Below, in pieces: positions 1 through 64,000 of a stretch of DNA of 64,000 nucleotides; position 1 is the stretch's first letter; each line of letters opens with the position of its first letter. Under the pieces are notes generated by a model that had not been told where the DNA came from, did no database searches, and saw nothing but the letters and a program-made list of their open reading frames with translations. Position numbers and translations under genes: made by a program. The stretch spans positions 142,862-206,861 of the forward strand of contig JBBQZW010000001.1 of assembly GCA_038207395.1 (NCBI GenBank), given 5' to 3'. Source of the DNA: Minisyncoccia bacterium (GTDB lineage: Bacteria > Patescibacteriota > Minisyncoccia > Phycocordibacterales > Phycocordibacteraceae).

Positions 1-987
1 ACGAATCTGAGAGAAGTCAAAGTCAATATCTTTTCCGGCGTACCATGTTTCAAGTCCAAGCGTAAGTGCATCACACCACCCTTCTTTTGAGTCGCCAACG
101 ATATGCGCGGCTACTTTTTCATTTGTCTGGAAGCTGATCTGCGGTAACTGCTGAACCGTGGCGCTTTCTACTGAGTAGCCCACACCCGTACCCTGCATAG
201 ATATATACATTATCTCTGCAAAGTCTCGGAGTTTGGTTGGGGCGATGAATGAACAATTGTATGCAGGTACGTTACAGCGATCCACTGCTTCTCCCGCAAA
301 TTGCATGAGACGCATTGATGGCATTACTTCCTGTTTGAGAATTGCTTCACGAACTTCAAGGTACTCTTTGCGTGTAAGCTTATCGCCCAAATTCTTGTAC
401 ATAAAGTTTATGTACCGGTTCACGGTTTCTACCCATGTTTCGCGACGACCTTGTTCAGGGATCCACTTAGAATAGCTTCGCAGATATACGAACTCTCCAA
501 GCGCATTATCTTTGAAATACGCCTTACTCTCATCTGCAATCTTGCGGAATTCTGCAGGAATCTCAATTGCTTCAGAACGAAGTTGGTTACGCTTATCACG
601 GTACAAAATGTATGCTTTTGCCGTTGCCGTAAAATCATTGAGCATCAACTGCTTCTCAACTGAGTCCTGAATACCTTCCACGGTAGGGAGGAAATTCTTA
701 TACTTCTTTGCAAAACGAGCCAGCTCTCCTGCCACCTGGTGTGCAACGAGAATTGCATCATCAAGACCTCCTTCACCTCCTGCATTCATTGATTTCTCAA
801 CGGCATTCACAATCTTTTCAAAAGAAAAAGGAACAATTCGCCCATCGCGCTTTTCCATTTGTGGAATCAGTTCTCGGTACCGCTTTGTTTCCCGGCTCTC
901 TGGAGCTTTCTCTACAGTAACTGCTGCAGGCGCAAGGGTCTTGGTAATCTTCTTTGCGCGAACCGGTGACTTTGCGGATTTTGCCAT
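1..987 (-). CDS. nrdJ: Adenosylcobalamin-dependent (class II) ribonucleotide reductase, N-terminal part (ATP-cone plus start of catalytic domain). The gene continues past the window start.
   Basis: Hand translation of the minus strand from the ATG at 987 reads MAKSAKSPV...MEKRDGRIVPFSFEKIVNAVEKS (ATP-cone-like) ...EFVYLRSYSKWIPEQGRRETWVETVNRYINFM... with no stop before position 1. The class II RNR call rests on motif memory. The ORF is absent from the track because it is truncated. Confidence 0.65.
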   Translation of the reverse strand, partial: MAKSAKSPVRAKKITKTLAPAAVTVEKAPESRETKRYRELIPQMEKRDGRIVPFSFEKIVNAVEKSMNAGGEGGLDDAILVAHQVAGELARFAKKYKNFLPTVEGIQDSVEKQLMLNDFTATAKAYILYRDKRNQLRSEAIEIPAEFRKIADESKAYFKDNALGEFVYLRSYSKWIPEQGRRETWVETVNRYINFMYKNLGDKLTRKEYLEVREAILKQEVMPSMRLMQFAGEAVDRCNVPAYNCSFIAPTKLRDFAEIMYISMQGTGVGYSVESATVQQLPQISFQTNEKVAAHIVGDSKEGWCDALTLGLETWYAGKDIDFDFSQIR

Positions 988-1131
988 GGGATGTGAGGTT
1001 AGGATAATTGGCGTCGACGAGAGATAGCGTACGTGTTTTTTGTGTGAATGCGTGCAAGAATTTCGACGTTCCACCATTGTACCCTTCTTCATTTTGACGC
1101 GATACGTGGGGACAAGTATCAGCAGAAAACA

Positions 1132-1674
1132 CTACGTTCCGTACGGCAAGGGAAGGGGAATTCGTGTCCCAATTCCCCATCCTTTGCGACGCATTTCTCC
1201 AGCCCTTACTTCAAGGACATATCTAACTGGTTCGGGTGGATAGACTGATTTAGGATAGGTATCAGGAGAAATACTGTCCTCAACACCAAGTATTGTTCCG
1301 CTGTCCGAGAGCCAAATAATATCGATCGGTACGAGCATATCTTTCATCCAAAACCCTACTCGAAATTTATGATCGAAAACAAATAGCATTCCATAGTTTT
1401 CAGGGACTAAAGAACGTCCAGAAAGACCTTGCTCTTGAGCAGTCTCCGTTGTTACTACTTCAAAATCCATTGTTTCACCGCTCTCAAGGGTGGTTGAGGC
1501 AATACTATTCTGTCCGGATGTTGATCTATAGGACAAAGATGAAATTGAAGGCGTGAAAAAAAATATGAGTCCTAAGATAAGGGACACAGTAATTACAATA
1601 TAAAGGACATGATGTCTTTTAAGGTTCATACGGCAAGTTGATGAGTGACATACTGCCAAGTATACTCTGCGCAT
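1132..1674 (-). CDS. DUF192-family protein with an N-terminal TM segment. The likely true start is the internal Met near 1629.
   Basis: The ORF translation ends ...FVFDHKFRVGFWMKDMLVPIDIIWLSDSGTILGVED... and looks typical of DUF192/COG1430. The N-terminal hydrophobic stretch follows MNLKRHH. Confidence 0.5.
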   Translation of the reverse strand: MRRVYLAVCHSSTCRMNLKRHHVLYIVITVSLILGLIFFFTPSISSLSYRSTSGQNSIASTTLESGETMDFEVVTTETAQEQGLSGRSLVPENYGMLFVFDHKFRVGFWMKDMLVPIDIIWLSDSGTILGVEDSISPDTYPKSVYPPEPVRYVLEVRAGEMRRKGWGIGTRIPLPLPYGT

Positions 1675-2002
1675 GACTTCCTTTACGAATTTCTCACATT
1701 CTTTTTCTGATTCCGTACGCTTGGTAGTTGCAGCAATCCCTAAAGGGAAAGTCGCAACCTACGGACAAGTGGCAGAACTTGCCGGTAGGCCCCGCGCCTC
1801 AAGGGCAGTAGGTATGGTGATGCGAAATAATAAAGATACCAAAACCGTGCCTTGCCACCGAGTTGTTGGATCAACCGGTACGCTCACTGGCTATGCGTAT
1901 GGAAATGGAATCTCAACTAAAAAGGCACTTCTCCAAAAGGAAGGTGTCGCTTTTAAGGGTGAGAGGGTGCATCTTGCGCTCTCACAGTGGAAACCAGCGT
2001 AA
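1673..2002 (+). CDS. Short methylated-DNA-protein-cysteine methyltransferase family protein (C-terminal DNA-binding/active-site domain only).
   Basis: It has a PCHRVV active-site motif and a helix-turn-helix region (ATYGQVAELAGRPRASRAVG). It is 109 aa and lacks the N-terminal Ogt domain. Confidence 0.7.
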   Translation: MTSFTNFSHSFSDSVRLVVAAIPKGKVATYGQVAELAGRPRASRAVGMVMRNNKDTKTVPCHRVVGSTGTLTGYAYGNGISTKKALLQKEGVAFKGERVHLALSQWKPA

Positions 2003-2010
2003 CCAATTCA

Positions 2011-3600
2011 CTACATTGTAGAATGTTGTACTCCTAGACTTTTAAGAAATTCCAGGGCAATCTTTTTGTTCTCTGTCTTTTTTTCGGGACTCATCTTCCC
2101 GTACTGAACTCCAATGAAGCCGAGTCTTCCTTCTTTTTGTAACGTAGTGAAATGAGTTCCCACAAAGTTCCAGAAAAGCGCATCCCATATCTGAGTCCAT
2201 TCACCCCGAGGATAGTCACTCATTTTTAGTAGGTAGTTCGAGCCTGCAATATATGGTTTAGAGGTAATAAGACCTCCATCAGCATAAAGTGCCATGCTGT
2301 ACACATTCGGTACCATGACCCAGTCATAGGCATCAATAAAGAGTTCCATAAACCAGCGGTAACTGTCATCTGGTTTAAAGCCACAAAGATTCATGAAATT
2401 TCCAAGTACCATAAGTCGCGGTATGTGATGTGCGTATGCGTACGTAAGTACAGTCTTGATAGTGTCGTCAATCGGAACAATTCCCGTAGTACCTGTCCAA
2501 AATTCTGAAGGGATAGTTGTCTCTGCCTTGAAATAGTTGCTCGTGCGTGATTTCCGTCCATATACCATATACACCATTCTCATATATTCTCGCCAACCAA
2601 TGAGCTGACGGATAAAGCCTTCTACTGAAGGGAGTGGTACATTATTCGAATCTGTATAGGCAAGAGTTTCAGCCAGGACATATGCTGGCGTGAGCAGTCC
2701 TGCGTTCAAAAGCGGTGAAAGTATACTGTGGAAAAGAGTCACAGACCGCACTGACATAGCGTCTTCGTAGGGACCGAATTGTTCAAATCGCTCACGAAGA
2801 AATACCGCTAACCATAATTTAGCTTCAGCATGGGTCACTGGATAAAAGAATGCTTCGGTACTGCCGTAGTTATCAGAGAAATGTTCTTCTACCCAAGCGC
2901 GAGCTTCGTTCACATATGGATTTTTCGAAGGTTCTGGGTCTTCAGGGAGTACTATATTTTTTGGAAGTTTCTTTCTATTTTCTTCATCATAGCTCCAGGA
3001 TCCTCCGGTAGGAGTACCGTCAGTATCAAGTAATATACCAAGTCGCTTTCTTTGCCATACATAGAAGTCTTTTTGCTGAAGTCTTTTGCCTTTACTGAGT
3101 AAAGGTTCAACATATGACTTCAATAGATCTGAAGTAGTTAGGAACATTGGTGTTTCTGACACCTCAATGGATATGTCATTTTCCTTACAGGCTCGACGTA
3201 ATCCTCGCATCATCCAGTCGTCGACCAGGTCATATATAAACACTTTTTCGATAAAGTCTTTTTTGAGAAAATGTACAACATCTCCGGTATGTTTAAGCAG
3301 GTCATGGGACAAGTACGTAACGGTATAGCCTCTAGAAATTAGCTCGTCATAATACGAACGCATGCTCGCGCGATGAAACATGAGCTTTTGTTTATGAAAA
3401 CGGTACTGCGTAAACAATAACGGCTCTTCTACTAAGTAAGTCCGGCGATCTTTCTTTAGCAAGACCGAATCTTCAAAAAGCTGGTGCGGATATATGAGAA
3501 CTGCTTCTAGCGGGTTGGTCATGGTGTGCTCTGTTTCTTTCTTTTTCCACACGCAGTGCTGCAGTAGACAATCTTTTCCCACTGGCCCCGACTTTCCCAT
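2011..3600 (-). CDS. Cryptochrome/photolyase family protein (COG3046 / FeS-BCP, (6-4) photolyase-like).
   Basis: 529 aa. It carries GGSWSYDEENRK, GWREYMRMVYMVYG and HIPRLMVLGNFMNLCG...WFMELFIDAYDWV motifs typical of photolyase-related proteins. Confidence 0.65.
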   Translation of the reverse strand: MGKSGPVGKDCLLQHCVWKKKETEHTMTNPLEAVLIYPHQLFEDSVLLKKDRRTYLVEEPLLFTQYRFHKQKLMFHRASMRSYYDELISRGYTVTYLSHDLLKHTGDVVHFLKKDFIEKVFIYDLVDDWMMRGLRRACKENDISIEVSETPMFLTTSDLLKSYVEPLLSKGKRLQQKDFYVWQRKRLGILLDTDGTPTGGSWSYDEENRKKLPKNIVLPEDPEPSKNPYVNEARAWVEEHFSDNYGSTEAFFYPVTHAEAKLWLAVFLRERFEQFGPYEDAMSVRSVTLFHSILSPLLNAGLLTPAYVLAETLAYTDSNNVPLPSVEGFIRQLIGWREYMRMVYMVYGRKSRTSNYFKAETTIPSEFWTGTTGIVPIDDTIKTVLTYAYAHHIPRLMVLGNFMNLCGFKPDDSYRWFMELFIDAYDWVMVPNVYSMALYADGGLITSKPYIAGSNYLLKMSDYPRGEWTQIWDALFWNFVGTHFTTLQKEGRLGFIGVQYGKMSPEKKTENKKIALEFLKSLGVQHSTM

Positions 3601-3716
3601 TTCTTACGATTAGTAAAAGTACGTTCGCAGGTAGGACATGTTTTTATCTGATCTTTTACCGTCATGTGAAGAGTGTACTATGCACCAATTCAAATCTTCA
3701 TACTGGCTACTATAAG

Positions 3717-3803
3717 CGGAGACGGAGAGATTCGAACTCTCGAGACCCTTTCGAGTCTGCCGCCTTTCCAAGGCGGTGCACTAGACCACTATGCGACGTC
3801 TCC
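3717..3803 (-). tRNA. tRNA-Ser (anticodon GGA), long variable arm. No CCA is encoded.
   Basis: The reverse complement folds as a cloverleaf. The acceptor stem GGAGACG pairs with CGTCTCC. The anticodon stem CCGCC/GGCGG carries loop TTGGAAA, giving anticodon GGA. There is a long extra arm, a T-arm GAGAG-TTCGAAT-CTCTC, and discriminator G. Confidence 0.85.
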
Positions 3804-3882
3804 AATATCAGAAGTTATAGCACAAAAGGGAAGTGAGGACTCTTCGAGCCGCCGCTTCCCTTTGTATTTTATGTACCACTGG

Positions 3883-4818
3883 TTATCCTTTCGGACCTCC
3901 AAGCAATGCACGTACGCGGTCTTCAGTAGGAGGGTGTGTTGAGAAAAGACGATTAATCCAGTCACCTGTCTTTCCAGTTTTTGTTTCTCCATACGGATCA
4001 CCTATAAACAAATGCGCTGTGGCGTGACTTACCTTCTGCATTGGTCGTCCGTAGCCTTCAATCTTCTGGAGTGCACTTGCAAGCCCTTCTGGATACCTGG
4101 TAAGAAGTGCTCCTGACGCGTCCGCTAAGAACTCACGACGACGTGATACAGCGAGCTGAATGAGTTGTGCGGCAATAGGGGCCAAAATAATTGCCACAAT
4201 ACCAACAACGAGCAGTAATCCACCACCACGGCTATTATCATCACGATTGCCACCCCAGAGCGACATACGGAGGAATATATCAGCGATAATTGCAATGAAG
4301 CCAGCAAGAACTACGGCTACCGTCATGAGGAGAATGTCGCGGTTACGGACGTGCGAAAGCTCATGTGCAATAACTCCTTCAAGTTCTGATCGACTCATCA
4401 TAGAGAGAAGCCCCGTGGTCGCTGCGACGACGGCATGCTTTTCATTGCGTCCTGTAGCAAAGGCATTGGGTGAAGGATCATCAATAACGTAGAGCTTTGG
4501 CATTTGAATTCCAGCGGTAATAGAAAGGTTCTCAGTTACCGTATAAAAATCAAAGAATTCTTCTTTTAGAGCGGGTCGTGCATTTGTCATCGAAAGAACC
4601 TGACGATCACTGAACCAGTAACTATACACATTCATGAATAAGGCAAAGAAAAGCGCAATATAAAGAATGAATGGGTTCTGATAGTAAAAAGAAACAAAAT
4701 AGCCAATACCAAGCACAATGGCGAGGAATACCGTCATGAGAAGCGCTGTGCGCCATATGTTTCGAGAACGTTCTTGATAGAGTGTGCGTGCCATGCTTCT
4801 AGTATAACGAACTGACAA
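3883..4818 (-). CDS. htpX: Protease HtpX (M48 zinc metalloprotease). An alternative start lies at the Met near 4794.
   Basis: It has a HELSH zinc motif, N-terminal TM helices and a ...EFLADASGALLTRYPEGLASAL region. Confidence 0.85.
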   Translation of the reverse strand: MSVRYTRSMARTLYQERSRNIWRTALLMTVFLAIVLGIGYFVSFYYQNPFILYIALFFALFMNVYSYWFSDRQVLSMTNARPALKEEFFDFYTVTENLSITAGIQMPKLYVIDDPSPNAFATGRNEKHAVVAATTGLLSMMSRSELEGVIAHELSHVRNRDILLMTVAVVLAGFIAIIADIFLRMSLWGGNRDDNSRGGGLLLVVGIVAIILAPIAAQLIQLAVSRRREFLADASGALLTRYPEGLASALQKIEGYGRPMQKVSHATAHLFIGDPYGETKTGKTGDWINRLFSTHPPTEDRVRALLGGPKG

Positions 4819-4832
4819 TTACCTGCCAGTTT

Positions 4833-5072
4833 TTACCCTGCAAGCTCAAGGTCTTTTATACGAGTTGAATGATCATCTAGTAGTTCAACAACCGTGTCTA
4901 AACGGTTTTCTACTATAGTTAAACGCTGGTTAACTTCCCGAAAACCTGTTTCTACTCTTTCTTCCAAAAGGCCAACTCTATTTTCCAGCACATCAAATCT
5001 TTTATCTACTGCCAAAAATCCATCTGCTACCATACGCCCAAGGGTATCGAGATCCATATCATCTGTTTCCAT
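4833..5072 (-). CDS. Small hypothetical coiled-coil protein.
   Basis: It is a 79-aa ORF in a tightly packed gene string with no recognisable domain. Confidence 0.3.
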   Translation of the reverse strand: METDDMDLDTLGRMVADGFLAVDKRFDVLENRVGLLEERVETGFREVNQRLTIVENRLDTVVELLDDHSTRIKDLELAG

Positions 5073-5148
5073 TAGCTCAGTCTACTGACTGAGTAATTAG
5101 GAATATACCAAGTTGAGATAAAGAAAAACTGAGTTATTTCTAAAGTAT

Positions 5149-5664
5149 TTATGAAGTCTGCATTGCTGCAGCTAACTTTTCTTCCACCAACTCTATTTCA
5201 TGATCAATCCCTTGGATAAGTTCATAGTTTCCTACTTCTGATGCGGAAATCCAAGCATATTCGGTCGCGTCTTCATCGAGCACAACCTCACCACCGCCAT
5301 ATTTACAGTAAAACGAGAGTACTATTGCAGGGATGCCGTCCGGACGAATGAAAGCGAGGTCGAGTAAATATTGAATATCGGTAACTTCCAAGCCAACCTC
5401 TTCCGTAATCTCCCGACGAAGTGCTGTTTCCACGGCGTTGTACCACTGAGCACTTTCACTATTTTGATACGTTGCTTCACCACTCATGTAATCAGTGGTT
5501 TCAAGTCCGCCACCAGGAACGGTCCACATATTTGGCCAGGCCTTCTTATTCGGAGATCGTTTTGTAATTAGATACGTTCGGTTCCCATTCTCATCCATTT
5601 TCCAAATGATACCGGTAATAGCTATCCGATGTAGATCGGTATGAATTGGTTCAGGAGTGGCCAT
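5149..5664 (-). CDS. NUDIX hydrolase.
   Basis: Nudix box G..x5 E x7 REITEEVGLEV is present. Confidence 0.75.
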   Translation of the reverse strand: MATPEPIHTDLHRIAITGIIWKMDENGNRTYLITKRSPNKKAWPNMWTVPGGGLETTDYMSGEATYQNSESAQWYNAVETALRREITEEVGLEVTDIQYLLDLAFIRPDGIPAIVLSFYCKYGGGEVVLDEDATEYAWISASEVGNYELIQGIDHEIELVEEKLAAAMQTS

Positions 5665-5678
5665 AGGGCTATTTGATA

Positions 5679-6239
5679 CTAGAAGGAAACTTTCACTGGT
5701 TCGCGCGCTGCACTTTCTGCCTCAGTAAGCTGGAATAGATCCATGTTCTGGAACTTAAATGAGTTTGCAATAACATTTCCAGGAAATGATTGTACTGAGG
5801 TATTGAGTTCCTGAACGTTACTGTTGTAGAAACGGCGAGCGGCCTGAATCTTATCCTCAGTATCTGCGAGCTGACGCTGAAGCTCAAGGAAGTTCTGGTT
5901 TGCTTTAAGATCTGGGTAGGCTTCTGCAACGGCGAAAAGTGTCTTGAGCGTTCCAGAAAGCTGATTTTCAGCTTCTGCCTTAGCTGACGGTGTTCCTGCC
6001 TGCATAGCCTCAGAACGAGCCTTGGTAACGTTCTCAAATGCCGAACTTTCATGCGTAGCATATCCCTTTACGGTTTCTACGAGGTTAGGGATGAGGTCAT
6101 AGCGACGTTTAAGCTGAACATCAATATCTGCCCACGCTTCTTTTGTACGGTTAACTTTTGAAACAAAACCGTTGTATGAGGCGACTATATAAAGAATAAG
6201 GAGAACGACAATACCGAGGACGATGTAAAGTGGTGTCAT
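5679..6239 (-). CDS. lemA: LemA family protein.
   Basis: It has an N-terminal TM segment followed by ...SYNGFVSKVNRTKEAWADIDVQLKRRYDLIPNLVETVKGYA..., which is the LemA signature. Confidence 0.8.
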   Translation of the reverse strand: MTPLYIVLGIVVLLILYIVASYNGFVSKVNRTKEAWADIDVQLKRRYDLIPNLVETVKGYATHESSAFENVTKARSEAMQAGTPSAKAEAENQLSGTLKTLFAVAEAYPDLKANQNFLELQRQLADTEDKIQAARRFYNSNVQELNTSVQSFPGNVIANSFKFQNMDLFQLTEAESAAREPVKVSF

Positions 6240-6344
6240 ATACGTTTATTGTAGAACGACCAGATAAAAGCACAAGTGCGACTGCCGTAGGCAGTCGCAC
6301 TTGTTTCTTGTCTAGCAGGGAAGTGAGCTCCCTGTTTTATTCTT

Positions 6345-8359
<2,015 letters not shown>

Positions 8360-8660
8360 AGGAAATATCGTTTGAAATACCTAATAAAGAACCAATATGG
8401 GTTATGTATTGCCGTTTTACAAAAGGAACAACTTCCCTTCGTAAAAGTTATCCACAGTATATGAATCGTGCTGAAGACAGTCAAATTTTGGAATTGACAA
8501 CATCTACTATTCGTAGTAAATTCCTGACAGATAGCTGTTTATGCGATTTGAGAGCGAGTCACTCCCCTCCTCAGTATGTTCTGAGAACGTGAGCGACTCG
8601 CCCTTGAATAGGGCCGCAGATATTCGGGGGTGATCCCCAAAAACACCTGCGGCAAGGAGA

Positions 8661-9449
8661 TTGGCCATGAGCCAACCCAATACCGCATTTTTTCATCCGC
8701 ACAGACCCAGTGTTCGTCTCGGCATTCGTGTCGAAGAACTATTCGAGCCTGTGAGCCAAGAAATCCGTCAAGGAGTCTTGCTCGGCTCGGCTGAGGACAT
8801 TACCGCACACGAAGGTGGCAAAAAATATCCTGCTAAGCGACCCCGCAAGGGCGCGCAAGTTGTGTGGACTCACGATGGTGAGCCACTTCCAACAACTGAT
8901 CGTTCTCTGCTCACCCACGCAAGTATCGTGGATGTGAAGACGGAACGAGGTGGAATACGCCATCTACTTTCGATGCCTCGCGACGATGGAAAGCATTTGG
9001 TGTTCATTCAAACGGGCCTTGTCGGCACGATGGATGAACATTTACACCAAGTCCTTTCGAACGCCAGCCAAGGTATTCTCCCCCAACTTCACGGCTCAGT
9101 CGCCATAGACGATGGCTCGCGCTCCGTTTCTGCTTCGCAGGAAGGTGAGTTGCCGGTCAATGTCTGTCTTGCGCAGCCGCGCCGTTTACGGTGGTGGAGA
9201 CCTCGAAAATCGTTACCCGGTATCGTAAGCGACATTCGCGCCCGCCGCATGGATCTTTGGGAGCTTGCTCCCGGTGCCGAATTATTGGTTCAGGATATAT
9301 TCCCCGGCCATGCATTTCGCATCGTGATACGTGACGGAAAAGTTCAGACTGCTGACGCACCTCGCAATTCTGCTGAATTGCTTGAAGCAGCACTCACTCA
9401 GAGCGCGCGAAAGCCAGCGCCAGAGTTTGAACCGGCCGTTGTCGCCTAA
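8661..9449 (+). CDS. Hypothetical protein encoded in a visibly GC-richer patch.
   Basis: It is a 262-aa ORF with no recognisable domain. It is followed by a strong hairpin terminator, and its composition differs from the flanking DNA. Confidence 0.45.
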   Translation: MAMSQPNTAFFHPHRPSVRLGIRVEELFEPVSQEIRQGVLLGSAEDITAHEGGKKYPAKRPRKGAQVVWTHDGEPLPTTDRSLLTHASIVDVKTERGGIRHLLSMPRDDGKHLVFIQTGLVGTMDEHLHQVLSNASQGILPQLHGSVAIDDGSRSVSASQEGELPVNVCLAQPRRLRWWRPRKSLPGIVSDIRARRMDLWELAPGAELLVQDIFPGHAFRIVIRDGKVQTADAPRNSAELLEAALTQSARKPAPEFEPAVVA

Positions 9450-9468
9450 GCTACGATGAAAAAATGCA

Positions 9469-9500
9469 GCCCCCGAGGAATTTATTCCTCGGGGGCTTTT
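9469..9500 (+). terminator. Rho-independent terminator.
   Basis: GCCCCCGAGG-aatttatt-CCTCGGGGGC followed by TTTT. Confidence 0.7.
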
Positions 9501-9544
9501 GATTGTCTGGTACGTGAGAATGTGCTATATTCACCGGTATCTAT

Positions 9545-9775
9545 ATGACCGCCCTACTTCCCTACTTCGAGATCATCCTTTCGGTATTACTTATCCTAGG
9601 CATCGTACTTCAGCAGCGCGGAGCTTCACTTGGAGGTGCTTTTGGTGGTGACAACTTTGCCTCTACTTTCTATAAGCGTCGTGGCGCCGAGAAATTCCTC
9701 TTTATTTCAACAAGTATCGTTGCCTTTTTGTTTATTGTTGTTGCTATCGCTAGCTTTGTATTAACGGCAGCGTAA
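9545..9775 (+). CDS. secG: Preprotein translocase subunit SecG.
   Basis: It is 76 aa with two TM helices and the LLQQ..GASLGGAFGG glycine-rich SecG loop. Confidence 0.7.
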   Translation: MTALLPYFEIILSVLLILGIVLQQRGASLGGAFGGDNFASTFYKRRGAEKFLFISTSIVAFLFIVVAIASFVLTAA

Positions 9776-9789
9776 AAGCTCCCTTTCCT

Positions 9790-11463
9790 ATGGATCGAGC
9801 TTCCCGATTCATCGCATCGCTCCGTCCTTCCGATGCGGTTATTGCAGGAGTGCTTTTTAGTATCGCGTTGATTGCTTGCTTTGTTGGCGTATCTGCACTC
9901 GTGCGTTCATTTCAAATAACCATTCCTGCAAATGGAGGAACACTCACTGAAGGTATCGTTGGTAGTCCTCGGTATATCAATCCCCTTCTTGCTCTTTCAG
10001 ATAGTGACCGTGACCTAGTAGCTCTTACCTATTCTGGCCTCATGGGTCACACATCTAATGGCAGTCTTGTTCCCGTGCTTGCTGAGTCCTATACCCTTTC
10101 ACCTGACGGCACTATATATACGTTTATTCTACGAGAAACAGCTCAATTCTCTGATGGAACTCCCGTTACTGCAGATGACGTTGCCTACACGATTCAAAAA
10201 GCTCAAGATCCTGCATTAAAAAGTCCTGTTTTTGCAAACTGGTCGAATATACGAGTAGAAGCTATCGATTCACGAACGGTTCGTTTTACCCTACCAAAAG
10301 CGTATGCTCCGTTTTTAGAGGACACAACACTCGGTATATTACCTCAACACCTTTGGAAAAATTTGAGTAATGAAGAGTTTCCTTTTGCACCTCAGAATAC
10401 GATGCCTGTTGGCAGCGGACCGTTTGTTTCAAAATCGGTTACGCGAAATGCCCAAGGAGTCATAACAGGATACCTTTTGGATTCTTTCCCCCAGTATCCT
10501 TTAGGCAAACCGTACCTTTCCCATGTGCGCATACTGATATACGGAAATCAAACAGATCTTCAAACAGCGTATAAAAATGGGACGATTAAAAGTGCTTATG
10601 GCATTCCGGCGCCAAATGCGTTAAAAGCTCCGTATGCACGAGTGTTTGGGGTATTTTTTAATGACCGCACAAATCCAGCATTAAAAGATCTTGCCGTACG
10701 TAAAGCCCTTTCTTTAGCATTAGATCGTACAGCACTTACTCAGAACACTTTCGGAGGATATGCTTCAGCGCTAAACGGGCCACTACCTGCAGGAAGCAGC
10801 ATTCCAGCGATTCCAGTACCTTCTGACGAAACTCGCATGGATGAGGCTCGTGCCGCACTAACCTCTGCAGGGTACGTATACAGTCAAACCGCGCAGACCT
10901 GGAGTAAAAAAGGAGGAGAGCCGCTTTCAATTACTCTTACAACCTCAAATGTTCCTGAACTTAAAGTGGTCGCAAGTGCGGTACAGAAAGACTGGAGAGC
11001 ACTCGGAATACCGGTAGAACTTGAGCTCCATGATCCTTCTACCTTGGTTCAGAACATTATTCGTCCGCGCGCCTACGGCGCACTCCTATTCGGAGAGGTT
11101 ATTGGCTCCAGCCCTGACCTATACCCCTTTTGGGCAAGTAGTGAACGCACGAATCCAGGTCTTAACATTGCAAACTACGAAAACAAGGAAGTCGATACAC
11201 TTCTAACTAAGGCTCGTGCAGAGTCTAACCCAGAAGTGCGTAGTGATCTTCTGGGGAAGATCCAAGAAAAGATTGCCGCTGACTACCCTGCTGCATTTCT
11301 ATATACTCCTGACTTTTTATACAACGCACCTTCATCAGTTCGCGGCATAACTCTTTCACAAGTAAGTACGCCTTCTGATCGTTTCTGGGGTATCCAAAAT
11401 TGGTATATCTACACTGAGCACGTGTGGCCGATTTTTGTCCCCTCTCCACGCCCTGGCGCATAG
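9790..11463 (+). CDS. Extracellular solute-binding protein, family 5 (Opp/Dpp-type ABC substrate-binding protein), membrane anchored.
   Basis: 557 aa. It has an N-terminal TM/signal anchor and an overall SBP_bac_5-like sequence (e.g. ...TLTYSGLMG..., ...YLLDSFPQYP...). Confidence 0.7.
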   Translation: MDRASRFIASLRPSDAVIAGVLFSIALIACFVGVSALVRSFQITIPANGGTLTEGIVGSPRYINPLLALSDSDRDLVALTYSGLMGHTSNGSLVPVLAESYTLSPDGTIYTFILRETAQFSDGTPVTADDVAYTIQKAQDPALKSPVFANWSNIRVEAIDSRTVRFTLPKAYAPFLEDTTLGILPQHLWKNLSNEEFPFAPQNTMPVGSGPFVSKSVTRNAQGVITGYLLDSFPQYPLGKPYLSHVRILIYGNQTDLQTAYKNGTIKSAYGIPAPNALKAPYARVFGVFFNDRTNPALKDLAVRKALSLALDRTALTQNTFGGYASALNGPLPAGSSIPAIPVPSDETRMDEARAALTSAGYVYSQTAQTWSKKGGEPLSITLTTSNVPELKVVASAVQKDWRALGIPVELELHDPSTLVQNIIRPRAYGALLFGEVIGSSPDLYPFWASSERTNPGLNIANYENKEVDTLLTKARAESNPEVRSDLLGKIQEKIAADYPAAFLYTPDFLYNAPSSVRGITLSQVSTPSDRFWGIQNWYIYTEHVWPIFVPSPRPGA

Positions 11464-11573
11464 GTCTTTTTTAAGGTATTCTTGTGAATAAGTTTCCCCT
11501 TATGGGTAGTGCATAAAACTATTATTTAGCTTTGATTATTCCGCATTTCTTTAAATGCTAACCCCAATCTAGT

Positions 11574-13520
11574 ATGACCTCAGCTCCCGCTCCGGCCCCA
11601 GCGCCGCGCGCTCCTCGTTCATCAGAATCATCATCTTCAGCGCCTGCGCGTGAAGAACGTGCACATGATACTCGTCCTCCTTCCAGAAGTGATGGGCCGT
11701 CACGCAACTCCAGTAATCGTACCCGTTCTAATAATGGTCCTTCACGCAGTGGAGGTCGTTCTATGCGCGATGCGCGCCGCCCTCAAATGCGTGGCGGAAA
11801 TACTCCAACACAAAAAAAAGAGGCTGATTATCATCCAGACCCTGTTGCCTCAAACGTTGTTCGCATTGTTCCTCTTGGAGGCGTTGAAGAAGTGGGTCGC
11901 AACATGGTTGCGCTCGAAGTCGGGGATGACATTTACGTCTTTGACGTAGGATTCCAGTTCGTATCCGAAGAATCATCACCCGGTGTTGATTACGTGCTTC
12001 CAAATACAAAATACCTTGAGCGTAACGCGTCTCGGGTTCGTGGCGTCTTTATCACACACGGTCACCTCGACCACATCGGAGGCATTCCCTTTCTCTTGAA
12101 CCGTTTTGGTAATCCACCAATTTACTCTCAGAATCTTACAAATGTAATGATTGCAAAGCGCCAGGAAGAGTACCCTGATGTGCCTAAGCCAGAACTCATC
12201 ACCGTAGAGGCAGGTACGAGCCGTATGGTTGGTTCACATAAAGTTACATTCTTCGCCGTTACCCACTCGATTCCTGATTCAATGGGAATCATGGTTGAAA
12301 CACCATACGGAAACGTTGTCGTTACCGGTGACTTAAAGCTTGAACACGAAAACGGTATTCCAACCGATAAAGAACAAAAAGTGTGGGGAGCGATCGGTAA
12401 GGAAAAGAACCTTTTCTTTATTGCTGACTCAACGAACGCAGAGCGTGATGGATTTTCTATCCCTGAAAGCCGTGTTCATACAACCCTTGAAGAAATTGTT
12501 CGTGGTGTATCTGGACGTCTTATCATTGGAACATTCGCATCTCAGTTCGAGCGTATGATTCGTATCATCCAGATTGCAGAGTCCATGGGTAAGAAGGTGG
12601 TAACCGAAGGTCGTTCAATTAAAACAAACCTTGAGATTGCCCAGAAGACTGGCCTCCTTACGGTAAAGAAAGACACGATAATCCAGGCTCAAGATATTCA
12701 GGATTATCCTGCAGATAAAATCGTTATCCTTTCAACTGGTGCCCAGGGTGAGGAATTTGCCGCACTTATGCGCATTGCTACAAAACAGCACAAGAACATT
12801 ACGCTTACACCTCGTGATACAGTCGTCCTTTCCTCGTCCGTTATTCCCGGAAACGAGATCAGTGTTCAGAAACTTAAGGACAACTTGTTCCGAAACGGTG
12901 CAAACATAATCCACTACCGATCTTCCGACGTTCACTCTACCGGTCACGGTAACTCAGGTGAGCTTGTGTGGATTAACCAGCAGGTTGGGGCGAAATTCTT
13001 TATGCCTGGATATGGTTACTACTCAATGACCTGGAGTCACGCAAAGGCAGTTGAGCAAGCAGGACGAGCAAAGGATAGTATCGTTATTGCAGACAACGGA
13101 AACGTTATTGATATTATTGATGGCGAGCGTATGGAAATTCATAAGCAAAAAGTTCCGTCTTCCCCACTCGTAGTGGATGGCTTCGCTATTGGCGACATGC
13201 AGGAGGTGGTTATTCGTGACCGCCAGGCCCTTTCTAAGGACGGTATGTTTGTTATCATCGCAACGGTTAATCTCAAGACCGGTAAGCTCCGCAAGTCTCC
13301 AGATATTATTTCTCGAGGATTTATTTACCTTCGTGAAAGCCAAGACCTCCTTAACGAAGCCCGTCTTCTTATTAAGAAAACGGTTGAGGATTCAACCCGT
13401 GGTATGAATCCTGTTGACCTGGATTACGTAAAAAATACCCTTACCGACACCGTGTCCGGATATCTCTTCAATGCAACGAACAAAGCACCTATGGTGATTC
13501 CCGTTCTTATTGGAGTCTAA
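11574..13520 (+). CDS. rnj: Ribonuclease J (metallo-beta-lactamase/beta-CASP) with an ~80-aa Ser/Arg/Pro-rich N-terminal extension.
   Basis: It carries HGHLDHIGG, the beta-CASP region and the RNase J C-terminal domain. The N-terminus reads MTSAPAPAPAPRAPRSSESSSSAP...SRSGGRS. Confidence 0.9.
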   Translation: MTSAPAPAPAPRAPRSSESSSSAPAREERAHDTRPPSRSDGPSRNSSNRTRSNNGPSRSGGRSMRDARRPQMRGGNTPTQKKEADYHPDPVASNVVRIVPLGGVEEVGRNMVALEVGDDIYVFDVGFQFVSEESSPGVDYVLPNTKYLERNASRVRGVFITHGHLDHIGGIPFLLNRFGNPPIYSQNLTNVMIAKRQEEYPDVPKPELITVEAGTSRMVGSHKVTFFAVTHSIPDSMGIMVETPYGNVVVTGDLKLEHENGIPTDKEQKVWGAIGKEKNLFFIADSTNAERDGFSIPESRVHTTLEEIVRGVSGRLIIGTFASQFERMIRIIQIAESMGKKVVTEGRSIKTNLEIAQKTGLLTVKKDTIIQAQDIQDYPADKIVILSTGAQGEEFAALMRIATKQHKNITLTPRDTVVLSSSVIPGNEISVQKLKDNLFRNGANIIHYRSSDVHSTGHGNSGELVWINQQVGAKFFMPGYGYYSMTWSHAKAVEQAGRAKDSIVIADNGNVIDIIDGERMEIHKQKVPSSPLVVDGFAIGDMQEVVIRDRQALSKDGMFVIIATVNLKTGKLRKSPDIISRGFIYLRESQDLLNEARLLIKKTVEDSTRGMNPVDLDYVKNTLTDTVSGYLFNATNKAPMVIPVLIGV

Positions 13521-13544
13521 CGAACGTGGTGGAGAAGACATGAG

Positions 13545-13576
13545 TAAAGCCGCACCCTTTGGGTGCGGCTTTTTCA
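13545..13576 (+). terminator. Rho-independent terminator after rnj.
   Basis: AAAGCCGCACCC-ttt-GGGTGCGGCTTTTT. Confidence 0.65.
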
Positions 13577-13597
13577 TAGCATACCTGCCAGCACAAA

Positions 13598-13873
13598 CTA
13601 GGCCGCTTCAAGACGGTGTTCTGTTTCAGACGATCCGCGCAGCAACACAACGTGAGTTTCATACCACTCGGTGGTGGCAGTAATCCAGTTATCTTCTTGC
13701 TTCACCGTGCCTCTCCAGCCACACGAGCAATGCGCCCGAATCTTCGGAGAAGATGAATGAGCTCGTGAGCTATCAATAGGATCTTCACTCGGATTATGGG
13801 CTGAAAAGCTATGGCCGAGAGCGTCTCCCACCTGATGTAGATGGCGCGCCTTAGCTGAATCTGTTGCAAACAT
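13598..13873 (-). CDS. Small hypothetical protein.
   Basis: It is a 91-aa ORF convergent with rnj and has no confident domain. Confidence 0.3.
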   Translation of the reverse strand: MFATDSAKARHLHQVGDALGHSFSAHNPSEDPIDSSRAHSSSPKIRAHCSCGWRGTVKQEDNWITATTEWYETHVVLLRGSSETEHRLEAA

Positions 13874-13966
13874 TACTATATTCTCCCAAAGACCAATGTA
13901 GCGAGCATACCAGGGCAGGTGTTTTGATTCAAGTGAACGCGTGATAATGGTAGAATCTAGCTATCT

Positions 13967-15118
13967 ATGCGTCCACGTTCTTTGCTTGCTCTTAGCAACT
14001 TCTTTGCTTTTGCTCCGTACTATTTAAGTATTTATGTTCTAGCACCATACCTTGCGACCTTCATGTCCGCGAGTACCGCAGGTCTTGCATTGTCATTAGG
14101 CGGAACAATGACCCTTATCATCTTCCCTTTTATTCCCCGCTGGGTAGCAAAACGAGGACCTCAAAAACTTGGTATCATCTTCGGCTGTATTCAAGGTATT
14201 GCACTTCTTTTACTTTCTCAGCACCCCACACCACTTGTATCAATATTCTTAATCGCCGTTGCGGTAGCGGTAGCTCCACTCATTGTGTATCAGCTGGATT
14301 TGCTTCTTGAAGCATGTGTTGATGATGAAGGAAGTACAGGGCGAGTTCGTACGGCATTTACAACGGCCGGTAACGCTGCGCTTGTTCTTTCACCTGTCGT
14401 TATTGGCTTACTTCTCCACAACGGTGACCAGTATGGTCGCGTATTCTTTGTTGCAGCTCTTTCTATCCTTCCGTTTATACTTTTAATGTACTCACATTCA
14501 CTTCCTGCCGTTACTCCTCAGAAAATCCCAAGCTTACCTCAGGCGTTTCTAAAATTCTCTCGAAGTCGTGATCTTAGGGCAATAGCGTTCTCTAGTACCA
14601 TTCTCCATTTCTTGTTCCAACTCACCCCCCTCTATGTTTCACTCTACCTCCACACTTCTCTCGGAATTCCGTGGAGTAGCCTGGGGTGGATTCTGGCGAT
14701 GTCTCTAATACCCTTCATTCTACTTGAATACCCTGCTGGCTTGCTTGCTGATACAAAAATTGGTGACAAGGGTTTGTTAGTAGCAGGATATATAATTGCC
14801 GGACTTTCATTTGCCTCTATTGGATTTGTTACAGAGACAACGCCATTGCTTGCTATTGCTGGAATATTAGTTCTTCTTCGCGTCGGCGCATCGCTCATTG
14901 AATCTATGACCGAAGTTCATTTCTTTCGCCGAGTATCCTCCCAGGATGCTGATATGGTAAGTATCTTTCGTATGACGCGCCCCGTCGGGGCGCTCACCGC
15001 GCCCCTCATCGGCAGTATTCTTCTTTCTGCGGGAGGCTACTCACAACTTTTTACCGTATCCGGATGTATTGTTCTTATCTTTGGTCTGGTGAGCGCACTT
15101 GCTATCCGTTCAAATTAA
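13967..15118 (+). CDS. MFS transporter.
   Basis: 383 aa with about 12 predicted TM helices and MFS-like loop motifs. Confidence 0.65.
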   Translation: MRPRSLLALSNFFAFAPYYLSIYVLAPYLATFMSASTAGLALSLGGTMTLIIFPFIPRWVAKRGPQKLGIIFGCIQGIALLLLSQHPTPLVSIFLIAVAVAVAPLIVYQLDLLLEACVDDEGSTGRVRTAFTTAGNAALVLSPVVIGLLLHNGDQYGRVFFVAALSILPFILLMYSHSLPAVTPQKIPSLPQAFLKFSRSRDLRAIAFSSTILHFLFQLTPLYVSLYLHTSLGIPWSSLGWILAMSLIPFILLEYPAGLLADTKIGDKGLLVAGYIIAGLSFASIGFVTETTPLLAIAGILVLLRVGASLIESMTEVHFFRRVSSQDADMVSIFRMTRPVGALTAPLIGSILLSAGGYSQLFTVSGCIVLIFGLVSALAIRSN

Positions 15119-15930
15119 GTAGGTAATGCATATCCGTTCTTTCTTTTAGTAATCAATCCCTCATTGAGAAGTCTTTCAAGCTGACTAGTAACCTGTTCCG
15201 TACGATCTGATGGAAAGAGTTTTACGAGCGCCCCTCTAGTCTTTGGCTGAGCTGCAAGCTCACGAAGAATAGCTCCCCTAACTTCTCGAGCAGAGCCAGT
15301 AAATCTGCTTTGTTTGGTATATCCCTTACTTTTTGCATTAATTCGTATACCCGAGCGTTTAAGATGCGCTCCATAGTCCATGAGCGCTGCGTTCCAGTCT
15401 CTAGACCCATCTGAATCTAGTTTTACTTTCTTAAGCACTGCAATTACTTCAGTATCCAAGACTTCTGTACGATCGGGAAAGAAATGATGAATGACTGCCG
15501 TTCGAATATTTGTCTCAATCAATATCACGTCTTGATCGTATGCAAACGCAGCAACGGCACGTGCGGTATATGAACCCACTCCCGGAAGCGTTTCTAATAC
15601 CTCTACGGTCTTTGGCATTACTCCTCTATATTCACGTACCACCGCTTTTGCTGCCTCGTGAAGCATCTTTGCACGGCGGTTATATCCCAGACCTTGCCAA
15701 GAGATAAGTACATCAGAAAGAGGTGCATCGGCAAGGCTCTGTATGTTTGGATACTTTTTCATCCACGCACTAAAGTACGGAATTACGCGCTCCACCTGGG
15801 TCTGCTGCAGCATGACTTCAGAAACCAACACTCTATAGGGGTTATGGGTTTTCCTCCACGGAAGAGAATGTCGTCCCTGTTTCTTGTAATACTCCCAAAC
15901 TATTTTTTGAAATGCTGATACGGTCATCAA
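15115..15930 (-). CDS. HhH-GPD base-excision DNA glycosylase (MutY/Nth-like, apparently without the 4Fe-4S Cys cluster).
   Basis: It has LPGVGSYTARAVAAFAYDQDVILIETNIRTAV (HhH-GPD). The C-terminal region has no Cys cluster. Confidence 0.7.
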   Translation of the reverse strand: MMTVSAFQKIVWEYYKKQGRHSLPWRKTHNPYRVLVSEVMLQQTQVERVIPYFSAWMKKYPNIQSLADAPLSDVLISWQGLGYNRRAKMLHEAAKAVVREYRGVMPKTVEVLETLPGVGSYTARAVAAFAYDQDVILIETNIRTAVIHHFFPDRTEVLDTEVIAVLKKVKLDSDGSRDWNAALMDYGAHLKRSGIRINAKSKGYTKQSRFTGSAREVRGAILRELAAQPKTRGALVKLFPSDRTEQVTSQLERLLNEGLITKRKNGYALPT

Positions 15931-16637
15931 ATCTCGTAAATCACGTCCTTGCGCTCAACGATAACTTTCCACAAGCGCTGCATGGCATGGCGGTATAGTG
16001 CTCGGTTTGGATTAAAGGCGATAGGTTCTTCCACTAATGCAAGCATTGAGATATCACTTTCCGTATCCCCCACTCCCACCGAACCACTAAGCGTAAGATT
16101 CTCCTTTTCGAGAGCACGAGTAAGGATGCTGGCCTTGTTCATAATAATATGTTCGTCTTCAATCTCTCCCGTAAAGCGGTTCGTAGCGCCCGTAGTGTAA
16201 AACGTACCGTATGACTTATGAAACCCTAATTCATACGCGAAACCATCGACGATAAACTTTGGTGAGTGGGAAATAGCGAGTAGGTAGTATCCTTTATTTT
16301 TTAGATCAGTTATAAGATCACGCGTATACCGGTACGTGCGGCCATGCATTTCTTCAATCACTTCTCCGGCGACGTCTGCTACGTCACTGTATGCCGTACC
16401 CTTCAAATACGTTCCGAAAGACTGCACGACTTTCTTAATGTACGGCTCGTAATCTGCTTTTCGATCTAACCACTCTTCCTGCGCGCGTTCATAGTCCTTT
16501 CGTGCTTCTTCAGGAAACACGCCGCGAAGTATTAGCCGGTCCACTAACTCAATCAAAAGAGATGATCTGAATACGGTTCCATCAATATCAAATACGGCTA
16601 CAGGGCGGGCGCTATCCATATATATATGGTACCGCAT
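15927..16637 (-). CDS. HAD-superfamily hydrolase (HAD-IB / phosphoserine-phosphatase-like).
   Basis: Motif I is FDIDGTV and a later GDTESD motif is present. Confidence 0.7.
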   Translation of the reverse strand: MRYHIYMDSARPVAVFDIDGTVFRSSLLIELVDRLILRGVFPEEARKDYERAQEEWLDRKADYEPYIKKVVQSFGTYLKGTAYSDVADVAGEVIEEMHGRTYRYTRDLITDLKNKGYYLLAISHSPKFIVDGFAYELGFHKSYGTFYTTGATNRFTGEIEDEHIIMNKASILTRALEKENLTLSGSVGVGDTESDISMLALVEEPIAFNPNRALYRHAMQRLWKVIVERKDVIYEI

Positions 16638-16720
16638 TGCAGTAGCTATTGCTTTTTAGCTAATTTTGTTGCACAATACTATGGGTGTACATTCCGCACT
16701 CATACTGACAAAGGAAAAGA

Positions 16721-17228
16721 AATGCTGATATCTCAAAGCGATGATCCGCTATTGATGAAACTTCGGGACGCTATCGTGAAGGCGCTGATAACCAGCGACC
16801 TCGACCAAGACGAAAGAGCAGCGATTGCTTTTTCATACTGGGACACCGTCGTTCGCAGCTACATCGGCTCCGGGGACTTCCAAGGCTCCTGGTGGCGCAT
16901 CAAAGCCGCTGCGCTCGGGGAAAAGGTCTTCGAAGGCCCTAACCGGGTCTGTCGGCCAAACCTCGAAGGCGAACCGGTCGGCCTGGTGTGCGCACCGCGT
17001 GAGATCATGGGTTTCATTCATGTTCTCTATTACGCCATGCATCAAGCGAAGATCGAGCTGGATCATGATAACCAGACTCCGGCCTGGGGCGCAATGTTCC
17101 AGCCGGGCGCCCGAACGGCTGGATTGATGCGAGGCCAGTCCGGTATCTCGTTCGAGATTGCCGCTCAGATGGCAGAGGTCATCGATTACTGGGCGAGCAA
17201 TCACAGCAGAATCGCAGTCGCCGCTTGA
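16721..17228 (+). CDS. Hypothetical protein in a GC-rich patch. The track ORF begins at 16626, but the probable start is the MLISQSDD Met.
   Basis: It has no recognisable domain. The 3' two-thirds are markedly GC-rich relative to the flanks, and a hairpin terminator follows. Confidence 0.4.
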
Positions 17229-17253
17229 TATTGTATATATCTTAAGCATATAG

Positions 17254-17283
17254 AGCCGGGTGTCTTAGGACATCCGGCTTTTT
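17254..17283 (+). terminator. Rho-independent terminator.
   Basis: GCCGGGTGTC-ttag-GACATCCGGC followed by TTTTT. Confidence 0.65.
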
Positions 17284-17477
17284 AATAAACGTTCAGAAAT
17301 ATCTCATTGAGATTTAATAAAAACTTGATCGCTGATTTTGTAATCTCTTATACGTATGAGTTCTTTTTCTAGGAGAAGTAGAATAAATGCCTAGCAGGCT
17401 AGTTGGAATTATTGACCACGTCTTAACACGGCACCTCTGACCTATAAAACATAGCTCCGGTTACCCATTGCTTTGCT

Positions 17478-19538
17478 ATGTATACTTATTGGTATATATC
17501 TCATGACATGAGTTTTATTTCACTTATTATCTTGGGTGCTGCTATTGTAAGTATCGGTATTGGGTATAGGGTACTTTTTGAATCCCGAAGGAACCCCGTT
17601 AATCAAGCATTTTTTCTATTCTCGATAGGAACAGCTCTATGGATTGGTGGGTACGGGATGATTATTGCCACCCACAACGATGTATATCTTCCAATACTAA
17701 ATGGTGGTGGCTTGTTGCTCGTGATAGGTCTTACTTATTTTGCACAACTATTCCCGACTCCTACACCGATACCTTTTTCACGCTGGTTATTTTGGTTACC
17801 CTTAATTGCGGGAGGTGCTCTATTACTTCTAAGTAACAAGATTGTACTCGGTGTATCTTTTTCATTAGATGGAACAATGAACGTTACCCATGGGCCGCTA
17901 GCTCCCGTTTGGAGTCTATTACTACTTTTGTATATACTCATCAGCGTAGGTTTTTTTATCAGAAGTTACATTTACGCAACTGCAAGGAATCGCGCATTAC
18001 TCTGGTTTATATATACAGGTATTAGTCTATTTGTTATTACTTCCATACTTTTTGATGCCGTCCTTCCTTCATTTTTTGGATTTACTCAATTAAGTGATCT
18101 GGGTCCACTAACTTCTTTATTTTTTCTTTTCGCAACGTCACTCGCAATTACAAAACACCGTTTTCTTAACATTCGAGTTGTACTTCAACGAAGTCTCGTA
18201 TACTCAGTGTGTACATTCATACTCACCTGTATATATGTACTACTACTAATAAGTATCGAGGAAGTGTATAAGGGTGTGTCAAATATGGCAGCACCACTAA
18301 GTGCCGGAATTACAATACTTATTAGCATGTACACATTACCGAGAATGGAGAGCTACTTTCGAAGAATTAGTGATCCTTACTTTTTTAAAGATCGATATGA
18401 TTATTTTTCAGTTTTAGATTCACTATCTGAATCTTTAAATAGAAATCTGAACCTTCGACCGCTCGTACTACAAAGTCTCACTGTTTTGGAAAAAGCATTT
18501 AAACCAGAATTTGCTTACTTTATACGTACCGAAACTTCTACATGCTATTCACATTTAAATTATTCAGATTTAAATGAGCGAATGTTGGTTACAGAAGATT
18601 GTGTTGAAATACATATCAGATCTGACTCTCGTATGATTGGTACATATATTCTTGGGCCAAGGCGCTCTGGTGATTCGTACGGCGAAATAGACCATTCACT
18701 GATGAAGACTTTTGCGAGTCATGCTAGAGTTTCATTCGAAAAAGCCGAGCTTTACCAAAAACTTCGAGATCATAAAGAAAATTTAGAAGTGAGGGTGGAT
18801 GAGCGAACAAAACACTTACATGAACTGCAAATTAGACAGCGTGAGTTTTTTGATGATATTTCGCATGCTCTACAAACCCCGTTAACTGTAGTACGCGGAG
18901 GTCTAGAGTTATTGAAGAAGAATCTGCATTCAGGAGATATTCGTACCCATACCATCGTAAATACAAGTGTGGAGGACCTTTCACGACTTATTAGCTCTAT
19001 ACTTCAACTTGCTCGCATTGAGTCATACTCTTCTGAGAGTCAGATGTCGTTAGTTGATCTTACTTCTATAATTCTTCGTACTTCTGAATATGTACGCATT
19101 ATTGCGGAAGCATCTGATATTTCCTTGTCATTGGAAATAGACTCTTTACCACTATTCATTCGAGGAGATGAGAAGCAAATTGAAGAGATGTGTACAAACT
19201 TACTTAGTAATGCCGTAAAATATACTTCCAAAAGTAAAATTAGACGCATTTCCATTTCTTTACTACTACATGATGGTAATGCAATTCTCTGTATTACCGA
19301 TACTGGGATTGGAATGACACATAACCAACTAGAAAAAGTATTTGATCGTTTCTACCGCGCTTCGGAAACAAAACCTATTAAAGAAGGATTTGGACTAGGT
19401 CTGGCAATTACTAAACGAATTATTGAACGACATAACGGGAATATTCGCTATTCCAGTACTTTTGGTGAAGGTACGACAGTAACCGTCAGCCTTCCTGCTG
19501 AACTACCGGTAAATCCTCATGCACAAACACCTCTTTAA
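17478..19538 (+). CDS. Sensor histidine kinase with a large polytopic N-terminal membrane domain. The probable start is the Met at 17508.
   Basis: It has about 7 TM helices, a HisKA region FFDDISHALQTPLTVV, and a HATPase_c region with DTGIGM...GFGLGLAI. No response regulator is adjacent. Confidence 0.85.
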   Translation: MYTYWYISHDMSFISLIILGAAIVSIGIGYRVLFESRRNPVNQAFFLFSIGTALWIGGYGMIIATHNDVYLPILNGGGLLLVIGLTYFAQLFPTPTPIPFSRWLFWLPLIAGGALLLLSNKIVLGVSFSLDGTMNVTHGPLAPVWSLLLLLYILISVGFFIRSYIYATARNRALLWFIYTGISLFVITSILFDAVLPSFFGFTQLSDLGPLTSLFFLFATSLAITKHRFLNIRVVLQRSLVYSVCTFILTCIYVLLLISIEEVYKGVSNMAAPLSAGITILISMYTLPRMESYFRRISDPYFFKDRYDYFSVLDSLSESLNRNLNLRPLVLQSLTVLEKAFKPEFAYFIRTETSTCYSHLNYSDLNERMLVTEDCVEIHIRSDSRMIGTYILGPRRSGDSYGEIDHSLMKTFASHARVSFEKAELYQKLRDHKENLEVRVDERTKHLHELQIRQREFFDDISHALQTPLTVVRGGLELLKKNLHSGDIRTHTIVNTSVEDLSRLISSILQLARIESYSSESQMSLVDLTSIILRTSEYVRIIAEASDISLSLEIDSLPLFIRGDEKQIEEMCTNLLSNAVKYTSKSKIRRISISLLLHDGNAILCITDTGIGMTHNQLEKVFDRFYRASETKPIKEGFGLGLAITKRIIERHNGNIRYSSTFGEGTTVTVSLPAELPVNPHAQTPL

Positions 19539-19794
19539 CTTCGATAAGTGCTTCGAGCATAAAACGAAGCTCTTTAGCCTTTACTGAATCATAGGGAATA
19601 TTAGGATTCGTAAAATATTTAAGCGTTTCTGAAAATGTCTGGACTCCTTCGCTCAAGTAGGTCGAAACAGTAACATCGTTAAATTCTTCCCAGGCACTAG
19701 CATCACGTATAATTGCAGTAGTTGTACGAGCCGTACCACAATAAACAAGAACTGGAAATGTAGTACGTGAATAACGCGTTTTTAATTCACTCAT
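19486..19794 (-). CDS. Hypothetical protein.
   Basis: It is a 102-aa ORF whose 3' end overlaps the HK gene. It has no domain call. Confidence 0.3.
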   Translation of the reverse strand: MSELKTRYSRTTFPVLVYCGTARTTTAIIRDASAWEEFNDVTVSTYLSEGVQTFSETLKYFTNPNIPYDSVKAKELRFMLEALIEVKEVFVHEDLPVVQQEG

Positions 19795-19806
19795 AGGGTG
19801 TAAGTG

Positions 19807-20577
19807 TTATTCGACAGGAATACTCACAAAGCCTTCGTCAGTCACGATTACGTGGTCAATGAGATCAATTCCCAGAACTCGTCCAGCTTCTGCGATCTGT
19901 AGAGTTACAACACGATCTGCTTCGCTGGGTGTAGAAATACCGGATGGATGATTGTGGACCAGAACAATCGCTGCAGCTGCATGAGCGAGCGCAGGACGAA
20001 AAACTTCACGAGGGTGGATAAGGTTTGCATCAATTGTTCCGATGGAAAGTACTTCGTCATGAATGACTTGATAGTGCGTATCTAGATACAGCCCTCGTAG
20101 GTGCTCTTTAGTAAGCGAACGCATATCAACAGTGTGGTCAAAGACATCTTTTGCGGTACGAATGACAGCTGCACCATTTCGCTTCTTCTGAAAGAATCTG
20201 CGTCCTAGCTCACCCGCTGCTATAATCTGCATTGCTTTACCTAACGGTATATCAGCATCCATTGCAAGCTGTTTCGCATCAGTACTTGAAAGTAAGCTTC
20301 TTTCTCCATATTCCCGAACTATCCGAGTACTCATAGTAAGCACCTCTTCTTTTCGAGTACCTGCTGAAAGTAGTATTGCCATAAGTTCCTGTGCAGTAAG
20401 AGCGTTTGGACCATGATCGAGCATTCGCTCGCGTGGTTTATCTTCTTCGGGAAGATCTCGCACTTTGAGTACGTATTTCTTATTTGATGTTCCGAGAAGA
20501 AGATCGTGATTTCGCATTAGATACGTCTGTTCCATAATGATTAAAGTATACAACCAAAGGGTCACGCTTACGCGCAA
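19807..20577 (-). CDS. radC: RadC-like JAB/MPN domain protein.
   Basis: HNHPSG JAMM motif and UPF0758 N-terminal region. Confidence 0.8.
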   Translation of the reverse strand: MRVSVTLWLYTLIIMEQTYLMRNHDLLLGTSNKKYVLKVRDLPEEDKPRERMLDHGPNALTAQELMAILLSAGTRKEEVLTMSTRIVREYGERSLLSSTDAKQLAMDADIPLGKAMQIIAAGELGRRFFQKKRNGAAVIRTAKDVFDHTVDMRSLTKEHLRGLYLDTHYQVIHDEVLSIGTIDANLIHPREVFRPALAHAAAAIVLVHNHPSGISTPSEADRVVTLQIAEAGRVLGIDLIDHVIVTDEGFVSIPVE

Positions 20578-20632
20578 CCCTTTGAGGATAGAACAACATC
20601 CTTAGAAAGAACCTAAAAGAAAGATAAAGTTT

Positions 20633-21178
20633 TTATGACTTTTTGCTCCATTTTTGCTTAATCCATGGCTCAATTACAAGGTCTTCTACCACCACCCCAA
20701 TAAATGCCAGAATGACCAGAAATATCACAAGCGCATGCCCTCCGTGCTCTCCAAAGAAGCTTGTTATGGGGTTTTCGTGCTGTCCTACAGGAAGAACGGT
20801 AATATCGTCAAAATCAAGGGTAAAAGAGGGTAGATCTGCCTGTGTAGAGTGCCCCGTAAGAATGGCAGCATATTCACCTTCTGAAGGGAATATAAAATTA
20901 GCTAGCAATGTCGCACTCTCAGCCTGAATGGTTGTCGTGGCAAACAAGCTATGACTCATTACTTCCAAGGTATACGTGTACGCAGAAGGATTAAATGTAC
21001 GAGCTGAGTCGCTCATATAAAACTCAAACGTTGCCGGCTCGGTGCTTGTGGGTTTATGCGCAGGCTTTAGATGCATTCTGGCGGTAACGGTTCCACTTTC
21101 CTCTTGCACATGAGCGTGCACAAACGATACGGGCAGTACGAGCGCAATCGCACATACGAAAGATACGAGCTTTTTCAT
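20633..21178 (-). CDS. Exported hypothetical protein with a signal peptide and a C-terminal TM anchor.
   Basis: It has an N-terminal MKKLVSFVCAIALVLPVSFVHA signal peptide and a C-terminal hydrophobic helix. Confidence 0.45.
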   Translation of the reverse strand: MKKLVSFVCAIALVLPVSFVHAHVQEESGTVTARMHLKPAHKPTSTEPATFEFYMSDSARTFNPSAYTYTLEVMSHSLFATTTIQAESATLLANFIFPSEGEYAAILTGHSTQADLPSFTLDFDDITVLPVGQHENPITSFFGEHGGHALVIFLVILAFIGVVVEDLVIEPWIKQKWSKKS

Positions 21179-21185
21179 TTAGTTT

Positions 21186-21602
21186 CTAGCGTGTTTTCCG
21201 CGTATTTTGATTCATAAGCGTTATTGAGATCTGAAGCACAGAAGCAAACGAAACCCAAAATAGATATGGAATATTTATGTATGCAACCCAAGAGAGATAG
21301 GGATATATTTCATTGAGCGCATATATAAGGGTGGCAAGCACAAGAAGAATATCTATCGTTGCGAGGACATTGTTTCGAAGTCCAAACTGTAGTGGGGTGA
21401 AAAGAACGTTGAAAATAAGATTCAACGCAAAAATCAATACGATTGAGGAAGGAATTACTCCCAAGTATCCTTGGTATGCAGTATATCCAAATGAAACAGC
21501 GATGATGAGATACAAGACTGACCAAACTGGTCCGAAAATCCATGACGGGGGTGCAAAGAACGGTTTCTTTAATTCGCGGTACCAAGTTTTTGTTCGATTC
21601 AT
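21186..21602 (-). CDS. tspO: TspO/MBR family tryptophan-rich sensory protein.
   Basis: WYRELKKPFFAPPSWIFGPVWSVLY and five TM helices. Confidence 0.8.
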   Translation of the reverse strand: MNRTKTWYRELKKPFFAPPSWIFGPVWSVLYLIIAVSFGYTAYQGYLGVIPSSIVLIFALNLIFNVLFTPLQFGLRNNVLATIDILLVLATLIYALNEIYPYLSWVAYINIPYLFWVSFASVLQISITLMNQNTRKTR

Positions 21603-21666
21603 ATACTAACAATACTACATTTAGATACCATGTTTATTAGCTTATTTTCAGCACATCTAGCCACCT

Positions 21667-21909
21667 CTACTTCACGAGTTGTAATTTCTCTACACGAGTT
21701 AATCCTTTTATCCTCGACTCTTCTTTTGCGGCCTCACTCCGGTCTGCACATGGTGCAGAGTATATAAGAGTCACAGGCCGTCGCGCGCGCGTATACTTCG
21801 CCCCCAGTGTGGATTCGTTATGCTCTTTTACTCTTCGTTCAAGATCATTAGTAGAGCCGGTGTACAGTGAGCCATCAGCGCATTTGAGAATATACGTATG
21901 CCAGGACAT
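21667..21909 (-). CDS. GIY-YIG nuclease family protein.
   Basis: YILKCADGSLYTGSTNDLERRVKEHN (GIY-YIG motif). Confidence 0.8.
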   Translation of the reverse strand: MSWHTYILKCADGSLYTGSTNDLERRVKEHNESTLGAKYTRARRPVTLIYSAPCADRSEAAKEESRIKGLTRVEKLQLVK

Positions 21910-21923
21910 AGAGCGTAATGCGT

Positions 21924-22208
21924 TTACAAATTCGGATATTGCTTCTTACGGAGCGGAGTATACGTCCACCACATCCTGACCTTTCCTCCATTCATAAAAT
22001 CTATTGCTGCCATGTAGGTGTCCAGCACACACGGATCCTGACGCACACCACTAATTCGGCACATCTTTTTGTAGAGCACATAGGCGTCCTTCTCTTTTAA
22101 ATCCGCGGGTGACTTTAGACCTAACTCACGAAAATCATTAGCCATTGCGGGGCCAATGTTTGGAATGTCCGTGAATTTCTGTACCTCTTTAGCCGTGCGC
22201 GCTTTCAT
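21924..22208 (-). CDS. Helix-hairpin-helix DNA-binding protein.
   Basis: It carries the HhH motif DIPNIGPAMANDFRELGL. Confidence 0.4.
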   Translation of the reverse strand: MKARTAKEVQKFTDIPNIGPAMANDFRELGLKSPADLKEKDAYVLYKKMCRISGVRQDPCVLDTYMAAIDFMNGGKVRMWWTYTPLRKKQYPNL

Positions 22209-22232
22209 AGGTATTCGTGAACGTTGTGCCGC

Positions 22233-23348
22233 TTACTGATACTGAATAAACAATGGCTGAGGCGTAAGTTTCAAAAGTTCGCTTGGAGTGAGAAGGCGCG
22301 TACTCGGAGGCTTTAGATCGTTCTTATAAAAGAGCTTGAACCCTGCGAACTGTACCGGTTGGTTAGAAACAAACTGCTTGTACGTATTTAATTTCTTAGC
22401 AGGACTTCCCCATCCATCCATATCCATAAGAACCTGCACTTCAGGAAGTGGCTTTATATTTGCGGTACCAGTCACCATATTTTGAGTGAAGCGGTGTACG
22501 ATCAACACCTTTGGGGGTAGATCATTTTTCTGCACGAGTTCTGCAAGATGTTGGGCAGCATAATTTATATCCGCTGAACTAAAGGTTCCTATAACAGTGC
22601 CGGGCTTCTCCCCACCTTTCATAGAGAATTCTGGATCAAGCGCGAGATGCACATTTGGCATCGCAAGATATTTGTCGAGCATCGGAAGTTCACGCTGAAG
22701 CGTAGAAAGCCCTACCTGCATCTCAAGGATTACAATTCCGTTTATTTGATTGGCGAGTTCCACGGCGTGATCAATCTGCGCGTCGGGCATGCGCAGCATG
22801 TAATACCCTTGCTTACCGGGACTGCTTTGCGCAGTGAGCGCAATGTAATCAATGGCCATAACGACGGGCGTAGAAGGGTCAGCGGCTTCCCACTTTGCCT
22901 TTTCAGCCTTAAGCATTGAGATCATCTGTGGAGCGGGATATTCACCAAGTACCCCCATCTTCGTGGAGTAGAAGTTACCGTAATAGGCAATGATTCGTTT
23001 GAATGGAAGTATTGCACCTGCCTTTGGGTAGGGTGCTTGAGTTGGCCAGAGACGCTTCGTGGTCGAACTCGTCGTGGACGCATAGTTCGCTACCGAAAGA
23101 AGTTTTGCATCATATGCCTTTGTATCAAGTACTGGTTTCTGTGCCACTTTTGGAAGTGAGAAGATACCGGTTGTACTGCTCGTCGCTTCTGCTTCAGCAC
23201 GCGAGTAGCGCATACCAAAAGCATCACTCCAGCCCACGAGGTAAATCATAATGAGCCACGCACCGGTTATGCCAAGAATAACGCGAATACGTCGGTCATA
23301 TGACCTCTTTGCTGACTGCTTTTTTCTTCGCGTGGGTTGAGTTGGCAT
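22233..23348 (-). CDS. Membrane-anchored hypothetical protein (possible glycoside-hydrolase-like TIM barrel).
   Basis: It has an N-terminal TM after a basic stretch, but there is no confident domain assignment. Confidence 0.4.
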   Translation of the reverse strand: MPTQPTRRKKQSAKRSYDRRIRVILGITGAWLIMIYLVGWSDAFGMRYSRAEAEATSSTTGIFSLPKVAQKPVLDTKAYDAKLLSVANYASTTSSTTKRLWPTQAPYPKAGAILPFKRIIAYYGNFYSTKMGVLGEYPAPQMISMLKAEKAKWEAADPSTPVVMAIDYIALTAQSSPGKQGYYMLRMPDAQIDHAVELANQINGIVILEMQVGLSTLQRELPMLDKYLAMPNVHLALDPEFSMKGGEKPGTVIGTFSSADINYAAQHLAELVQKNDLPPKVLIVHRFTQNMVTGTANIKPLPEVQVLMDMDGWGSPAKKLNTYKQFVSNQPVQFAGFKLFYKNDLKPPSTRLLTPSELLKLTPQPLFIQYQ

Positions 23349-23384
23349 GTGTGCGTATACGATACCACGCTTACTATGAGTTTC

Positions 23385-23912
23385 TTATGTAGCGGTACCG
23401 CTCCACTCGCTCGGAACGTGTGGAATATCGAAATACGTCTCAAAGTAGATGAGGTGGCACGTATATCCTCCGGGATTATTCTGCAAATAGTCCTGATGGT
23501 ATGACTCTGCAGGCCACCAAGCCTTAAACGCTTCAAGTGAGGTAACCACAGGATCTTTCCAGCGTTTTGAGTCATTAACGATTTTTATGAAGGCTTCTGC
23601 CTGCGCCTTTTCGTCTTCATTCTGGAAGAATATAGCTGAACGATAGGACGTTCCCATATCATTCCCCTGACGATTCATCGTCGTTGGATTATGAATGCTG
23701 AAAAAACGATCGAGGAGTTTCCAGTAGCTGGTCTTTTCATCGTCATACGTAACCTCGAGCGCTTCTGCGTGTCCGTTATGATCTCGGTACGTTGGGTTAT
23801 CATTCTGCCCACCCGTGTATCCGGTCTCCGTATCCGTTACCCCTTCGAAGTTTCGGAAGAGATCTTCAAGTCCCCAGAAACAACCACCCGCTAGATATGC
23901 TTTTTTAATCAT
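23385..23912 (-). CDS. msrA: Peptide methionine sulfoxide reductase MsrA.
   Basis: GCFWG active-site motif in a 175-aa protein. Confidence 0.9.
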   Translation of the reverse strand: MIKKAYLAGGCFWGLEDLFRNFEGVTDTETGYTGGQNDNPTYRDHNGHAEALEVTYDDEKTSYWKLLDRFFSIHNPTTMNRQGNDMGTSYRSAIFFQNEDEKAQAEAFIKIVNDSKRWKDPVVTSLEAFKAWWPAESYHQDYLQNNPGGYTCHLIYFETYFDIPHVPSEWSGTAT

Positions 23913-23921
23913 ATGAATTTG

Positions 23922-24293
23922 TTATTTACTTGGATCGCGCCACACTGCCTCTATATTGTTCCCGTCAAAATCATGGATAAAGGCACCATAGTATCCGAGA
24001 GAATACTGTGTTCGATACCCGGGAGCACCGTTATCTTTTCCTCCTGCAGCAATGCCTGCGTCATAGAAAGCCTGCACCATTTCTGGGCTACTAGCTTCAA
24101 ATGCCACGTGCACGCCCGCCGACTGCTCAACTTTTCCAAGCCAGAAGTCACTGCGGTCCCCCGTTCCATACCCGGCAGCGCCATACTCAGGAAGATCCAT
24201 CATGAGTGTGTAACCCAAAGGTGCGAGCATTGCCGTATAGAGAGGCTTTGATTTTTCGAGATCTCGAACTGCTGCTGATGCGTGATCAATCAT
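23922..24293 (-). CDS. VOC/glyoxalase family protein.
   Basis: It is a 123-aa glyoxalase-like fold sequence. Confidence 0.65.
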   Translation of the reverse strand: MIDHASAAVRDLEKSKPLYTAMLAPLGYTLMMDLPEYGAAGYGTGDRSDFWLGKVEQSAGVHVAFEASSPEMVQAFYDAGIAAGGKDNGAPGYRTQYSLGYYGAFIHDFDGNNIEAVWRDPSK

Positions 24294-24300
24294 AATTAAT

Positions 24301-24723
24301 TTATTTAAAGACTATTAGTATGGCGCCAGCAATACTAAGTATGATACCGGCGACTGACCGAGCGGTAAAAGCCTCTCCAAACACGAACGCCGCTAAGATA
24401 AGTATAAGCACTACTGACATCTTATCAATTACCGCCACCGCGCCAGCTGGGCCGAGCTTTAGTGCCGTGAAATACAGCACCCAGGACGCTGCTCCCGCAG
24501 CAGCTGAAAGCAAAATGAATAACCATGCCTTACCATCTACGGCTCCTGAGCCAAGTGCCTGGAACTTCTTTAACGCAAACCCGGCAGCCACGAGTAACCC
24601 ACCCATGACCACACCGCGAAGAATAGTGGCCAGAACCGGATCAACACTTTTAAGCCCTATCTTTCCAAAGATAGATACGAGGGCCGCACAAACGGCCGAG
24701 CCAGCAGCATAGAGCATCCACAT
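24301..24723 (-). CDS. Small DMT/EamA-like membrane transporter.
   Basis: 140 aa with four TM helices and an EamA-like pattern. Confidence 0.55.
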   Translation of the reverse strand: MWMLYAAGSAVCAALVSIFGKIGLKSVDPVLATILRGVVMGGLLVAAGFALKKFQALGSGAVDGKAWLFILLSAAAGAASWVLYFTALKLGPAGAVAVIDKMSVVLILILAAFVFGEAFTARSVAGIILSIAGAILIVFK

Positions 24724-24735
24724 GCTCTAAGTGTA

Positions 24736-25359
24736 CTACGAACTGAACGCTTCGAGTCCTTCCTCTGAAAGAGCCATCTTTACCCCTTCGCGTGAGTCCA
24801 TACGCTTCATAAAGGCCATAATATTTGTGTGTCCTGAGAGATCCATCTTGTGGGTTGTTGTCCAGCGAAGAACGGTATACAGATACGCATCAGCAGGTGT
24901 AAAGGTATTCCCTACCAAGTACTCGTGCATACCGAGCTCAGCTTCCACAAAGGCGAGTCGTGCAATAATCTTCTTTTTCTGCTCTTCCTTCTGCTCATCA
25001 GTGAACATTGAACCAAATAGCGGAGCAAAACCTTTGTGAATTTCAGAACTTACGAACGTAAGCCATTCAAGTTCACGGTAGTAATCCATACTTCCCTTTT
25101 CCGGCATGAGTGACTCAGATGACTGGTCGGCGAGGTACTGCACTATCGCAACACCTTCAGCTAATACGTCACCTGAATCGAGGCGAAGTGCTGGCACGTA
25201 TCCTCCTTTAGGATTAACGGCAAAGAAATCTTCTCCTTCAGCGGTTGTTCGCCCTTCTGCACTAAACGTTATCTTTGAAAGCTCAACAGGCACTTTTCCT
25301 TCACGAGCTACAATATGAGGTGATAATGAGCACGCGCCAGGTGAAAAATAGAGTTTCAT
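24736..25359 (-). CDS. Glutathione S-transferase.
   Basis: It has the N-terminal thioredoxin-like motif MKLYFSPGACSLSPHIV...GYVPAL.. and a GST C-terminal domain. Confidence 0.8.
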   Translation of the reverse strand: MKLYFSPGACSLSPHIVAREGKVPVELSKITFSAEGRTTAEGEDFFAVNPKGGYVPALRLDSGDVLAEGVAIVQYLADQSSESLMPEKGSMDYYRELEWLTFVSSEIHKGFAPLFGSMFTDEQKEEQKKKIIARLAFVEAELGMHEYLVGNTFTPADAYLYTVLRWTTTHKMDLSGHTNIMAFMKRMDSREGVKMALSEEGLEAFSS

Positions 25360-25421
25360 AGAATATATAAAATTAGTCGAGCTAATACCCTAACTGTACC
25401 AGTTTTAAAATATGACGGGCG

Positions 25422-25754
25422 ATGGGGATAACACTACGGGAAATACCTATGAAATTTAGTCAGTATTTGACTAGGGGTACGTATATACGTACTCTACATA
25501 CAGATCATCAGAGAGGATCGCTCATGCAAGATTCAATTGTTACTACACAGTCCTTTAACAGAGATGCTTACCTGCGGTTCCTCAATCTAGGGCCAGATGC
25601 CACCTGGTGCGCCATTGCTGCGGCTCAAACGGAGCTATATCGTCAAAGACTGGCAAAGTCGTTTAACCTTCCAGACAACGCTACGTTCAGAGAAATTCTC
25701 AGTGCGCAGGAAAGAGCACCTCCACGAAACTGTGGCCCGGTAGGAAAACAGTAA
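25422..25754 (+). CDS. Hypothetical protein.
   Basis: It is a 110-aa ORF followed by a long hairpin, with no domain call. Confidence 0.3.
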   Translation: MGITLREIPMKFSQYLTRGTYIRTLHTDHQRGSLMQDSIVTTQSFNRDAYLRFLNLGPDATWCAIAAAQTELYRQRLAKSFNLPDNATFREILSAQERAPPRNCGPVGKQ

Positions 25755-25758
25755 TCAT

Positions 25759-25812
25759 CGCCCTTCGTTAGAACGAAAACCAAACTTCGTTCTAACGAAG
25801 GGCGGTTTTCTT
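25759..25812. terminator. Long perfect inverted repeat that may act as a bidirectional terminator between convergent genes.
   Basis: CGCCCTTCGTTAGAACGAA...TTCGTTCTAACGAAGGGCG followed by a T-run. Confidence 0.65.
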
Positions 25813-25855
25813 TTATACACACCACACGTCTTTGCCTAGAACGCGTTTTCGTCCC

Positions 25856-26581
25856 TTATCCGTCCGAAGGGATACTCTTTTGCACATGCTTAATAATTGA
25901 TTGAACCTCTGGATCAGTAATTTCGCGAGGACGAGGAAGTGATACGGAAATATCTTCAGTAATACAGCCATCACTGAATACTAAAATTCGATCCGCGAGC
26001 ATCACTGCATTTTCTATATTGTGAGAAATCATAAGCATAGTAATCTTTTGCTCTTCGTGAATACGAAGTATTTCGTCCGAAAGGCGCTTTGTTGTCTCCG
26101 TATCAAGCGCAGAAAATGGCTCATCAAGGAGGAGTAGTTCCGGAGCAGATACGAGCGCGCGTGCAATCCCCACTCGCTGACGCTGACCGCCTGACAAATG
26201 ACGCGGGTACGAATCAGAACGGGATTGAATCCCAAGTTCAGTGAGTGTTTTTCTTGCCTCATGATCTTTCTGTGCCTCAGTGAGTGTTCTTCCTGTGAAT
26301 CCAATTTTCACATTATTGAGCACCGTTTCCCACGGAAGAAGAGCGCCTCCCTGAAAGATCATGCGCGTTCGCGCAGTGTTTTGTATATGTCCTTTTTGCG
26401 CAGTATCAAGTCCTGTTATGAGCCGGAGTATTGTGGATTTACCGCTTCCTGAAGGACCAACAACTACCGTGAACGAACCTGGTGAAAGGTTAAAAGAAAC
26501 ATTCTTGAGAATGGGAGGCACATGCGGCTCATACGAAAAACCAACATCACTAAAGGATAAGACTGGGGTATCTTCACTCAT
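25856..26581 (-). CDS. ABC transporter ATP-binding protein (NitT/TauT-type).
   Basis: Walker A GPSGSGKST, signature LSGGQRQRV and Walker B LLLDEP. Confidence 0.85.
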   Translation of the reverse strand: MSEDTPVLSFSDVGFSYEPHVPPILKNVSFNLSPGSFTVVVGPSGSGKSTILRLITGLDTAQKGHIQNTARTRMIFQGGALLPWETVLNNVKIGFTGRTLTEAQKDHEARKTLTELGIQSRSDSYPRHLSGGQRQRVGIARALVSAPELLLLDEPFSALDTETTKRLSDEILRIHEEQKITMLMISHNIENAVMLADRILVFSDGCITEDISVSLPRPREITDPEVQSIIKHVQKSIPSDG

Positions 26582-26583
26582 AA

Positions 26584-27405
26584 TTATTCAAATTTAAAAC
26601 GCTCAGCATACGCTAAGAGTGGCTGCCAAACGGCAATATTCAAAAGTGCTATGGCAATAACCAGCACCGTCATTGCCGCGACAAGCATTGAAGAGTCACC
26701 CGTTGAAGAAGCATGCACGAGAATACTGCCAATTCCAAAAAGATCATGCGCCGTATCTGCCTGCGGAGCATATGCACGAAGTGCCTCAGCAACGATAACA
26801 ATATTCCACCCATCTGCCACCGCTAGGATTGATCCGGTAAGAATTGCAGGAAATACGGATGGTAAAAGTACCTTACGAAGACGCTCCATACGAGTCATAC
26901 CAAACACCACCCCCACGGCTTTAACATCCTCGGGCGTTTGACGTACGCCACCGACCACACTGAAAGCAATATTCCAGACCATGGAAAAGAAGATAATAAA
27001 TATTGCCGCGCCTTCAAGAAAATTTGCCTTGAGAAAAATAATGATGATGACCGGGAAAAATGCCAGCACCGGCAAAGACTCGAGTACATCAAAGATAGGC
27101 AGAAGTGCACTTTCAACGCGACGCCCGCGCTCAGCCAAAAGGCCGAGCGCCACACCAATCACCAGTGCAAAGATGTATGCGATAAACAGGCGGAGAAACG
27201 ACGCGCCAAGTGCCGCTATAAGCGTACCTACTTTGCCCGAAATTTCGCTTGGCACAAACAACACTCCTGTCGCAAAAAACCCCGCAAATACTACTAATCC
27301 AAGCGGCAATATGAGACCGCTTCCAATGCGATGCGCCATCGTCGAAGAATGTCGCCTTCGCCCACGATGACTCCAATACGGCATTTTTGGAGAAACATCT
27401 TTCAT
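26584..27405 (-). CDS. ABC transporter permease (NitT/TauT-type).
   Basis: About 6 TM helices and an EAA-like loop. It is adjacent and co-oriented with the ATPase gene. Confidence 0.75.
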   Translation of the reverse strand: MKDVSPKMPYWSHRGRRRHSSTMAHRIGSGLILPLGLVVFAGFFATGVLFVPSEISGKVGTLIAALGASFLRLFIAYIFALVIGVALGLLAERGRRVESALLPIFDVLESLPVLAFFPVIIIIFLKANFLEGAAIFIIFFSMVWNIAFSVVGGVRQTPEDVKAVGVVFGMTRMERLRKVLLPSVFPAILTGSILAVADGWNIVIVAEALRAYAPQADTAHDLFGIGSILVHASSTGDSSMLVAAMTVLVIAIALLNIAVWQPLLAYAERFKFE

Positions 27406-27449
27406 ACCCTCAATTCTAGCACCATGCGTTCATGTGCCGCGATCCACTG

Positions 27450-27971
27450 CTATGACGTGCAGTCGTAATCAGTACCGCTAGTTATTTTTGTACTGTTTGT
27501 TGTGGTTGCATACCCAGAATTATCAATACAGAAAAAGGTGCCTGCAGTACCCTTAAGAGGAACTTGCGCTGCCCATGAGAGTGCGGTGTCGTTACAAACG
27601 GCAACGGTTCCAGAACCTGCCGCATTACGGGTAACACTACTAATGCCAGCGTTTGAAGCAGCTGCAGACACCTGGGCAAAAATACTCTTTACTCCAGCCA
27701 CAGTAACGTTTGTACATATGTTTGCATACGAATACCCATTTGAGTCGTAGAATAATTCTGATTGTGAACGAGAATTAGTGAGATTTGATTTAATAGACCC
27801 ATCAGTACCTTTTGAGCGCGCGGAGTTTAATGACGCTAATACCACCGAAGAAAGAACACCAATAATTGCGATGACCACTAGAAGTTCAATGAGAGTAAAA
27901 CCATGAACAGGGCGAGCTGATACTCGTAAGAGAGGTGAATGCTTTAGAAAACCGTACATTACATAAAGCAT
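27450..27971 (-). CDS. Type IV pilin / pseudopilin (prepilin-type N-terminal cleavage/methylation domain).
   Basis: G|FTLIELLVVIAIIGVL N-terminal methylation motif. Confidence 0.8.
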   Translation of the reverse strand: MLYVMYGFLKHSPLLRVSARPVHGFTLIELLVVIAIIGVLSSVVLASLNSARSKGTDGSIKSNLTNSRSQSELFYDSNGYSYANICTNVTVAGVKSIFAQVSAAASNAGISSVTRNAAGSGTVAVCNDTALSWAAQVPLKGTAGTFFCIDNSGYATTTNSTKITSGTDYDCTS

Positions 27972-28036
27972 ACCATCTCATTGCGCGGAGAATACGGTAT
28001 ATTTCTAGACTGTGGAAAGAATGACCCTACATGAGT

Positions 28037-29497
28037 CTACACGCCCAGATCAAGTTTCTCGTCGATACGTATTTGAGCAACAAACTCCGGTACGTGTGAG
28101 ACCAAGACCATAGCACCTTCATAGGCATCAAGTGCCTTTGCAATGACGGGAATATGACGGAAATTAATGTGGTTAGTTGGCTCATCGAGGATAAGAAGTC
28201 CTGGCTCAAGAAGCACGATGCGCGCAAAAGCAACGAGCCCCTTCTGCCCTTCGGAAAGTACGCCAATCTTTTTCCCCATAGCAGGGCCAAGCAAAAGAAA
28301 ACCGGCAGCGACAGCACGCATTTTCTCCTCATTCTTTTTTTCCATTGCGTCTAAAAGTGTCTCCATCACGGTTTTGTTGAAATCAAGCGTGGAAAAATCT
28401 TGACGGTAGTATCCCACCTTAATGCCGCGCGAAATTGTTGCGCCTGGTGCGGTCTTATTTACCAGTGACTCAAGAAGTGTTGATTTACCAATACCATTAG
28501 GGCCTGCAAGTAAGAGATGCTGTTTTTTCTTTAAGGTGATGCTCGCATTCTTCTCAACTACTTTTCGCTTTTTCGGATCCATGATGGTAAGCGAATTGAT
28601 GGTGAGAATATCTCCTACGAGTTCTGGCTGTACAGGGATAGTGAAAGGACGGATAGTCTTATCCTCACGACGCACATCCACTATTTCGTCTTCCATTTCT
28701 TCAATCTCATCACGCATTTTCTTCGCGACTACACGCATCTTTCCTCCCTTCTGTGCAAAGAAGTTAGCCTTGTCTTTATTATCCTGAATCTTCTTCTGCA
28801 GCTGAGCATTCTTTCGATTCTCACGCTCAATACGAGCGGATATTTCCTTGAGGAGGGTGAAATAGTCGCCGGTATATTGTTCGAGTTTTTGCGTGTGAAC
28901 ATCCAAATACAACACACCATCCGTAAATGAATTCAAAAATTCAGCATCATGAGAAATAACCATACACGTCTTTGGGTATTCCTTGAGGAATTCAGTCAGG
29001 TGTTCAATACCTGCAGTGTCGAGGTTATTCGTTGGTTCATCGAGCAAAAGAAGATCGGGCTCTTGAATAAGCGCGCCGGCCAAAAGAAGACGAGCCTGCT
29101 GGCCACCTGAAAAGCTTCCCACTTTCGCATCATGATCTGCATGAAGATTTACAATCTCTAAAGCTTCATCAATTCGAGGATCAATGTCATATACCTTTTT
29201 TGCAAACATTCCTTCGAAGTATTCGCGAACGGTCTTTTCACGATCTTCAGCAGTCATTGCTTGATTTGCCATAGCAATGCTGGTGCCTGGTGCAGTCACT
29301 ACCTTCCCTTCCACCGGCTCGAGCTCGTTCATGATGATTTTGAAAAGCGTGGACTTTCCTGCGCCATTTTGACCCATTAGGGTCACTTTCATACCCCGTT
29401 TTAGGGAAAATACCGATTCTTTGAGGATCGGGTAATTATGCCCGTACGTGTACGAGACATCTTCAAAACGCACGACTGATGAACCTGGCGAACTCAT
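28037..29497 (-). CDS. ABC-F family ATPase (two tandem NBDs, no TMD).
   Basis: Two Walker A sites (GQNGAGKST, GPNGIGKST), two signature motifs and an inter-domain linker. Confidence 0.8.
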   Translation of the reverse strand: MSSPGSSVVRFEDVSYTYGHNYPILKESVFSLKRGMKVTLMGQNGAGKSTLFKIIMNELEPVEGKVVTAPGTSIAMANQAMTAEDREKTVREYFEGMFAKKVYDIDPRIDEALEIVNLHADHDAKVGSFSGGQQARLLLAGALIQEPDLLLLDEPTNNLDTAGIEHLTEFLKEYPKTCMVISHDAEFLNSFTDGVLYLDVHTQKLEQYTGDYFTLLKEISARIERENRKNAQLQKKIQDNKDKANFFAQKGGKMRVVAKKMRDEIEEMEDEIVDVRREDKTIRPFTIPVQPELVGDILTINSLTIMDPKKRKVVEKNASITLKKKQHLLLAGPNGIGKSTLLESLVNKTAPGATISRGIKVGYYRQDFSTLDFNKTVMETLLDAMEKKNEEKMRAVAAGFLLLGPAMGKKIGVLSEGQKGLVAFARIVLLEPGLLILDEPTNHINFRHIPVIAKALDAYEGAMVLVSHVPEFVAQIRIDEKLDLGV

Positions 29498-29518
29498 ATA
29501 GGTACTCTACCCTAGTCT

Positions 29519-31054
29519 TTACAGACCAACAATCTCATACTCCGCTTCCTTTTTTATTTCAGTTCGAAGAGGAATTTCCTTGAGGTAGAAAGCGGTAATA
29601 AATGCAATGAGCATTATTGGTGATGCATAGAGGAATAGGTCATCAAACGAACGCGTGAAGGCATGCAGCGCAGGCGCTGCTATTTCACGCGGCAACGTAT
29701 GAAGGATGTTAATACTTGCAGCTCCCATTGCATTCGCTTTCTCAGCAAGCGCTGGGGCAAGTTCCTTAAGGTGGACCGTAAAACGTGATGCAAGCACTGC
29801 ACCAAATATCGAAGTTCCAAATGAGCTGCCCATTGATCGGAAGAATGTTACGGCAGAGGTCGCAACGCCTAGATCTTTGTAGTCAACAGCATTCTGCACC
29901 GCAAGCGTCATAACTTGCATAAAGCTTCCAATTCCTACACCGGTGATGAACATCCAAAGTGAAATGACCCACTGATTCGTATCAGTTTCAAGACCGCTTA
30001 ATAGTACTAACCCAATACCGGTAATGACGGTGCCGTAGAGCGGGAACAGACGATATGTACCCGTTTTAGAAATACGGCGTCCAGAATACACCGATGCACT
30101 TAAGAGTCCTGCTACGAGTGGAAGCATAAGCAAACCGGACTTAGTAGCAGAGTACCCGCGCACGATCTGCATATACTCGGGGAGATAGATAATGGCCGCA
30201 AACATGGCAAAACCGGAGATGAATGAGAGGAGTGAGGACACCGTAAAGACACTGTTCTTGAAAAGAGAAAGAGGCAGGATTGGTTCTACGGCATGACCTT
30301 CCCACCATATAAAGGAGTACCCAAAAAATACTCCTGCCCAGAGCAACCATATAATCTGAAGTGAATTCCAGGCGTACGTCGTACCACCCCACACGGTAAC
30401 TAAGAGGAATGAAACAACACTTATCGTAAGTAATGCAGCGCCAAGATAGTCGATCGTATGATCCCGCTTTTCCACTTTTACGTGCAATTTAAGTACGATG
30501 GCAGTAAGTGCAATGATGCCAAGGGGGATATTGATAAAGAATATCCAGCGCCATGAAAGATGGTCCGTGAAGAATCCTCCGAGTAACGGACCGATCACAC
30601 TTGATACGCCAAAAACGGCACCGATAAGTCCTTGATATTTACCACGTTCACGGGGAGAGACAACATCACCTATGGTTGCGAACACCATGGACATAAGTCC
30701 GCCGGCACCAATTCCTTGAATAGCGCGGAATGCAATGAGCTGAAGCATACTCGTTGCGAAACCTGAAAGGACTGACCCGATAAGGAATATTACAACGGCA
30801 ATAATAAGCATTCGCTTGCGTCCAAAGATATCGGAGAGCTTTCCATAGAGTGGCGTGACCACCGCACTCGTAATCAGGTATGCCGTCACGACCCATGAAA
30901 GCTGATTCAAGGCCTTGAAGTCATTTGCAATGGTTGGCAACGCTGTCGAAACAATAGTCTGATCAAGCGCAGCCAGAAGCATCGTTATCATGAGCGCACC
31001 CATGATCACGAGCACATTTTCGTGTCGCTCGGGGCCTTGGAGAGTTTGTTCCAT
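29519..31054 (-). CDS. MFS transporter, DHA2 (14-TM drug:H+ antiporter) family.
   Basis: 511 aa with 14 TM segments and the G.LSD.FGRK motif. Confidence 0.8.
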   Translation of the reverse strand: MEQTLQGPERHENVLVIMGALMITMLLAALDQTIVSTALPTIANDFKALNQLSWVVTAYLITSAVVTPLYGKLSDIFGRKRMLIIAVVIFLIGSVLSGFATSMLQLIAFRAIQGIGAGGLMSMVFATIGDVVSPRERGKYQGLIGAVFGVSSVIGPLLGGFFTDHLSWRWIFFINIPLGIIALTAIVLKLHVKVEKRDHTIDYLGAALLTISVVSFLLVTVWGGTTYAWNSLQIIWLLWAGVFFGYSFIWWEGHAVEPILPLSLFKNSVFTVSSLLSFISGFAMFAAIIYLPEYMQIVRGYSATKSGLLMLPLVAGLLSASVYSGRRISKTGTYRLFPLYGTVITGIGLVLLSGLETDTNQWVISLWMFITGVGIGSFMQVMTLAVQNAVDYKDLGVATSAVTFFRSMGSSFGTSIFGAVLASRFTVHLKELAPALAEKANAMGAASINILHTLPREIAAPALHAFTRSFDDLFLYASPIMLIAFITAFYLKEIPLRTEIKKEAEYEIVGL

Positions 31055-31121
31055 AGAGTCTTACACTCTAATGGTAATCACCTAAACAAGCAATGAAGCC
31101 GTACTTTTGACGCTTATCTCT

Positions 31122-31537
31122 TTACCCGGCAATTAAAAGACCACAGATAATTGCCGTTGCCCATCCTCCAAATGACACCGCCCCACTTATGAAAAGCGGT
31201 ATACGCTCCTTGTGAGAAAGTGAGGCAAACGAACGAGTAAGCGCAACTGCAGATAACCGCTCAATGGCATATGTATTTAGAATGAGCGCGAAGATTACAA
31301 CCATTTTTGTAATAAAGGGAGTTACAGAAAGGTATGCAGCGGCTGAAGCGTGGTACAAAAGACCTCCGGTGATTAAAAGTAACGCGAGTCCTATACTCAC
31401 TGCGGTATGTAGGAAATGTACCCGTCGAGAGTCCATCATTTCTTTCTTCCCAAGTATCCACATAAGTGCCTGCTCATCAGAATATAGAACAAGAAGCCCT
31501 GTGATGATGGCGATAATTAAATGAATAGTAACTATCA
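31122..31537 (-). CDS. Hypothetical 4-TM membrane protein. The track ORF extends to 31667, but that upstream part overlaps the next gene.
   Basis: Hydrophobic helices. The start is set at MIVTIHL to avoid overlap. Confidence 0.35.
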
Positions 31538-31539
31538 TA

Positions 31540-32001
31540 TTATTGAGAAAGCGCGCCGAGCTTATATCGTTCAAGCACGGCAGCAGGCTCAGCACTTCCA
31601 CCGTGTTGAGTGTTAAAAGCTTGTGATCCGTCCTTACCGCAGATTGAGAGAATGCCTCCCTGCCCACCCGGATGCTCTGCGATCCGTTTTGTTAGATCGT
31701 ACACATTCCCATTTATCGCTGTCCAACAACTTTTTGACGTATTATGCGATGCTATCGAGGCAAGCGTATATCCAGATACTGCAGGCGTAGTTGGCGCGGA
31801 AACTGCTGGTGACCCTGACGTCTCGATAGGCACTGAAGGACGTACAGTCGGTGTACTAGTTGCATCAGCTTGAGTTGTAGTTGCTAATGAATAGCTCGCA
31901 GGAGCGCTTTGAATATTCGTTTGAATGGAGCTGTATAGGTAGCCTCCAGCAAGGATAACGAGGAAGAGTGCGAGCAGAGATAGGGTGGTCTTCATATACA
32001 A
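31540..32001 (-). CDS. Membrane-anchored cytochrome b5-like heme-binding domain protein.
   Basis: An N-terminal TM segment, a Ser/Thr/Pro-rich linker, and the HPGG motif (IAEHPGGQGG). Confidence 0.65.
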   Translation of the reverse strand: MYMKTTLSLLALFLVILAGGYLYSSIQTNIQSAPASYSLATTTQADATSTPTVRPSVPIETSGSPAVSAPTTPAVSGYTLASIASHNTSKSCWTAINGNVYDLTKRIAEHPGGQGGILSICGKDGSQAFNTQHGGSAEPAAVLERYKLGALSQ

Positions 32002-32539
32002 GAGTGCGCTTTTGAGAACAGTATTATTTCATCATTGTACACGAAAGGCTTTTACTACTGGTATGCTTAGTGCTATGAACCCTACCATCCCCAAAGAAGA
32101 GGCACATACGTTTCTTACTAGTAACGACATAGGGGCTCTCGCAACGACAAGTTCAGACGGAATGCCTCACGTACGGCTCGTATACTACGCCGCTGATGCT
32201 GATTTCTCTATTTACTTCCTATCCCTCGCAAACACCCGTAAAGCTGATGATATTCAAAATGGATCAAAGGCAGCGTTTGTGGTTACAGGAAATGATCGCC
32301 ACCACACCCTTCAGATTGAAGGAATCTTTGAGGAAATGACCGACACGGCGATTTTTGGTCCAATGATTAGCTCCCTTACTGCTCATTTGTTCCCTAAGGG
32401 AGAATCTTCTGCACCCATAACGCACTTAGATACAGCAAAGCCAGTATTCTTTAAAATTAGTCCGACGTGGATTCGCTGGGGTGACTTCACGCATGGAGCG
32501 AAAAACAGCGAAGTTCTTCATACTATTAACCCTTCCTAA
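31985..32539 (+). CDS. Pyridoxamine 5'-phosphate oxidase-like (FMN-binding split-barrel) family protein. The probable start is the Met at 32063.
   Basis: PNPOx-like pattern ...DIGALATTSSDGMPHVRLVYYAADA... Confidence 0.55.
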   Translation: MVFIYKSALLRTVLFHHCTRKAFTTGMLSAMNPTIPKEEAHTFLTSNDIGALATTSSDGMPHVRLVYYAADADFSIYFLSLANTRKADDIQNGSKAAFVVTGNDRHHTLQIEGIFEEMTDTAIFGPMISSLTAHLFPKGESSAPITHLDTAKPVFFKISPTWIRWGDFTHGAKNSEVLHTINPS

Positions 32540-33292
32540 GTGGTAAGAATGGTCTTTTCAGGCCGTCAGTACCTATATATGATCAAGCGTATTCCTCTCT
32601 TTACCCTATTCCTCATTTTGGGATTGGCTCTGAACACCACCTCGACTCACGCATCAATACCAAAGGGTGTTCGTGTATGTCACACGTATTCCAGCACCAT
32701 TAGATATGGTCAGCAAGATACAGGATCAATAACTGAAGTTAGCGACTTACAGCAAACATTAAACTCGCAAGAGTACTTTGATTCTGCGAATCTTGGTACG
32801 GGACATTTTGGCCCAATTACACTTAGAGCGGTAAAACGTTTCCAGATTGATCATGGTATTCCAGGAACAGGATTTGTTGGACCCCTTACGCGTACTGCGC
32901 TGAATACAAGCCAGACAGGATGCGGTATCGGAGAATCTCCTGCAACACTCTATTCTGCTTCCCCAACCTCTGCATCTGCAAGTACCACTATTTCTGTACG
33001 CGGCTTCGGTTTCTCAAAGACAAATACTATTCTACTTGATGGCTTTGTAGCGGCGCGTGATATTCCCATAACCTCATCTGTTGCCATTTCATGCACCACC
33101 GACTCTTCTTGCCATGGAGGAATAAACCAAACGATAACGTTTGTTCTTCAGAATTATCTTTCTCCGTACTGTCCTCCTGGCTCCATGTGTCCGCTCTATG
33201 TACGCGTGGCAGCGTCGGGTACGTATAATCTCACCGTACGGAATGACGCCGGAGTAAGCACCAACGGATTACCGTTTACAATTAGCGAATAA
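32540..33292 (+). CDS. Secreted protein with a peptidoglycan-binding (PG_binding_1) domain. The probable start is near 32579.
   Basis: Signal/TM segment, then LQQTLNSQEYFDSANLGTGHFGPITLRAVKRFQIDHGIPGTGFVGPLTRTAL. Confidence 0.6.
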   Translation: MVRMVFSGRQYLYMIKRIPLFTLFLILGLALNTTSTHASIPKGVRVCHTYSSTIRYGQQDTGSITEVSDLQQTLNSQEYFDSANLGTGHFGPITLRAVKRFQIDHGIPGTGFVGPLTRTALNTSQTGCGIGESPATLYSASPTSASASTTISVRGFGFSKTNTILLDGFVAARDIPITSSVAISCTTDSSCHGGINQTITFVLQNYLSPYCPPGSMCPLYVRVAASGTYNLTVRNDAGVSTNGLPFTISE

Positions 33293-33294
33293 GT

Positions 33295-33726
33295 CTACTG
33301 ACTCTGCGCGCCTGAAGCTCCGTACCACGTCTTTTGCCATGCTTTCATTTGAGCGATTTCAGAATTCTGTGCAGTAATAATATTTTGCGCAAGATCTTTC
33401 ACTTCCTGATGCTTTGCATCCCGAAGCGCAGCCTGTGCCATAACAACAGCTCCTTCATGGTGGGTAGTCATCTCGCTAAGAAAGGCTTTATCAAATGCAT
33501 CCCCAGTCTTTCCTTCGAGTGCGGCCATCATACCGTCCATGCTTTCGTGCATACTCATTTCATCGTTCCCCATTTTGTCATGCATCATCATTTCATCAGA
33601 CATTGAGTGCTCCATACTCATTTCATTATATCCAGCCTGAGAAACCATAAGACCTCCTGCTGCTCCAAGTCCAATACCAAGCACTGCTGCCATCACAATC
33701 TTAATATCAATGTTTTTTGTGTTCAT
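33295..33726 (-). CDS. DUF305 domain protein with a Met/His-rich N-terminal region (paralog A).
   Basis: TM anchor, Met-rich stretch MSMEHSMSDEMMMHDKMGNDEMSMHESMDGMM, then TTHHEGAVVMAQ... (DUF305). Confidence 0.7.
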   Translation of the reverse strand: MNTKNIDIKIVMAAVLGIGLGAAGGLMVSQAGYNEMSMEHSMSDEMMMHDKMGNDEMSMHESMDGMMAALEGKTGDAFDKAFLSEMTTHHEGAVVMAQAALRDAKHQEVKDLAQNIITAQNSEIAQMKAWQKTWYGASGAQSQ

Positions 33727-33836
33727 ATAGAGAAAGTATACCCTGTCTCTTCCATACCCTTCACAAGACCTATGAATAACCTATTTATAAGGAATATAAG
33801 AGCATCTTGTTCATTATTGGATCGTGAAGTAGGCTA

Positions 33837-34460
33837 GTGCTAACGCTGTTCTTTCACACTATAGATAAGGATCACGCAGTGCTACAGGAAAAGATTCATT
33901 CGAAGCCAAAGAGCAAAAAGGTACCCCGTGCGCTTCGCGCACGCCGCTACTTCGTTCGTCTCGCTCTTTCAAAAGAGCGCCGGCAGGTACAGTACCTATA
34001 CCGGATACATCCTCCTGTTTCTCGTCCATTCTTTCCGAGCGATGAAACACTCCGATCACTGCTTCAAACACTCCCAGACGTACACTTTCTTCGCTGCACC
34101 CGTACGCGGCAGTATGACCGCCTGTACGTTCACACATTTAAAAATAATGTGTTCAATGCACGGGCGAAACGTATTGATCGTGAAAAGCATGCTGCGTTTA
34201 TGGCTGAACTCGGTGCGCACTGCTCGGAAGAGTCAGTGATACCTCAGCATGTCGTAGATGCATGCCGTGTGTTTCTTTCAGCAAACGAATTTGTATCTGT
34301 TGAATGGGACGGCATACAACTGATTGCCTATAATGCGGATGGATACCGCTATGAATGGCGGATATTTCATACTCCCGTTGGCTATGGCAAGGCATTTCGG
34401 GCCTTGTATCGCATCTGCAGAACAGAACGTCCGTTCATCTTTGGAACCGCTCCTCCGTGA
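33837..34460 (+). CDS. Hypothetical basic protein.
   Basis: It is a 207-aa ORF ending in a hairpin terminator (GAACCGCTC-ctccgt-GAGCGGTTC-TTTT). No domain call. Confidence 0.4.
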   Translation: MLTLFFHTIDKDHAVLQEKIHSKPKSKKVPRALRARRYFVRLALSKERRQVQYLYRIHPPVSRPFFPSDETLRSLLQTLPDVHFLRCTRTRQYDRLYVHTFKNNVFNARAKRIDREKHAAFMAELGAHCSEESVIPQHVVDACRVFLSANEFVSVEWDGIQLIAYNADGYRYEWRIFHTPVGYGKAFRALYRICRTERPFIFGTAPP

Positions 34461-34487
34461 GCGGTTCTTTTATATCCCCTTATTACT

Positions 34488-35108
34488 TCATTTAATTTCT
34501 ACCAACACTTCATTTCGCGTCATCCACGGCGGAGTCCAGGGAGCGTTGTACCCGGCATACTGTGGCTCTCCAAGTATCGTTACCCCGTCGCGCTCCAGAG
34601 CCATTAGTAATTTTTGTTTCTTTGCTTGAACACGTGCATCGGTACGCAGCCAAGCGAAGCGAATGACGGCCATTTTCTTTTCAGGGATGGTGACGATTTG
34701 TACACGAGAGTCTGTGGGGGTCGGGAGTGTATCAAGGGTGTATGAACGCGGCATACCGAACGCTATGATGTGCGACTCCCCTTCTATTGAGGCAATAACC
34801 GGCGCAGTCATCGCAATCGACTCAGATGCTGAACTCTTTTCCACAACAGGCGCAGTCATCGCAATCGACTCTTTCTTTGTATTACCTCCAAAAATATAGC
34901 CTGCAACTATAGTAAATCCCTTATTCAAAGCTTCTTTATACGATCCAGTAACCACGGTCTGAGCAACAATGTGTGCAGGATATAGACGAACTTCGTACTC
35001 TTTTTTGGTCTCAAGCACTGAGTATTCGGTATGTTCAACGCGCGATGAAAAATATCCCCACACAGACCACACAACAATTACTCCGATTACTCCATATAGA
35101 ATGTTCAT
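34488..35108 (-). CDS. SOUL heme-binding family protein with an internal tandem duplication.
   Basis: N-terminal TM segment and SOUL-like blocks. The duplicated segment is ESIAMTAPVVEKSSAS / ESIAMTAPVIASIEG. Confidence 0.6.
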   Translation of the reverse strand: MNILYGVIGVIVVWSVWGYFSSRVEHTEYSVLETKKEYEVRLYPAHIVAQTVVTGSYKEALNKGFTIVAGYIFGGNTKKESIAMTAPVVEKSSASESIAMTAPVIASIEGESHIIAFGMPRSYTLDTLPTPTDSRVQIVTIPEKKMAVIRFAWLRTDARVQAKKQKLLMALERDGVTILGEPQYAGYNAPWTPPWMTRNEVLVEIK

Positions 35109-35182
35109 ATACTTAGCATATCAGGTAACTGAAACTACCCAAATACTACCTCTTACCAACATCAGACTGATACACTTAGTTA

Positions 35183-35764
35183 ATGAGCTTAGCTAAGATC
35201 CATAGAGAGATACTGGCCCATGAAAGTAATCGTCACTTTACAGAAAAAGGGTTCGCTCCTCTTTATTCAGTATCTCGATCAGCAAAAATAGTAATTATTG
35301 GTCAAGCACCGGGAAGAAAAGCACAGGAATCAGGTATTCCTTGGAACGACATAAGTGGTGATACGTTGCGAAACTGGTTAGGAGTTGATAGAGAGATGTT
35401 TTACAACAAGGAACTAATCGCACTTCTCCCTATGGATTTCTACTATCCCGGAAAAGGTACGACAGGAGACCTGCCACCTCGAAAAGAATTTGCACCACGG
35501 TGGCATGAGCGAATACTAAAAGAAATGTCAGACGTACAGTTAGTGGTGCTGATCGGGAGCTATTCACAGAAATACTACTTGAAGGATAGGCTAGAAAAGA
35601 ATCTAACAGAAACAGTTAGGAATTATAAGAAATACATGCCGAGATACTTTGTACTCGTTCACCCTTCTCCTTTAAACGCACGGTGGCAGGCAAAAAATCC
35701 TTGGTTTACAAAAGACATACTCCCTCCGCTTCGAGCAAAAATACGAAGCATCCTGAAAGCATAG
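35183..35764 (+). CDS. Uracil-DNA glycosylase superfamily protein (family 4-like).
   Basis: Motif A GQAPG and motif B HPSPLN. Confidence 0.7.
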   Translation: MSLAKIHREILAHESNRHFTEKGFAPLYSVSRSAKIVIIGQAPGRKAQESGIPWNDISGDTLRNWLGVDREMFYNKELIALLPMDFYYPGKGTTGDLPPRKEFAPRWHERILKEMSDVQLVVLIGSYSQKYYLKDRLEKNLTETVRNYKKYMPRYFVLVHPSPLNARWQAKNPWFTKDILPPLRAKIRSILKA

Positions 35765-35770
35765 CGTACC

Positions 35771-38380
35771 CTATTTCGATGAAGGAGCTCCTGACGTATT
35801 TCTAAACAATTTTTTCCCAGCCTCGATTAGCGCTATATTAACGAATCCAATCAGAAGAACTCCGAGTACCCAAGTGAATGGAAGTGAGACAGTACCGAAG
35901 AGCACTTGTAGAACAGGAACGTATATTGCAACTCCCATCAGAACAAAACCTATCAGTATTCCCCCTGTTAGGTAGCGGTTAGAAAATAGCGGGTACGAAA
36001 GTATACTCTTGTCCAAACTTCGCACTGACAGCGCTACGAGCAATGTATAGGTGCCAAACGCTGCAAACGTGAAGGTGCGCACGAGTTCAGTGTCATAACC
36101 AAGGTGTAGGAGAACGGCATACACCACCAGAAGAAGGATGCTTGTTGTGGTACCGATAATAAGAATAAGGAATTTCATAAGCGGGTCAAACAGCTCTATC
36201 TTTCCTTTCTTAGGCCGGTGCGAGAGTCCATCTGAATCTTTCTCAAAGGCAAATGCAATAGCAGGAAAACTATCCGAGAAGAAATTCACCCAGAGTATTT
36301 GTAGTGCATTGAGTGGTAACGGCAGCCCGATAAGGAGTGATCCTCCAATCAAAACGAGTCCATCAGCAACGTTTGAGAGTAAGTACACAAGTACTTTTCG
36401 AAGGTTACTAAGAATCTGTCGGCCCTCCTCAATGGCCGCAACTATCGTCTCAAAGTTATCATCCAGGAGCACCAAGTCTGCAACACTCTGAGCTACCTCA
36501 GTTCCTGAGCCCATAGCAATACCAATATCTGCTTGCTTTATACTTGGCGCATCATTCACCCCGTCACCGGTCATAGCCACGATCTCACCTGACTCTTGGA
36601 AAAGCTTAACTATACGTAATTTATCAAAAGGGGTAACCCGGGAAATTACTGAAATATGAGGTAAGCGTTTTCGCAGCTCTTCTTCTGAAAGCGAAATAAG
36701 TTCTGAGGCATCGAGTACCGATCCCGGAGTTATCGTCATACCAATCTCACGAGCTACCGCCGTGGCCGTTCCCTGATGATCCCCAGTCATAATCACTGTT
36801 TTAATACCAGCGCGTCTAACCCTATCAATAGTATCTTTAATCCCGTGACGAATAGGGTCACGGAACGTGATGAATCCATCAAAGGAAATAGCATCCGTAG
36901 AGAGATTCTCTGCGAGTGAGTAATCTTCAGTGTGTACTATTTTTTTAGACGCAACGCCAAGAACCCGTTCACCTGAGGCCGCTAACTCTGCTACTTGTTC
37001 GAGCATGGATGCTTTCTCTTTCTCAGTTAGAGCAGAGCACTGAAGCAATATATCTGGTGCGCCAAAGAAGATAATCCTATGCGTGCGTCCTTCTTTAACT
37101 AGTGACGCAGAATACTTGTGAACAGCATTAAAGGGCACCGTTTGTAGGACGTGTTTCTTATCTGAAATAACATCGAGAGGCATACCGCGGAGTGCAGCTG
37201 AGCGAACCAGGCTCGTTTCCATTATTCTTCCGTTCATGCGCCAATTCTCTGGCTCATCATCGGGATTTTCTATAAGTACCGTTGCATTAGTGAGCGCGCG
37301 CATAAGAAGTTCATCCTCAGACATTCCGGACGAGAGTATCTTAGAGAGCACCATTTTAGCCATAGTGAGCGTACCTGTCTTATCCGTCAGAATAACGGTT
37401 GTACTCCCGAGCGCCTCTGCTGCAACTAGTTTTCGGACAACTCCCTTACGCTTTGCCATTCGCTCAACTCCTATGGCAAGAATTACGGTCATGGAAATAG
37501 GAAGCCCTTCAGGTATGGCCGAAACAGCAAGCGCAACTGCAGTAAGGAACATTTCAACCACTGGCTCGCCGAGTGAAATCCCAACAATAAAAACAATTAG
37601 TGTTAGCGAGCCAAGGAGAATACTTAGTCCAACACTAAATCGAGAGATGGCTTCCTGGAGCGGCGTTTTTTCATTTTCAGCTTGCTCAATTGAAGTCGCA
37701 ATCTTACCAAACTCAGTACTTCCATTCGTACGGCACACAATAGCAGCGGCAACACCCTGCGTGACGAGGGTACCGGCAAAAATCATTGAGTTCTGATCCG
37801 CAAGACCCGCAGCCTCTGGTGAGGAATCTGCTGACTTCCCCACAGGAAGTGACTCCCCCGTTAATACGGCTTCATCAACCTGAAAATCGTTTACAAAAAT
37901 AATGCGCGCATCAGCGGGTACTCTATCTCCTTGAGCAAGTCGAATAATGTCTCCCGGTACAATCTCTTCTGCATCAATCTCCCGTTCTTTTCCATCACGA
38001 ATTACGCGCGTTCTTTGCTTAAGATAGTTTTTAAGTTCTGAAAGCGCTTTCTCTGCTTTATTTTCCTGGTAAAAACCGAGTATCGAATTCACCACCACTG
38101 CAATAAAGATAAAGAATGCATCCTTATAATGCGCAATACTTAGCGTAATTCCCACCGCTAACAGCAGTACCAGGATGAGCGGACTCTTAAACTGATTAAA
38201 GAATATCTGTAGCCAGGGCGCCCGTTTTGCAGACTCAAGCGCATTTCTGCCGAACAGAGCTAGGCGTTCCCCAGCCACTTCACCAGAGAGTCCCTTTTCG
38301 ATGTCACTTTGAAAAAACGCCTCTGTGTCCTCAAGGGAAATACTCCAGAACTTCTTTTCTTGTATCTGCTGCTGATTCAT
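35771..38380 (-). CDS. Cation-transporting P-type ATPase (type II, Ca2+/Mg2+-like).
   Basis: 869 aa with DKTGTLT, TGDGVNDAPS, the N-terminal cation ATPase domain and 10 TM helices. Confidence 0.9.
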   Translation of the reverse strand: MNQQQIQEKKFWSISLEDTEAFFQSDIEKGLSGEVAGERLALFGRNALESAKRAPWLQIFFNQFKSPLILVLLLAVGITLSIAHYKDAFFIFIAVVVNSILGFYQENKAEKALSELKNYLKQRTRVIRDGKEREIDAEEIVPGDIIRLAQGDRVPADARIIFVNDFQVDEAVLTGESLPVGKSADSSPEAAGLADQNSMIFAGTLVTQGVAAAIVCRTNGSTEFGKIATSIEQAENEKTPLQEAISRFSVGLSILLGSLTLIVFIVGISLGEPVVEMFLTAVALAVSAIPEGLPISMTVILAIGVERMAKRKGVVRKLVAAEALGSTTVILTDKTGTLTMAKMVLSKILSSGMSEDELLMRALTNATVLIENPDDEPENWRMNGRIMETSLVRSAALRGMPLDVISDKKHVLQTVPFNAVHKYSASLVKEGRTHRIIFFGAPDILLQCSALTEKEKASMLEQVAELAASGERVLGVASKKIVHTEDYSLAENLSTDAISFDGFITFRDPIRHGIKDTIDRVRRAGIKTVIMTGDHQGTATAVAREIGMTITPGSVLDASELISLSEEELRKRLPHISVISRVTPFDKLRIVKLFQESGEIVAMTGDGVNDAPSIKQADIGIAMGSGTEVAQSVADLVLLDDNFETIVAAIEEGRQILSNLRKVLVYLLSNVADGLVLIGGSLLIGLPLPLNALQILWVNFFSDSFPAIAFAFEKDSDGLSHRPKKGKIELFDPLMKFLILIIGTTTSILLLVVYAVLLHLGYDTELVRTFTFAAFGTYTLLVALSVRSLDKSILSYPLFSNRYLTGGILIGFVLMGVAIYVPVLQVLFGTVSLPFTWVLGVLLIGFVNIALIEAGKKLFRNTSGAPSSK

Positions 38381-38403
38381 ACCATCACTCTGTACATACT
38401 TTT

Positions 38404-38802
38404 TTAGAAGCCGATCTTAGCGGCAATAAAAAAAGTAACCGTAGAAACTAGGGCACCAAGTGTCGCTCCCCACGCCATATCAACTACCGTTACTAAAAGC
38501 GGCCAATCTTTAAGGGTCGCAAGATTAGTAAGATCATAGGTTGCATAGGTAATGAGACCAAAAAGAGCGCCATACAAAAGTGCGTGCATCCAAGATCCTT
38601 TTTCTACTGCAGGGGCAATTACGAAGAGTACTAGACCAATAATAAACAAGAAGTAGAACGTGAGTGCTGCCACCCAATTAATATTTCCTTTCATTAAAAA
38701 ACCGATCTGTGATGCGTAAAATGAATTCGCCACTAATCCTAACCAGACCATATCAATGGCAAAAAATACCGGTAGCGCAATTGCGTAGAGTTTGATGAAC
38801 AT
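38404..38802 (-). CDS. Small polytopic membrane protein (DUF2177-like).
   Basis: Four TM helices. The family assignment is tentative. Confidence 0.4.
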   Translation of the reverse strand: MFIKLYAIALPVFFAIDMVWLGLVANSFYASQIGFLMKGNINWVAALTFYFLFIIGLVLFVIAPAVEKGSWMHALLYGALFGLITYATYDLTNLATLKDWPLLVTVVDMAWGATLGALVSTVTFFIAAKIGF

Positions 38803-38828
38803 ATAGATACTATACCTCGAGCTCCTGA

Positions 38829-39938
38829 CTACCAGTCAATAGCAAATAACTTCTTATATTCAAGGAACTCCTCTCGCTCCCATCCCGCTATGAGGTACCC
38901 TGACATAAAGCTAGTAATAATGCCGGTGCCTCCAAACGCAGTAGAAGCAATATGATTAGTGCCGGCAATTTCACCTATGTAGGGAAGACCGCGCTTTGCA
39001 GGAAAAAAGGAAGCACTCCATGCGCTCTGACGTACGTAGGTATGATCAATCCCAAAGAGTGCTGTTCCGTAGTCTGCAAGAAGTGCATACTTTTCTTCAT
39101 CAGCTTCTGCGCTTGGAGTATATGCGTTTTCATATACGTCCTCTCCTCCAATCCAAAGACGCGTTCCATCAAAGGAGCGAATATAGTGGTACGGCTCATC
39201 GGTGTCCCACATCACGCATGACCGAAATAGTTCCGGAAGCTGTTCCTTTTCGTACGAAAGAACGAAGGTGCGCTTATGCTCAATCTCAAAAGTATCGGGG
39301 AGTAATCCCCCACCATCACCAGTTGCTATAATCACTTTCTTTCCATGAAAGACTTCTCCCGTTTCAGTCGTTACCATCCCTCCATCAAGACTACGTACGT
39401 TCTGATTGTAGAGAATGTCACCCCCTTGCACTCGAGTGATATCAGCAAGTATCTTTAGTATCTTTTGATTATTCGTTACCCCTTCCCCATGGATGGTAAG
39501 TACTGCTCTAAATGACGGGTGGGGCAGATGTTCTGTTTCAAGAGTTACGTGCGCACCAATACTTTTATAGAACGCATATTTCTCTTCTAAGACAGGAATA
39601 TCTTCATCTTTATAGGCATAAAAGTACGCAGGCATACGATCCGTTCTGAAATGGTCTTCCCCTAACTGGTGAGCAAATTCACTAAGCAGATCAATACCAT
39701 TAGCGCAGAGCTGCCAAAGCTGTTTCGCTCCCTCGATACCAAATCGCTCAGTAACAACACCCCACTCAGCGTCGGGATCATGATTCATTTCTGCTGTTGA
39801 AGCAAAGCTCGCACTCGTTGTGCCATCACTACCGTCAAGGACGAGCACTGAGTGCTCGTCCTTGGAAAGGTGATATGCAGATGAAAGACCAGCTATGCCC
39901 GCCCCAATAACTACGTAGTCATATTCGCGTGGTTCCAT
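38829..39938 (-). CDS. FAD-dependent oxidoreductase (DAO family).
   Basis: GxGxxG Rossmann motif (YDYVVIGAGIAGLSSAYHL). Confidence 0.75.
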   Translation of the reverse strand: MEPREYDYVVIGAGIAGLSSAYHLSKDEHSVLVLDGSDGTTSASFASTAEMNHDPDAEWGVVTERFGIEGAKQLWQLCANGIDLLSEFAHQLGEDHFRTDRMPAYFYAYKDEDIPVLEEKYAFYKSIGAHVTLETEHLPHPSFRAVLTIHGEGVTNNQKILKILADITRVQGGDILYNQNVRSLDGGMVTTETGEVFHGKKVIIATGDGGGLLPDTFEIEHKRTFVLSYEKEQLPELFRSCVMWDTDEPYHYIRSFDGTRLWIGGEDVYENAYTPSAEADEEKYALLADYGTALFGIDHTYVRQSAWSASFFPAKRGLPYIGEIAGTNHIASTAFGGTGIITSFMSGYLIAGWEREEFLEYKKLFAIDW

Positions 39939-39973
39939 AGACCTAGCATAGCATCTAGGCTACGGTGCCTGTG

Positions 39974-41155
39974 CTAGATATAGTTGAGATAGTCTCCGTA
40001 CCCAAGCTTTTCCATATCTGCTTTTGGAATGAATTTAAGAGCAGCTGAGTTCATGCAGTATCGCTTACCTCCTCGTTCCCGTGGACCATCATCAAAGACG
40101 TGGCCGAGGTGTGAATCTGCAATAGCTGAGCGAATTTCTGTTCGTGAGGTGAAAAGTCCTTTGTCTACTTTTTCAACTACGGCAGTTGGGGTGATTGGTT
40201 TAACAAATGAAGGCCAGCCTGTTCCAGAATCAAACTTATCCTTTGAAGAATAGAGTGGTTCACCTGACACAACATCTACATACAAACCATCAGCGTAGTT
40301 CTTATCATATTCGTTTGTGTGAGGCCGTTCGGTGCCGTTCTGCTGCGTTACATTGTATTGAACGGGTGTAAGTGTTGATTGAAGTTCAGTGCTTGATGGT
40401 TTTACAAAGTGCTCCCAAGCGTGTCCAGTTGTGTTTTCAGTCATAGAAGTGGGGTTAGTCTTAGTGGAAGAATGTTCCGGCGTTGGGGTTGGTATGGTGT
40501 CTGTCCCCCAGTGCTTTGTAATAAAGGCGTCTCTACCCGATGCAGCGCGGTAGTACGAATATCGCACAGGATTCTTTTGCGCATAATCCTGATGATATTC
40601 TTCTGCCGGCCAGAACGGTACCGAAGGGACAATGTAGAGAGCTAATGGTTTTTCATATATCTTGCGTGCATTAATATCTTTTACGACATTCTCTGCAGCA
40701 GCTTTTTCTTCAGGTGAGGAGTAGTATGCAGCAGATGTGTATTCAATCCCCCGATCGTGGAACGATCCGGAAGGATCAGTGGCGTCGCTGTGACGGATAA
40801 GATAATCGACGAGATTTCCATAACTAATTTTAGTAGGGTCGTACGTTACCTCCACTACCTCTCTAAATCCGCGCTTCGCATAGTCTTCGTAGGTTGGGTT
40901 TTCACCGGTACCGCCTGCGTATCCGGACACGACACTAATTACTCCCGTATATTTCTGCAAATCAGCTTGTGTACACCAGAAGCACCCTCCTGCCAGGATG
41001 GCTTTTGCTGTTGTCGTTGAGGTGGTACCAGCATCATGCATGGACTCCTTAGACATTCTTTCTTTTTCACTATTTGAGCGCGCATAGGCAAGATACGCAG
41101 TTCCCACAATACCAAGCACCACAATGATTGAAATTAGTACGGTATATTTTTTCAT
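39974..41155 (-). CDS. msrAB: Membrane-anchored bifunctional methionine sulfoxide reductase MsrA/MsrB fusion.
   Basis: N-terminal TM segment, MsrA GGCFWC motif, and a C-terminal MsrB/SelR domain (RYCMNSAAL). Confidence 0.85.
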
Positions 41156-41186
41156 ATGTTAAGTATACTTTACATTACGCGAATCG

Positions 41187-42647
41187 TCACCCTTCCCGGA
41201 CTCTCCAGATTGTTCTGAGAAGACTCATGATGTTAGGGGTTAATTTCTGAGACTGGTACGTGCCTGCAACCCTTCTGATTATCCTAGCGGCCGTAGGGTA
41301 CGGCGCTACTCGGTTAAACAGGTCTGCTACTTTCAGACCATTGGACTTTGCGAGGAGTAGTTCACCTAGTATCTCCCCTGCTTGAGGCGCTACCAGCGTA
41401 CCTCCGAGCAGCGTACCTCCGTTCCCGACAAAGAGTTTAAGAAAACCTCGCGAGCTATCTACTATCGCCCTATCATCCTCTTCGAGCGTAGACACGAATT
41501 CTTGATACGGCGTCTTACTGATACCTAACTCATTCGCTGAACGGCCAAACGTCGCGATCTCCGGACTTGTATACGTTACCCACCCAAAAGAATCTGTGTT
41601 CAGTTTCTTTTTAAAGACCCCAAAGAAGTTAGTTATCACCGTCTTTGCATGGAGCTCTGCAGCATGAGTAAACATGAGCCCTCCCGCAACATCCCCAACC
41701 ACGAACACGTGTTTGTTTGTTGTTCTCAAATAAGGGTCAACGATAAGTCTTGTCCCTTCAGGAGTTGTCATAATTCCTGCTTTTTCTAAGTCTAGATTGT
41801 CGATATTTAGCACTCTTCCAATGCCAACAAATAACGCATCAGCAGCAATACTCTTTTCTCCCTCAGACGTAATAACTATCAATGCACCGTTCTCATACTT
41901 CGCGGGCTTTGATCCAAGCATGAGCGTGATACCCATGGAGGTTAGCTCGTTCTGCATGAACTCAGATACTGCAGGATCTTCTTTCTCTAACAAATGAGTG
42001 CCCCCATGAACAATAGTCACTTCAGAACCGAGCATGGAAAATGCTTGGCCAAGCTCGAGCGATATCGGACCACCTCCAATGAATACGAATTTCTTAGGCA
42101 AGGTCTCCATGCTGAAGACATTCTCATTTGTATATACTGGTACCGCCGTACTACCTTCACTGAGGCCAGGGAGCTCAAGCGTGCGGGGGCGCGAACCTGT
42201 TGCAAGGACAATCTTCTTTCCTTGATACTCGGTGTCGTTCACGACGACACTTCTCTTCCCATTGAATTTCGCCTCTCCAAGAACTACCGTTATTCCGAGA
42301 TTTCTGAAATGTTCAGCATTCTCATGCTCGCGTATGACCTCTTGTTTTTCTTTGACGTACGCCATTACTTTTTTAATATCAACATCTTCGCTTCCTTGTG
42401 TACGAGTCTTCTCACTAAAGAATCCAGCTTCATGCGCCTTTGCGCCTGCATGTATTTCACGCGCCGCGTGAATCAGTGCCTTAGAAGGAACGCAGCCTGC
42501 ATTTAAACAATCTCCTCCAATCGTTTCATCTCTCTTATCAATCAGTAAAACCTTCAACCCTATGCGGTTCATAAAGACCGCAATATTAAGGCCACCAGAC
42601 CCTGCGCCAATGACAATTACATCAAATTTATTGGTATCTTTTTTCAT
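41187..42647 (-). CDS. Class I pyridine nucleotide-disulfide oxidoreductase (dihydrolipoamide dehydrogenase / mercuric reductase-like).
   Basis: GAGSGG FAD site, redox-active CLNAGCVPSK, and a second Rossmann region. Confidence 0.8.
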   Translation of the reverse strand: MKKDTNKFDVIVIGAGSGGLNIAVFMNRIGLKVLLIDKRDETIGGDCLNAGCVPSKALIHAAREIHAGAKAHEAGFFSEKTRTQGSEDVDIKKVMAYVKEKQEVIREHENAEHFRNLGITVVLGEAKFNGKRSVVVNDTEYQGKKIVLATGSRPRTLELPGLSEGSTAVPVYTNENVFSMETLPKKFVFIGGGPISLELGQAFSMLGSEVTIVHGGTHLLEKEDPAVSEFMQNELTSMGITLMLGSKPAKYENGALIVITSEGEKSIAADALFVGIGRVLNIDNLDLEKAGIMTTPEGTRLIVDPYLRTTNKHVFVVGDVAGGLMFTHAAELHAKTVITNFFGVFKKKLNTDSFGWVTYTSPEIATFGRSANELGISKTPYQEFVSTLEEDDRAIVDSSRGFLKLFVGNGGTLLGGTLVAPQAGEILGELLLAKSNGLKVADLFNRVAPYPTAARIIRRVAGTYQSQKLTPNIMSLLRTIWRVREG

Positions 42648-43302
42648 AGTATTTTCCGATTACCGTAAGAATAATGATACCGAGAATACTTAGCCCTATA
42701 TTCAAAGGACTTAGCATTTTCAATGACCCTCCAAGGTATACAAAGAGAAAGGTGCCTGGCAGCATTCCAATAAATGAGCCAATGACATACGTTTTTAGCG
42801 GTATCGGCGTAACGCCAAGCAAGAAGTTTATAGCGTTGAATGGGAACAGTGGTACGAGCCGGAGAAAAAGAATCGTACTTAATCCCTTCGTCTCAAGACT
42901 GTTCACATACTTTTCTATTGTTGGGTACTTAGCAAATACTTTCTTTCCGTAATCCTGAAATATGTACCGTGCTAGCAAAAAAGCGAGCGTTGCTCCTATT
43001 GTGTTTCCGATGATAGCTACGAGTGTTCCAAACCACACACCAAAGACTGATCCCGTAATTAATGTAAGTGGGGTTCCTGGCACCCCAAGAGGCGCAGCTA
43101 CGGCCTTAAGCAGGATTAATATCCCAGCAACCTGCAATGGATTCATAATGCTTTGCGTTTCAAGCATCCTGAACAATTCAAGTATTTTTTCGTGATAGGC
43201 AAATGCCGCAATGGCAAGCGCGATAACCGTGCACAGAAGAATTATTTTTTTATTCATGAGGTTTTTTAGATTGTCCCATGGAATGGGTATTTTACTAAAC
43301 AC
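42628..43302 (-). CDS. DedA / TVP38/TMEM64 family membrane protein.
   Basis: LVPLFPFNAINFLLGVTPIPLKTYVIGSFIGMLPG. It overlaps the 3' end of the oxidoreductase gene by 20 nt. Confidence 0.7.
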   Translation of the reverse strand: MFSKIPIPWDNLKNLMNKKIILLCTVIALAIAAFAYHEKILELFRMLETQSIMNPLQVAGILILLKAVAAPLGVPGTPLTLITGSVFGVWFGTLVAIIGNTIGATLAFLLARYIFQDYGKKVFAKYPTIEKYVNSLETKGLSTILFLRLVPLFPFNAINFLLGVTPIPLKTYVIGSFIGMLPGTFLFVYLGGSLKMLSPLNIGLSILGIIILTVIGKYYEKRYQ

Positions 43303-43367
43303 AAACTGTGGTGGTTGTATACTACGTGAAGCAGTACTTTAATTCATTTACTTATTACCCTATATTC

Positions 43368-43796
43368 ATGAAAACCCTTTCCCGAATCGATTCCAGTTCA
43401 GATCTTAAAGACGTTGCGCTTTTACTCCTTCGTCTTATGCTCGCAGCCGTGTTTATTTACCATGGGTGGGCAAAGATAACGAACATTGAGGGTACGCTTG
43501 GTTTCTTTAGCCAGATTGGTCTTGGAAACATTGTACTCGTATACCTTGCAGGGTACGGAGAGTTTATTGGCGGCATCCTTATTGGACTGGGACTTTTCAC
43601 CCGATACGCAGCGTTTCTACTCATGATCATCTCTGCTGTTGCAATTGCGACGGTACACCTATCAAAAGGATTTGGCCTTATGGGAGGCGGGTACGAATAC
43701 GTACTCACTCTTCTTGTCGTTTCAGCGGCAATAGGTTTGATGGGAGCTGGTATGTACAGTTTGGAGGCTAAGATGCAAAAGAAGCACTCGGTGTAA
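43368..43796 (+). CDS. DoxX family membrane protein.
   Basis: LLLRLMLAAVFIYHGWAKI DoxX signature and four TM helices. Confidence 0.7.
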   Translation: MKTLSRIDSSSDLKDVALLLLRLMLAAVFIYHGWAKITNIEGTLGFFSQIGLGNIVLVYLAGYGEFIGGILIGLGLFTRYAAFLLMIISAVAIATVHLSKGFGLMGGGYEYVLTLLVVSAAIGLMGAGMYSLEAKMQKKHSV

Positions 43797-43813
43797 TATT
43801 TAAAAAACTAGAG

Positions 43814-43855
43814 CAATAACCCCATTTGGATTAAATGGGGTTATTGCGTATTATT
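43814..43855 (+). terminator. Rho-independent terminator.
   Basis: AATAACCCCATTTGGA-tt-AAATGGGGTTATTG hairpin. Confidence 0.6.
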
Positions 43856-43894
43856 TCCACAGATTATCTGTTCAATTGAAAGTGGAGGTGTAAA

Positions 43895-44560
43895 ATGAGA
43901 ACCAATCCATTAGCTGATCCTCATACGATCACATGCTTCGGCAAGAATATCTATGCCTGCTGTTCGATACTTGGAATTTCTATTAAATCCCTTGGGGTTC
44001 GAGCAGATGTTGATTCAACATTATTTCCTGGATACCTAGCCGGCACGCAAACAATACGAGAGGAAGACCTCGAAGCGGTGAGAAGCGAGTTTCGCTTAAC
44101 AAAATTGCAAATAGTGACTCACTATGGCACCGAGGAGCAGCGAAAAAAAGCACTCACCTCTCAGCTTGCTTCCGCTGGACATGTTATTCCGAAAACCATT
44201 CCAGCTGGGAGCGAACTGCACGAAGACGACACTACTGGAAATGATGGGGACACTGCAGGCATGATCACCGATCCTGCCGAACAAGTGCCACCCGCTACTG
44301 ATGTACTCACTGGCACTAACGTGGCAGAAATTGTAGTTCAGGAGACCATTACAGAGTCGACCGAAGCCGCAAGCAACGTCACGGTAAGGTGGAACGATGA
44401 AGATCTTGTGGCAGAAACTGCTGATGGCCAAAAATTCAACATGTGCCTAAAAGGTATGCGTGCAGGTGTTATCGGCCAGATTCGAGAACACATCGTGGGT
44501 ACTGGTTGGACATTCGCCAAGATTAACGATGGGGCAAAGATTAATAAGCCATCGAGTTGA
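43895..44560 (+). CDS. Hypothetical acidic protein.
   Basis: It is a 221-aa ORF with no domain call. Confidence 0.35.
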   Translation: MRTNPLADPHTITCFGKNIYACCSILGISIKSLGVRADVDSTLFPGYLAGTQTIREEDLEAVRSEFRLTKLQIVTHYGTEEQRKKALTSQLASAGHVIPKTIPAGSELHEDDTTGNDGDTAGMITDPAEQVPPATDVLTGTNVAEIVVQETITESTEAASNVTVRWNDEDLVAETADGQKFNMCLKGMRAGVIGQIREHIVGTGWTFAKINDGAKINKPSS

Positions 44561-44686
44561 TGGAGAAACACCGAGCTTGGCACCACAAGAATCTATGGTA
44601 CTGAGATCGAAGCTATAGCTGAGTGTCTGGGAATACGGGTATATGATCTCTTAGTCAAGGCTGCTGCGAAGCAGTGCGCTACCCCC

Positions 44687-45058
44687 ATGGCTCGTAAAAT
44701 TCCCGGAGTAAAGCCTGAAGCAGCGAAGGTGGTGCCGGTATCAGACAATGCTCCTGCAGCTCCCTCGCCAATCGCAGAAAAACAATCCTCTTTTCCGGAC
44801 ATTCCAGAACAAGAGTTTTTCCGGTTGCTCGTTCTCAGTGAACATACCGAGCTAGCTGAAGGAGTGCGAGTTGGTCAGCTTCTTATGCTCGCACAAGAAC
44901 AAAACGGGGTGGATTGGCGCGACGTCTACCTCACCCTAACGGTGGAAGGTAACGAGGTTGGCGTGGCTCTCGCAAGGATAGAAAAAGAAGTGAGCGGTTT
45001 TGGAAAACCAATTCAGGCCATGTTTATGCGAATGATTAGAGGAGTCTACGAGAGTTGA
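44687..45058 (+). CDS. Hypothetical protein.
   Basis: It is a 123-aa ORF followed by the hairpin terminator GGGACGCAC-tctg-TGCGTCCC-TTTTTT at 45082-45108. Confidence 0.35.
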   Translation: MARKIPGVKPEAAKVVPVSDNAPAAPSPIAEKQSSFPDIPEQEFFRLLVLSEHTELAEGVRVGQLLMLAQEQNGVDWRDVYLTLTVEGNEVGVALARIEKEVSGFGKPIQAMFMRMIRGVYES

Positions 45059-45109
45059 ATCAATCATCGTATAGCAATCAAGGGACGCACTCTGTGCGTC
45101 CCTTTTTTA

Positions 45110-45775
45110 TTACTTACTCAACCTCCGACACTCACTTTCTAATATAGGCAGAAGTCGGTCAGCGATTTTCTGGTACCCATCCTGATTAGGATGTATGCCG
45201 TCACTCATGAGGTTCGGGTGCCCGATGATTCCAGAAAGTATGTTTGAGACATACGTAACCTTGTACGTTTCAGCGAGACGCTTATACATAGCTGTAAACG
45301 GATCCTGAGGAAAACCGCCAATGACGCCGAGCAGTATTATGCTTGAGCCACTCTTCTGAATTTCTTCGATAATCTCACTAAGGTTCTTCTCAGTTTCTGC
45401 AAGAGGTATGCGCTGTAGCGCATCATTTCCACCAAGGAGAATAAGCGTAGTATCTGGCCTGCTGGAGCGTACTTCGCTGAGGCGAAACTTTGCCTGCGCT
45501 GTGGTATCACCGCTCTTACCCAGATTTGAGATAGGAACTCCTGCCTCACGTGAGAGGATTGAAACAAAGCCTCCCTCAGTAGTTGCGCCGTACCCCGCTA
45601 CCAGACTGTCACCAAAAGCTGTAACGCGCGGTTGCGGAACTGCGTCTAGGCATGAGGTGTCGTTTTGCTTCATATATGAAAAATATAGTATTCCTGCGCC
45701 AATCAAGATGAGGGCAAAAAGTATAGTGAGCACAGTGCGCGCTGATATGGTCATACAGAAAAGTATCTCATGCAC
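45110..45775 (-). CDS. SGNH/GDSL hydrolase family protein.
   Basis: FGDSLVAGYG block I, GGNDA block III and an N-terminal TM segment. Confidence 0.75.
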   Translation of the reverse strand: MHEILFCMTISARTVLTILFALILIGAGILYFSYMKQNDTSCLDAVPQPRVTAFGDSLVAGYGATTEGGFVSILSREAGVPISNLGKSGDTTAQAKFRLSEVRSSRPDTTLILLGGNDALQRIPLAETEKNLSEIIEEIQKSGSSIILLGVIGGFPQDPFTAMYKRLAETYKVTYVSNILSGIIGHPNLMSDGIHPNQDGYQKIADRLLPILESECRRLSK

Positions 45776-45836
45776 CGAAATTTCACACTAGTAAAGTACT
45801 TCTGTAGCCAATACAATAATACTTTTTAGTGCTACC

Positions 45837-45879
45837 TCTACATACAAAAAGAACCCTAATCGGGTTCTTTTTGTATGTA
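45837..45879 (-). terminator. Perfect 19-bp inverted-repeat hairpin that terminates the HMBD-MauE gene.
   Basis: CTACATACAAAAAGAACCC-taatc-GGGTTCTTTTTGTATGTAG. Confidence 0.6.
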
Positions 45880-45895
45880 GCTAATAATCCAAGTC

Positions 45896-46576
45896 TTACT
45901 GAAGGAGTAGGAGAAGTATCCCTGCCAGGGCTGCCATCCCAAAATCCTCAATAAGAGTTACGTACGTTAGTGGGACTTTTAGGAATGTGCCGAGGCATGA
46001 GCAGATGAATTCTTCCTTCCGTGCAATCTTGATTGCAACTCCAATTCCGCTGAATACCATAACCATCAGTTCAATCCAGAGGAGGAAGGGTGTATGAATT
46101 CCCGCAACCATAAGTAGACCAAAGGTAAGTTCAACGAACGGATAGACATAGCCGTAGACGAACCACCGCTGTGCAAGCAAGTCATAGGTTGAGTACCCTT
46201 CTGCAAAACCTTTAAGATCAATCAGCTTAAAGCCTGCAAACACGAGAAAGAATCCAGCCATGAAGTATTCAAGCGAGCGTGAGAACATAAATACTCCCTT
46301 AGCCTGGTCTGCGAGTGATGCAGCGGTAGTTGCCGCTAGAAGCAGACTGAATATGACGATAAGTGGCATGTAGCTTTTCCAGGTGATCGGACCCAAACCT
46401 TTGTCACTACCGATTGCTTTTGGTTTCGCATTCACTGATTGTTCAGGCACGAGCGCCATACCACATTTTGGACATCGTCCTGGCAGCTCCTGCCGCACAT
46501 CGGTATGCATCGGACAGATATACATACTAGAGTAGACTATTGCGCTGTAGAACCTCCGTACCATTGCTTCTGCCAT
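45896..46576 (-). CDS. Fusion of a heavy-metal-binding domain (HMBD, YxCPMH...CPKCGM) to a MauE/DoxX-like membrane domain. The probable start is near 46525.
   Basis: MYICPMHTDVRQELPGRCPKCGMAL, then about 5 TM helices. Confidence 0.6.
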   Translation of the reverse strand: MAEAMVRRFYSAIVYSSMYICPMHTDVRQELPGRCPKCGMALVPEQSVNAKPKAIGSDKGLGPITWKSYMPLIVIFSLLLAATTAASLADQAKGVFMFSRSLEYFMAGFFLVFAGFKLIDLKGFAEGYSTYDLLAQRWFVYGYVYPFVELTFGLLMVAGIHTPFLLWIELMVMVFSGIGVAIKIARKEEFICSCLGTFLKVPLTYVTLIEDFGMAALAGILLLLLQ

Positions 46577-46947
46577 GATTGCATTTCAGCTATTTCTTTA
46601 TTTTGAGCAGTTATGATTGCCGTAGCAAGATCTTTTATTTCCTGATGCTTAGCGTTTGTAAGTGCAAGTTGTGCCATTTCTACAGCACCTTGGTGGTGAA
46701 CAGTCATTTCCGTAAGGAAGGCTTGATCAAAGGAATCACCTGTCTTTCCTTGGAGCGCAGCATTCATGGCACTCATCTCACCGTGCATACTCATACTTTC
46801 CCCTCCCATCATCTCTCCATTTGCCATTTGATGCTGCATCGCCCCTTTCTCAGATACACTATTTTTCTCGATGGACGCATATACGCCTCCACCCCCAACG
46901 ATTAGACCTACCAGTACTCCGACGATAACTTTTGAATTTGTATTCAT
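46537..46947 (-). CDS. DUF305 domain protein with a Met-rich N-terminal region (paralog B).
   Basis: MQHQMANGEMMGGESMSMHGEMSAM, then TVHHQGAVEMAQLALTNAKHQEIKDLATAIITAQNKEIAEMQSWQ. It parallels the paralog at 33295-33726. Confidence 0.7.
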   Translation of the reverse strand: MNTNSKVIVGVLVGLIVGGGGVYASIEKNSVSEKGAMQHQMANGEMMGGESMSMHGEMSAMNAALQGKTGDSFDQAFLTEMTVHHQGAVEMAQLALTNAKHQEIKDLATAIITAQNKEIAEMQSWQKQWYGGSTAQ

Positions 46948-46984
46948 GGTTGTTTATATAGATTAATAAGAAACAAAAAGATAT

Positions 46985-47395
46985 CTAATATAACTTGGGA
47001 TGAATAATACCGTTTGAAAATGCCTCTTGGAGACTATTGCGCGGAATAAATAGTGGTGGAGGTGAAAGAACCTGTTCCCAGGATGCAAAGAGAGTGTGGG
47101 GGTTCCAAATTCCTCGACAAACAAGCCATAGGCATGCACACGCAAAGACAAGCGCTGTGATAAGAGAGGAGAAATCTAACGGTATCGCAGAAAAAATACT
47201 ACTCCAGTACGAAAGGTGATCTAATGGTGTTTGACATCCTTCTGCTGAGTTAGAGGAGGGACAGGAGCTTCCCATTGCCATACTATGCTGAGAAGAACTC
47301 GAGATTCCAATGCATAGGAAAATACCTCCTATGAAGAATAAGATTAGTATCAGAGCCAGGCTTTTTGGAGTCACTCTCATATAAAAAGTATACAC
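46985..47395 (-). CDS. Hypothetical membrane protein.
   Basis: 136 aa with two or three TM helices, Cys-containing. Confidence 0.3.
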   Translation of the reverse strand: MYTFYMRVTPKSLALILILFFIGGIFLCIGISSSSQHSMAMGSSCPSSNSAEGCQTPLDHLSYWSSIFSAIPLDFSSLITALVFACACLWLVCRGIWNPHTLFASWEQVLSPPPLFIPRNSLQEAFSNGIIHPKLY

Positions 47396-47435
47396 CTAAT
47401 GATTACAGCTAGTACATTGGCACTAATTCAGGTAT

Positions 47436-48383
47436 TTGGGATCGGATATCTTTCACAATTTTTTCTTACCCATTCATATATACTACCTATACATGAATGC
47501 ACTGGGCTTACAGACACTCCGCATATCGGGCCTTACTGCCTTTGCCTTACTCTTTTTCGGAGCTGGTTTATATGCGTATACAAAAATTGCTTCTCTTTCA
47601 ACACGGGTCAACACTCTCGATCAGGAAGTCTCAACGCTCACGGCAGACCTAGCTTCAAGCACGGATGAGCTAAGAATTGCGATGGATCAGCAACACCGTG
47701 ATGTTACCTCTTCTCTAACATCAACTCAGCAGAATCTTGGTAAGGCGCAGCAGCAAATCCAGAACCAGGTAGGTGTATTAGAAAAACTCTCCCAGACAGA
47801 CTCACAACTTCTCCAAAAGTATTCAAAGGTGTACTTCCTAAATGAAAACTATGTACCTGCGCATCTTTCAGATATACCTCAGGAACTGCAGTACCCTGGT
47901 ACCTCTCAACTCCTACTTCAGAGCGAAGTACTACCCCACCTCCAATCATTAATGAGTGCCGCATCTTCTTCGGGTATAAAAATATATATCAAATCTGCGT
48001 ACCGTTCCTTTGCTGAACAAAAAGCACTTAAGTCTGGGTACAAAATTACGTATGGCGCAGGTACCGCCAATTCTTTCTCAGCCGACCAAGGATATTCTGA
48101 ACATCAGCTTGGAACGGCAGTTGACATTAGTACTACTGAGCGCGGCGGTACCCTCACTACAAACTTTGATCAAACACCTGAATATGCCTGGTTAGCGGAG
48201 CACGCATATCAATACGGCTTTGTACTTTCGTACCCGAAGAATAATTCATATTACATATATGAACCGTGGCATTGGCGTTTCGTTGGAGTAAAACTTGCTA
48301 CTGATCTTCACACGCAGGGTAAGAATTTCTATGATCTCAACCAGCGAACTATCGATACGTACCTTGTATCGTTGTTTGATTAG
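47436..48383 (+). CDS. D-alanyl-D-alanine carboxypeptidase (peptidase M15B / VanY family) with an N-terminal TM segment and a coiled coil. The probable start is near 47493.
   Basis: SEHQLGTAVD and EPWHWRFVG zinc-site motifs. Confidence 0.8.
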   Translation: MGSDIFHNFFLPIHIYYLYMNALGLQTLRISGLTAFALLFFGAGLYAYTKIASLSTRVNTLDQEVSTLTADLASSTDELRIAMDQQHRDVTSSLTSTQQNLGKAQQQIQNQVGVLEKLSQTDSQLLQKYSKVYFLNENYVPAHLSDIPQELQYPGTSQLLLQSEVLPHLQSLMSAASSSGIKIYIKSAYRSFAEQKALKSGYKITYGAGTANSFSADQGYSEHQLGTAVDISTTERGGTLTTNFDQTPEYAWLAEHAYQYGFVLSYPKNNSYYIYEPWHWRFVGVKLATDLHTQGKNFYDLNQRTIDTYLVSLFD

Positions 48384-48411
48384 CACATACAACCAAACAT
48401 ATATCAGTACG

Positions 48412-49464
48412 CTATGCGCTACGCTCTATTCGATTTGCTTTCACTGAACTGAACAAAGCCAAGGCAATGAGCGCAGCACCAATGAGACCTGTTACCGTCT
48501 CTGGAATGTGAATGACTGAATTTAGGAACATAATTACGGCAAGGGCAAATATAGCCCATAGCGCACCATGCTCTAGGAATCGGTACTGATTCAGTGTCCC
48601 TTTATCCACCAAATATATAGTGAATGATCTAACGAACATCGCTCCCACCCCAAGGCCAAGCATAATAATGAAAAGGTTGCTTGAGATTGCAAAGGCACCA
48701 ATAACACCATCGAACGAGAAGGAAGCATCGAGGAGTTCTAGATAAATCAATCCTCCAACCCCTTGTCGTACTATCTTGTCGTGTACGTCACTACCACCAG
48801 AAAGTAGTTGCGCAAAGAACTTAGCACCGACATACGTAATGAGCCCATACACGCCCGCACGCAAGAACTCTGTAGCTTCTTCTCCCGGAAGCAATGACGA
48901 AACGAAAAGGAGAATTACCATCACAAGCCCCATTCCCACACCCTTCTGATATGTACCGAGTTTTGCAAGAAATCGTTCGACCCCTGGAAGCCAGTGATGC
49001 CGCTTTTCTGAATCAATAAAGAACTCAAACGCAACCATCATCAAAAAAGCTCCGCCAAAAGCTTCAACCTGATGCTGCACTGAAAAGAGCGCCGCTGAAT
49101 ATGCTTCAGGATTCTGTATCGCAAGCCCTATCGTATCTAACATACCCAACCCCGTCGCAATCGATACAATAAGTAACGGAAAGAAGAGACGCATCCCAAA
49201 TACGGCAATAGGAAGACCGAACCATATAAACATTCGCCGCCAGTACGCATTCCAGTTTGAAAGTACCTTTGCGTTTACAACGGCATTATCAAAAGAAAGT
49301 GATGTTTCAAGTATTGAAAGTACGAGCACTGCCCACGCACCGGCAAGTGCACCTGACGTACCTCCCATCCCTATAGTTGAACCAACATACGCCCCAATAC
49401 CTATGGCAATAATAAGAATGATTATTGAACCACTGAAATAGCTAAGAGAATGTCTCTGCTTCAT
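48412..49464 (-). CDS. TerC/DUF475-family integral membrane protein.
   Basis: LSFDNAVVNA and FSFDGVIGAF repeats (TerC-like LSxDNxxV) and about 9 TM helices. Confidence 0.55.
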   Translation of the reverse strand: MKQRHSLSYFSGSIIILIIAIGIGAYVGSTIGMGGTSGALAGAWAVLVLSILETSLSFDNAVVNAKVLSNWNAYWRRMFIWFGLPIAVFGMRLFFPLLIVSIATGLGMLDTIGLAIQNPEAYSAALFSVQHQVEAFGGAFLMMVAFEFFIDSEKRHHWLPGVERFLAKLGTYQKGVGMGLVMVILLFVSSLLPGEEATEFLRAGVYGLITYVGAKFFAQLLSGGSDVHDKIVRQGVGGLIYLELLDASFSFDGVIGAFAISSNLFIIMLGLGVGAMFVRSFTIYLVDKGTLNQYRFLEHGALWAIFALAVIMFLNSVIHIPETVTGLIGAALIALALFSSVKANRIERSA

Positions 49465-49475
49465 ATCTAAAAGAG

Positions 49476-49946
49476 TTATGAGGACTTCGTAAGACTAAAG
49501 AAACTTAGCGTAAACGGATATCCTGGGATAATTCGTAGCTGCAACTTTCCGAGATACTCACCCGGAGCAACTTCCACAATCTCATCTAGTATCAAGCGGA
49601 GCCAGAATGGATTATTTCCGTAATCATAATCAATTTTAATAACGGATATACTGTCATGACTTCCTTTCCCAACCGAAAAAGCGAAGGGGTATTTTTCAAC
49701 CGTACTCCCATCAGCATTGGCAAAAAGATTAATTCCTGTCATAGCGCTCAGATTGAACTTCTTCCCAAGCCACGAGACCTTAGTTTCGCCAACACTTCCG
49801 GCGTAGAGACCATCCGGCATCTGGGTCACAGTTCCCTTTTTAAAAGATTGCTGGTTGGTGGTCCATGAAAGCTGGAGTGTACGCACCGTAAACCCAATTA
49901 GAATAAGGAGGAGGATGGCTGCCGCTATTTTAAGGAAGATGAGCAT
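49476..49946 (-). CDS. Hypothetical membrane-anchored protein.
   Basis: An N-terminal TM segment followed by a soluble domain with no family call. Confidence 0.35.
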   Translation of the reverse strand: MLIFLKIAAAILLLILIGFTVRTLQLSWTTNQQSFKKGTVTQMPDGLYAGSVGETKVSWLGKKFNLSAMTGINLFANADGSTVEKYPFAFSVGKGSHDSISVIKIDYDYGNNPFWLRLILDEIVEVAPGEYLGKLQLRIIPGYPFTLSFFSLTKSS

Positions 49947-49999
49947 ATACCTAAACTATACCGTACTCGTATTCACAAACTACCTGCTATTCTAGTGAT

Positions 50000-50599
50000 A
50001 TGTTCAAATCCGTTATCTCGGCCGCCGTTCTGATTATATTTTTTCTAGGAACATCGTACATAACCCAGACAAACCAAGAGTACTTTGTAGCTCTTATAGG
50101 AAACGAAGGGTTTACGGGCATCCTTGTCTATATTGGACTTGCGATATTTACGACCGTGATTGCTCCTCTAACAAGTGTTCCGCTCATTCCCTTAATCGTA
50201 AGTGTGTGGGGACCGGTTGTGGCGGCCATAGCTAGTATTGTCGGGTGGCTTATTGGTGCAATGATTGCCTTCTCACTAAGCCGTCGATATGGCAGAAAAC
50301 TTGTAGGGAGATTTGTATCTGATGAAAAGCTGGCTGAACTCGAGAGCCGCGTACCCGTAACAAATCTTTTCTGGTCCATTGTTTTGTTACGAACATTTCT
50401 GCCGGTCGATGTTCTGAGCTACGCGCTTGGCTTACTTAGCACGGTTACCTGGAGAACGTACTTCTTCGCCACCCTGCTTGGTATTATCCCGAGCGCATTC
50501 ATACTTTCGTATGTCGGATCACTTTCTTTCACGTATCAAATTCCTCTCGTGATACTTGCTCTAGTAGTGGTAGGCTTTCTCAACAAGCGGAAAACTTAG
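50000..50599 (+). CDS. DedA / TVP38/TMEM64 family membrane protein (second copy).
   Basis: FLPVDVLSYALGLLS motif and several TM helices. Confidence 0.65.
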   Translation: MFKSVISAAVLIIFFLGTSYITQTNQEYFVALIGNEGFTGILVYIGLAIFTTVIAPLTSVPLIPLIVSVWGPVVAAIASIVGWLIGAMIAFSLSRRYGRKLVGRFVSDEKLAELESRVPVTNLFWSIVLLRTFLPVDVLSYALGLLSTVTWRTYFFATLLGIIPSAFILSYVGSLSFTYQIPLVILALVVVGFLNKRKT

Positions 50600-50616
50600 G
50601 TATACTTACTATCACC

Positions 50617-51390
50617 ATGCAGCCTATCGATGCAATCATACTCGGAATACTGGAAGGAGCTACTGAATTCCTCCCGATCTCATCGACCGGCCATCTCATT
50701 CTGGCGTCTTCCCTTTTGAAGATTCCGACCTCAACATTCCTGACGAGTTTTCTTATCGCTATTCAGGTGGGAGCAATTGCTGCCGTGGCACTAACCTACT
50801 GGCGCTCATTCCTTGATATTGAAGTGCTTAAACGCCTCGTTGTTGCATTCCTGCCTACTGCAGTAATCGGGTTCACGGTCTACCCACTCGTAAAAGGCTT
50901 CTTGCTCGGTAATGAACTAGTTGTTATTAGTGCGCTCTTTATTGGAGGCATTCTAATGATTCTGTGTGAGCTCTATGTTGCAAGACGTGGTACAGACGAT
51001 ACCGAAGGACCGGCTCTCGTTTCCTACAAACAAGCTCTAGCCGTTGGGCTCTTTCAAAGCCTCGCCATTGTTCCAGGCGTATCGCGTTCTGCCGCAACAG
51101 TCATGGGCGGTCTTCTTATTGGCATGCGCCGCGTGTCAGTCGTTCAGTTTTCGTTCCTTCTTGCCGTACCCACCATGGGAGCTGCTACCGCTCTCGATAT
51201 TCTTAAATCGTACAAAACTTTCGACTCCTCAGGAATTCACCTCATGGTACTTGGTGGGGTTACTGCCTTTTTTGTAGCGCTCTTAGCAATCCGTTTCTTG
51301 CTAGCATACGTAAAACGTCACACCTTCATTCCGTTCGGTATATACCGCATTATTCTTGCAGTGATTTTCTTCTTCTTTGTCCTTACCTAG
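50617..51390 (+). CDS. uppP: Undecaprenyl-diphosphatase.
   Basis: EGATEFLPISSTGHL and VSRSAATVMGG motifs with 8 TM helices. Confidence 0.9.
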   Translation: MQPIDAIILGILEGATEFLPISSTGHLILASSLLKIPTSTFLTSFLIAIQVGAIAAVALTYWRSFLDIEVLKRLVVAFLPTAVIGFTVYPLVKGFLLGNELVVISALFIGGILMILCELYVARRGTDDTEGPALVSYKQALAVGLFQSLAIVPGVSRSAATVMGGLLIGMRRVSVVQFSFLLAVPTMGAATALDILKSYKTFDSSGIHLMVLGGVTAFFVALLAIRFLLAYVKRHTFIPFGIYRIILAVIFFFFVLT

Positions 51391-51503
51391 ATGCTGTTTT
51401 GACCGTGCACTACAGGCGCTGCATTTGACCAAAGATAGTGCCCGGGCTAAATTATTATTGGTGCAAGTATTTCCTTTCACCACTACCGACAGGGGTATGG
51501 AGA

Positions 51504-51788
51504 ATGAAAAAGTGTATTTTACTCGTCGTGGCCGCGCTATCATGCGCAGTTACTGTTCCGGCTATTGCGCGTAGCGAAAAGCCGCAAATATCTAAGGCAG
51601 TGGTCGCCACGCAATCAAGCGCGGCGACAACTCCCCGCGTTCAACGCGTTCAATACGCTGGCGTATACCATTCGATCAACAACTTTGGGATTTGGTTCTG
51701 GAGCGCGAACAGCGCCCAGCATGCGGTGGCGATCTGCCAAGCAAACACGCCTGCCGGCAACGTCTGCTGGTACAAAGGTTTCTGGTGA
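51504..51788 (+). CDS. Small secreted Cys-containing hypothetical protein in a GC-rich patch. The track ORF begins at 51438, but the probable start is MKKCILL.
   Basis: Signal peptide MKKCILLVVAALSCAVTVPAIA. It is GC-rich and followed by the hairpin GGGCGGCAAAC-tatt-GTTTGCCGCCC at 51800-51825. Confidence 0.4.
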   Translation: MKKCILLVVAALSCAVTVPAIARSEKPQISKAVVATQSSAATTPRVQRVQYAGVYHSINNFGIWFWSANSAQHAVAICQANTPAGNVCWYKGFW

Positions 51789-51866
51789 TTTTTCACCCCG
51801 GGCGGCAAACTATTGTTTGCCGCCCTTACTATATATATGGAAAATTTTTAGTGGTGTCAGACGTAT

Positions 51867-52346
51867 CTATACTCCCTTCCGGGCAGCCTCAATAGCAGCA
51901 ACGTCAATCTTCTGCATAGTCATCATCGCCGCGAAAGCGCGCGCTCCTTCTTCACCACCTGCTGCAAGGGCATCAGTAAGTGCGCGTGGTGTAATCTGCC
52001 ATGATATTCCCCAACGATCCTTACACCATCCACAATCACTCTCTATCCCCCCATTGCCGACGATGGCATCCCAGTATCGATCCGTCTCCTCTTGATCTTC
52101 TGTTGTTATTTGGAAAGAAAACGCCTCGCTTTGTGGAAACATCGGACCTCCATTAAGTCCGATACACGGAATTCCACATACCGTAAATCCTACCGTCAGC
52201 ACATCTCCCTTCTTTCCACCCGGAAAATCACTTGGCGCATTGAAAACAGAACGTACTGCACTGTCAGGAAATGTAGCTGCATAAAAAGTAGCAGCGTCTA
52301 ATGCGTCTTTTTCAAACCAGAGACAAATAGTATTTTTAGCAATCAT
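51867..52346 (-). CDS. PhnB-like / 3-demethylubiquinone-9 3-methyltransferase-domain protein (VOC superfamily).
   Basis: ICLWFEKDALDAATFYAATFPDS...ISWQI pattern. Confidence 0.65.
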   Translation of the reverse strand: MIAKNTICLWFEKDALDAATFYAATFPDSAVRSVFNAPSDFPGGKKGDVLTVGFTVCGIPCIGLNGGPMFPQSEAFSFQITTEDQEETDRYWDAIVGNGGIESDCGWCKDRWGISWQITPRALTDALAAGGEEGARAFAAMMTMQKIDVAAIEAARKGV

Positions 52347-52626
52347 AGTGTTTGTTTAATTAGCAAGTAATCATACGATACGTATATCAACTATCTAGTG
52401 GGATCACTTATGTATAGCAAAGATTGCTGGATATTCGCCTCATCTCGCACTGTATGTACCTATGCGCCAAATGTGCTGAGTGCGACGCCAAGGTAGTACG
52501 GCCAAAGTATGAGGGCCAATACTCCCTGCCAAAAGGTGAGGCCAACAAATCCAATACTGAACAACCACCCTATTATCCAAAACCCTCCAACAAGTCCGTG
52601 GTGTTCAATCCTCATCATCTCTTTAC

Positions 52627-52863
52627 TCATACGGATGTAGCATGTTGAACCTGCGCAACGGTACCAACGTTTTCTTTTGGAATGATATAGATGGCGATAC
52701 CGTAGGCAATCAATCCAGGAACAAATCCTGTGAATACCACGATAAGAAGCCAGATGAGACGAATAACGACAGGATCCATATCAAAGTACTCGCCTATTCC
52801 ACCACACACACCGGAGATAACCTTACTCTTATCACTCCGATACATCCGTTTATTCATTTTCAT
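52627..52863 (-). CDS. PspC-domain membrane protein.
   Basis: RMYRSDKSKVISGVCGGIGEYF followed by a TM helix. Confidence 0.7.
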   Translation of the reverse strand: MKMNKRMYRSDKSKVISGVCGGIGEYFDMDPVVIRLIWLLIVVFTGFVPGLIAYGIAIYIIPKENVGTVAQVQHATSV

Positions 52864-52985
52864 AGTATAGAGAGTTGTTTAGGCCACCGAAGTGGCTAAG
52901 TGCTTCACCTATACTATACATCTTTATGGTGAGTTTCTGATTAAAATATGCTAGTGTCTGTCCAGACCTGGAATGAGGAGGGGTT

Positions 52986-53528
52986 ATGAATATCGAAAAA
53001 ACTAGCTTCGATAGGTCCCTCAAAAAAGTACGGGGACTCTATCAAAATCATCTTGAAGGAGTGCTCAGCCCATCTAGTTTCACAACTAAGGCACGTACTG
53101 AGTTACATTTCCTTTATATGCAACACACCAGGAATTTGATTGAGAGGACCGCTTCTCGCTTCATCGAAGAGATTCGTTCTTTTCAAGCCCAGTTTGGTCT
53201 TGATCTAGACTGCGACGAAGTATATCTTACTCAAGTGACTCGAGGATATCGTGGTATCCGTGCAAGCCTGCACATCCGTAACAAGGTGTACAAGTATTCT
53301 TCCGGATCAACAGAAGTGTTCATTGGTCCGTTCGATGAATGGGGCAAGATTGCAATACATACGGTTGGTGAGCGAGAGTTTGGAAACCGGCCAAGCCTGT
53401 ATACAAAGAGGAAGAAAAATCGTTGGCAGCAGGTGCAGGAATATAACTTCCCGGATCTACTCCAATGGATAAAGGAAGAGGTTGAACGACCTGAACCTGA
53501 ATTTGACGAAGATGATGTTCCTTTTTAG
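52986..53528 (+). CDS. Hypothetical protein.
   Basis: It is a 180-aa ORF followed by a hairpin terminator at 53534-53577. No domain call. Confidence 0.4.
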   Translation: MNIEKTSFDRSLKKVRGLYQNHLEGVLSPSSFTTKARTELHFLYMQHTRNLIERTASRFIEEIRSFQAQFGLDLDCDEVYLTQVTRGYRGIRASLHIRNKVYKYSSGSTEVFIGPFDEWGKIAIHTVGEREFGNRPSLYTKRKKNRWQQVQEYNFPDLLQWIKEEVERPEPEFDEDDVPF

Positions 53529-53596
53529 AACCGTCCGCCTGAAACCCCTCGCTGGTCTCTCGGCGAGGCGGTTTTTTATAAAGATGTTGGTTGGGG

Positions 53597-53623
53597 GTTT
53601 GGACAGTATTCGAACAAATCTAA
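53597..53623 (-). repeat. Cassette-boundary direct repeat, copy 1 (GTTTGGACAGTATTCGAACAAATCTAA).
   Basis: It is homologous to the copies at 54278, 54895 and 55667, and sits immediately downstream (minus sense) of a terminator hairpin. Confidence 0.7.
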
Positions 53624-53653
53624 TTGCGACTAATCGATGTATAGAAAAAAGGC

Positions 53654-54034
53654 TTACCAGTTCGGTAAGCCTTCAATAAGTAGTAGTTTTGCTAGCTGAT
53701 CAAATATTTCAGCTTCGGCACGCATTTGTGGGATACCATGTCGAATGTAATGTCTTTCATTACCCTTATCCAAGGTCACGAGTGGTAGCAGATGCGCGTG
53801 AAGTTTATCCGCTTTGATTCTAAGGTTCGTAGCGGTGGCTTGTAGTGCTTCCGCTATTTGATTGAAGTTCATTCTGCTTAGTAGCTGCAGTAGATCTTGC
53901 GTCTCTTGAATGGACGTTTCAATCTCTTCGCTCTCTTGTTTGTTCTTTTCCAAATGATGCTGCTGTGCTTCTGCGCCGACAGCTGCAAGCGATAGAATTT
54001 CTTTAACTGAGCGAGGTTCGCATCCTTCAAGCAA
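53654..54034 (-). CDS. Hypothetical protein with a possible HEPN-like Rx4H motif.
   Basis: It is a 126-aa protein carrying NERHYIRHG. The terminator hairpin AAGGCTTACC-agttc-GGTAAGCCTT overlaps its stop. Confidence 0.35.
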   Translation of the reverse strand: MLEGCEPRSVKEILSLAAVGAEAQQHHLEKNKQESEEIETSIQETQDLLQLLSRMNFNQIAEALQATATNLRIKADKLHAHLLPLVTLDKGNERHYIRHGIPQMRAEAEIFDQLAKLLLIEGLPNW

Positions 54035-54070
54035 ATTATCCTCCAGACCAACGATATCCTGTTCTTTGCA

Positions 54071-54271
54071 CTATGCCTCCAATTTGTCGGGATCAATTAT
54101 AGTTGCGATCCATTCATCTTGGTCAAGTGATTCTTGCGCCAGACGTTTAAGCCTTTCGCTTAAAATATGGACAAGATGAGATACAACTTGCTCACGATTT
54201 ATAAACAACATCTTATTTCTCCTGAATTGTACTCTCAAAAGTATTTGAACATTTTGTATTAAAAAAGTCAA
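54071..54271 (-). CDS. Small hypothetical protein (45-66 aa) co-oriented upstream of the HEPN-like gene.
   Basis: The ORF has an alternative start at MLFINREQ near 54211. It is 37 nt upstream of the next gene. Confidence 0.3.
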   Translation of the reverse strand: MTFLIQNVQILLRVQFRRNKMLFINREQVVSHLVHILSERLKRLAQESLDQDEWIATIIDPDKLEA

Positions 54272-54277
54272 TTGTTG

Positions 54278-54308
54278 ACCGTCTGGGACGATATTCGAAC
54301 AATTCTAA
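54278..54308 (-). repeat. Cassette-boundary direct repeat, copy 2 (ACCGTCTGGGACGATATTCGAACAATTCTAA).
   Basis: It matches copy 3 at 26 of 28 positions and is flanked by the palindrome GTCAATTGTTGAC. Confidence 0.75.
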
Positions 54309-54311
54309 ATA

Positions 54312-54352
54312 AGTAAAATAAAAGGCGCCGTACCACAAGGGTCGTGCGCCTT
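54312..54352 (-). terminator. Rho-independent terminator for the 162-aa gene.
   Basis: On the minus strand the hairpin AAGGCGCACGACCCTTGTGGTACGGCGCCTT is followed by TTTTATTTT. Confidence 0.6.
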
Positions 54353-54369
54353 CTACTAAAAATCGAAGA

Positions 54370-54858
54370 TCAAGCCGGGTAGATTTCCGCAACACCGTGA
54401 TCAACGACCACGACGGCAAGCTCAATCATATTCTTGAGTTTTTCGGCAGCCTGAGGGTCGAACGTCTCAAGAACAAGCTGAATGCCTTCGCGCTCCGACA
54501 AGCCGCGTGCGAACGGGACTTCATTCGCATCACGATATACTTGCCAGTTGTGGTTCGGCATCAGCATTTCGGCCAGAGGCGCACCGTGCGGATCATCCAC
54601 GTTGATGAGGGTAATTACAACCTCTTCGGCAGTGAGCCCCCTGATCGCAGCGCGCTCCTTGAAATGAGCAACACGGTCGAGCTGAAGGTTCAGTGTGTTC
54701 TGGCAGTTGTGCTTGCCGACTGCTTGAAACATGGCAAAAGCGGCAGAATCATCGAGCACCAGTTGTCCATCGATTTCGCGGACGACTGATTGAGGTTCCT
54801 GCAAGCCGCCGCTTACTTTCATATCCATATCTACTTTCCTTCTTTTGTTCAAAACCAA
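54370..54858 (-). CDS. Hypothetical protein in a GC-rich cassette.
   Basis: About 150-162 aa with an alternative start at MDMKVSGG. It is GC-rich and has no family call. Confidence 0.4.
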   Translation of the reverse strand: MVLNKRRKVDMDMKVSGGLQEPQSVVREIDGQLVLDDSAAFAMFQAVGKHNCQNTLNLQLDRVAHFKERAAIRGLTAEEVVITLINVDDPHGAPLAEMLMPNHNWQVYRDANEVPFARGLSEREGIQLVLETFDPQAAEKLKNMIELAVVVVDHGVAEIYPA

Positions 54859-54894
54859 AAGAACAATACAATCGTTTATTGAAAATGTCTAGCT

Positions 54895-54925
54895 GGCCGT
54901 CTAGGACGATATTCGAACACATCTC
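54895..54925 (-). repeat. Cassette-boundary direct repeat, copy 3 (GGCCGTCTAGGACGATATTCGAACACATCTC).
   Basis: See copy 2. It abuts the stop codon of the upstream GST-like gene. Confidence 0.75.
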
Positions 54926-54933
54926 CCAACTAT

Positions 54934-55590
54934 CTATGAGGTAGGACTTTCGTTATCTCGAGTATTGAAAGCCAGCTGAGCAGCGAATGCGCGCTTGTAT
55001 GCAGGACGTTCCTCTCCGCGTTTAACATAGGACGCGAGATTTGGATACTCATCTAATATGCCTGACGACCTTACCCTGAGTAGCACAGATATCATCATTA
55101 GATCCCCTGCACTGAATTCAGCTTCAAGCCAGTCTGCATCTCCCAAATATGCAGAGAGTCGCTGTAATCGATCTCGAATTCTATCCATGACTAAAGGAAG
55201 TCGCTCAGGCGTCCACAGCTTATCTCCCTCAGCGAACTTTGCAATCGATAGCTCTAGGATAGGTGGTTCGACAGTATTCAGTGCGGCAAATATCCACGTG
55301 ATAGCTCGTGCTCGCGCAGTACTATCATTCGGTAGAAGACCCGGGTGAGCTTCGGCAATATGAAGTACGATTGATCCCGTTTCAAACAATACTAATTCTC
55401 CTTCTTTGTAGATAGGGATTGAACCAAAAGGCTGAAGTGCTAAATATGCAGATTCCTTTAATGCTTTAAAAGAGACGGGCCGGACTTCATACGATTGGCC
55501 AACTTCCTCAAGAGCCCATCTAACACGAGTATCACGAGCTAGCCCTTTACCGCCATCAGGTGAACGATCAAATGCGCTGATAATAATCAT
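54934..55590 (-). CDS. Glutathione S-transferase family protein (second GST in the window) in a GC-rich cassette.
   Basis: LQPFGSIPIYKEGELVLFETGSIVLHIAE (GST N-domain) and a GST C-terminal-like helical region. Confidence 0.65.
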   Translation of the reverse strand: MIIISAFDRSPDGGKGLARDTRVRWALEEVGQSYEVRPVSFKALKESAYLALQPFGSIPIYKEGELVLFETGSIVLHIAEAHPGLLPNDSTARARAITWIFAALNTVEPPILELSIAKFAEGDKLWTPERLPLVMDRIRDRLQRLSAYLGDADWLEAEFSAGDLMMISVLLRVRSSGILDEYPNLASYVKRGEERPAYKRAFAAQLAFNTRDNESPTS

Positions 55591-55666
55591 ACGAAAAGTA
55601 TATGCTATCGATCAGTTTTTAATAAATCCTCAGGCTCTCAGGACGCACGAAACTAACTCCTAAGTT

Positions 55667-55690
55667 GCTGGCCGTCTCGAGTTCGAACCG
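55667..55690 (-). repeat. Cassette-boundary direct repeat, copy 4 (shortened; GCTGGCCGTCTCGAGTTCGAACCG).
   Basis: It shares GCTGGCCGTCT...TTCGAAC with copy 3 and lies between the RT terminator and the GST-like gene. Confidence 0.55.
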
Positions 55691-55770
55691 TATAGAACCA
55701 AGCCCGGGTTAGTCCGTTTGGTGAGCTGGAGCTAGTCGAGAACGACGCGTCTCGTGCACCTAAGAAAGTT

Positions 55771-55806
55771 ACAAAAGTGACACAGGAATGAGGTTTTGAG
55801 TGTCAC
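55771..55806 (-). terminator. Rho-independent terminator after the DGR reverse transcriptase.
   Basis: On the minus strand the hairpin GTGACAC-(16 nt)-GTGTCAC is followed by TTTTGT. Confidence 0.55.
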
Positions 55807-55821
55807 TTGAATAGTTACACA

Positions 55822-56874
55822 CTATTGTCCTCTTTCCAGAACCTCTTGCACTCGGCCTTTTAATTTCAAGGTATTTCCATGCCTCAATAAGCCCAGATAA
55901 GACTGGATTGTTTCACTCTTAACTCCATTCTCGTGTATAGATTTGAGCATGCGTTTCTTAGTCGTAGTACGCAGAGTCCTGTGGTAAGGAAAATGTACCC
56001 AACCAAGAAAATCTATTCCTGACGATACGGTCGCAATAGAAACCTTCAACGGATGGATGGTAAGTCGTAATCTCTCCATGAGGAATGCTTCAATAAGGGG
56101 AAGTTGCGTTTCAAGCGACGCTCTATCTGAAGAGAGGAGCACAAAATCGTCTGCATAGCGCATATAGTATTTAGCCCTTAACATATGCTTCGCGAAATGA
56201 TCGAACTCGTTCATATATACGTTCACGAGGAGTTGGCTCGTGAGATTCCCGAGCGGTAGTCCGACGCCCTTTCTTGTGGAAGAAAAGCTTTCGATAATTT
56301 GGGACAATAACCAACAGATATCCTCATCTGGAATATAGCTCTGAATAATCGAAGTAAGGATGCCGTGATCTATAGATGCGAAGAATTTTCGGATGTCACA
56401 TTTCAGCACCCACCCCGTCTTTGTATAGTTCTTGGAAACCTTACCAGAGAAACGATTGAATCGTTCGAGGGCTTTATGGACACCTTTATTATCTCGGCAT
56501 GAATAGGAGTCAGCGATAAACGTCCGATCGAAGAACGGATAGAGCTTCCGATACAACGCGTGATGCAGAAGTCGATCACGCACACTCGCCTTATGAATAT
56601 CGCGTGGCTTCGGATCAGATATCTTGAATGCCCAATACTCAGAGTGACGGTAGATCTTGCTAGCAAGGTCGTCTCGGAGTCTCAGAATGTTATCCATGAG
56701 ATTCTCCTCAAATTCCCGCACGTCGGTGCGACTCCGCTTCCCCGAAGCGAACTCACGCCATGCTTCGAGCAGGTTTTCTAGCGAAATGATATCGTGATAG
56801 GAACTACTTGATTGAATTTTATTAGGAACATGGAACGTACCCCCCCCCCGAGACTTTTGCCAGTTATTGAGCAT
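55822..56874 (-). CDS. Diversity-generating retroelement (DGR) reverse transcriptase.
   Basis: 350 aa. It has RT motifs including YADD (MRYADDFVLL) and the DGR-specific LPLGNLTSQLLVNVY motif, which replaces the QGxxxSP of retron and group II RTs. It lies 350 nt from a TR/VR pair with adenine-specific mismatches. Confidence 0.9.
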   Translation of the reverse strand: MLNNWQKSRGGGTFHVPNKIQSSSSYHDIISLENLLEAWREFASGKRSRTDVREFEENLMDNILRLRDDLASKIYRHSEYWAFKISDPKPRDIHKASVRDRLLHHALYRKLYPFFDRTFIADSYSCRDNKGVHKALERFNRFSGKVSKNYTKTGWVLKCDIRKFFASIDHGILTSIIQSYIPDEDICWLLSQIIESFSSTRKGVGLPLGNLTSQLLVNVYMNEFDHFAKHMLRAKYYMRYADDFVLLSSDRASLETQLPLIEAFLMERLRLTIHPLKVSIATVSSGIDFLGWVHFPYHRTLRTTTKKRMLKSIHENGVKSETIQSYLGLLRHGNTLKLKGRVQEVLERGQ

Positions 56875-57204
56875 GCTGTTTCAGTATATAAGCTCTGGTA
56901 TGAGTATCGAGACCATTTCCCAAAGAAATCTCGCTATACGCTGGGCGACCGGATAGACCTAGTTTTCATACAGCTCGTGGAATTGCTGTGGGCAGCAGGG
57001 TACCAGGCGAAAGATGAGAAGCTCCCCACCATAGCAGCCGCGATACGGAAATTAGACGGTCTTAAATTTTTGCTTCGTATTGCGTGGGAAATTCAGATTC
57101 TCGATAGCACGAAGTACGCCTCCCTGTCTGAACCTCTCTTTGAGATCGGGAAGATGCTTGGCGGTTGGCGAAAAGGCATAGAAACGAAAACTCCCACACG
57201 TTAA
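56812..57204 (+). CDS. avd: Accessory variability determinant (Avd)-like four-helix-bundle protein. It is divergent from the RT, its 5' end overlaps it, and the start is uncertain.
   Basis: It resembles the TIGR02436 four-helix-bundle / 23S rRNA IVS protein family (FPKKSRYTLGDRIDLVFIQLVELL ... LSEPLFEIGKMLGGW). It sits between the RT and the TR. Confidence 0.6.
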   Translation: MNFIRNMERTPPPRLLPVIEHAVSVYKLWYEYRDHFPKKSRYTLGDRIDLVFIQLVELLWAAGYQAKDEKLPTIAAAIRKLDGLKFLLRIAWEIQILDSTKYASLSEPLFEIGKMLGGWRKGIETKTPTR

Positions 57205-57227
57205 GTGCGGGAGAACCGTGGGAGTTT

Positions 57228-57340
57228 CGAGAGAACGCTCGATTACCGGCATTCCAGTTGTCATCGTCCAGCTTCCACGTGTTGACGTTCCACTTCCGAT
57301 CGTCGCCGTTCCAGTTGACGTTGACGACATAGCCTGCGAC
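57228..57340 (-). repeat. DGR template repeat (TR), 113 nt.
   Basis: It matches 57686-57798 at 99 of 113 positions. All 14 mismatches fall where the minus strand of this copy has A, so this copy is the adenine-bearing template. An in-frame translation reads AGYVVNVNWNGDDRKWNVNTWKLDDDNWNAGNRAFSRN, rich in AAC codons. Confidence 0.88.
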
Positions 57341-57634
57341 TCTCGTACCTAGCGCCATCTGTGCCACCATCCGTTGAGTACTCTCCGGACTGAATAGTAT
57401 TTGGGACGTCGAAGTCCTCCAGCGTTAGATACCAACTACCAAGATTTTTTATAAAATTCCGGGCGCATGCTTTCTCAAGCCGTAGCCGGAGAGATTCGAG
57501 CCCACGGAATTCCAGAGTCCCTATGCCTAAGCCAATAGCCGAGACATCACCAAGAACTCAATACCAGTATACAAAATAAAAATCCCTCGGATTTCAAAGA
57601 TACAAAGTATCAAAGAGATAAGAGAGATTTCGGT

Positions 57635-57664
57635 GGCGAGTCTGGCCGGATTGCCAGACTCGCC
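57635..57664 (-). other. GC-rich 12-bp stem hairpin 22 nt downstream of the VR (DGR target-recognition hairpin/cruciform candidate).
   Basis: GGCGAGTCTGGC-cggatt-GCCAGACTCGCC, a perfect inverted repeat. Confidence 0.65.
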
Positions 57665-57678
57665 CAAGATGTTCAGGT

Positions 57679-58209
57679 TCAGTTGCGAGAGAACGCTCGA
57701 CCACCGGCATCCCAGTTGACAACGCCCAGCTCCCACGTGTAGACGTCCCACCTCCGACCGCCGCCGTACCAGTTGACGTCGACGACATAGCCTGCGACGT
57801 AGAACAGGTTCGCATAGCCGTTGTTGAGGAGGTCGCCCGCCTCGCCATTGGGTTGCTTGCTGATCATCTGGTCGATGCGAGCGCACAGCTCGGACTCGTC
57901 GAAGATGTAGTCCTCGCCGAGGCCGGGCGTGATCTCGCGATCGTAGGCGTTTTTCGTCAGCTCGCGCGAGATGAGGGTCAACGAGTCGAGGCTTTCGACC
58001 GGCTTCGCCTTCGAGCGCACACGCGACACGAAGTCGTCGGAGACCCAGACACCCTTGCGGGTTTTGAGAGCCGACGGGTCGTAGGTCGCAATGGCGTCGA
58101 GCGAGACACTGTCGTTGATCAGCTTCAGCACAGCAGGCTTGGGAGCCTGCTGTGCTGAAGCTGATTCGGAAGCCCCGAGCGCAGAACGCTCTTGAGATGG
58201 GCTTCCCAC
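57679..58209 (-). CDS. DGR target (variable) protein with a C-terminal VR. The 5' boundary is uncertain: the GTG start has no obvious RBS and the ORF overlaps an upstream ORF.
   Basis: It is a 176-aa ORF whose last ~37 codons are the VR. The alternative-frame Arg-rich ORF 57527..58219 is rejected. Confidence 0.75.
   Translation of the reverse strand: MGSPSQERSALGASESASAQQAPKPAVLKLINDSVSLDAIATYDPSALKTRKGVWVSDDFVSRVRSKAKPVESLDSLTLISRELTKNAYDREITPGLGEDYIFDESELCARIDQMISKQPNGEAGDLLNNGYANLFYVAGYVVDVNWYGGGRRWDVYTWELGVVNWDAGGRAFSRN
57686..57798 (-). repeat. DGR variable repeat (VR), 113 nt, at the extreme C-terminus of the target gene.
   Basis: It is the variable partner of the TR. At the 14 TR-adenine positions it carries G (10 times) or T (4 times). 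It encodes ...AGYVVDVNWYGGGRRWDVYTWELGVVNWDAGGRAFSRN*. Confidence 0.88.
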
Positions 58210-58322
58210 GCCGCGCCATTTTCGCCGGTGAACCGGTTCATGACGTCGAGCGACAGGTTGACTTGGGGTTGGGACAGATTGACCGAAGCCCGCACGAGCG
58301 AGCCGAGCATGTCTTTGGACAT
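58125..58322 (-). CDS. Small ORF with a strong RBS (AAAGGAG-N7-ATG) that overlaps the 5' end of the target ORF. It may be the true N-terminus of a frameshifted target gene or a separate small gene.
   Basis: It reads MSKDMLGSLVRASVNLSQ.... An 85-nt out-of-frame overlap with the 176-aa ORF spans a 19-bp perfect palindrome. Confidence 0.35.
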   Translation of the reverse strand: MSKDMLGSLVRASVNLSQPQVNLSLDVMNRFTGENGAAWEAHLKSVLRSGLPNQLQHSRLPSLLC

Positions 58323-58547
58323 GGTCTATTCTCCTTTAGGGAGCACGCTGTACAACGAATTCGGATGGTTCCCGATTCGCCACAGCAGGAGGAGCCCTAA
58401 AATAAGGCGCTTTCTGCTGTGGCGAACTGCAACTGAATATCAAGGAACTAGTCTGTACCACTTTATCACGATATGATGATAAAGTCAAGTAGCACGCGAC
58501 TCTTTTTAGTCTACACGCGGCAATGGGGTTAGAAACTCATAAGACTG

Positions 58548-58949
58548 TTGAAATGGGCTTATAATTACGCTATGCCAAAGAAACGCGTCGTCATTCTCAC
58601 AGATTTAGCCCTTCACACTCGGGCTGGCCAGCCTACGGCGAGTTTTGCACGTGCTGAGGAGAAGGCTATAGCTGAAAACAAGCTTGGACGTGTGTATGGA
58701 AAGCTCGCTAAGCCAAAGCCCGAAGATATAGACGAGAAGACCCATACGATTAAATTCCGTATTGATCTCCCACCAGACCTAATGGAACAAGTGCAGAGGG
58801 GCGAAGTAGAACTTGCCATGCCCGAAGGAGGGCTGCCTATTTATGTTGGGAAAGATACTCAGGAATTCATGCAGAACATGAATCGCAAGGAGCGTCGACG
58901 CCAGCAATTCAAGAAACACGGCACGAAGACTTGGCGGCCAAAAAGGTAG
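58548..58949 (+). CDS. Hypothetical basic protein (phage-associated region). The probable start is near 58572.
   Basis: No domain call. It is the first plus-strand gene of the phage-like module. Confidence 0.35.
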   Translation: MKWAYNYAMPKKRVVILTDLALHTRAGQPTASFARAEEKAIAENKLGRVYGKLAKPKPEDIDEKTHTIKFRIDLPPDLMEQVQRGEVELAMPEGGLPIYVGKDTQEFMQNMNRKERRRQQFKKHGTKTWRPKR

Positions 58950-59102
58950 TGCTATACTGTAGGAACAATTGAATATACAAGTGGTGCCGTACGCATGTCC
59001 CGCCCACTTCGTTGAGAGAGCCTGAATTCGTCAGCATAGCTGATTAGTTGAGACTTCCCTGCGAAGTGGGCTTTCTCGTTATCTACCTAATAAGTAACGA
59101 GC

Positions 59103-60386
59103 ATGAATAAACTATCTTGGACAACAATCCAAAAACGCGTAAACGATCTGATTCCCCAGGAGATCAACCCTCGCAAGATCACCGACAAACAAATGTCGGA
59201 CCTGAAGCGAAGCCTTAAGAAGTTCAATCTGGTGGAAATCCCCGCCGTGGATTATGACGGCACGATATTAGCAGGACATCAGCGTATCAAGGCTCTCCAG
59301 CTTCTTGGTCGCGGAGATGAGATGATCGACATCCGAGTACCTAATCGCAAACTAACCGAGAAAGAGTCTAAGGAATACCTGATCGGCTCCAACAAACTTG
59401 GTGGAGATTGGGACTTCGACATTCTGAAATCATTTGAACTCGATACGCTCTCGTTCGCAGGATTCGACGACCTTGAGCTTTCTAAGTTCTGGGACACTGA
59501 TAACGAAACTAAGGAGGACGCGTTCGACGTTGAGAAGGAGTTGAAGAAGATCATAGAACCGAAGACAAAGCTCGGTGACATTATTCGTCTTGGTAATCAC
59601 AAGATTCTTTGTGGCGACTCGACTGACCCGAAGAATCTTGCACGGCTTCTAGGGAGCGAACGCGCCAGCATGATCTACTCAGATCCCGTCTACAACATCT
59701 CTATCGACTACGACGGAGGCATTGGCGGTAAGAAGGATTACGGAGGAAACGTAAACGACACGCGCACCTACGAGGAATACAAGACTTTCATCAAGGAAAG
59801 CCTCGCTGCCGCGCTCGCCGTAGCAGACCCCAACACCCATATCTTCTACTACTGTGATCAGGTCTATATTGGCTTGATACAGGAAATTTACCGATCGCTC
59901 GGCATCGCTAACAAGCGGGTGTGCCTGTGGCTCAAGAACTCACAGAACCCAGTGCCGAAGGTGTACTGCAACAAGGCATATGAACCAGCCGTATACGGCA
60001 CGCGTGGAAGACCATACCTCGCGGAAGCCGTAAGCAATCTCAACGAGGTTATGAACAAGGAGTTCGGTACGGGAAACGAGCTTGTGGCGCAGGTGGACGA
60101 CTTCCTCGAGATCTGGACGGCAAAGCGACTTGCCGCGAAGGACTACAAGCACGCGACCTCAAAGCCGATCACACTCCACGAGAAAGCCATAAAGCGATGT
60201 ACCAGACCAAACGAAATCATTCTCGATAGCTTCCTGGGTTCAGGCAGTACCCTGCTTGCCGGAGAACAGCTTGGACGACGCGTGTACGGATGTGAGCTTG
60301 AGCCACGCTTCTGCGACCTAATCGCGATTAGGTTCGAGGCACTTACTGGAACCAAGCCAGTCATCGAACACCATGAAAAAGAATAA
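59103..60386 (+). CDS. ParB-like nuclease domain fused to an N6/N4 DNA methyltransferase (phage-type).
   Basis: ParB N-domain (INPRKITDKQMSDLKRSLKKFNLVEIPAV), methyltransferase motif IV SDPVY and motif I ILDSFLGSGST. Confidence 0.8.
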   Translation: MNKLSWTTIQKRVNDLIPQEINPRKITDKQMSDLKRSLKKFNLVEIPAVDYDGTILAGHQRIKALQLLGRGDEMIDIRVPNRKLTEKESKEYLIGSNKLGGDWDFDILKSFELDTLSFAGFDDLELSKFWDTDNETKEDAFDVEKELKKIIEPKTKLGDIIRLGNHKILCGDSTDPKNLARLLGSERASMIYSDPVYNISIDYDGGIGGKKDYGGNVNDTRTYEEYKTFIKESLAAALAVADPNTHIFYYCDQVYIGLIQEIYRSLGIANKRVCLWLKNSQNPVPKVYCNKAYEPAVYGTRGRPYLAEAVSNLNEVMNKEFGTGNELVAQVDDFLEIWTAKRLAAKDYKHATSKPITLHEKAIKRCTRPNEIILDSFLGSGSTLLAGEQLGRRVYGCELEPRFCDLIAIRFEALTGTKPVIEHHEKE

Positions 60387-60849
60387 ATTCCAGAAGCAGT
60401 TCTTGGACGAACTGCGGAAAGTACCGATCGTTCAAGTTGCGTGCGAGAAGACCGGCTTGTCTCGCAACAGTATCTATCGCTGGCGTAACGAAGATGCAGA
60501 GTTCCGCAAAGCTATGGAGGAAGCAATCGCCGAGGGTGAGGAACTTGTAAATGATATGAGTGAGGGTCAGCTACTCACACTTATCAAAGAGAAGAACTGG
60601 TCAGCGATTAGCTTCTGGCTTCGTAAGCGCAATCCCAAGTTCAAGGATCGCCTAGAGGTGGAAGTTGCACCTAAGCAAGAAGAACTCACGGAGGAACAGG
60701 AAGAGACTGTGCGTGAAGCTCTTCGACTTGCCTCTATGGATCCAACTATTAACCCTGTAACAGAAATCGACCATGGAACAGAACCCATTACCGACGCACC
60801 TGATGGAAACGATGCTGAAGGATCGGAAGGTCCGAACAGCGATCACTAA
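60373..60849 (+). CDS. Putative terminase small subunit (HTH).
   Basis: HTH segment ACEKTGLSRNSIYRWR and an acidic C-terminus. It is immediately upstream of and overlaps the large terminase gene. Confidence 0.5.
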   Translation: MKKNKFQKQFLDELRKVPIVQVACEKTGLSRNSIYRWRNEDAEFRKAMEEAIAEGEELVNDMSEGQLLTLIKEKNWSAISFWLRKRNPKFKDRLEVEVAPKQEELTEEQEETVREALRLASMDPTINPVTEIDHGTEPITDAPDGNDAEGSEGPNSDH

Positions 60850-62245
60850 AGAGAGCCATTGGTACTTCTTCCATTTCTACTTCGCTCACTATGTGAAGTA
60901 CCCGACCGCTCCTTTTCAAAAGGAGTTTATGGGGCTTTCAGAGCGCGAAGACGTGAAGAATCTCGTTGTGGTGGCCTTTCGCGGATCGGCGAAATCGACC
61001 ATCTTCACCATGTCCTATCCGATCTGGGCCATCCTCGGAAAGCAGCAAAAGAAATTCATTGTCATCCTGTCGCAAACACAGGCGCAAGCGAAACAGCATA
61101 TGATGAACCTTAGGCGTGAGCTTGAGGGTAATCCACTTCTCAAGAACGACCTCGGACCATTCCAAGAGGAGCGCAATGAATGGGGTGCAACTTCCCTTGT
61201 GTTCGGAAGGCATGGTGCTCGTATTACCGCCGTCTCAACGGAGCAGAGTGTTCGCGGCCTGCGTCATAATCAGCACCGGCCTGATCTCATAATAGGAGAC
61301 GACCTTGAAGATATTGCTTCCACAAAGACACGAGAGGGGCGTAATAAGACCTACGAGTGGCTAACGGGTGAAGTGATTCCTGCCGGAGACCGAAACACGC
61401 GCCTTATCGTGATCGGAAACCTTCTGCATGAGGATTCTCTCATTATGCGTCTACGCGAGGATATTGAGGGTAAAAGGATCGATGGAATGTTCAAAGCGTA
61501 TCCCCTTCTCGAAGGTCAGAAGATCTTATGGCCTGGAAAGTATCCGACAATGGAGGATATCGAGGAAGAGCAACGGAAAGCGGCAAACGATTACGCATGG
61601 CAACGCGAGTATCTTCTCAACATTGTTCCTGCGGAAGATCAGGTTATTGATCCGGCATGGATCCATTACTACGACGAGATTCCACCGCGCGTGCGGGTTT
61701 ATAGCGATGAGACTTACATGACGAATCTTGAAGTACGCATTGGTGTTGATCTGGCTATCTCGAAGCGCGATACCGCAGACTACACCGCGATGGTGCCAGC
61801 CCTCCTATACGAAAGGAAGAAGGGCTACGACATATACATTCTTCCGAAAATCATCAATAAGCGACTCTCATTCCCCGAAACTGTTGAGACGTGCAAGGTG
61901 ATAAACCAGTCGTACAAAGAGATCAAGGAATGGAACGGACCGGTGTTCGTGATTGAGGACGTAGCGTATCAAAGCGCCCTTCCCCAGCAGCTGAAGGCTG
62001 AAGGGCTCAGACAAATACACACAGTAAAACCGGGCAATGTAGATAAGCGCGCACGACTTATGCTGACCGCTAACCTTATCAAGACAGGAGTCGTAAAGTT
62101 TCCACGGCAAGGAGCCGAGCAATTAATTCAGCAGATAGTCCATTTCGGTGTTGAGAAACATGACGACCTTGCGGATGCATTCTCAGCTCTCGTCTTGGAC
62201 GCGATTGCAGAGCCTCCAAGAACCTTCCGGATCTTTATGCTCTAG
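60773..62245 (+). CDS. Phage terminase large subunit.
   Basis: Walker A AFRGSAKST, Walker B LIIGDDLED, and a C-terminal nuclease-like domain. 490 aa. Confidence 0.85.
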   Translation: MEQNPLPTHLMETMLKDRKVRTAITKESHWYFFHFYFAHYVKYPTAPFQKEFMGLSEREDVKNLVVVAFRGSAKSTIFTMSYPIWAILGKQQKKFIVILSQTQAQAKQHMMNLRRELEGNPLLKNDLGPFQEERNEWGATSLVFGRHGARITAVSTEQSVRGLRHNQHRPDLIIGDDLEDIASTKTREGRNKTYEWLTGEVIPAGDRNTRLIVIGNLLHEDSLIMRLREDIEGKRIDGMFKAYPLLEGQKILWPGKYPTMEDIEEEQRKAANDYAWQREYLLNIVPAEDQVIDPAWIHYYDEIPPRVRVYSDETYMTNLEVRIGVDLAISKRDTADYTAMVPALLYERKKGYDIYILPKIINKRLSFPETVETCKVINQSYKEIKEWNGPVFVIEDVAYQSALPQQLKAEGLRQIHTVKPGNVDKRARLMLTANLIKTGVVKFPRQGAEQLIQQIVHFGVEKHDDLADAFSALVLDAIAEPPRTFRIFML

Positions 62246-62277
62246 AGCAATTATTAGCGAACAGTAAGGCGATATAA

Positions 62278-62793
62278 CTAGTTCGTCTGCTCAACCGTAA
62301 CCTGCCAATTAATTCCACTTATAACCTGAACGAAGTAACGGCCGGGCTTGAGACTACGATACGTCGTCTGACCCTTACCTGCTTCTGATCCCTCAGTCAT
62401 TATAGAGAGACCTGGGCCAGTATATCCACCGTCTTCTTTCTCAAGACTGATGGCGGTATAGCTTCCTACCGATGAGCCTGTAGTGGTAGCAGTAATACGA
62501 ACCTTGTCACTTGTAACATCGAACGATTCACTATTCTGATTCCCCTTTCCTTTAAGGGTGTTAACTTGTGTCCAAAGCTCTTCCTTTGGAGCGGCGTTAT
62601 TTGCAGTACTTCCACTCGTTGAGTCTTTCGAGCCACCGAGTGATCCGATAAGTATGAGAACAAGAATTGCGTACACTACGAACATTCTCTTCTTCAGGTA
62701 CCACTTCTTTTCTGGCTTCTGCCCGTTTACTTCTTGAGACATATATAAGTTGTTGGTTCGGTTTTCTTCTAATCTCCCGATGGCCAGATACAC
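62278..62793 (-). CDS. Hypothetical membrane-anchored protein. The probable start is near 62742.
   Basis: TM anchor, then a Ser/Thr/Gly-rich soluble domain. Confidence 0.35.
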   Translation of the reverse strand: MYLAIGRLEENRTNNLYMSQEVNGQKPEKKWYLKKRMFVVYAILVLILIGSLGGSKDSTSGSTANNAAPKEELWTQVNTLKGKGNQNSESFDVTSDKVRITATTTGSSVGSYTAISLEKEDGGYTGPGLSIMTEGSEAGKGQTTYRSLKPGRYFVQVISGINWQVTVEQTN

Positions 62794-63086
62794 AAAAATC
62801 CCGCCACCAGGAGGACCCTTGCGGGTATCCCTACCTAAGTTTCCCTAGGTAACCGAACCAACGACCCTGATGACGGGGTTTTTACGTTGGTTTGGGTTTT
62901 CGACCATATCCTTTGAAATCAAAGGGGTTAGGCCATTTCTATTCAATTGTCCGTAATATGGTTGCCCCTACTACCTCTTCATAAGATGGCAGTCCGGTTG
63001 TTCTGCTAAGCCCTCCACGACCATGCTACGAATCACTAGTTTTGCATAGACTATGCATCATCCCCTGGTCTGGCATCAATTAATAG

Positions 63087-63389
63087 GTGGAGGACAGGGA
63101 CGAAATAGTAGATAAAGCAGCCCATTACCGTTTTACGAAGGAAGCCGATAGTGCTTATCTGAATAGGATTTCCCTACTTCCAAATTCTAAGAAGGATCTG
63201 AAGAGAGCGATCTTGGAAAGAATTGAGGTCTTGGTTACCGCCTATAGCTCTCTTGCGAGCTACGTGCCAGACGAGCTGATTGATTGGCTCAATTCGCACC
63301 AAGGAAGCGATAAGAGCAAGAAGGTGTATTTAGGCGTACTTCGGGATATGGAAAAGCTTCGGGTAGAAGCTTTGAGCAAATTGAAATAA
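63087..63389 (+). CDS. Hypothetical protein.
   Basis: It is a 100-aa ORF directly upstream of the recombinase gene. Confidence 0.35.
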   Translation: MEDRDEIVDKAAHYRFTKEADSAYLNRISLLPNSKKDLKRAILERIEVLVTAYSSLASYVPDELIDWLNSHQGSDKSKKVYLGVLRDMEKLRVEALSKLK

Positions 63390-63404
63390 TCTTTATGAAA
63401 ACTT

Positions 63405-64000
63405 TAGAAACTTCTCAGATTGGGTTATCACCCACAATTATTGAAGAGAAAATCAAATACTGTCTGTACGCTCGTAAATCGACTGAATCAGATGAGAAAC
63501 AGGCTCTTTCGATTGAGTCTCAGATAAAGGAAATGCTTCAGATAGCTGAACGAGAAAACCTGGATATAGCAGATATTAGACGAGAGTCGCATTCAGCTAA
63601 AGATTCAGGACAACGCCCCGTCTATCAGGAACTATTGGAAGACATCCGGCGACAACGATTCAACGCCATTCTAACGTGGGCACCTGACCGATTAAGTAGA
63701 AATGCTGGAGACCTAGGAACACTCGTAGATCTCATGGATCAAAAGCTCCTCCTAGAGATTCGCACGTATGGACAACATTTTAGGAATTCCCCTAACGAAA
63801 AGTTTCTTCTAATGATTCTTTGCTCCCAAGCAAAACTTGAGAACGATAATAAGAGTATCAATGTTAAGAGGGGTCTAAAGACACGAGTAGAGATGGGACT
63901 TCTGCCCGGACGCGCGCCAACTGGTTATCTAAAGGAGCAGCGAATGGACAGGAAGTGCGAAAGTATCCTAGACCCTGACCGAGCCATGGTTATAAAGAAG
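63405..64000 (+). CDS. Serine recombinase (resolvase/large-serine-integrase N-terminal catalytic domain), 5' partial. It continues past the window end.
   Basis: Hand translation gives CLYARKSTESDEKQALSIESQIKEM (the catalytic Ser context) and ...RGLKTRVEMGLLPGRAPTGY. It is not in the ORF track because it is truncated. Confidence 0.75.

Follow-up and report, generated by a model that had tools for sequence, protein, structure and literature searches.

At this locus of a Minisyncoccia bacterium, a single DGR target gene has, in our judgement quite probably, been broken by a quasipalindrome frameshift, and a separate conserved leader hairpin stands upstream of it. The window, by which the whole stretch of DNA analysed is meant, comprises 64,000 nt of contig JBBQZW010000001.1 (GCA_038207395.1), positions 142,862-206,861 of the forward strand.

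The DGR cassette and its divided target gene

The cassette and the reading frames of its target are composed of the following features:

55822..56874, minus strand: DGR reverse transcriptase (RT), 350 aa, with a YADD motif (Pfam RVT_1, E = 2.4e-21)
56812..57204, plus strand, opposite to RT, TR and target: bAvd accessory gene (Pfam PF22296, E = 7.7e-15)
57223..57340, minus strand: template repeat (TR)
57681..57798, minus strand: variable repeat (VR), a 118-nt core with 87% identity to the TR
57635..57664, minus strand: post-VR hairpin GGCGAGTCTGGC / GCCAGACTCGCC, a 12-bp perfect stem 15 nt past the stop codon
58320..58337, minus strand: Shine-Dalgarno (SD) sequence AAAGGAG (58337-58331) and ATG (58322-58320), the ATG 8 nt past the SD; invariant in the A2 relatives
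58322->58125, minus strand: ORF1, 65 aa, ATG start
58209->57679, minus strand: ORF2, 176 aa, GTG start, without an RBS
58166..58322, minus strand: coding sequence of the N-terminal three-helix domain, intact, in the ORF1 frame, ending in ...SGLPNQ, with NQ extending 5 nt into palindrome arm 1
57679..58146, minus strand: coding sequence of the linker end and the C-type-lectin-like domain, in the ORF2 frame from GCT CCC AAG onwards (by homologue alignment), ending in the VR
57527..58219, minus strand: spurious third-frame ORF of 230 aa (P0203), in a frame that matches no homologue

The components by which a DGR is recognised are nearly all in place. The RT, a TR/VR pair whose mismatches fall at TR adenines in 15 of 15 cases, an Avd gene and a hairpin downstream of the VR are present, and the VR occupies the 3' end of the target gene, that is, the extreme C-terminus of the protein. 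Only the target gene is not intact, a -1 frame change at 58147-58160 having divided it in two. The RT relatives recovered by tblastn adjoin TR/VR pairs in about 30 loci, and the inverted orientation of bAvd is found also in the related locus L004 and in about 30 further loci. The region 57635-57664 is 96-100% identical to the relatives L001 and L004; its hairpin sits where the DGR target-recognition hairpin is placed and is a candidate for that role. A blastn comparison of the cassette with phage DNA gave no match.

The coordinates and starts of the two ORFs, their overlap and the RBS of the ATG, as reported in the original prediction, proved correct when the sequence was rechecked. ORF2 lies in the -1 frame relative to ORF1, the overlap amounts to 85 nt, and the ORF2 frame stays open as far as the stop at 58338-58336. 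The homologues (81, best E = 1.6e-98) are all called as single proteins, typically of about 205-215 aa. At least 13 of them, 199-217 aa long, span 95-100% of a fused ORF1+ORF2 query, and those that cross the junction do so in one frame throughout. The homologues show that LPNQ, which the window encodes in the ORF1 frame, and APKPAVLKL, which it encodes in the ORF2 frame, are both native; at the junction the closest of them has LRSGLPNQPQSPPAPKPAVLKLVNDSV. The N-terminal coding sequence (58166-58322) differs from L001 at only 7 of 157 positions and aligns with homologue residues 1-56. Alignment of both ORFs to homologous targets thus leads to the expectation of one continuous protein, the split being found in 0 of 81, and this supports the reading of ORF1 and ORF2 as halves of a single gene for a DGR variable protein of about 206-215 aa. 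Among the explanations first offered for the two ORFs, that of a frameshifted or pseudogenised target is the one borne out, since the homologues are continuous over both and the frame change falls inside the upstream palindrome arm. The only product recorded for the locus in the public protein collection is the 230-aa third-frame ORF, which is the wrong frame, so a DGR survey would miss or misdescribe this target.

The target begins with an N-terminal bundle of three helices, followed by a linker rich in P, Q, S and A and, at the C-terminus, by a C-type-lectin-like domain that ends in the VR. In the AF2 model of the closest homologue, P0001, which stands in here for the window protein, the helices comprise residues 3-14, 18-32 and 36-49, and the break site corresponds to a low-confidence linker (pLDDT 60) separating two confident domains. 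The best fold matches of the predicted C-terminal domain of this homologue are C-type lectin / FGE-like and include TvpA (2y3c); a sequence search of solved structures returned no significant match.

The internal palindrome and the origin of the break

The frame change lies within a palindrome with three parts:

58144..58165, minus strand: arm 1, the putatively rewritten arm, 22 nt, against 23 nt in L001 and L004
58140..58143, minus strand: loop CCCA, with 0/4 differences and invariant in all relatives, within the native codons GCT CCC AAG (A P K)
58118..58139, minus strand: arm 2, the putative ancestral template arm, encoding KPAVLKLI in the ORF2 frame

The 19-bp palindrome noted earlier at 58120-58163 is real, and its size had been understated: the arms are 22 nt long, 22/22 complementary and separated by a 4-nt loop (58118-58165). 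It is the longest perfect palindrome in the 64 kb for loops of 3-10 nt. The other long perfect palindromes of the window (19 and 15 bp) lie between the listed ORFs of at least 110 aa, and in 70 other leader-led target ORFs perfect palindromes reach at most 9 bp. The switch from the ORF1 frame (LPNQ) to the ORF2 frame (APKPAVLKL) places the break within 14 nt of the upstream arm, in CTTCAGCACAGCAG (58160-58147). With both motifs native, the lesion amounts to one nucleotide lost from within arm 1 and not to a 26-nt insertion. Deletion of 26 nt (one arm and the loop), considered as the true repair, restores the frame and was rejected, both motifs being native. The idea of a small insertion flanked by inverted repeats was also rejected, as there is no extra sequence relative to the relatives and one base fewer than in L001 and L004.

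Comparison with the relatives points to the upstream arm as the one that has changed. Against L001, 7 of 23 columns differ in arm 1, including a 1-nt gap that is the only gap found, and all of the differences increase complementarity to arm 2. In arm 2, where the TGA that stops ORF1 (58127-58125) overlaps an in-frame GTG (58131-58129), 3 of 22 positions differ (two synonymous changes and one V->I). L001 and L004 possess an imperfect hairpin in the same register, with arms of 23 and 22 nt. Predicted hairpin energies are -17.9 (L001), -22.4 (L004), -6.8 (L006) and -44.5 kcal/mol (window). The inner stem GGCT-CCCA-AGCC is kept in L001 and L004, L006 having GACT, and the outer stem ATCAGC/GCTGRT is kept in L001 and L006, L004 having ACCAGT. 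Arm 1 is one base shorter than its counterpart in L001 and L004, and the linker of L006 is shorter by another 9 nt. The arm 1 sequence itself occurred in none of the 208 loci retrieved and in no viral contig. An imperfect repeat in the same register in relatives, together with a 22/22 complementary arm reached through clustered changes and an indel, is what template switching leaves behind, and arm 1 carries the signature of a quasipalindrome template-switch mutation whose in-vivo origin is putative. The ancestral state is taken here from relatives of about 75-80% protein identity, which are not the direct ancestor.

The break may have arisen in the following way. An imperfect inverted repeat (quasipalindrome) in the linker would have been the starting state, and in this genome DNA polymerase would have switched template inside the hairpin, with the downstream arm, which carries the conserved KPAVLKLI codons, serving as template for the upstream arm. 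A single event would have rewritten about 16 nt, producing a perfect 22-bp palindrome and shortening the upstream arm from 23 to 22 nt, a step read from L001 and L004 only, linker length being variable among relatives. Translation from the RBS and ATG would now halt at the TGA at 58127-58125, after 52 native residues and a 13-residue out-of-frame tail, and the C-terminal variable domain would be left without a proper start. The lesion appears recent, since the RT, Avd, TR, VR and 3' hairpin are all intact.

The same observations might be produced outside the cell. The palindrome and the lost base would then be an artefact, due to in-vitro template switching at a natural quasipalindrome during amplification or library preparation, or to an assembly error, and the gene of the organism would be intact. 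Hairpin-templated chemistry is also possible in vitro and would look identical, and the intact state of all remaining DGR parts is in keeping with such an origin. Moreover, the ORF1 and ORF2 products are absent from the protein collection and the locus is found on the source contig only: when ORF1, ORF2, RT, Avd, GST and the 230-aa ORF were looked up by exact match, no independent copies emerged, and a cluster look-up gave the source contig alone. The only other assembly, Logan contig L208 (run SRR19962014), is 100% identical over 58204-60434 and ends 39 nt before the palindrome; this break lies outside any 31-mer touching the palindrome, and it is therefore uninformative either way. Against an artefact, such products seldom become the consensus of a deep assembly, and their usual forms are long inverted chimeras or contig-end fold-backs, whereas here 16 nt have been cleanly replaced, the flanks on either side are unique sequence, and the site lies in the interior of a 268-kb contig. 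The window is also densely coding, with long uninterrupted ORFs and no general indel errors seen. On balance an artefact is unlikely, and it is probable that the broken gene is a real allele.

If the allele is real, the split might be tolerated or even exploited, with full or partial function kept by one of three routes. Ribosomes could slip by -1 on TCG GGG (58178-58173), stimulated by the 22-bp hairpin, to give one 214-aa protein. The shift needed is indeed -1, G GGG permits P-site re-pairing, and the hairpin (-44.5 kcal/mol) begins 7 nt after GGG, within the 5-9 nt downstream at which a stimulatory structure is expected. However, the X XXY YYZ heptamer is lacking and there is just a single-tRNA slip site, TCG GGG CTT, in which GGG is merely one synonymous Gly codon; the relatives have GGA or GGT, and L006 has TCC GGG, which is unable to slip. 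A protein made by slipping at GGG would, moreover, have other residues in place of the conserved LPNQ. Alternatively, translation could stop at the TGA and restart at the GTG that overlaps it (GTGCTGA, 58131-58125), yielding a helical domain and a 150-aa lectin-like chain. No SD precedes the GTG. That the break falls in a predicted disordered linker between two autonomous domains speaks for tolerance of the split in general. Finally, one arm and the loop (26 nt) could be excised, which would restore the frame and make the palindrome a reversible on/off switch; the deletion yields an in-frame 205-aa product, and the linkers of P0003 and P0016 are equally short. A broken sole target beside an intact DGR in a population-consensus MAG is also slightly surprising, yet the split or the hairpin occurs in 0 of 81 homologues. 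Tolerance or exploitation of the split is accordingly considered very unlikely, and programmed frameshifting and translational coupling, both suggested earlier, do not stand as evolved features, given that no homologue is split and there is no heptamer. Accidental rescue of the split gene is possible.

The conserved leader upstream of the target gene

Between the promoter and the SD of the target gene, several elements can be recognised:

58460..58488, minus strand: sigma-70-type promoter, TTGACT, 17-nt spacer, TAAAGT, with TG upstream of the -10
58438..58448, minus strand: 5' box GTTCCTTGATA (family consensus approximately GTTCTTTGA), between the -10 and the hairpin, with conserved columns in A3
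58376..58426, minus strand: hairpin P1, lower stem UUCGCCACAGC / GCUGUGGCGAA, upper stem covarying
58361..58375, minus strand: small second hairpin P2, UCGG-GAACCAU-CCGA
58346..58353, minus strand: ACAGC box (GUACAGCG), repeating the core of the P1 5' arm

As far as comparison of sequences allows, this leader (promoter, 5' box, P1, P2, ACAGC box and SD) is conserved ahead of small DGR targets across Patescibacteria. P1 corresponds to the second palindrome of the original prediction and is real, with the outer 13 nt perfect, 24-nt arms that are 83% complementary and a 3-nt loop; CM R1 finds it with 76 bits on the minus strand as the only match in the window. The -35 box is invariant in four A2 relatives (three distinct sequences), and a TTGACA / TATAAT-like pair occurs at the same place in most of about 90 leader loci. 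The 5' box is present too in independent genome loci. Pairing of this box with the SD as a sequestering structure was considered and rejected, the native energy being -7.27 kcal/mol against -7.45 for permuted and -7.07 for shuffled sequences. Counterparts of P2 are seen by eye in relatives (GGGA/UCCC, CGGAA/UUCCG, CCCU/AGGG, ACCUG/CAGGU, ACCCG/CGGGU), and RNAalifold on a whole-leader MAFFT alignment recovered P1 alone, P2 being lost to alignment noise. ACAGC is found in 29 of 81 spacers against 7% in shuffles (about 4-fold) and forms a near-invariant CAGC column in A8; in relatives, the stem variant CAUAGC is accompanied by the downstream box CAUAGU. Inspection and this one covarying position suggest an alternative structure in which the ACAGC box might be paired with the GCUGU of the P1 3' arm. 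A local CUCC...GGAG pairing has just 4 bp. An intrinsic terminator was discarded as an explanation of P1, since no T run follows past 58376 and the element stands after the promoter and before the RBS.

An exact search, which fixes the lower stem by construction, found the lower-stem pattern in at least 120 metagenome contigs and in 0 viral contigs. The loci share one layout, the ATG following 38-98 nt downstream of the hairpin in 76 of 78 loci with a called start, and the ORFs behind the leader are mostly of 180-250 aa. In 33 of 57 loci the leader is followed by a TR whose mismatches are adenine-specific, and the RT lies 1.4-1.7 kb downstream in 19 of the 30 loci of sufficient length; the leader also precedes target-like genes without a nearby TR. 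Covariation was apparent as 94.3% paired cells, against 80.3% in shuffles and about 45% in slid controls, and as 231 double-change cells against 54 in shuffles, although the phylogenetic relatedness of the leader sequences inflates these shuffle statistics. When loci were picked solely by target-protein homology, CM matches were obtained in 19-20 of 80, each directly 5' of the gene, and in these the lower stem itself covaries. Compensatory changes and a fixed position ahead of one gene class, as looked for in a riboswitch-like leader, are thus both found. The sole match in Rfam 15 was a chance miRNA (22.6 bits against a gathering score of 82, E = 0.77), and the literature search yielded no cis element for DGR targets, the motif sequence occurring only in unrelated work (primers, viral genomes).

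The leader is predicted, probably, to act as a sense-strand RNA that controls the stability or translation of the target mRNA. The upstream palindrome could instead work as duplex or cruciform DNA, either as an operator for a dimeric factor or as a recombination or DGR-targeting site. Its 11-bp inverted-repeat lower stem is conserved and lies just past the promoter, in the classic position of an operator, and DGRs already use a DNA hairpin adjoining the VR. However, the half-sites stand anywhere from 18 to 42 nt apart, yet the pairing of what lies between them is kept by compensatory changes, a combination to be expected of a folded single strand and not of a dimer bound to duplex DNA. On the antisense strand 89.9% of cells can still pair, against 94.3% on the sense strand, but G.U exceeds A.C by 156 to 64 cells on the latter, a modest preference. 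The element always stands in one orientation between promoter and RBS, it precedes target-like genes without a TR nearby, and it is 0.6-0.7 kb from the VR. A role as DNA is therefore judged quite unlikely. Within the preferred reading as RNA, the further proposal can be made, tentatively and with some doubt, that the leader is an undescribed regulatory RNA class dedicated to Patescibacteria DGR variable-protein genes, in which P1 (lower stem UUYGCCAYAGC) and the pairing of the P1 3' arm with the ACAGC box would form a switch sensing a protein or small molecule.

P1 is unrelated to the frameshift event, although the two palindromes do share a core, as had been pointed out. CACAGCAGG occurs in 3 copies in the window, all within the two palindromes, where 0.38 are expected and 3 are reached in 1 of 100 shuffles. 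Two of the three copies are mirror images of each other, and the apparent doubling of the core stems from the new arm being a mirror of the old. Related sites, that is, operators or RNA sites for one regulator of CACAGCAGG/CCTGCTGTG, or the ends of a small mobile insertion bringing the RBS and gene start, would account for the agreement of the arms at 12 of 14 positions, including an exact 9-mer found nowhere else in the 64 kb. However, relatives have the upstream hairpin without the internal palindrome, and the resemblance of their internal segment to the hairpin is weaker (about 10/14 in L001, lower still in L004 and L006). The segment between the palindromes, with RBS, ATG and N-terminal domain, is orthologous and 92-100% identical to three relatives, and neither a target-site duplication nor added DNA interrupts the collinear alignment. 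The spacing of the shared cores differs as well (10 nt against 25 nt, stem to stem). An inverton or recombination site was likewise set aside, the intervening segment being collinear and near-identical in relatives. Hairpin-to-own-ORF matches of at least 9 nt occur in 6 of 70 related loci and are thus no commoner than in codon-shuffled ORFs (7.6%), and the sharing of CACAGCAGG is at chance level, a resemblance of P1 to PAVL codons. Related sites are hence scarcely credible. Of the original prediction, the presence of the core in both palindromes stands and its functional link does not, given the 70-locus control; nor did the core recur outside the palindromes in the 64-kb window. The proposal of regulator-binding sites holds for the upstream palindrome to the extent that it is a conserved cis element, most likely RNA, and fails for the internal one, which is a private mutation.

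Relation to known systems and significance

Ripley's template-switch model is said to account for frameshifts at quasipalindromes in T4 rII and yeast, and Lovett and colleagues reportedly described quasipalindrome hotspots in E. coli lacZ and thyA. The event proposed here resembles such mutations in that an imperfect repeat would have been perfected in one step, through clustered changes and an indel, one arm templating the other, with a coding frameshift as the outcome. It differs from them in its setting, a DGR target linker in a Patescibacteria genome assembled from metagenomic data, and in that the ancestor is inferred from relatives. As regards programmed -1 frameshifting (dnaX, IS elements, phage tail G/GT), the locus has in common with it the -1 shift needed and a stable hairpin 7 nt past G GGG; unlike in those systems, there is no tandem slippery heptamer and the arrangement is conserved in no homologue. 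This geometry might be an accident, perhaps permitting slight read-through.

The cassette itself is like those of Bordetella phage Mtd and Treponema TvpA, with a YADD RT, an Avd family protein, 118-nt TR/VR repeats with adenine-only mismatches, a C-terminal VR and a GC-rich hairpin just after the VR; the predicted C-terminal domain, with best fold matches of the C-type lectin / FGE-like type, may be a further likeness. The leader shares with the DGR target-recognition hairpin/cruciform downstream of the VR (Guo et al., 2011; PMC3240598) the character of a conserved inverted repeat at DGR targets; a hairpin of the latter kind is present in the window at 57635-57664. Compared with the target-recognition hairpin, the leader hairpin stands at the other end of the gene, at 0.6-0.7 kb from the VR, and has another sequence; it also lies between promoter and RBS and is found ahead of target-like genes without a nearby TR. 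RT-1 to RT-19 are candidate structured RNA motifs linked to retroelements, RT-10 being from the BPP-1 DGR (Weinberg et al., 2017; PMC5737381). Like these, the leader is a covarying conserved structure from comparative analysis with a genomic link to DGRs, but the RT motifs of PMC5737381 adjoin the RT gene between TR and RT, whereas the leader precedes the target gene. With riboswitches and other leader elements it shares the 5' UTR position and a possible alternative pairing.

Summarizing, the locus would represent a clean natural case in which a hairpin-templated multi-base mutation disables a gene in an uncultivated bacterium. A mutation of this kind looks like several independent substitutions and can lead analyses of divergence or selection astray. 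The leader is nevertheless the more useful result than the frameshift, as it offers something concrete to test in those lineages that are richest in DGRs and could tag remote target genes far from any RT. If the regulatory proposal is true, the leader would be the first known cis-regulatory element tied to DGR targets, and an RNA switch would set the timing of hypervariable surface proteins and, where the TR is co-transcribed, of the DGR template RNA.

The diversity-generating retroelement and its target gene

The window is chromosomal DNA of Patescibacteria (Parcubacteria/Paceibacterota-like) type. Its genes include GroEL, RNase J, a histidine kinase, a P-type ATPase and transporters, and further relatives of the RNase J carry the names Parcubacteria or Patescibacteria. 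The diversity-generating retroelement (DGR) and its target locus comprise the following features.

Features of the DGR and target locus (window positions)
56874->55822, minus strand: DGR reverse transcriptase (RT; RVT_1, YADD)
56812-57204, plus strand: accessory gene bAvd (domain match)
57340->57223, minus strand: template repeat (TR), paired with VR
57798->57681, minus strand: variable repeat (VR), paired with TR
57664->57635, minus strand: perfect 12-bp 3' hairpin, starting 15 nt past the target stop codon
58322->58125, minus strand: ORF1, 65 aa, ATG 8 nt past AAAGGAG
58209->57679, minus strand: ORF2, 176 aa, GTG start without RBS
57527-58219, minus strand: ATG-initiated third-frame ORF, 230 aa, spanning the broken target; on record as P0203

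The 118-nt core of TR and VR is 87% identical, with 15/15 mismatches at TR adenines, and the VR matching this TR is single-copy within the window. Unlike the RT, TR and target, avd lies on the plus strand, and it shares 63 nt with the start of the RT gene; RNA transcribed between TR and RT is therefore antisense to avd. The inverted layout is also found in L004, one of the closest relatives' loci, and in about 30 further loci. Phage-like genes adjoin the DGR from 59.1 kb (59103-62245, plus strand) and include an N6/N4 DNA methylase (Pfam). The translations of this block, read by eye, point to a likely small and large terminase, with 60773-62245 a likely terminase from its translation, and the DGR may lie at the edge of a prophage. 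Elsewhere, a direct repeat of about 250 nt occurs twice (33305-33558 and 46541-46794; 74% identity, 13.2 kb apart), with the reference copy inside an ORF at 33295-33726; the two copies are probably paralogous gene ends.

The two overlapping frames of the original prediction, an ATG with a good RBS against a GTG lacking one and an overlap of 85 nt, were borne out in their coordinates. ORF2 lies in the -1 frame relative to ORF1, and its frame holds no stop upstream until 58338-58336. Among the readings proposed for this arrangement, that of a frameshifted target proved right. The conceptual fusion of ORF1 and ORF2, used as query, found 81 homologues (the top ones 72-77% identical), at least 13 of which are single proteins of 199-217 aa that span 95-100% of the query. 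One continuous protein is expected from their alignment, in which the closest homologue reads through the junction (...LRSGLPNQPQSPPAPKPAVLKLVNDSV...). The AlphaFold model of the latter (pLDDT 91) consists of a three-helix bundle (residues 3-49), a low-confidence linker (50-65) and a compact alpha/beta domain. At the junction the ORF1 frame of the window supplies LPNQ and the ORF2 frame supplies APKPAVLKLINDSV; both peptides are native, and therefore the frame changes within the 14 nt CTTCAGCACAGCAG (58160-58147), which belong to the upstream arm of the internal palindrome. Judged by these homologues, ORF1 and ORF2 are one gene, not two. The removal of 26 nt (one arm and the loop) was rejected as the history of the locus: it restores the frame, but the flanking peptides are both native.

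From this locus the public protein collection contains only the RT and the 230-aa wrong-frame ORF, both from a single source contig, and it lacks the ORF1 and ORF2 products. Therefore, the target is mis-annotated there; the third frame is open because the target gene is GC-rich. The target gene (57679-58322) is compositionally foreign (GC 61%, GC3 83%, A at 6% of third positions; RT 45% and whole window 46% GC), with a like contrast in L004 (60% vs 47-49%), which could be due to horizontal spread of a target module or to selection against adenines.

The internal palindrome and the probable origin of the frameshift

The palindrome in the overlap is real and bigger than first noted. Its arms (58144-58165 and 58118-58139) are complementary at 22/22 positions around a CCCA loop, making it the longest perfect palindrome in the 64 kb (loops of 3-10 nt), and in 70 related target ORFs of other contigs perfect palindromes reach at most 9 bp. 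Other long perfect palindromes in the window (45838-45880 and 25759-25804, 19 bp each; 43813-43847 and 6272-6304, 15 bp each) all lie between listed ORFs of at least 110 aa and are probably terminators, a setting that underlines the oddity of a 22-bp palindrome within a gene.

The DNA of the closest relatives was fetched and aligned, and differences were counted per segment against L001.

Differences between the window and L001
N-terminal coding sequence: 7/157
Upstream arm (arm 1): 7/23, including the sole gap
Loop: 0/4
Downstream arm (arm 2): 3/22, two synonymous and one V->I

The relatives carry an imperfect hairpin in the same register, with an outer stem ATCAGC/GCTGRT and an inner stem GGCT-CCCA-AGCC, and the folding energies are -17.9 (L001), -22.4 (L004), -6.8 (L006) and -44.5 kcal/mol (window). 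As the alignment shows, the changes cluster in arm 1, all of them turn it into the exact complement of arm 2, and one base is lost, arm 1 being 22 nt in the window vs 23 nt in L001 and L004. Arm 2 retains the conserved KPAVLKLI coding. One template switch, with a polymerase using one hairpin arm as the template for the other, would account for this pattern. Such quasipalindrome template switching is known in T4, in yeast and in E. coli. The proposal of an inverted-repeat-flanked insertion was judged wrong. The frameshift is an ordinary type of event in an unusual place and calls for read-level confirmation.

The lesion in the target gene is probably real and recent, because the internal replacement is clean, the flanks are unique, the contig is long, the rest of the window has long intact ORFs, and the remaining DGR is intact. 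A template switch in vitro, whose outcome would be indistinguishable in sequence, is an unlikely source of the perfect palindrome. Arm 1 was absent from all 208 fetched loci and from viral contigs. An independent assembly, Logan contig L208 (run SRR19962014), is 100% identical to 58204-60434 (2,231 nt), and its end lies 39 nt from the palindrome; the break is uninformative, because at k = 31 it lies outside every k-mer touching the palindrome.

Translation from the good start yields 52 native residues, then 13 out-of-frame ones, and terminates at TGA 58127-58125. Rescue is geometrically possible in three ways: a -1 slip on TCG GGG (58178-58173), 7 nt ahead of the hairpin; reinitiation at the GTG overlapping the stop (GTGCTGA, 58131-58125), giving a 150-aa lectin-like domain; and excision of 26 nt, which would leave a linker as short as those of the homologous targets P0003 or P0016. 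However, none of them is conserved in any homologue, a tandem slippery heptamer is absent, and relatives use several synonymous Gly codons at this position, GGG being just one of them, so that the suggestion of programmed recoding is unsupported.

Over 57600-58500, DNA identity to L001, L004 and L006 is 90-100% across most of the leader and N-terminal domain, drops from the linker palindrome to 70-84% in the C-terminal domain (one bin 92%), and returns to 90-100% against L001 and L004 for 50-100 nt past the stop, 3' hairpin included. The position of the drop in this mosaic profile suggests module shuffling at the linker.

The predicted core common to both palindromes, CACAGCAGG, does occur three times in the window (0.38 expected), always within them. 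The 3' arm of the upstream palindrome, P1, matches the CCT GCT GTG CTG (PAVL) codons of the ancestral downstream arm at 12/14 positions with an exact 9-mer. Its reading as paired sites, however, was wrong. The upstream arm of the internal palindrome owes its copy of the core solely to having become a mirror of the downstream arm, the relatives match it less well (about 10/14 in L001, worse in L004 and L006), and in 70 loci the longest exact matches between hairpin and own ORF are distributed as in codon-shuffled ORFs (at least 9 nt in 6/70 loci vs 7.6% of shuffles). Therefore, the shared core is treated as a coincidence.

The leader hairpin of DGR target genes

The second palindrome upstream of the ATG, P1 (58376-58426), is likewise real, with 13 perfect outer pairs and 24-nt arms that are 83% complementary. 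It is kept in the aligned relatives, with compensatory changes in the inner stem.

Further leader features (window positions)
58488->58460, minus strand: TTGACA/TATAAT-type promoter
58375-58361, minus strand: P2, a short hairpin read by eye, whose sequence varies while pairing is retained
58353-58346, minus strand: ACAGC box, following P2

The pattern TTCGCCACAGC-N18-42-GCTGTGGCGAA was found in at least 120 metagenome contigs, mostly from groundwater, peat and sediment as sample names suggest, and in none of the viral contigs despite the phage-like block beside the DGR. The order of promoter, conserved box (about GTTCTTTGA), hairpin, spacer, RBS and ATG is constant; the hairpin-to-ATG spacer is 38-98 nt in 76/78 loci, and the ORFs are mostly of 180-250 aa. 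Most leader-led ORFs have no detectable homology to the window target, and their C-termini resemble variable regions. A TR lies 270-480 nt past the stop in 33/57 evaluable loci, with mismatches nearly all at TR adenines, and of the 30 loci that extend 3 kb or more downstream, 19 have an RT at 1.4-1.7 kb from the hairpin and an inverted avd in the interval. The remaining loci are probably remote targets. Three pattern matches were excluded from the alignments as non-leaders: L099, with several tandem GCCACAGC/GCTGTGGC-type repeats (2516-2640), and L122 and L197, in GC-rich repeat surroundings without promoter or target gene. The start codon and Met5 (MSKDM) of the window target sit within a perfect 6-bp inverted repeat, CATGTC-CAAA-GACATG (58308-58323, minus strand); the N-terminal peptide MSKDMLG and this repeat are retained in otherwise unrelated leader-led targets (L106, L150, L185), which hints at an RNA-level or targeting constraint.

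All 12 variable pairs show compensatory changes, 94.3% of cells are paired (80.3% in shuffles, about 45% with slid partners), and double changes number 231 vs 54. The pattern search fixed the lower stem by construction; hence a covariance model was run on 80 genome loci picked by target-protein homology alone. It matched 19-20 of them, each time immediately 5' of the gene, and gave no other match in about 700 kb; at these loci the lower stem itself covaries (UUCGCCACAGC, UUUGCCACAGC, UUGGUCAUAGC and UUUACCAUAGC, each with a matching 3' arm). On the window P1 is the sole match, with a higher score on the gene's strand; G.U exceed A.C cells (156 vs 64), and pairing is 94.3% in sense vs 89.9% in antisense. 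There is modest support for P1 acting as RNA of the mRNA strand. The ACAGC box occurs in 29/81 spacers vs 7% in shuffles and reads CAUAGU where the stem reads CAUAGC; it could conceivably pair with the P1 3' arm as an alternative structure. Pairing of the 5' box with the Shine-Dalgarno sequence was tested and rejected.

No Rfam 15 family matches the leader, and nothing on such an element was found in the literature searched. The RT-1 to RT-19 motifs adjoin RT genes, not target genes (Weinberg et al.), whereas the leader element of the window precedes the target gene. Therefore, as far as Rfam 15 and that literature reach, the hairpin is an undescribed structured element linked to DGR target genes, and it is the part of the locus that deserves follow-up. 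Its most likely role would be to control the target mRNA after transcription, at the level of stability, processing or translation, and its regulator would probably be a protein recognising the conserved lower stem.

Follow-up and report, generated by a model that had tools for sequence, protein, structure and literature searches.

Phage-like packaging genes as the probable backbone of a compact, tRNA-inserting mobile island in Patescibacteria

Within the 64,000-nt stretch of DNA analyzed here (the window), a DGR is followed by genes typical of phages: a ParB-methyltransferase fusion, the small (TerS) and large (TerL) terminase subunits and a large serine recombinase (REC) that is cut by the window's edge. 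What kind of element carries such genes with no virus shell beside them? The sequence-only reading had offered three options, namely a remnant, a satellite-like element or an element that extends beyond the window. Our analysis indicates that the phage-like genes are probably the conserved backbone of a compact mobile island that inserts at tRNA genes, lacks virus-shell genes and occurs widely among Patescibacteria (CPR) of the class Paceibacteria. The unit begins with its left end (attL, called CE1), followed by variable minus-strand cargo, o133, the ParB-methyltransferase, TerS and TerL; its right part holds optional cargo, a membrane-protein gene led by a LOOT RNA, and REC, with a palindromic site and a tRNA beyond it in relatives. 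The host belongs to the Patescibacteria.

Backbone genes and their recurrence

The first backbone gene, o133 (58548-58949, + strand), encodes a small protein whose homologue precedes the ParB-methyltransferase gene in 17-19 loci; an exact match to its 125-aa form, with the start at 58572, is already recorded. The protein matches nothing in Pfam, PHROG, NCBIfam or the PDB, and its AlphaFold model has a pLDDT of 49. The intergenic segment after it (58950-59102, + strand) is conserved according to nhmmer and lies in the same place, upstream of the ParB-methyltransferase gene, in L007, L013, L026, L038, L041 and L056. The next gene (59103-60386, + strand) fuses a ParB-like nuclease domain (phrog_620, 5.9e-24, residues 8-144) to a beta-class N6-adenine/N4-cytosine DNA methyltransferase (Pfam PF01555 N6_N4_Mtase, 1.2e-29, residues 189-407; phrog_498, 7.5e-81), with DpnA and CcrM as its PDB relatives.

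The TerS candidate (60373-60849, + strand) overlaps both neighboring genes and combines an N-terminal helix-turn-helix with an acidic C-terminal tail. Its matches to phrog_4044 (4.3e-12) and to other TerS PHROGs are confined to the helix-turn-helix (residues 7-55), from which its candidate identity is taken, and its match to Pfam Sf6_terminase (6.7e-4) falls under the Pfam cutoff. TerL (60773-62245, + strand) joins an ATPase to an RNaseH-like nuclease and matches phrog_38 (4.1e-81), the NCBIfam T7-type terminase N-terminus (termin_lrg_T7, 2e-14), the NCBIfam model psiM2_ORF9 and Terminase_6C (1e-4); its family profile matches PDB entries 8dgc_E and 4bij. Across 31 family members, the Walker A (K74), Walker B (D176/D177/E179) and nuclease (D326, D464/D465/D468) residues are invariant. 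No phage that encodes a capsid was found to have a close relative of TerL; identity to the best phage match in GenBank is 27%.

As the earlier reading had claimed, there are no portal, capsid or tail genes between TerL and the recombinase; the interval holds a 171-aa ORF, the LOOT RNA and a 100-aa ORF. The 171-aa product is a membrane-anchored protein encoded by an accessory 'moron' gene (62278-62793, - strand), which has weak superinfection-exclusion PHROG matches (3e-4) and whose positional counterparts in relatives are differing small membrane or PH-domain proteins. It is transcribed behind a LOOT RNA leader (Rfam RF03000; 62808-62940, - strand) that separates the membrane-protein gene from the recombinase operon, and a terminator-like hairpin (62812-62799) follows the RNA. 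The cmscan hit covers the full length of the Rfam model (62813-62934, 76.5 bits where the gathering score is 46.4, E 2.7e-13). When we built a LOOT covariance model of our own, 53 of 89 sources were positive, with REC adjacent every time. The 100-aa ORF (63087-63389, + strand) sits directly upstream of the REC gene and keeps that position in L002 (83%), L003 (79%) and L024 (49%).

REC is present as its N-terminal 202 aa (63395-64000, + strand; phrog_95 integrase, 3.8e-32). Because full-length relatives have about 439 aa, the end of the gene is expected near 64.7 kb. The full-length architecture, taken from the L036 homologue, comprises Resolvase, Recombinase and Zn_ribbon_recom domains, and in the PDB the SPbeta and TP901-1 integrases are related to it. 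The best curated family is CcrB (NCBIfam, 7e-36), at 123.9 bits against a CcrB cutoff of 900, and we therefore rejected REC as a true Ccr-family equivalog. Relatives are numerous (673 proteins below 1e-60, and in GTDB genomes more than 503 that tblastn confirms at 73-95% identity, nearly all of them in Patescibacteria MAGs). The genes named from the letters alone are thus confirmed, as are the Walker A/B motifs of TerL and the truncation of the recombinase. IMG/VR relatives of TerL share the same compact layout.

The order ParB-methyltransferase, TerS, TerL, REC recurs among 80 related loci. Upstream of REC, 58 of the 80 have the ParB-methyltransferase and TerS genes, and 38-39 have TerL, which often directly abuts REC. 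Three forms can be distinguished (38 loci with TerL, 19 with TerS only and 12 without packaging genes), and these are intermixed among nearest-neighbor recombinases. The only clusters found in more than 15 loci are REC, the ParB-methyltransferase, TerS, TerL, an S24 repressor and o133, and no conserved portal, capsid or tail gene occurs in the 80 plus 8 related loci. Regulators stand upstream of o133 in many relatives and are either LexA/CI-like (Peptidase_S24/LexA, 9.5e-22) or of the ImmR/ImmA type (HTH_3 with Peptidase_M78). Neither the window element nor the conserved upstream ORFs c26, c81, c83 and o133 contain a primase, helicase or Rep family.

Ends, insertion sites and cargo

The left end, CE1 (55665-55830, + strand), is a conserved non-coding region that nhmmer and HMM searches locate in about 48 of 89 loci; in every case it lies upstream of the backbone and in constant orientation. 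It starts with TTGCTGG (55665-55671), which looks like a piece of a tRNA-Gln 3' end, and continues through an A box (55672-55689, CCGTCTCGAGTTCGAACC), a B box that occurs once in the window (55743-55757, CGACGCGTCTCGTGC) and GTTACA/GTGACA repeats (55768-55782), after which inverted GTGTCAC/GTTACA copies extend to about 55825. Our CE1 alignment comprises 37 copies, and no RNA consensus fold was found for CE1. Since the large serine integrases that have been studied use an attP of about 50 bp, far simpler than CE1, some portions of CE1 may instead have a role in replication, packaging or regulation. As a separate lead, its GTGACA repeats resemble repeats beside phage primase genes.

At the right end of relatives, a palindromic site abuts the 3' end of a minus-strand tRNA, mostly for Gln, Ser or Trp, and also for Glu and Asp. 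Such a minus-strand tRNA lies to the right of REC in 46 of 87 loci, and the motif ...GTCTCGTGC-TA-GCACGAGT precedes about 31 of 35 right-end tRNAs. Across 18 loci, the first bases of CE1 track the tRNA at the opposite end, with GCTG in 9 of 10 Gln cases (L057 has GTTG) and GCGG in all 8 Ser/Trp cases. An empty and an occupied site can be compared directly: L039 and L047 share one sequence as far as GCGG, beyond which L039 runs on into an intact tRNA-Ser, and L047 into CE1 and a second element. Targeting of tRNA genes is unusual for large serine recombinases. In the window copy only the left end is visible, the right end lying past 64 kb, and the predicted target is a tRNA-Gln just beyond that edge. 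The element is found in several copies per genome, among flanking genes that vary by locus, and it forms tandem arrays.

Three short att-like sites (53591-53621, 54272-54300 and 54890-54918, + strand; TTGCTGGCCGTnTnGGAnGATnTTCGAAC) lie to the left of CE1, each immediately 3' of a small gene on the minus strand. They make up repeat family D2, were also recovered by Hamming scans (shuffled patterns gave 0-1 matches in 1.48 Mb) and have the 11-mer GCTGGCCGTCT in common with CE1; L079 likewise carries three identical att-like copies left of its CE1. These sites are probably relics of earlier insertions, outside the current element, and since they separate the cassettes at 53.5-55.6 kb, the cassettes look like leftovers of such insertions. 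An accessory block had been placed from about 51.4 kb onward; the start of the current element belongs at 55.66 kb. We also considered the cassette array as an integron and rejected that reading: there is no tyrosine recombinase nearby, and the sites resemble the 3' half of tRNA-Gln and do not fit RYYYAAC/GTTRRRY (IntI/attC R''/R').

The cargo slot between CE1 and o133 is occupied in the window by a genuine DGR (55822-58209), which has a reverse transcriptase, a bAvd and an adenine-specific TR/VR pair. The RT gene (55822-56874, - strand; RVT_1, 2.4e-21) is divergent from avd (56812-57204, + strand; bAvd homologue, 7.7e-15). The TR (57223-57340) and the VR (57681-57798), the latter within the target gene (57679-58209, - strand), form a 118-nt repeat that is 87% identical, and all 15 differences fall at TR adenines. 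The target gene and the plus-strand module lie on opposite strands, as had been noted. DGR cargo is also present in L014, L018, L019, L027, L034, L035, L082 and L084, and the slot holds varied cargo in relatives. The suggestion that a mobile element bears the DGR is therefore supported by its position between the left end and the backbone. This association is not general, as the terminase module was near none of the closest 80 metagenomic relatives of the DGR RT and a related recombinase was near only 5. Elsewhere, L036 carries a CBASS cyclase and copper resistance, and a cargo cluster in relatives was assigned by eye, without an HMM check, to type III restriction-modification.

Lifestyle and competing explanations

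The lifestyle of the element is most likely that of a helper-dependent, satellite-like island. REC would insert and excise it at the 3' end of a tRNA gene, and excision might be triggered by infection with a helper phage or, in members with an S24 repressor, by an SOS signal. The TerS and TerL that the element itself encodes would then load its DNA into the helper's capsids, in the manner of PICI-type satellites, and DGRs, CBASS, restriction-modification and copper resistance would spread along with it. Of the three options first offered, our results favor the satellite-like one. Against it, the search turned up neither a helper phage nor an excised circle, a concatemer or a copy associated with particles, and terminal repeats occurred in 0 of the related contigs examined. 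The lack of a recognizable replication gene, the missing repressor of the window copy, a TerS assignment based on the helix-turn-helix, the complexity of CE1, the unusual tRNA targets and the lack of a close TerL relative in capsid-encoding phages also count against it.

An alternative is that the locus is an SCC-type cargo island mobilized by a Ccr-like recombinase, in which the ParB-methyltransferase, TerS and TerL are otherwise employed, for example in interfering with phage packaging, in processing replicated element DNA or in protective methylation, and which is transferred by generalized transduction or natural competence. CcrB is the nearest curated family for REC, and the tandem arrays, repeated att-like sites and recombinase-less cassettes, together with metal resistance and apparent restriction-modification as cargo, all agree with such an island, as do the 12 elements without packaging genes and the 19 without TerL. 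The lack of a helper phage in our search also speaks for it. However, an intact and strongly conserved TerL ATPase-nuclease stands beside TerS in the canonical order, for which DNA packaging is the best explanation. TerS, TerL, REC and o133 match no defense-system model in PADLOC, where the methyltransferase domain fits generic methyltransferase models only, and the score of REC against CcrB is far below the family cutoff. We regard this alternative as unlikely, while giving it real weight.

The packaging genes could instead act in place, starting from a pac site in the style of lateral transduction or of a gene-transfer agent, and so mobilize neighboring chromosomal DNA together with the cargo. 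Replication genes were not found in the element, up to about 9 kb of cargo separates REC from the tRNA, and the repeat-rich CE1 could be a pac site. Capsids would still be needed from elsewhere, and the defined ends, the empty and occupied pair and the many genomic contexts point to discrete, site-specific movement, so that packaging in place seems improbable.

The possibility of a defective prophage, in which the packaging and integration genes are functionless leftovers of a decayed temperate phage, draws on the phage-typical genes, on the missing structural genes and on the window copy itself, where no repressor is recognizable. It is largely refuted, and we give it very little credence: dozens of genomes, spread over different lineages of Patescibacteria, keep the identical layout free of structural genes under purifying selection, dN is 0.1-0.5 against a saturated dS, the catalytic residues of TerL are invariant, and conservation extends to the non-coding ends and to the LOOT RNA. 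The proposal of a remnant is thus contradicted.

Least credible of all is that the window holds the left part of a complete prophage with portal, capsid, tail and lysis genes past 64 kb, as the unseen right flank and the cut REC gene would allow, because relatives with 10 kb beyond REC show copper-resistance, apparent restriction-modification (by eye) or host genes and then a tRNA, the tRNA is only 116-170 nt from REC in L028, L082 and L085, no portal or capsid PHROG is among the top families of 234 representative ORFs, and a true phage contig whose TerL is of phrog_38 (L099) shows, directly behind that gene, genes for the portal and head morphogenesis. Extension beyond the window accordingly holds for the rest of the REC gene and the right att site, and not for virion genes.

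Returning to the satellite-like island, we tentatively propose, at somewhat less than an even chance, that it represents the first phage-satellite-like family to be described from Patescibacteria: one that targets tRNA genes, is driven by a serine recombinase, carries its own TerS, TerL and ParB-methyltransferase without capsid genes, is packaged in the capsids of CPR phages and has the LOOT RNA as a hallmark. If true, DGRs, CBASS, restriction-modification and copper-resistance genes would be shuttled between ultra-small bacteria, and the orphan LOOT RNA would become one hallmark part of such a family.

Comparison with known systems

As in the prophage of a temperate tailed phage, the element has an integrase and att sites (CE1 as attL, with attR seen in relatives), but the contiguous virion genes of such a prophage are absent. 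SCC elements resemble it in their insertion at the 3' end of a conserved host gene, in composite tandem arrays with short repeated sites and recombinase-less units, in cargo of metal resistance and apparent restriction-modification, and in CcrB being the best curated match for REC. They differ in that the target here is a tRNA gene and not rlmH, and in the distance of REC from CcrB (about 124 bits against the cutoff of 900). SCC elements carry helicase/primase-like genes and are not known to have terminase genes.

The PLE of Vibrio cholerae is described as a phage satellite with a large serine recombinase as its integrase (PMC6002521), and by this description it resembles the proposed satellite-like island. 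PLE inserts into a repeat and not into a tRNA gene, and its hosts are unrelated to those of the element. PLE is not known to encode a TerS-TerL pair.

Tycheposons of Prochlorococcus, compared by their published description only, include a minority that use large serine recombinases, and no PICI-like tycheposon that bears further cargo is reported there (Hackl et al., 10.1101/2020.12.28.424599). Unlike them, the element combines packaging genes and cargo in one unit, carries TerL and a ParB-methyltransferase, has no replication module that we could find and resides in a different host phylum. The two are alike in forming a single evolving family with cargo-only and PICI-like (terS-carrying) forms, and in site-specific insertion next to tRNA genes that leaves partial tRNA copies and tandem arrays building genomic islands.

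PICIs, such as the SaPIs, differ from the element in several respects: it uses a large serine recombinase, has no recognized primase/replicase or origin, carries a ParB-methyltransferase and a LOOT RNA, and lives in Patescibacteria, where we infer its dependence on a helper. Unlike capsid-forming PICIs, it has TerS and TerL without any gene for a capsid, portal, protease or head-tail connector. In common with PICIs, it is a small integrated element with its integrase at one end, and the S24/LexA-like repressor or HTH and M78 pair of many members may act as a phage-type switch; tail and lysis genes are absent from both, some members are TerS-only as SaPIs are, and both carry accessory and defense cargo along with a TerS of their own that would confer packaging specificity.

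Gene content of the module

The module is a discrete, tRNA-inserting element whose packaging and recombination genes are intact and constrained and which carries no virion genes. On the forward strand it encodes a 133-aa ORF (o133, 58548-58949), a ParB-like domain fused to an N6/N4 DNA methyltransferase (ParB-MTase, 59103-60386; PF01555 1.2e-29, phrog_498 7.5e-81 and, for the ParB-like domain, phrog_620 5.9e-24), a small helix-turn-helix protein matching terminase small subunits (TerS, 60373-60849; phrog_4044 4.3e-12), a terminase large subunit (TerL, 60773-62245; phrog_38 4.1e-81) and the first 202 residues of a large serine recombinase (REC, 63395-64000; phrog_95 3.8e-32), whose gene runs past the window. 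These Pfam and PHROG scores confirm the fusion, terminase subunits and truncated recombinase listed by the sequence-only reading. It had also seen no portal, capsid or tail gene between terminase and recombinase, and that interval indeed holds no structural genes; its contents are a membrane-anchored 171-aa ORF on the minus strand, a LOOT RNA (Rfam RF03000; 62813-62934, minus strand, 76.5 bits) and a 100-aa ORF, a candidate directionality factor.

The TerL profile matches the solved terminases 8dgc_E and 4bij, and the relatives of REC with solved structures are the SPbeta and TP901-1 integrases. TerS is a candidate small subunit, named for its helix-turn-helix match alone. A PDB profile search with o133 gave a best match at E of only about 0.4 (colicin E7 DNase), and its AlphaFold model (pLDDT 49) was too low in confidence for a fold search. 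Exact-protein look-ups returned no match for TerL, TerS, the 100-aa ORF or the membrane ORF, and only a 2.2-kb Logan contig for ParB-MTase and o133. According to PADLOC, the module belongs to no known defence system. GC content is 0.50-0.53 over 56-62 kb, which covers the target of the neighboring diversity-generating retroelement (DGR) and the backbone genes, vs 0.44-0.46 in the flanks; the higher value at 56000-62000 is consistent with a foreign origin. A promoter and terminator scan gave no signal above chance. The intergenic stretch 5′ of the ParB-MTase gene (58950-59102) is shared in conserved form with six other loci and holds a weak inverted repeat; it may be the promoter or operator of the backbone operon.

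Conservation of the unit and its possible packaging

We searched the 202-aa REC fragment against one genome per GTDB species and confirmed >503 relatives, the best 80 of which are 73-95% identical and come nearly all from Patescibacteria MAGs. Several contigs or MAGs hold more than one copy. The top-scoring homologues in the protein search are truncated proteins, many from short contigs, suggesting that a multi-copy REC gene often breaks metagenome assemblies. When the window proteins were compared by tblastn with the best 80 REC loci, ParB-MTase and TerS were present in 58/80 and TerL in 39/80, always upstream of REC and ordered as in the window, with TerL and REC directly abutting in many loci. 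In locus L036, for example, ParB-MTase (6749-8029), TerS (8019-8489) and TerL (8416-9885) precede a REC gene that starts at about 10 kb. Clustering of ORFs across loci, called by a simple longest-ORF rule, yielded only six families found in more than 15 loci: REC, ParB-MTase, TerS, TerL, an S24 repressor and o133. The IMG/VR relatives of TerL (n = 8) have the same compact layout.

We propose that REC would integrate and excise the element, and that TerS and TerL would package the excised DNA into the capsids of a helper phage, by analogy with satellites of the phage-inducible chromosomal island (PICI) type. There are 19 members with ParB-MTase and TerS and without TerL, and 12 without any packaging genes, intermixed among nearest-neighbor recombinases, a mixture that fits a helper-dependent satellite. 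The regulators of the relatives, typical of SOS-inducible mobile elements, fit this reading as well. Many relatives encode a LexA/CI-like S24 repressor (9.5e-22; TIGR00498 4.7e-25) and others an XRE helix-turn-helix protein paired with an M78 (ImmA/IrrE-like) protein, either divergent from o133 or just 5′ of it; the window copy has neither the repressor nor the pair.

A third observation concerns the GTGACA repeats (AAAGTGACAAAAGTGACA; window 55768-55825) in CE1, the conserved non-coding left end of the element, which also occur in the non-coding DNA of phage-like IMG/VR contigs. Such contigs are few (L095, L098, L099, L102, L106 and L108), the 19 IMG/VR matches to the repeat being mostly coding or low-complexity tandem repeats. 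The repeats adjoin a primase gene both in L099 (1-74), which also encodes TerL, portal and head genes, and in L102 (5445-5620), which encodes RecT, a primase/helicase, RusA, TerS and TerL. Their position beside primase genes fits the satellite reading and hints at a shared site; the repeats may be a common origin, replication or regulatory site and may lead to the helper phages. Against this reading, the analysis turned up neither a helper phage nor a circle, and neither a concatemer nor a replication gene; the naming of TerS by its helix-turn-helix also counts against it. The 'satellite-like element' offered by the sequence-only reading stands as a discrete element lacking virion genes, while its helper-dependent packaging is what we infer.

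The main rival is an island resembling the staphylococcal cassette chromosome (SCC), which would carry cargo and use its terminase genes in another role; the curated family closest to REC is CcrB, at a score far under the cutoff. A decaying remnant, a further option of the sequence-only reading, is contradicted by the recurrent layout, by constraint on coding sites and by invariant TerL residues. Copies of TerL, ParB-MTase and REC show nonsynonymous divergence of 0.1-0.5 at saturated synonymous sites, a saturation that makes pairwise dN/dS qualitative only. Across 31 TerL sequences, the Walker A lysine, Walker B D176/D177/E179 and nuclease residues D326 and D464/D465/D468 are invariant. As to the earlier option of an element that extends beyond the window, a prophage continuing there is contradicted by the compact layout of the relatives, in which a PHROG scan of 234 representative 250-700-aa ORFs in two batches found no portal or capsid among the 25 top families per batch, though it did list one two-member 'tail protein' family; by contrast, in the genuine phage contig L099, whose TerL also falls in phrog_38, portal and head-morphogenesis genes directly follow TerL. 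Terminal direct repeats, as expected of circular or complete copies, were absent in 21 whole contigs.

Element ends and tRNA target

CE1 (55665-55830) is present in about 48/89 loci, in a single orientation and 3-9 kb upstream of REC, and the interval between CE1 and the backbone holds variable, mostly minus-strand genes. A structured RNA was rejected because CE1 has neither an Rfam match nor an RNAalifold consensus structure, and we therefore treat it as a DNA site. At the other end, ARAGORN predicted a tRNA on the minus strand on the right side of REC in 46/87 loci, 0.1-9 kb away and with its 3′ end facing REC; Gln, Ser and Trp account for most of these tRNAs, and Glu and Asp for a few. A conserved site (...CGACGCGTCTCGTGC-TA-GCACGAGT) precedes the tRNA end in about 31/35 inspected cases, and its left arm is present twice in CE1, as the A box and the B box.

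The opening bases of CE1 vary with the tRNA at the opposite end, being GCTG in 9/10 tRNA-Gln loci (GTTG in the tenth, L057) and GCGG in 8/8 loci with tRNA-Ser or Trp. Moreover, the flanks of L039 and L047 are identical up to GCGG, after which L039 continues into an intact tRNA-Ser and L047 into CE1 and a second element; L039 is the empty site and L047 the occupied one. This covariation and the L039/L047 pair, the single locus pair that bounds the crossover position, indicate that the element inserts into tRNA genes at their very 3′ end. Insertion leaves a short tRNA fragment at the left end, and elements can stack in tandem. The window CE1 begins TTGCTGG, from which the predicted target is a tRNA-Gln past 64 kb. 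The REC gene is expected to stop near 64.7 kb, giving a protein of about 439 aa. Inside the 64-kb window there is no right-end site. Repeats that CE1 shares with the 450 nt following REC were not above shuffled controls; in relatives the right end lies at the tRNA further downstream.

L003 (2-1084), L046 (2125-3810) and L049 (2-520) carry, directly left of CE1, a large serine recombinase of a second and longer type, whose reading frame enters the first CE1 bases; in L035 a recombinase of this type reads through a tRNA gene. Hence, these tRNA sites may also serve another family of elements.

Left of the window CE1, three short sites (TTGCTGGCCGTnTnGGAnGATnTTCGAAC; 53591-53621, 54272-54300 and 54890-54918), each immediately 3′ to a small gene on the minus strand, separate single-gene cassettes, among them a GST and unknown ORFs. 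The 11-mer GCTGGCCGTCT is common to these sites and CE1, and they look like the 3′ half of tRNA-Gln and like the start of CE1. Three identical copies have the same arrangement in L079 (5042, 5564 and 6968), and shuffled site patterns gave essentially no matches. The array was rejected as an integron, as it has neither IntI (no tyrosine integrase lies near it) nor attC cores (its sites are not attC-like). The sites may have been left behind by earlier insertions or may represent cassettes without a recombinase at the same tRNA site, either of which would make the region composite. The sequence-only reading rightly joined the DGR with the module, but its accessory block from about 51.4 kb is composite, and the active-looking unit begins at 55.66 kb. 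Further left lies a VOC-family gene (51867-52346).

Cargo, the LOOT RNA and comparison with known systems

The window DGR is canonical and comprises a reverse transcriptase (RT), a bAvd homologue and a template/variable repeat (TR/VR) pair, with 15/15 TR/VR differences at TR adenines. All of it sits between CE1 and o133, a slot occupied by other cargo in relatives, bearing out the earlier guess that the DGR is borne by a mobile element. Two further slots, TerL-REC and REC-tRNA, also receive cargo in relatives. Cargo includes a CBASS-type cyclase (L036), type III restriction-modification genes and a candidate TIR-like pair (both annotated by eye), DGRs (L014, L018, L019, L027, L034, L035, L082 and L084) and, frequently at REC-tRNA, copper-resistance sets of a Cu-ATPase, a multicopper oxidase, a cupredoxin and a CsoR-like repressor (L036 11304-17020; L060, L002, L025 and L039). 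Two small window genes (46537-47395) cluster with proteins found among the copper-resistance sets of other loci.

For DGRs of this kind, carriage on the element is nevertheless occasional. ParB-MTase, TerS, TerL and CE1 were near none of the 80 closest metagenomic RT relatives (0/80; 57-78% identity; 36 loci of at least 8 kb), a result that rejects a general link between DGR and module, and a related recombinase was near only 5 of the 80. Patescibacteria DGRs are abundant and are classed as cell-encoded, not virus-encoded (Roux et al. 2021, PMC8144416), and the rare pairing fits this mostly cell-encoded clade.

The avd and RT genes lie on opposite strands in the window (avd 56812-57204, forward; RT 55822-56874, minus) as well as in L014, L018 and L019. 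In this Patescibacteria DGR clade, avd is not co-oriented with the RT gene but divergent from it, and overlaps its start; 65/80 metagenomic RT loci (L109-L188) have an avd match, divergent in the four with a position given. Within the DGR target ORF, towards its 5′ end, lies a perfect 22-nt inverted repeat (58118-58165). Just upstream, a different frame holds a 65-aa ORF (58125-58322). The arrangement may reflect a longer, frameshifted target gene or a regulatory hairpin.

The orphan LOOT RNA is a hallmark of the element family. Its covariance model matched 53/89 sources, every time beside REC, either upstream on the opposite strand (39) or just downstream on the same strand (14). In most mapped loci it lies directly 5′ of a small, variable gene, mostly for a membrane protein, in a leader-like position. 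The window copy (62808-62940, minus strand) is followed by a weak terminator-like hairpin (62812-62799).

The genomes of Patescibacteria are tiny, and little is understood of how these bacteria exchange genes. Full-text searches found no description of the element in the papers covered, and a survey of Patescibacteria horizontal transfer from 2025 treats genomic islands and prophages generically only, with terminase, integrase and recombinase unmentioned. Widespread, compact and equipped with its own terminase, the element offers a concrete vehicle for DGRs, defence systems and metal-resistance genes among these bacteria, and supplies a genomic context for the LOOT RNA. It also yields testable sequences (predicted attP, attB, attL and attR) and several hundred closely related large serine recombinases with differing tRNA targets, which may serve as integration tools.

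Compared with known systems, the element differs from a prophage in lacking virion genes, from a capsid-forming PICI in lacking a capsid module, and from SCC in its target and in a REC that scores below the Ccr cutoff. It classes neither as an integron nor with the known defence systems. Closest in their way of working are PICIs and tycheposons, the latter likewise mixing cargo-only and PICI-like forms. The element departs from them in its recombinase class, in its complete terminase without capsid genes, in its ParB-methyltransferase and LOOT RNA, and in its host phylum.
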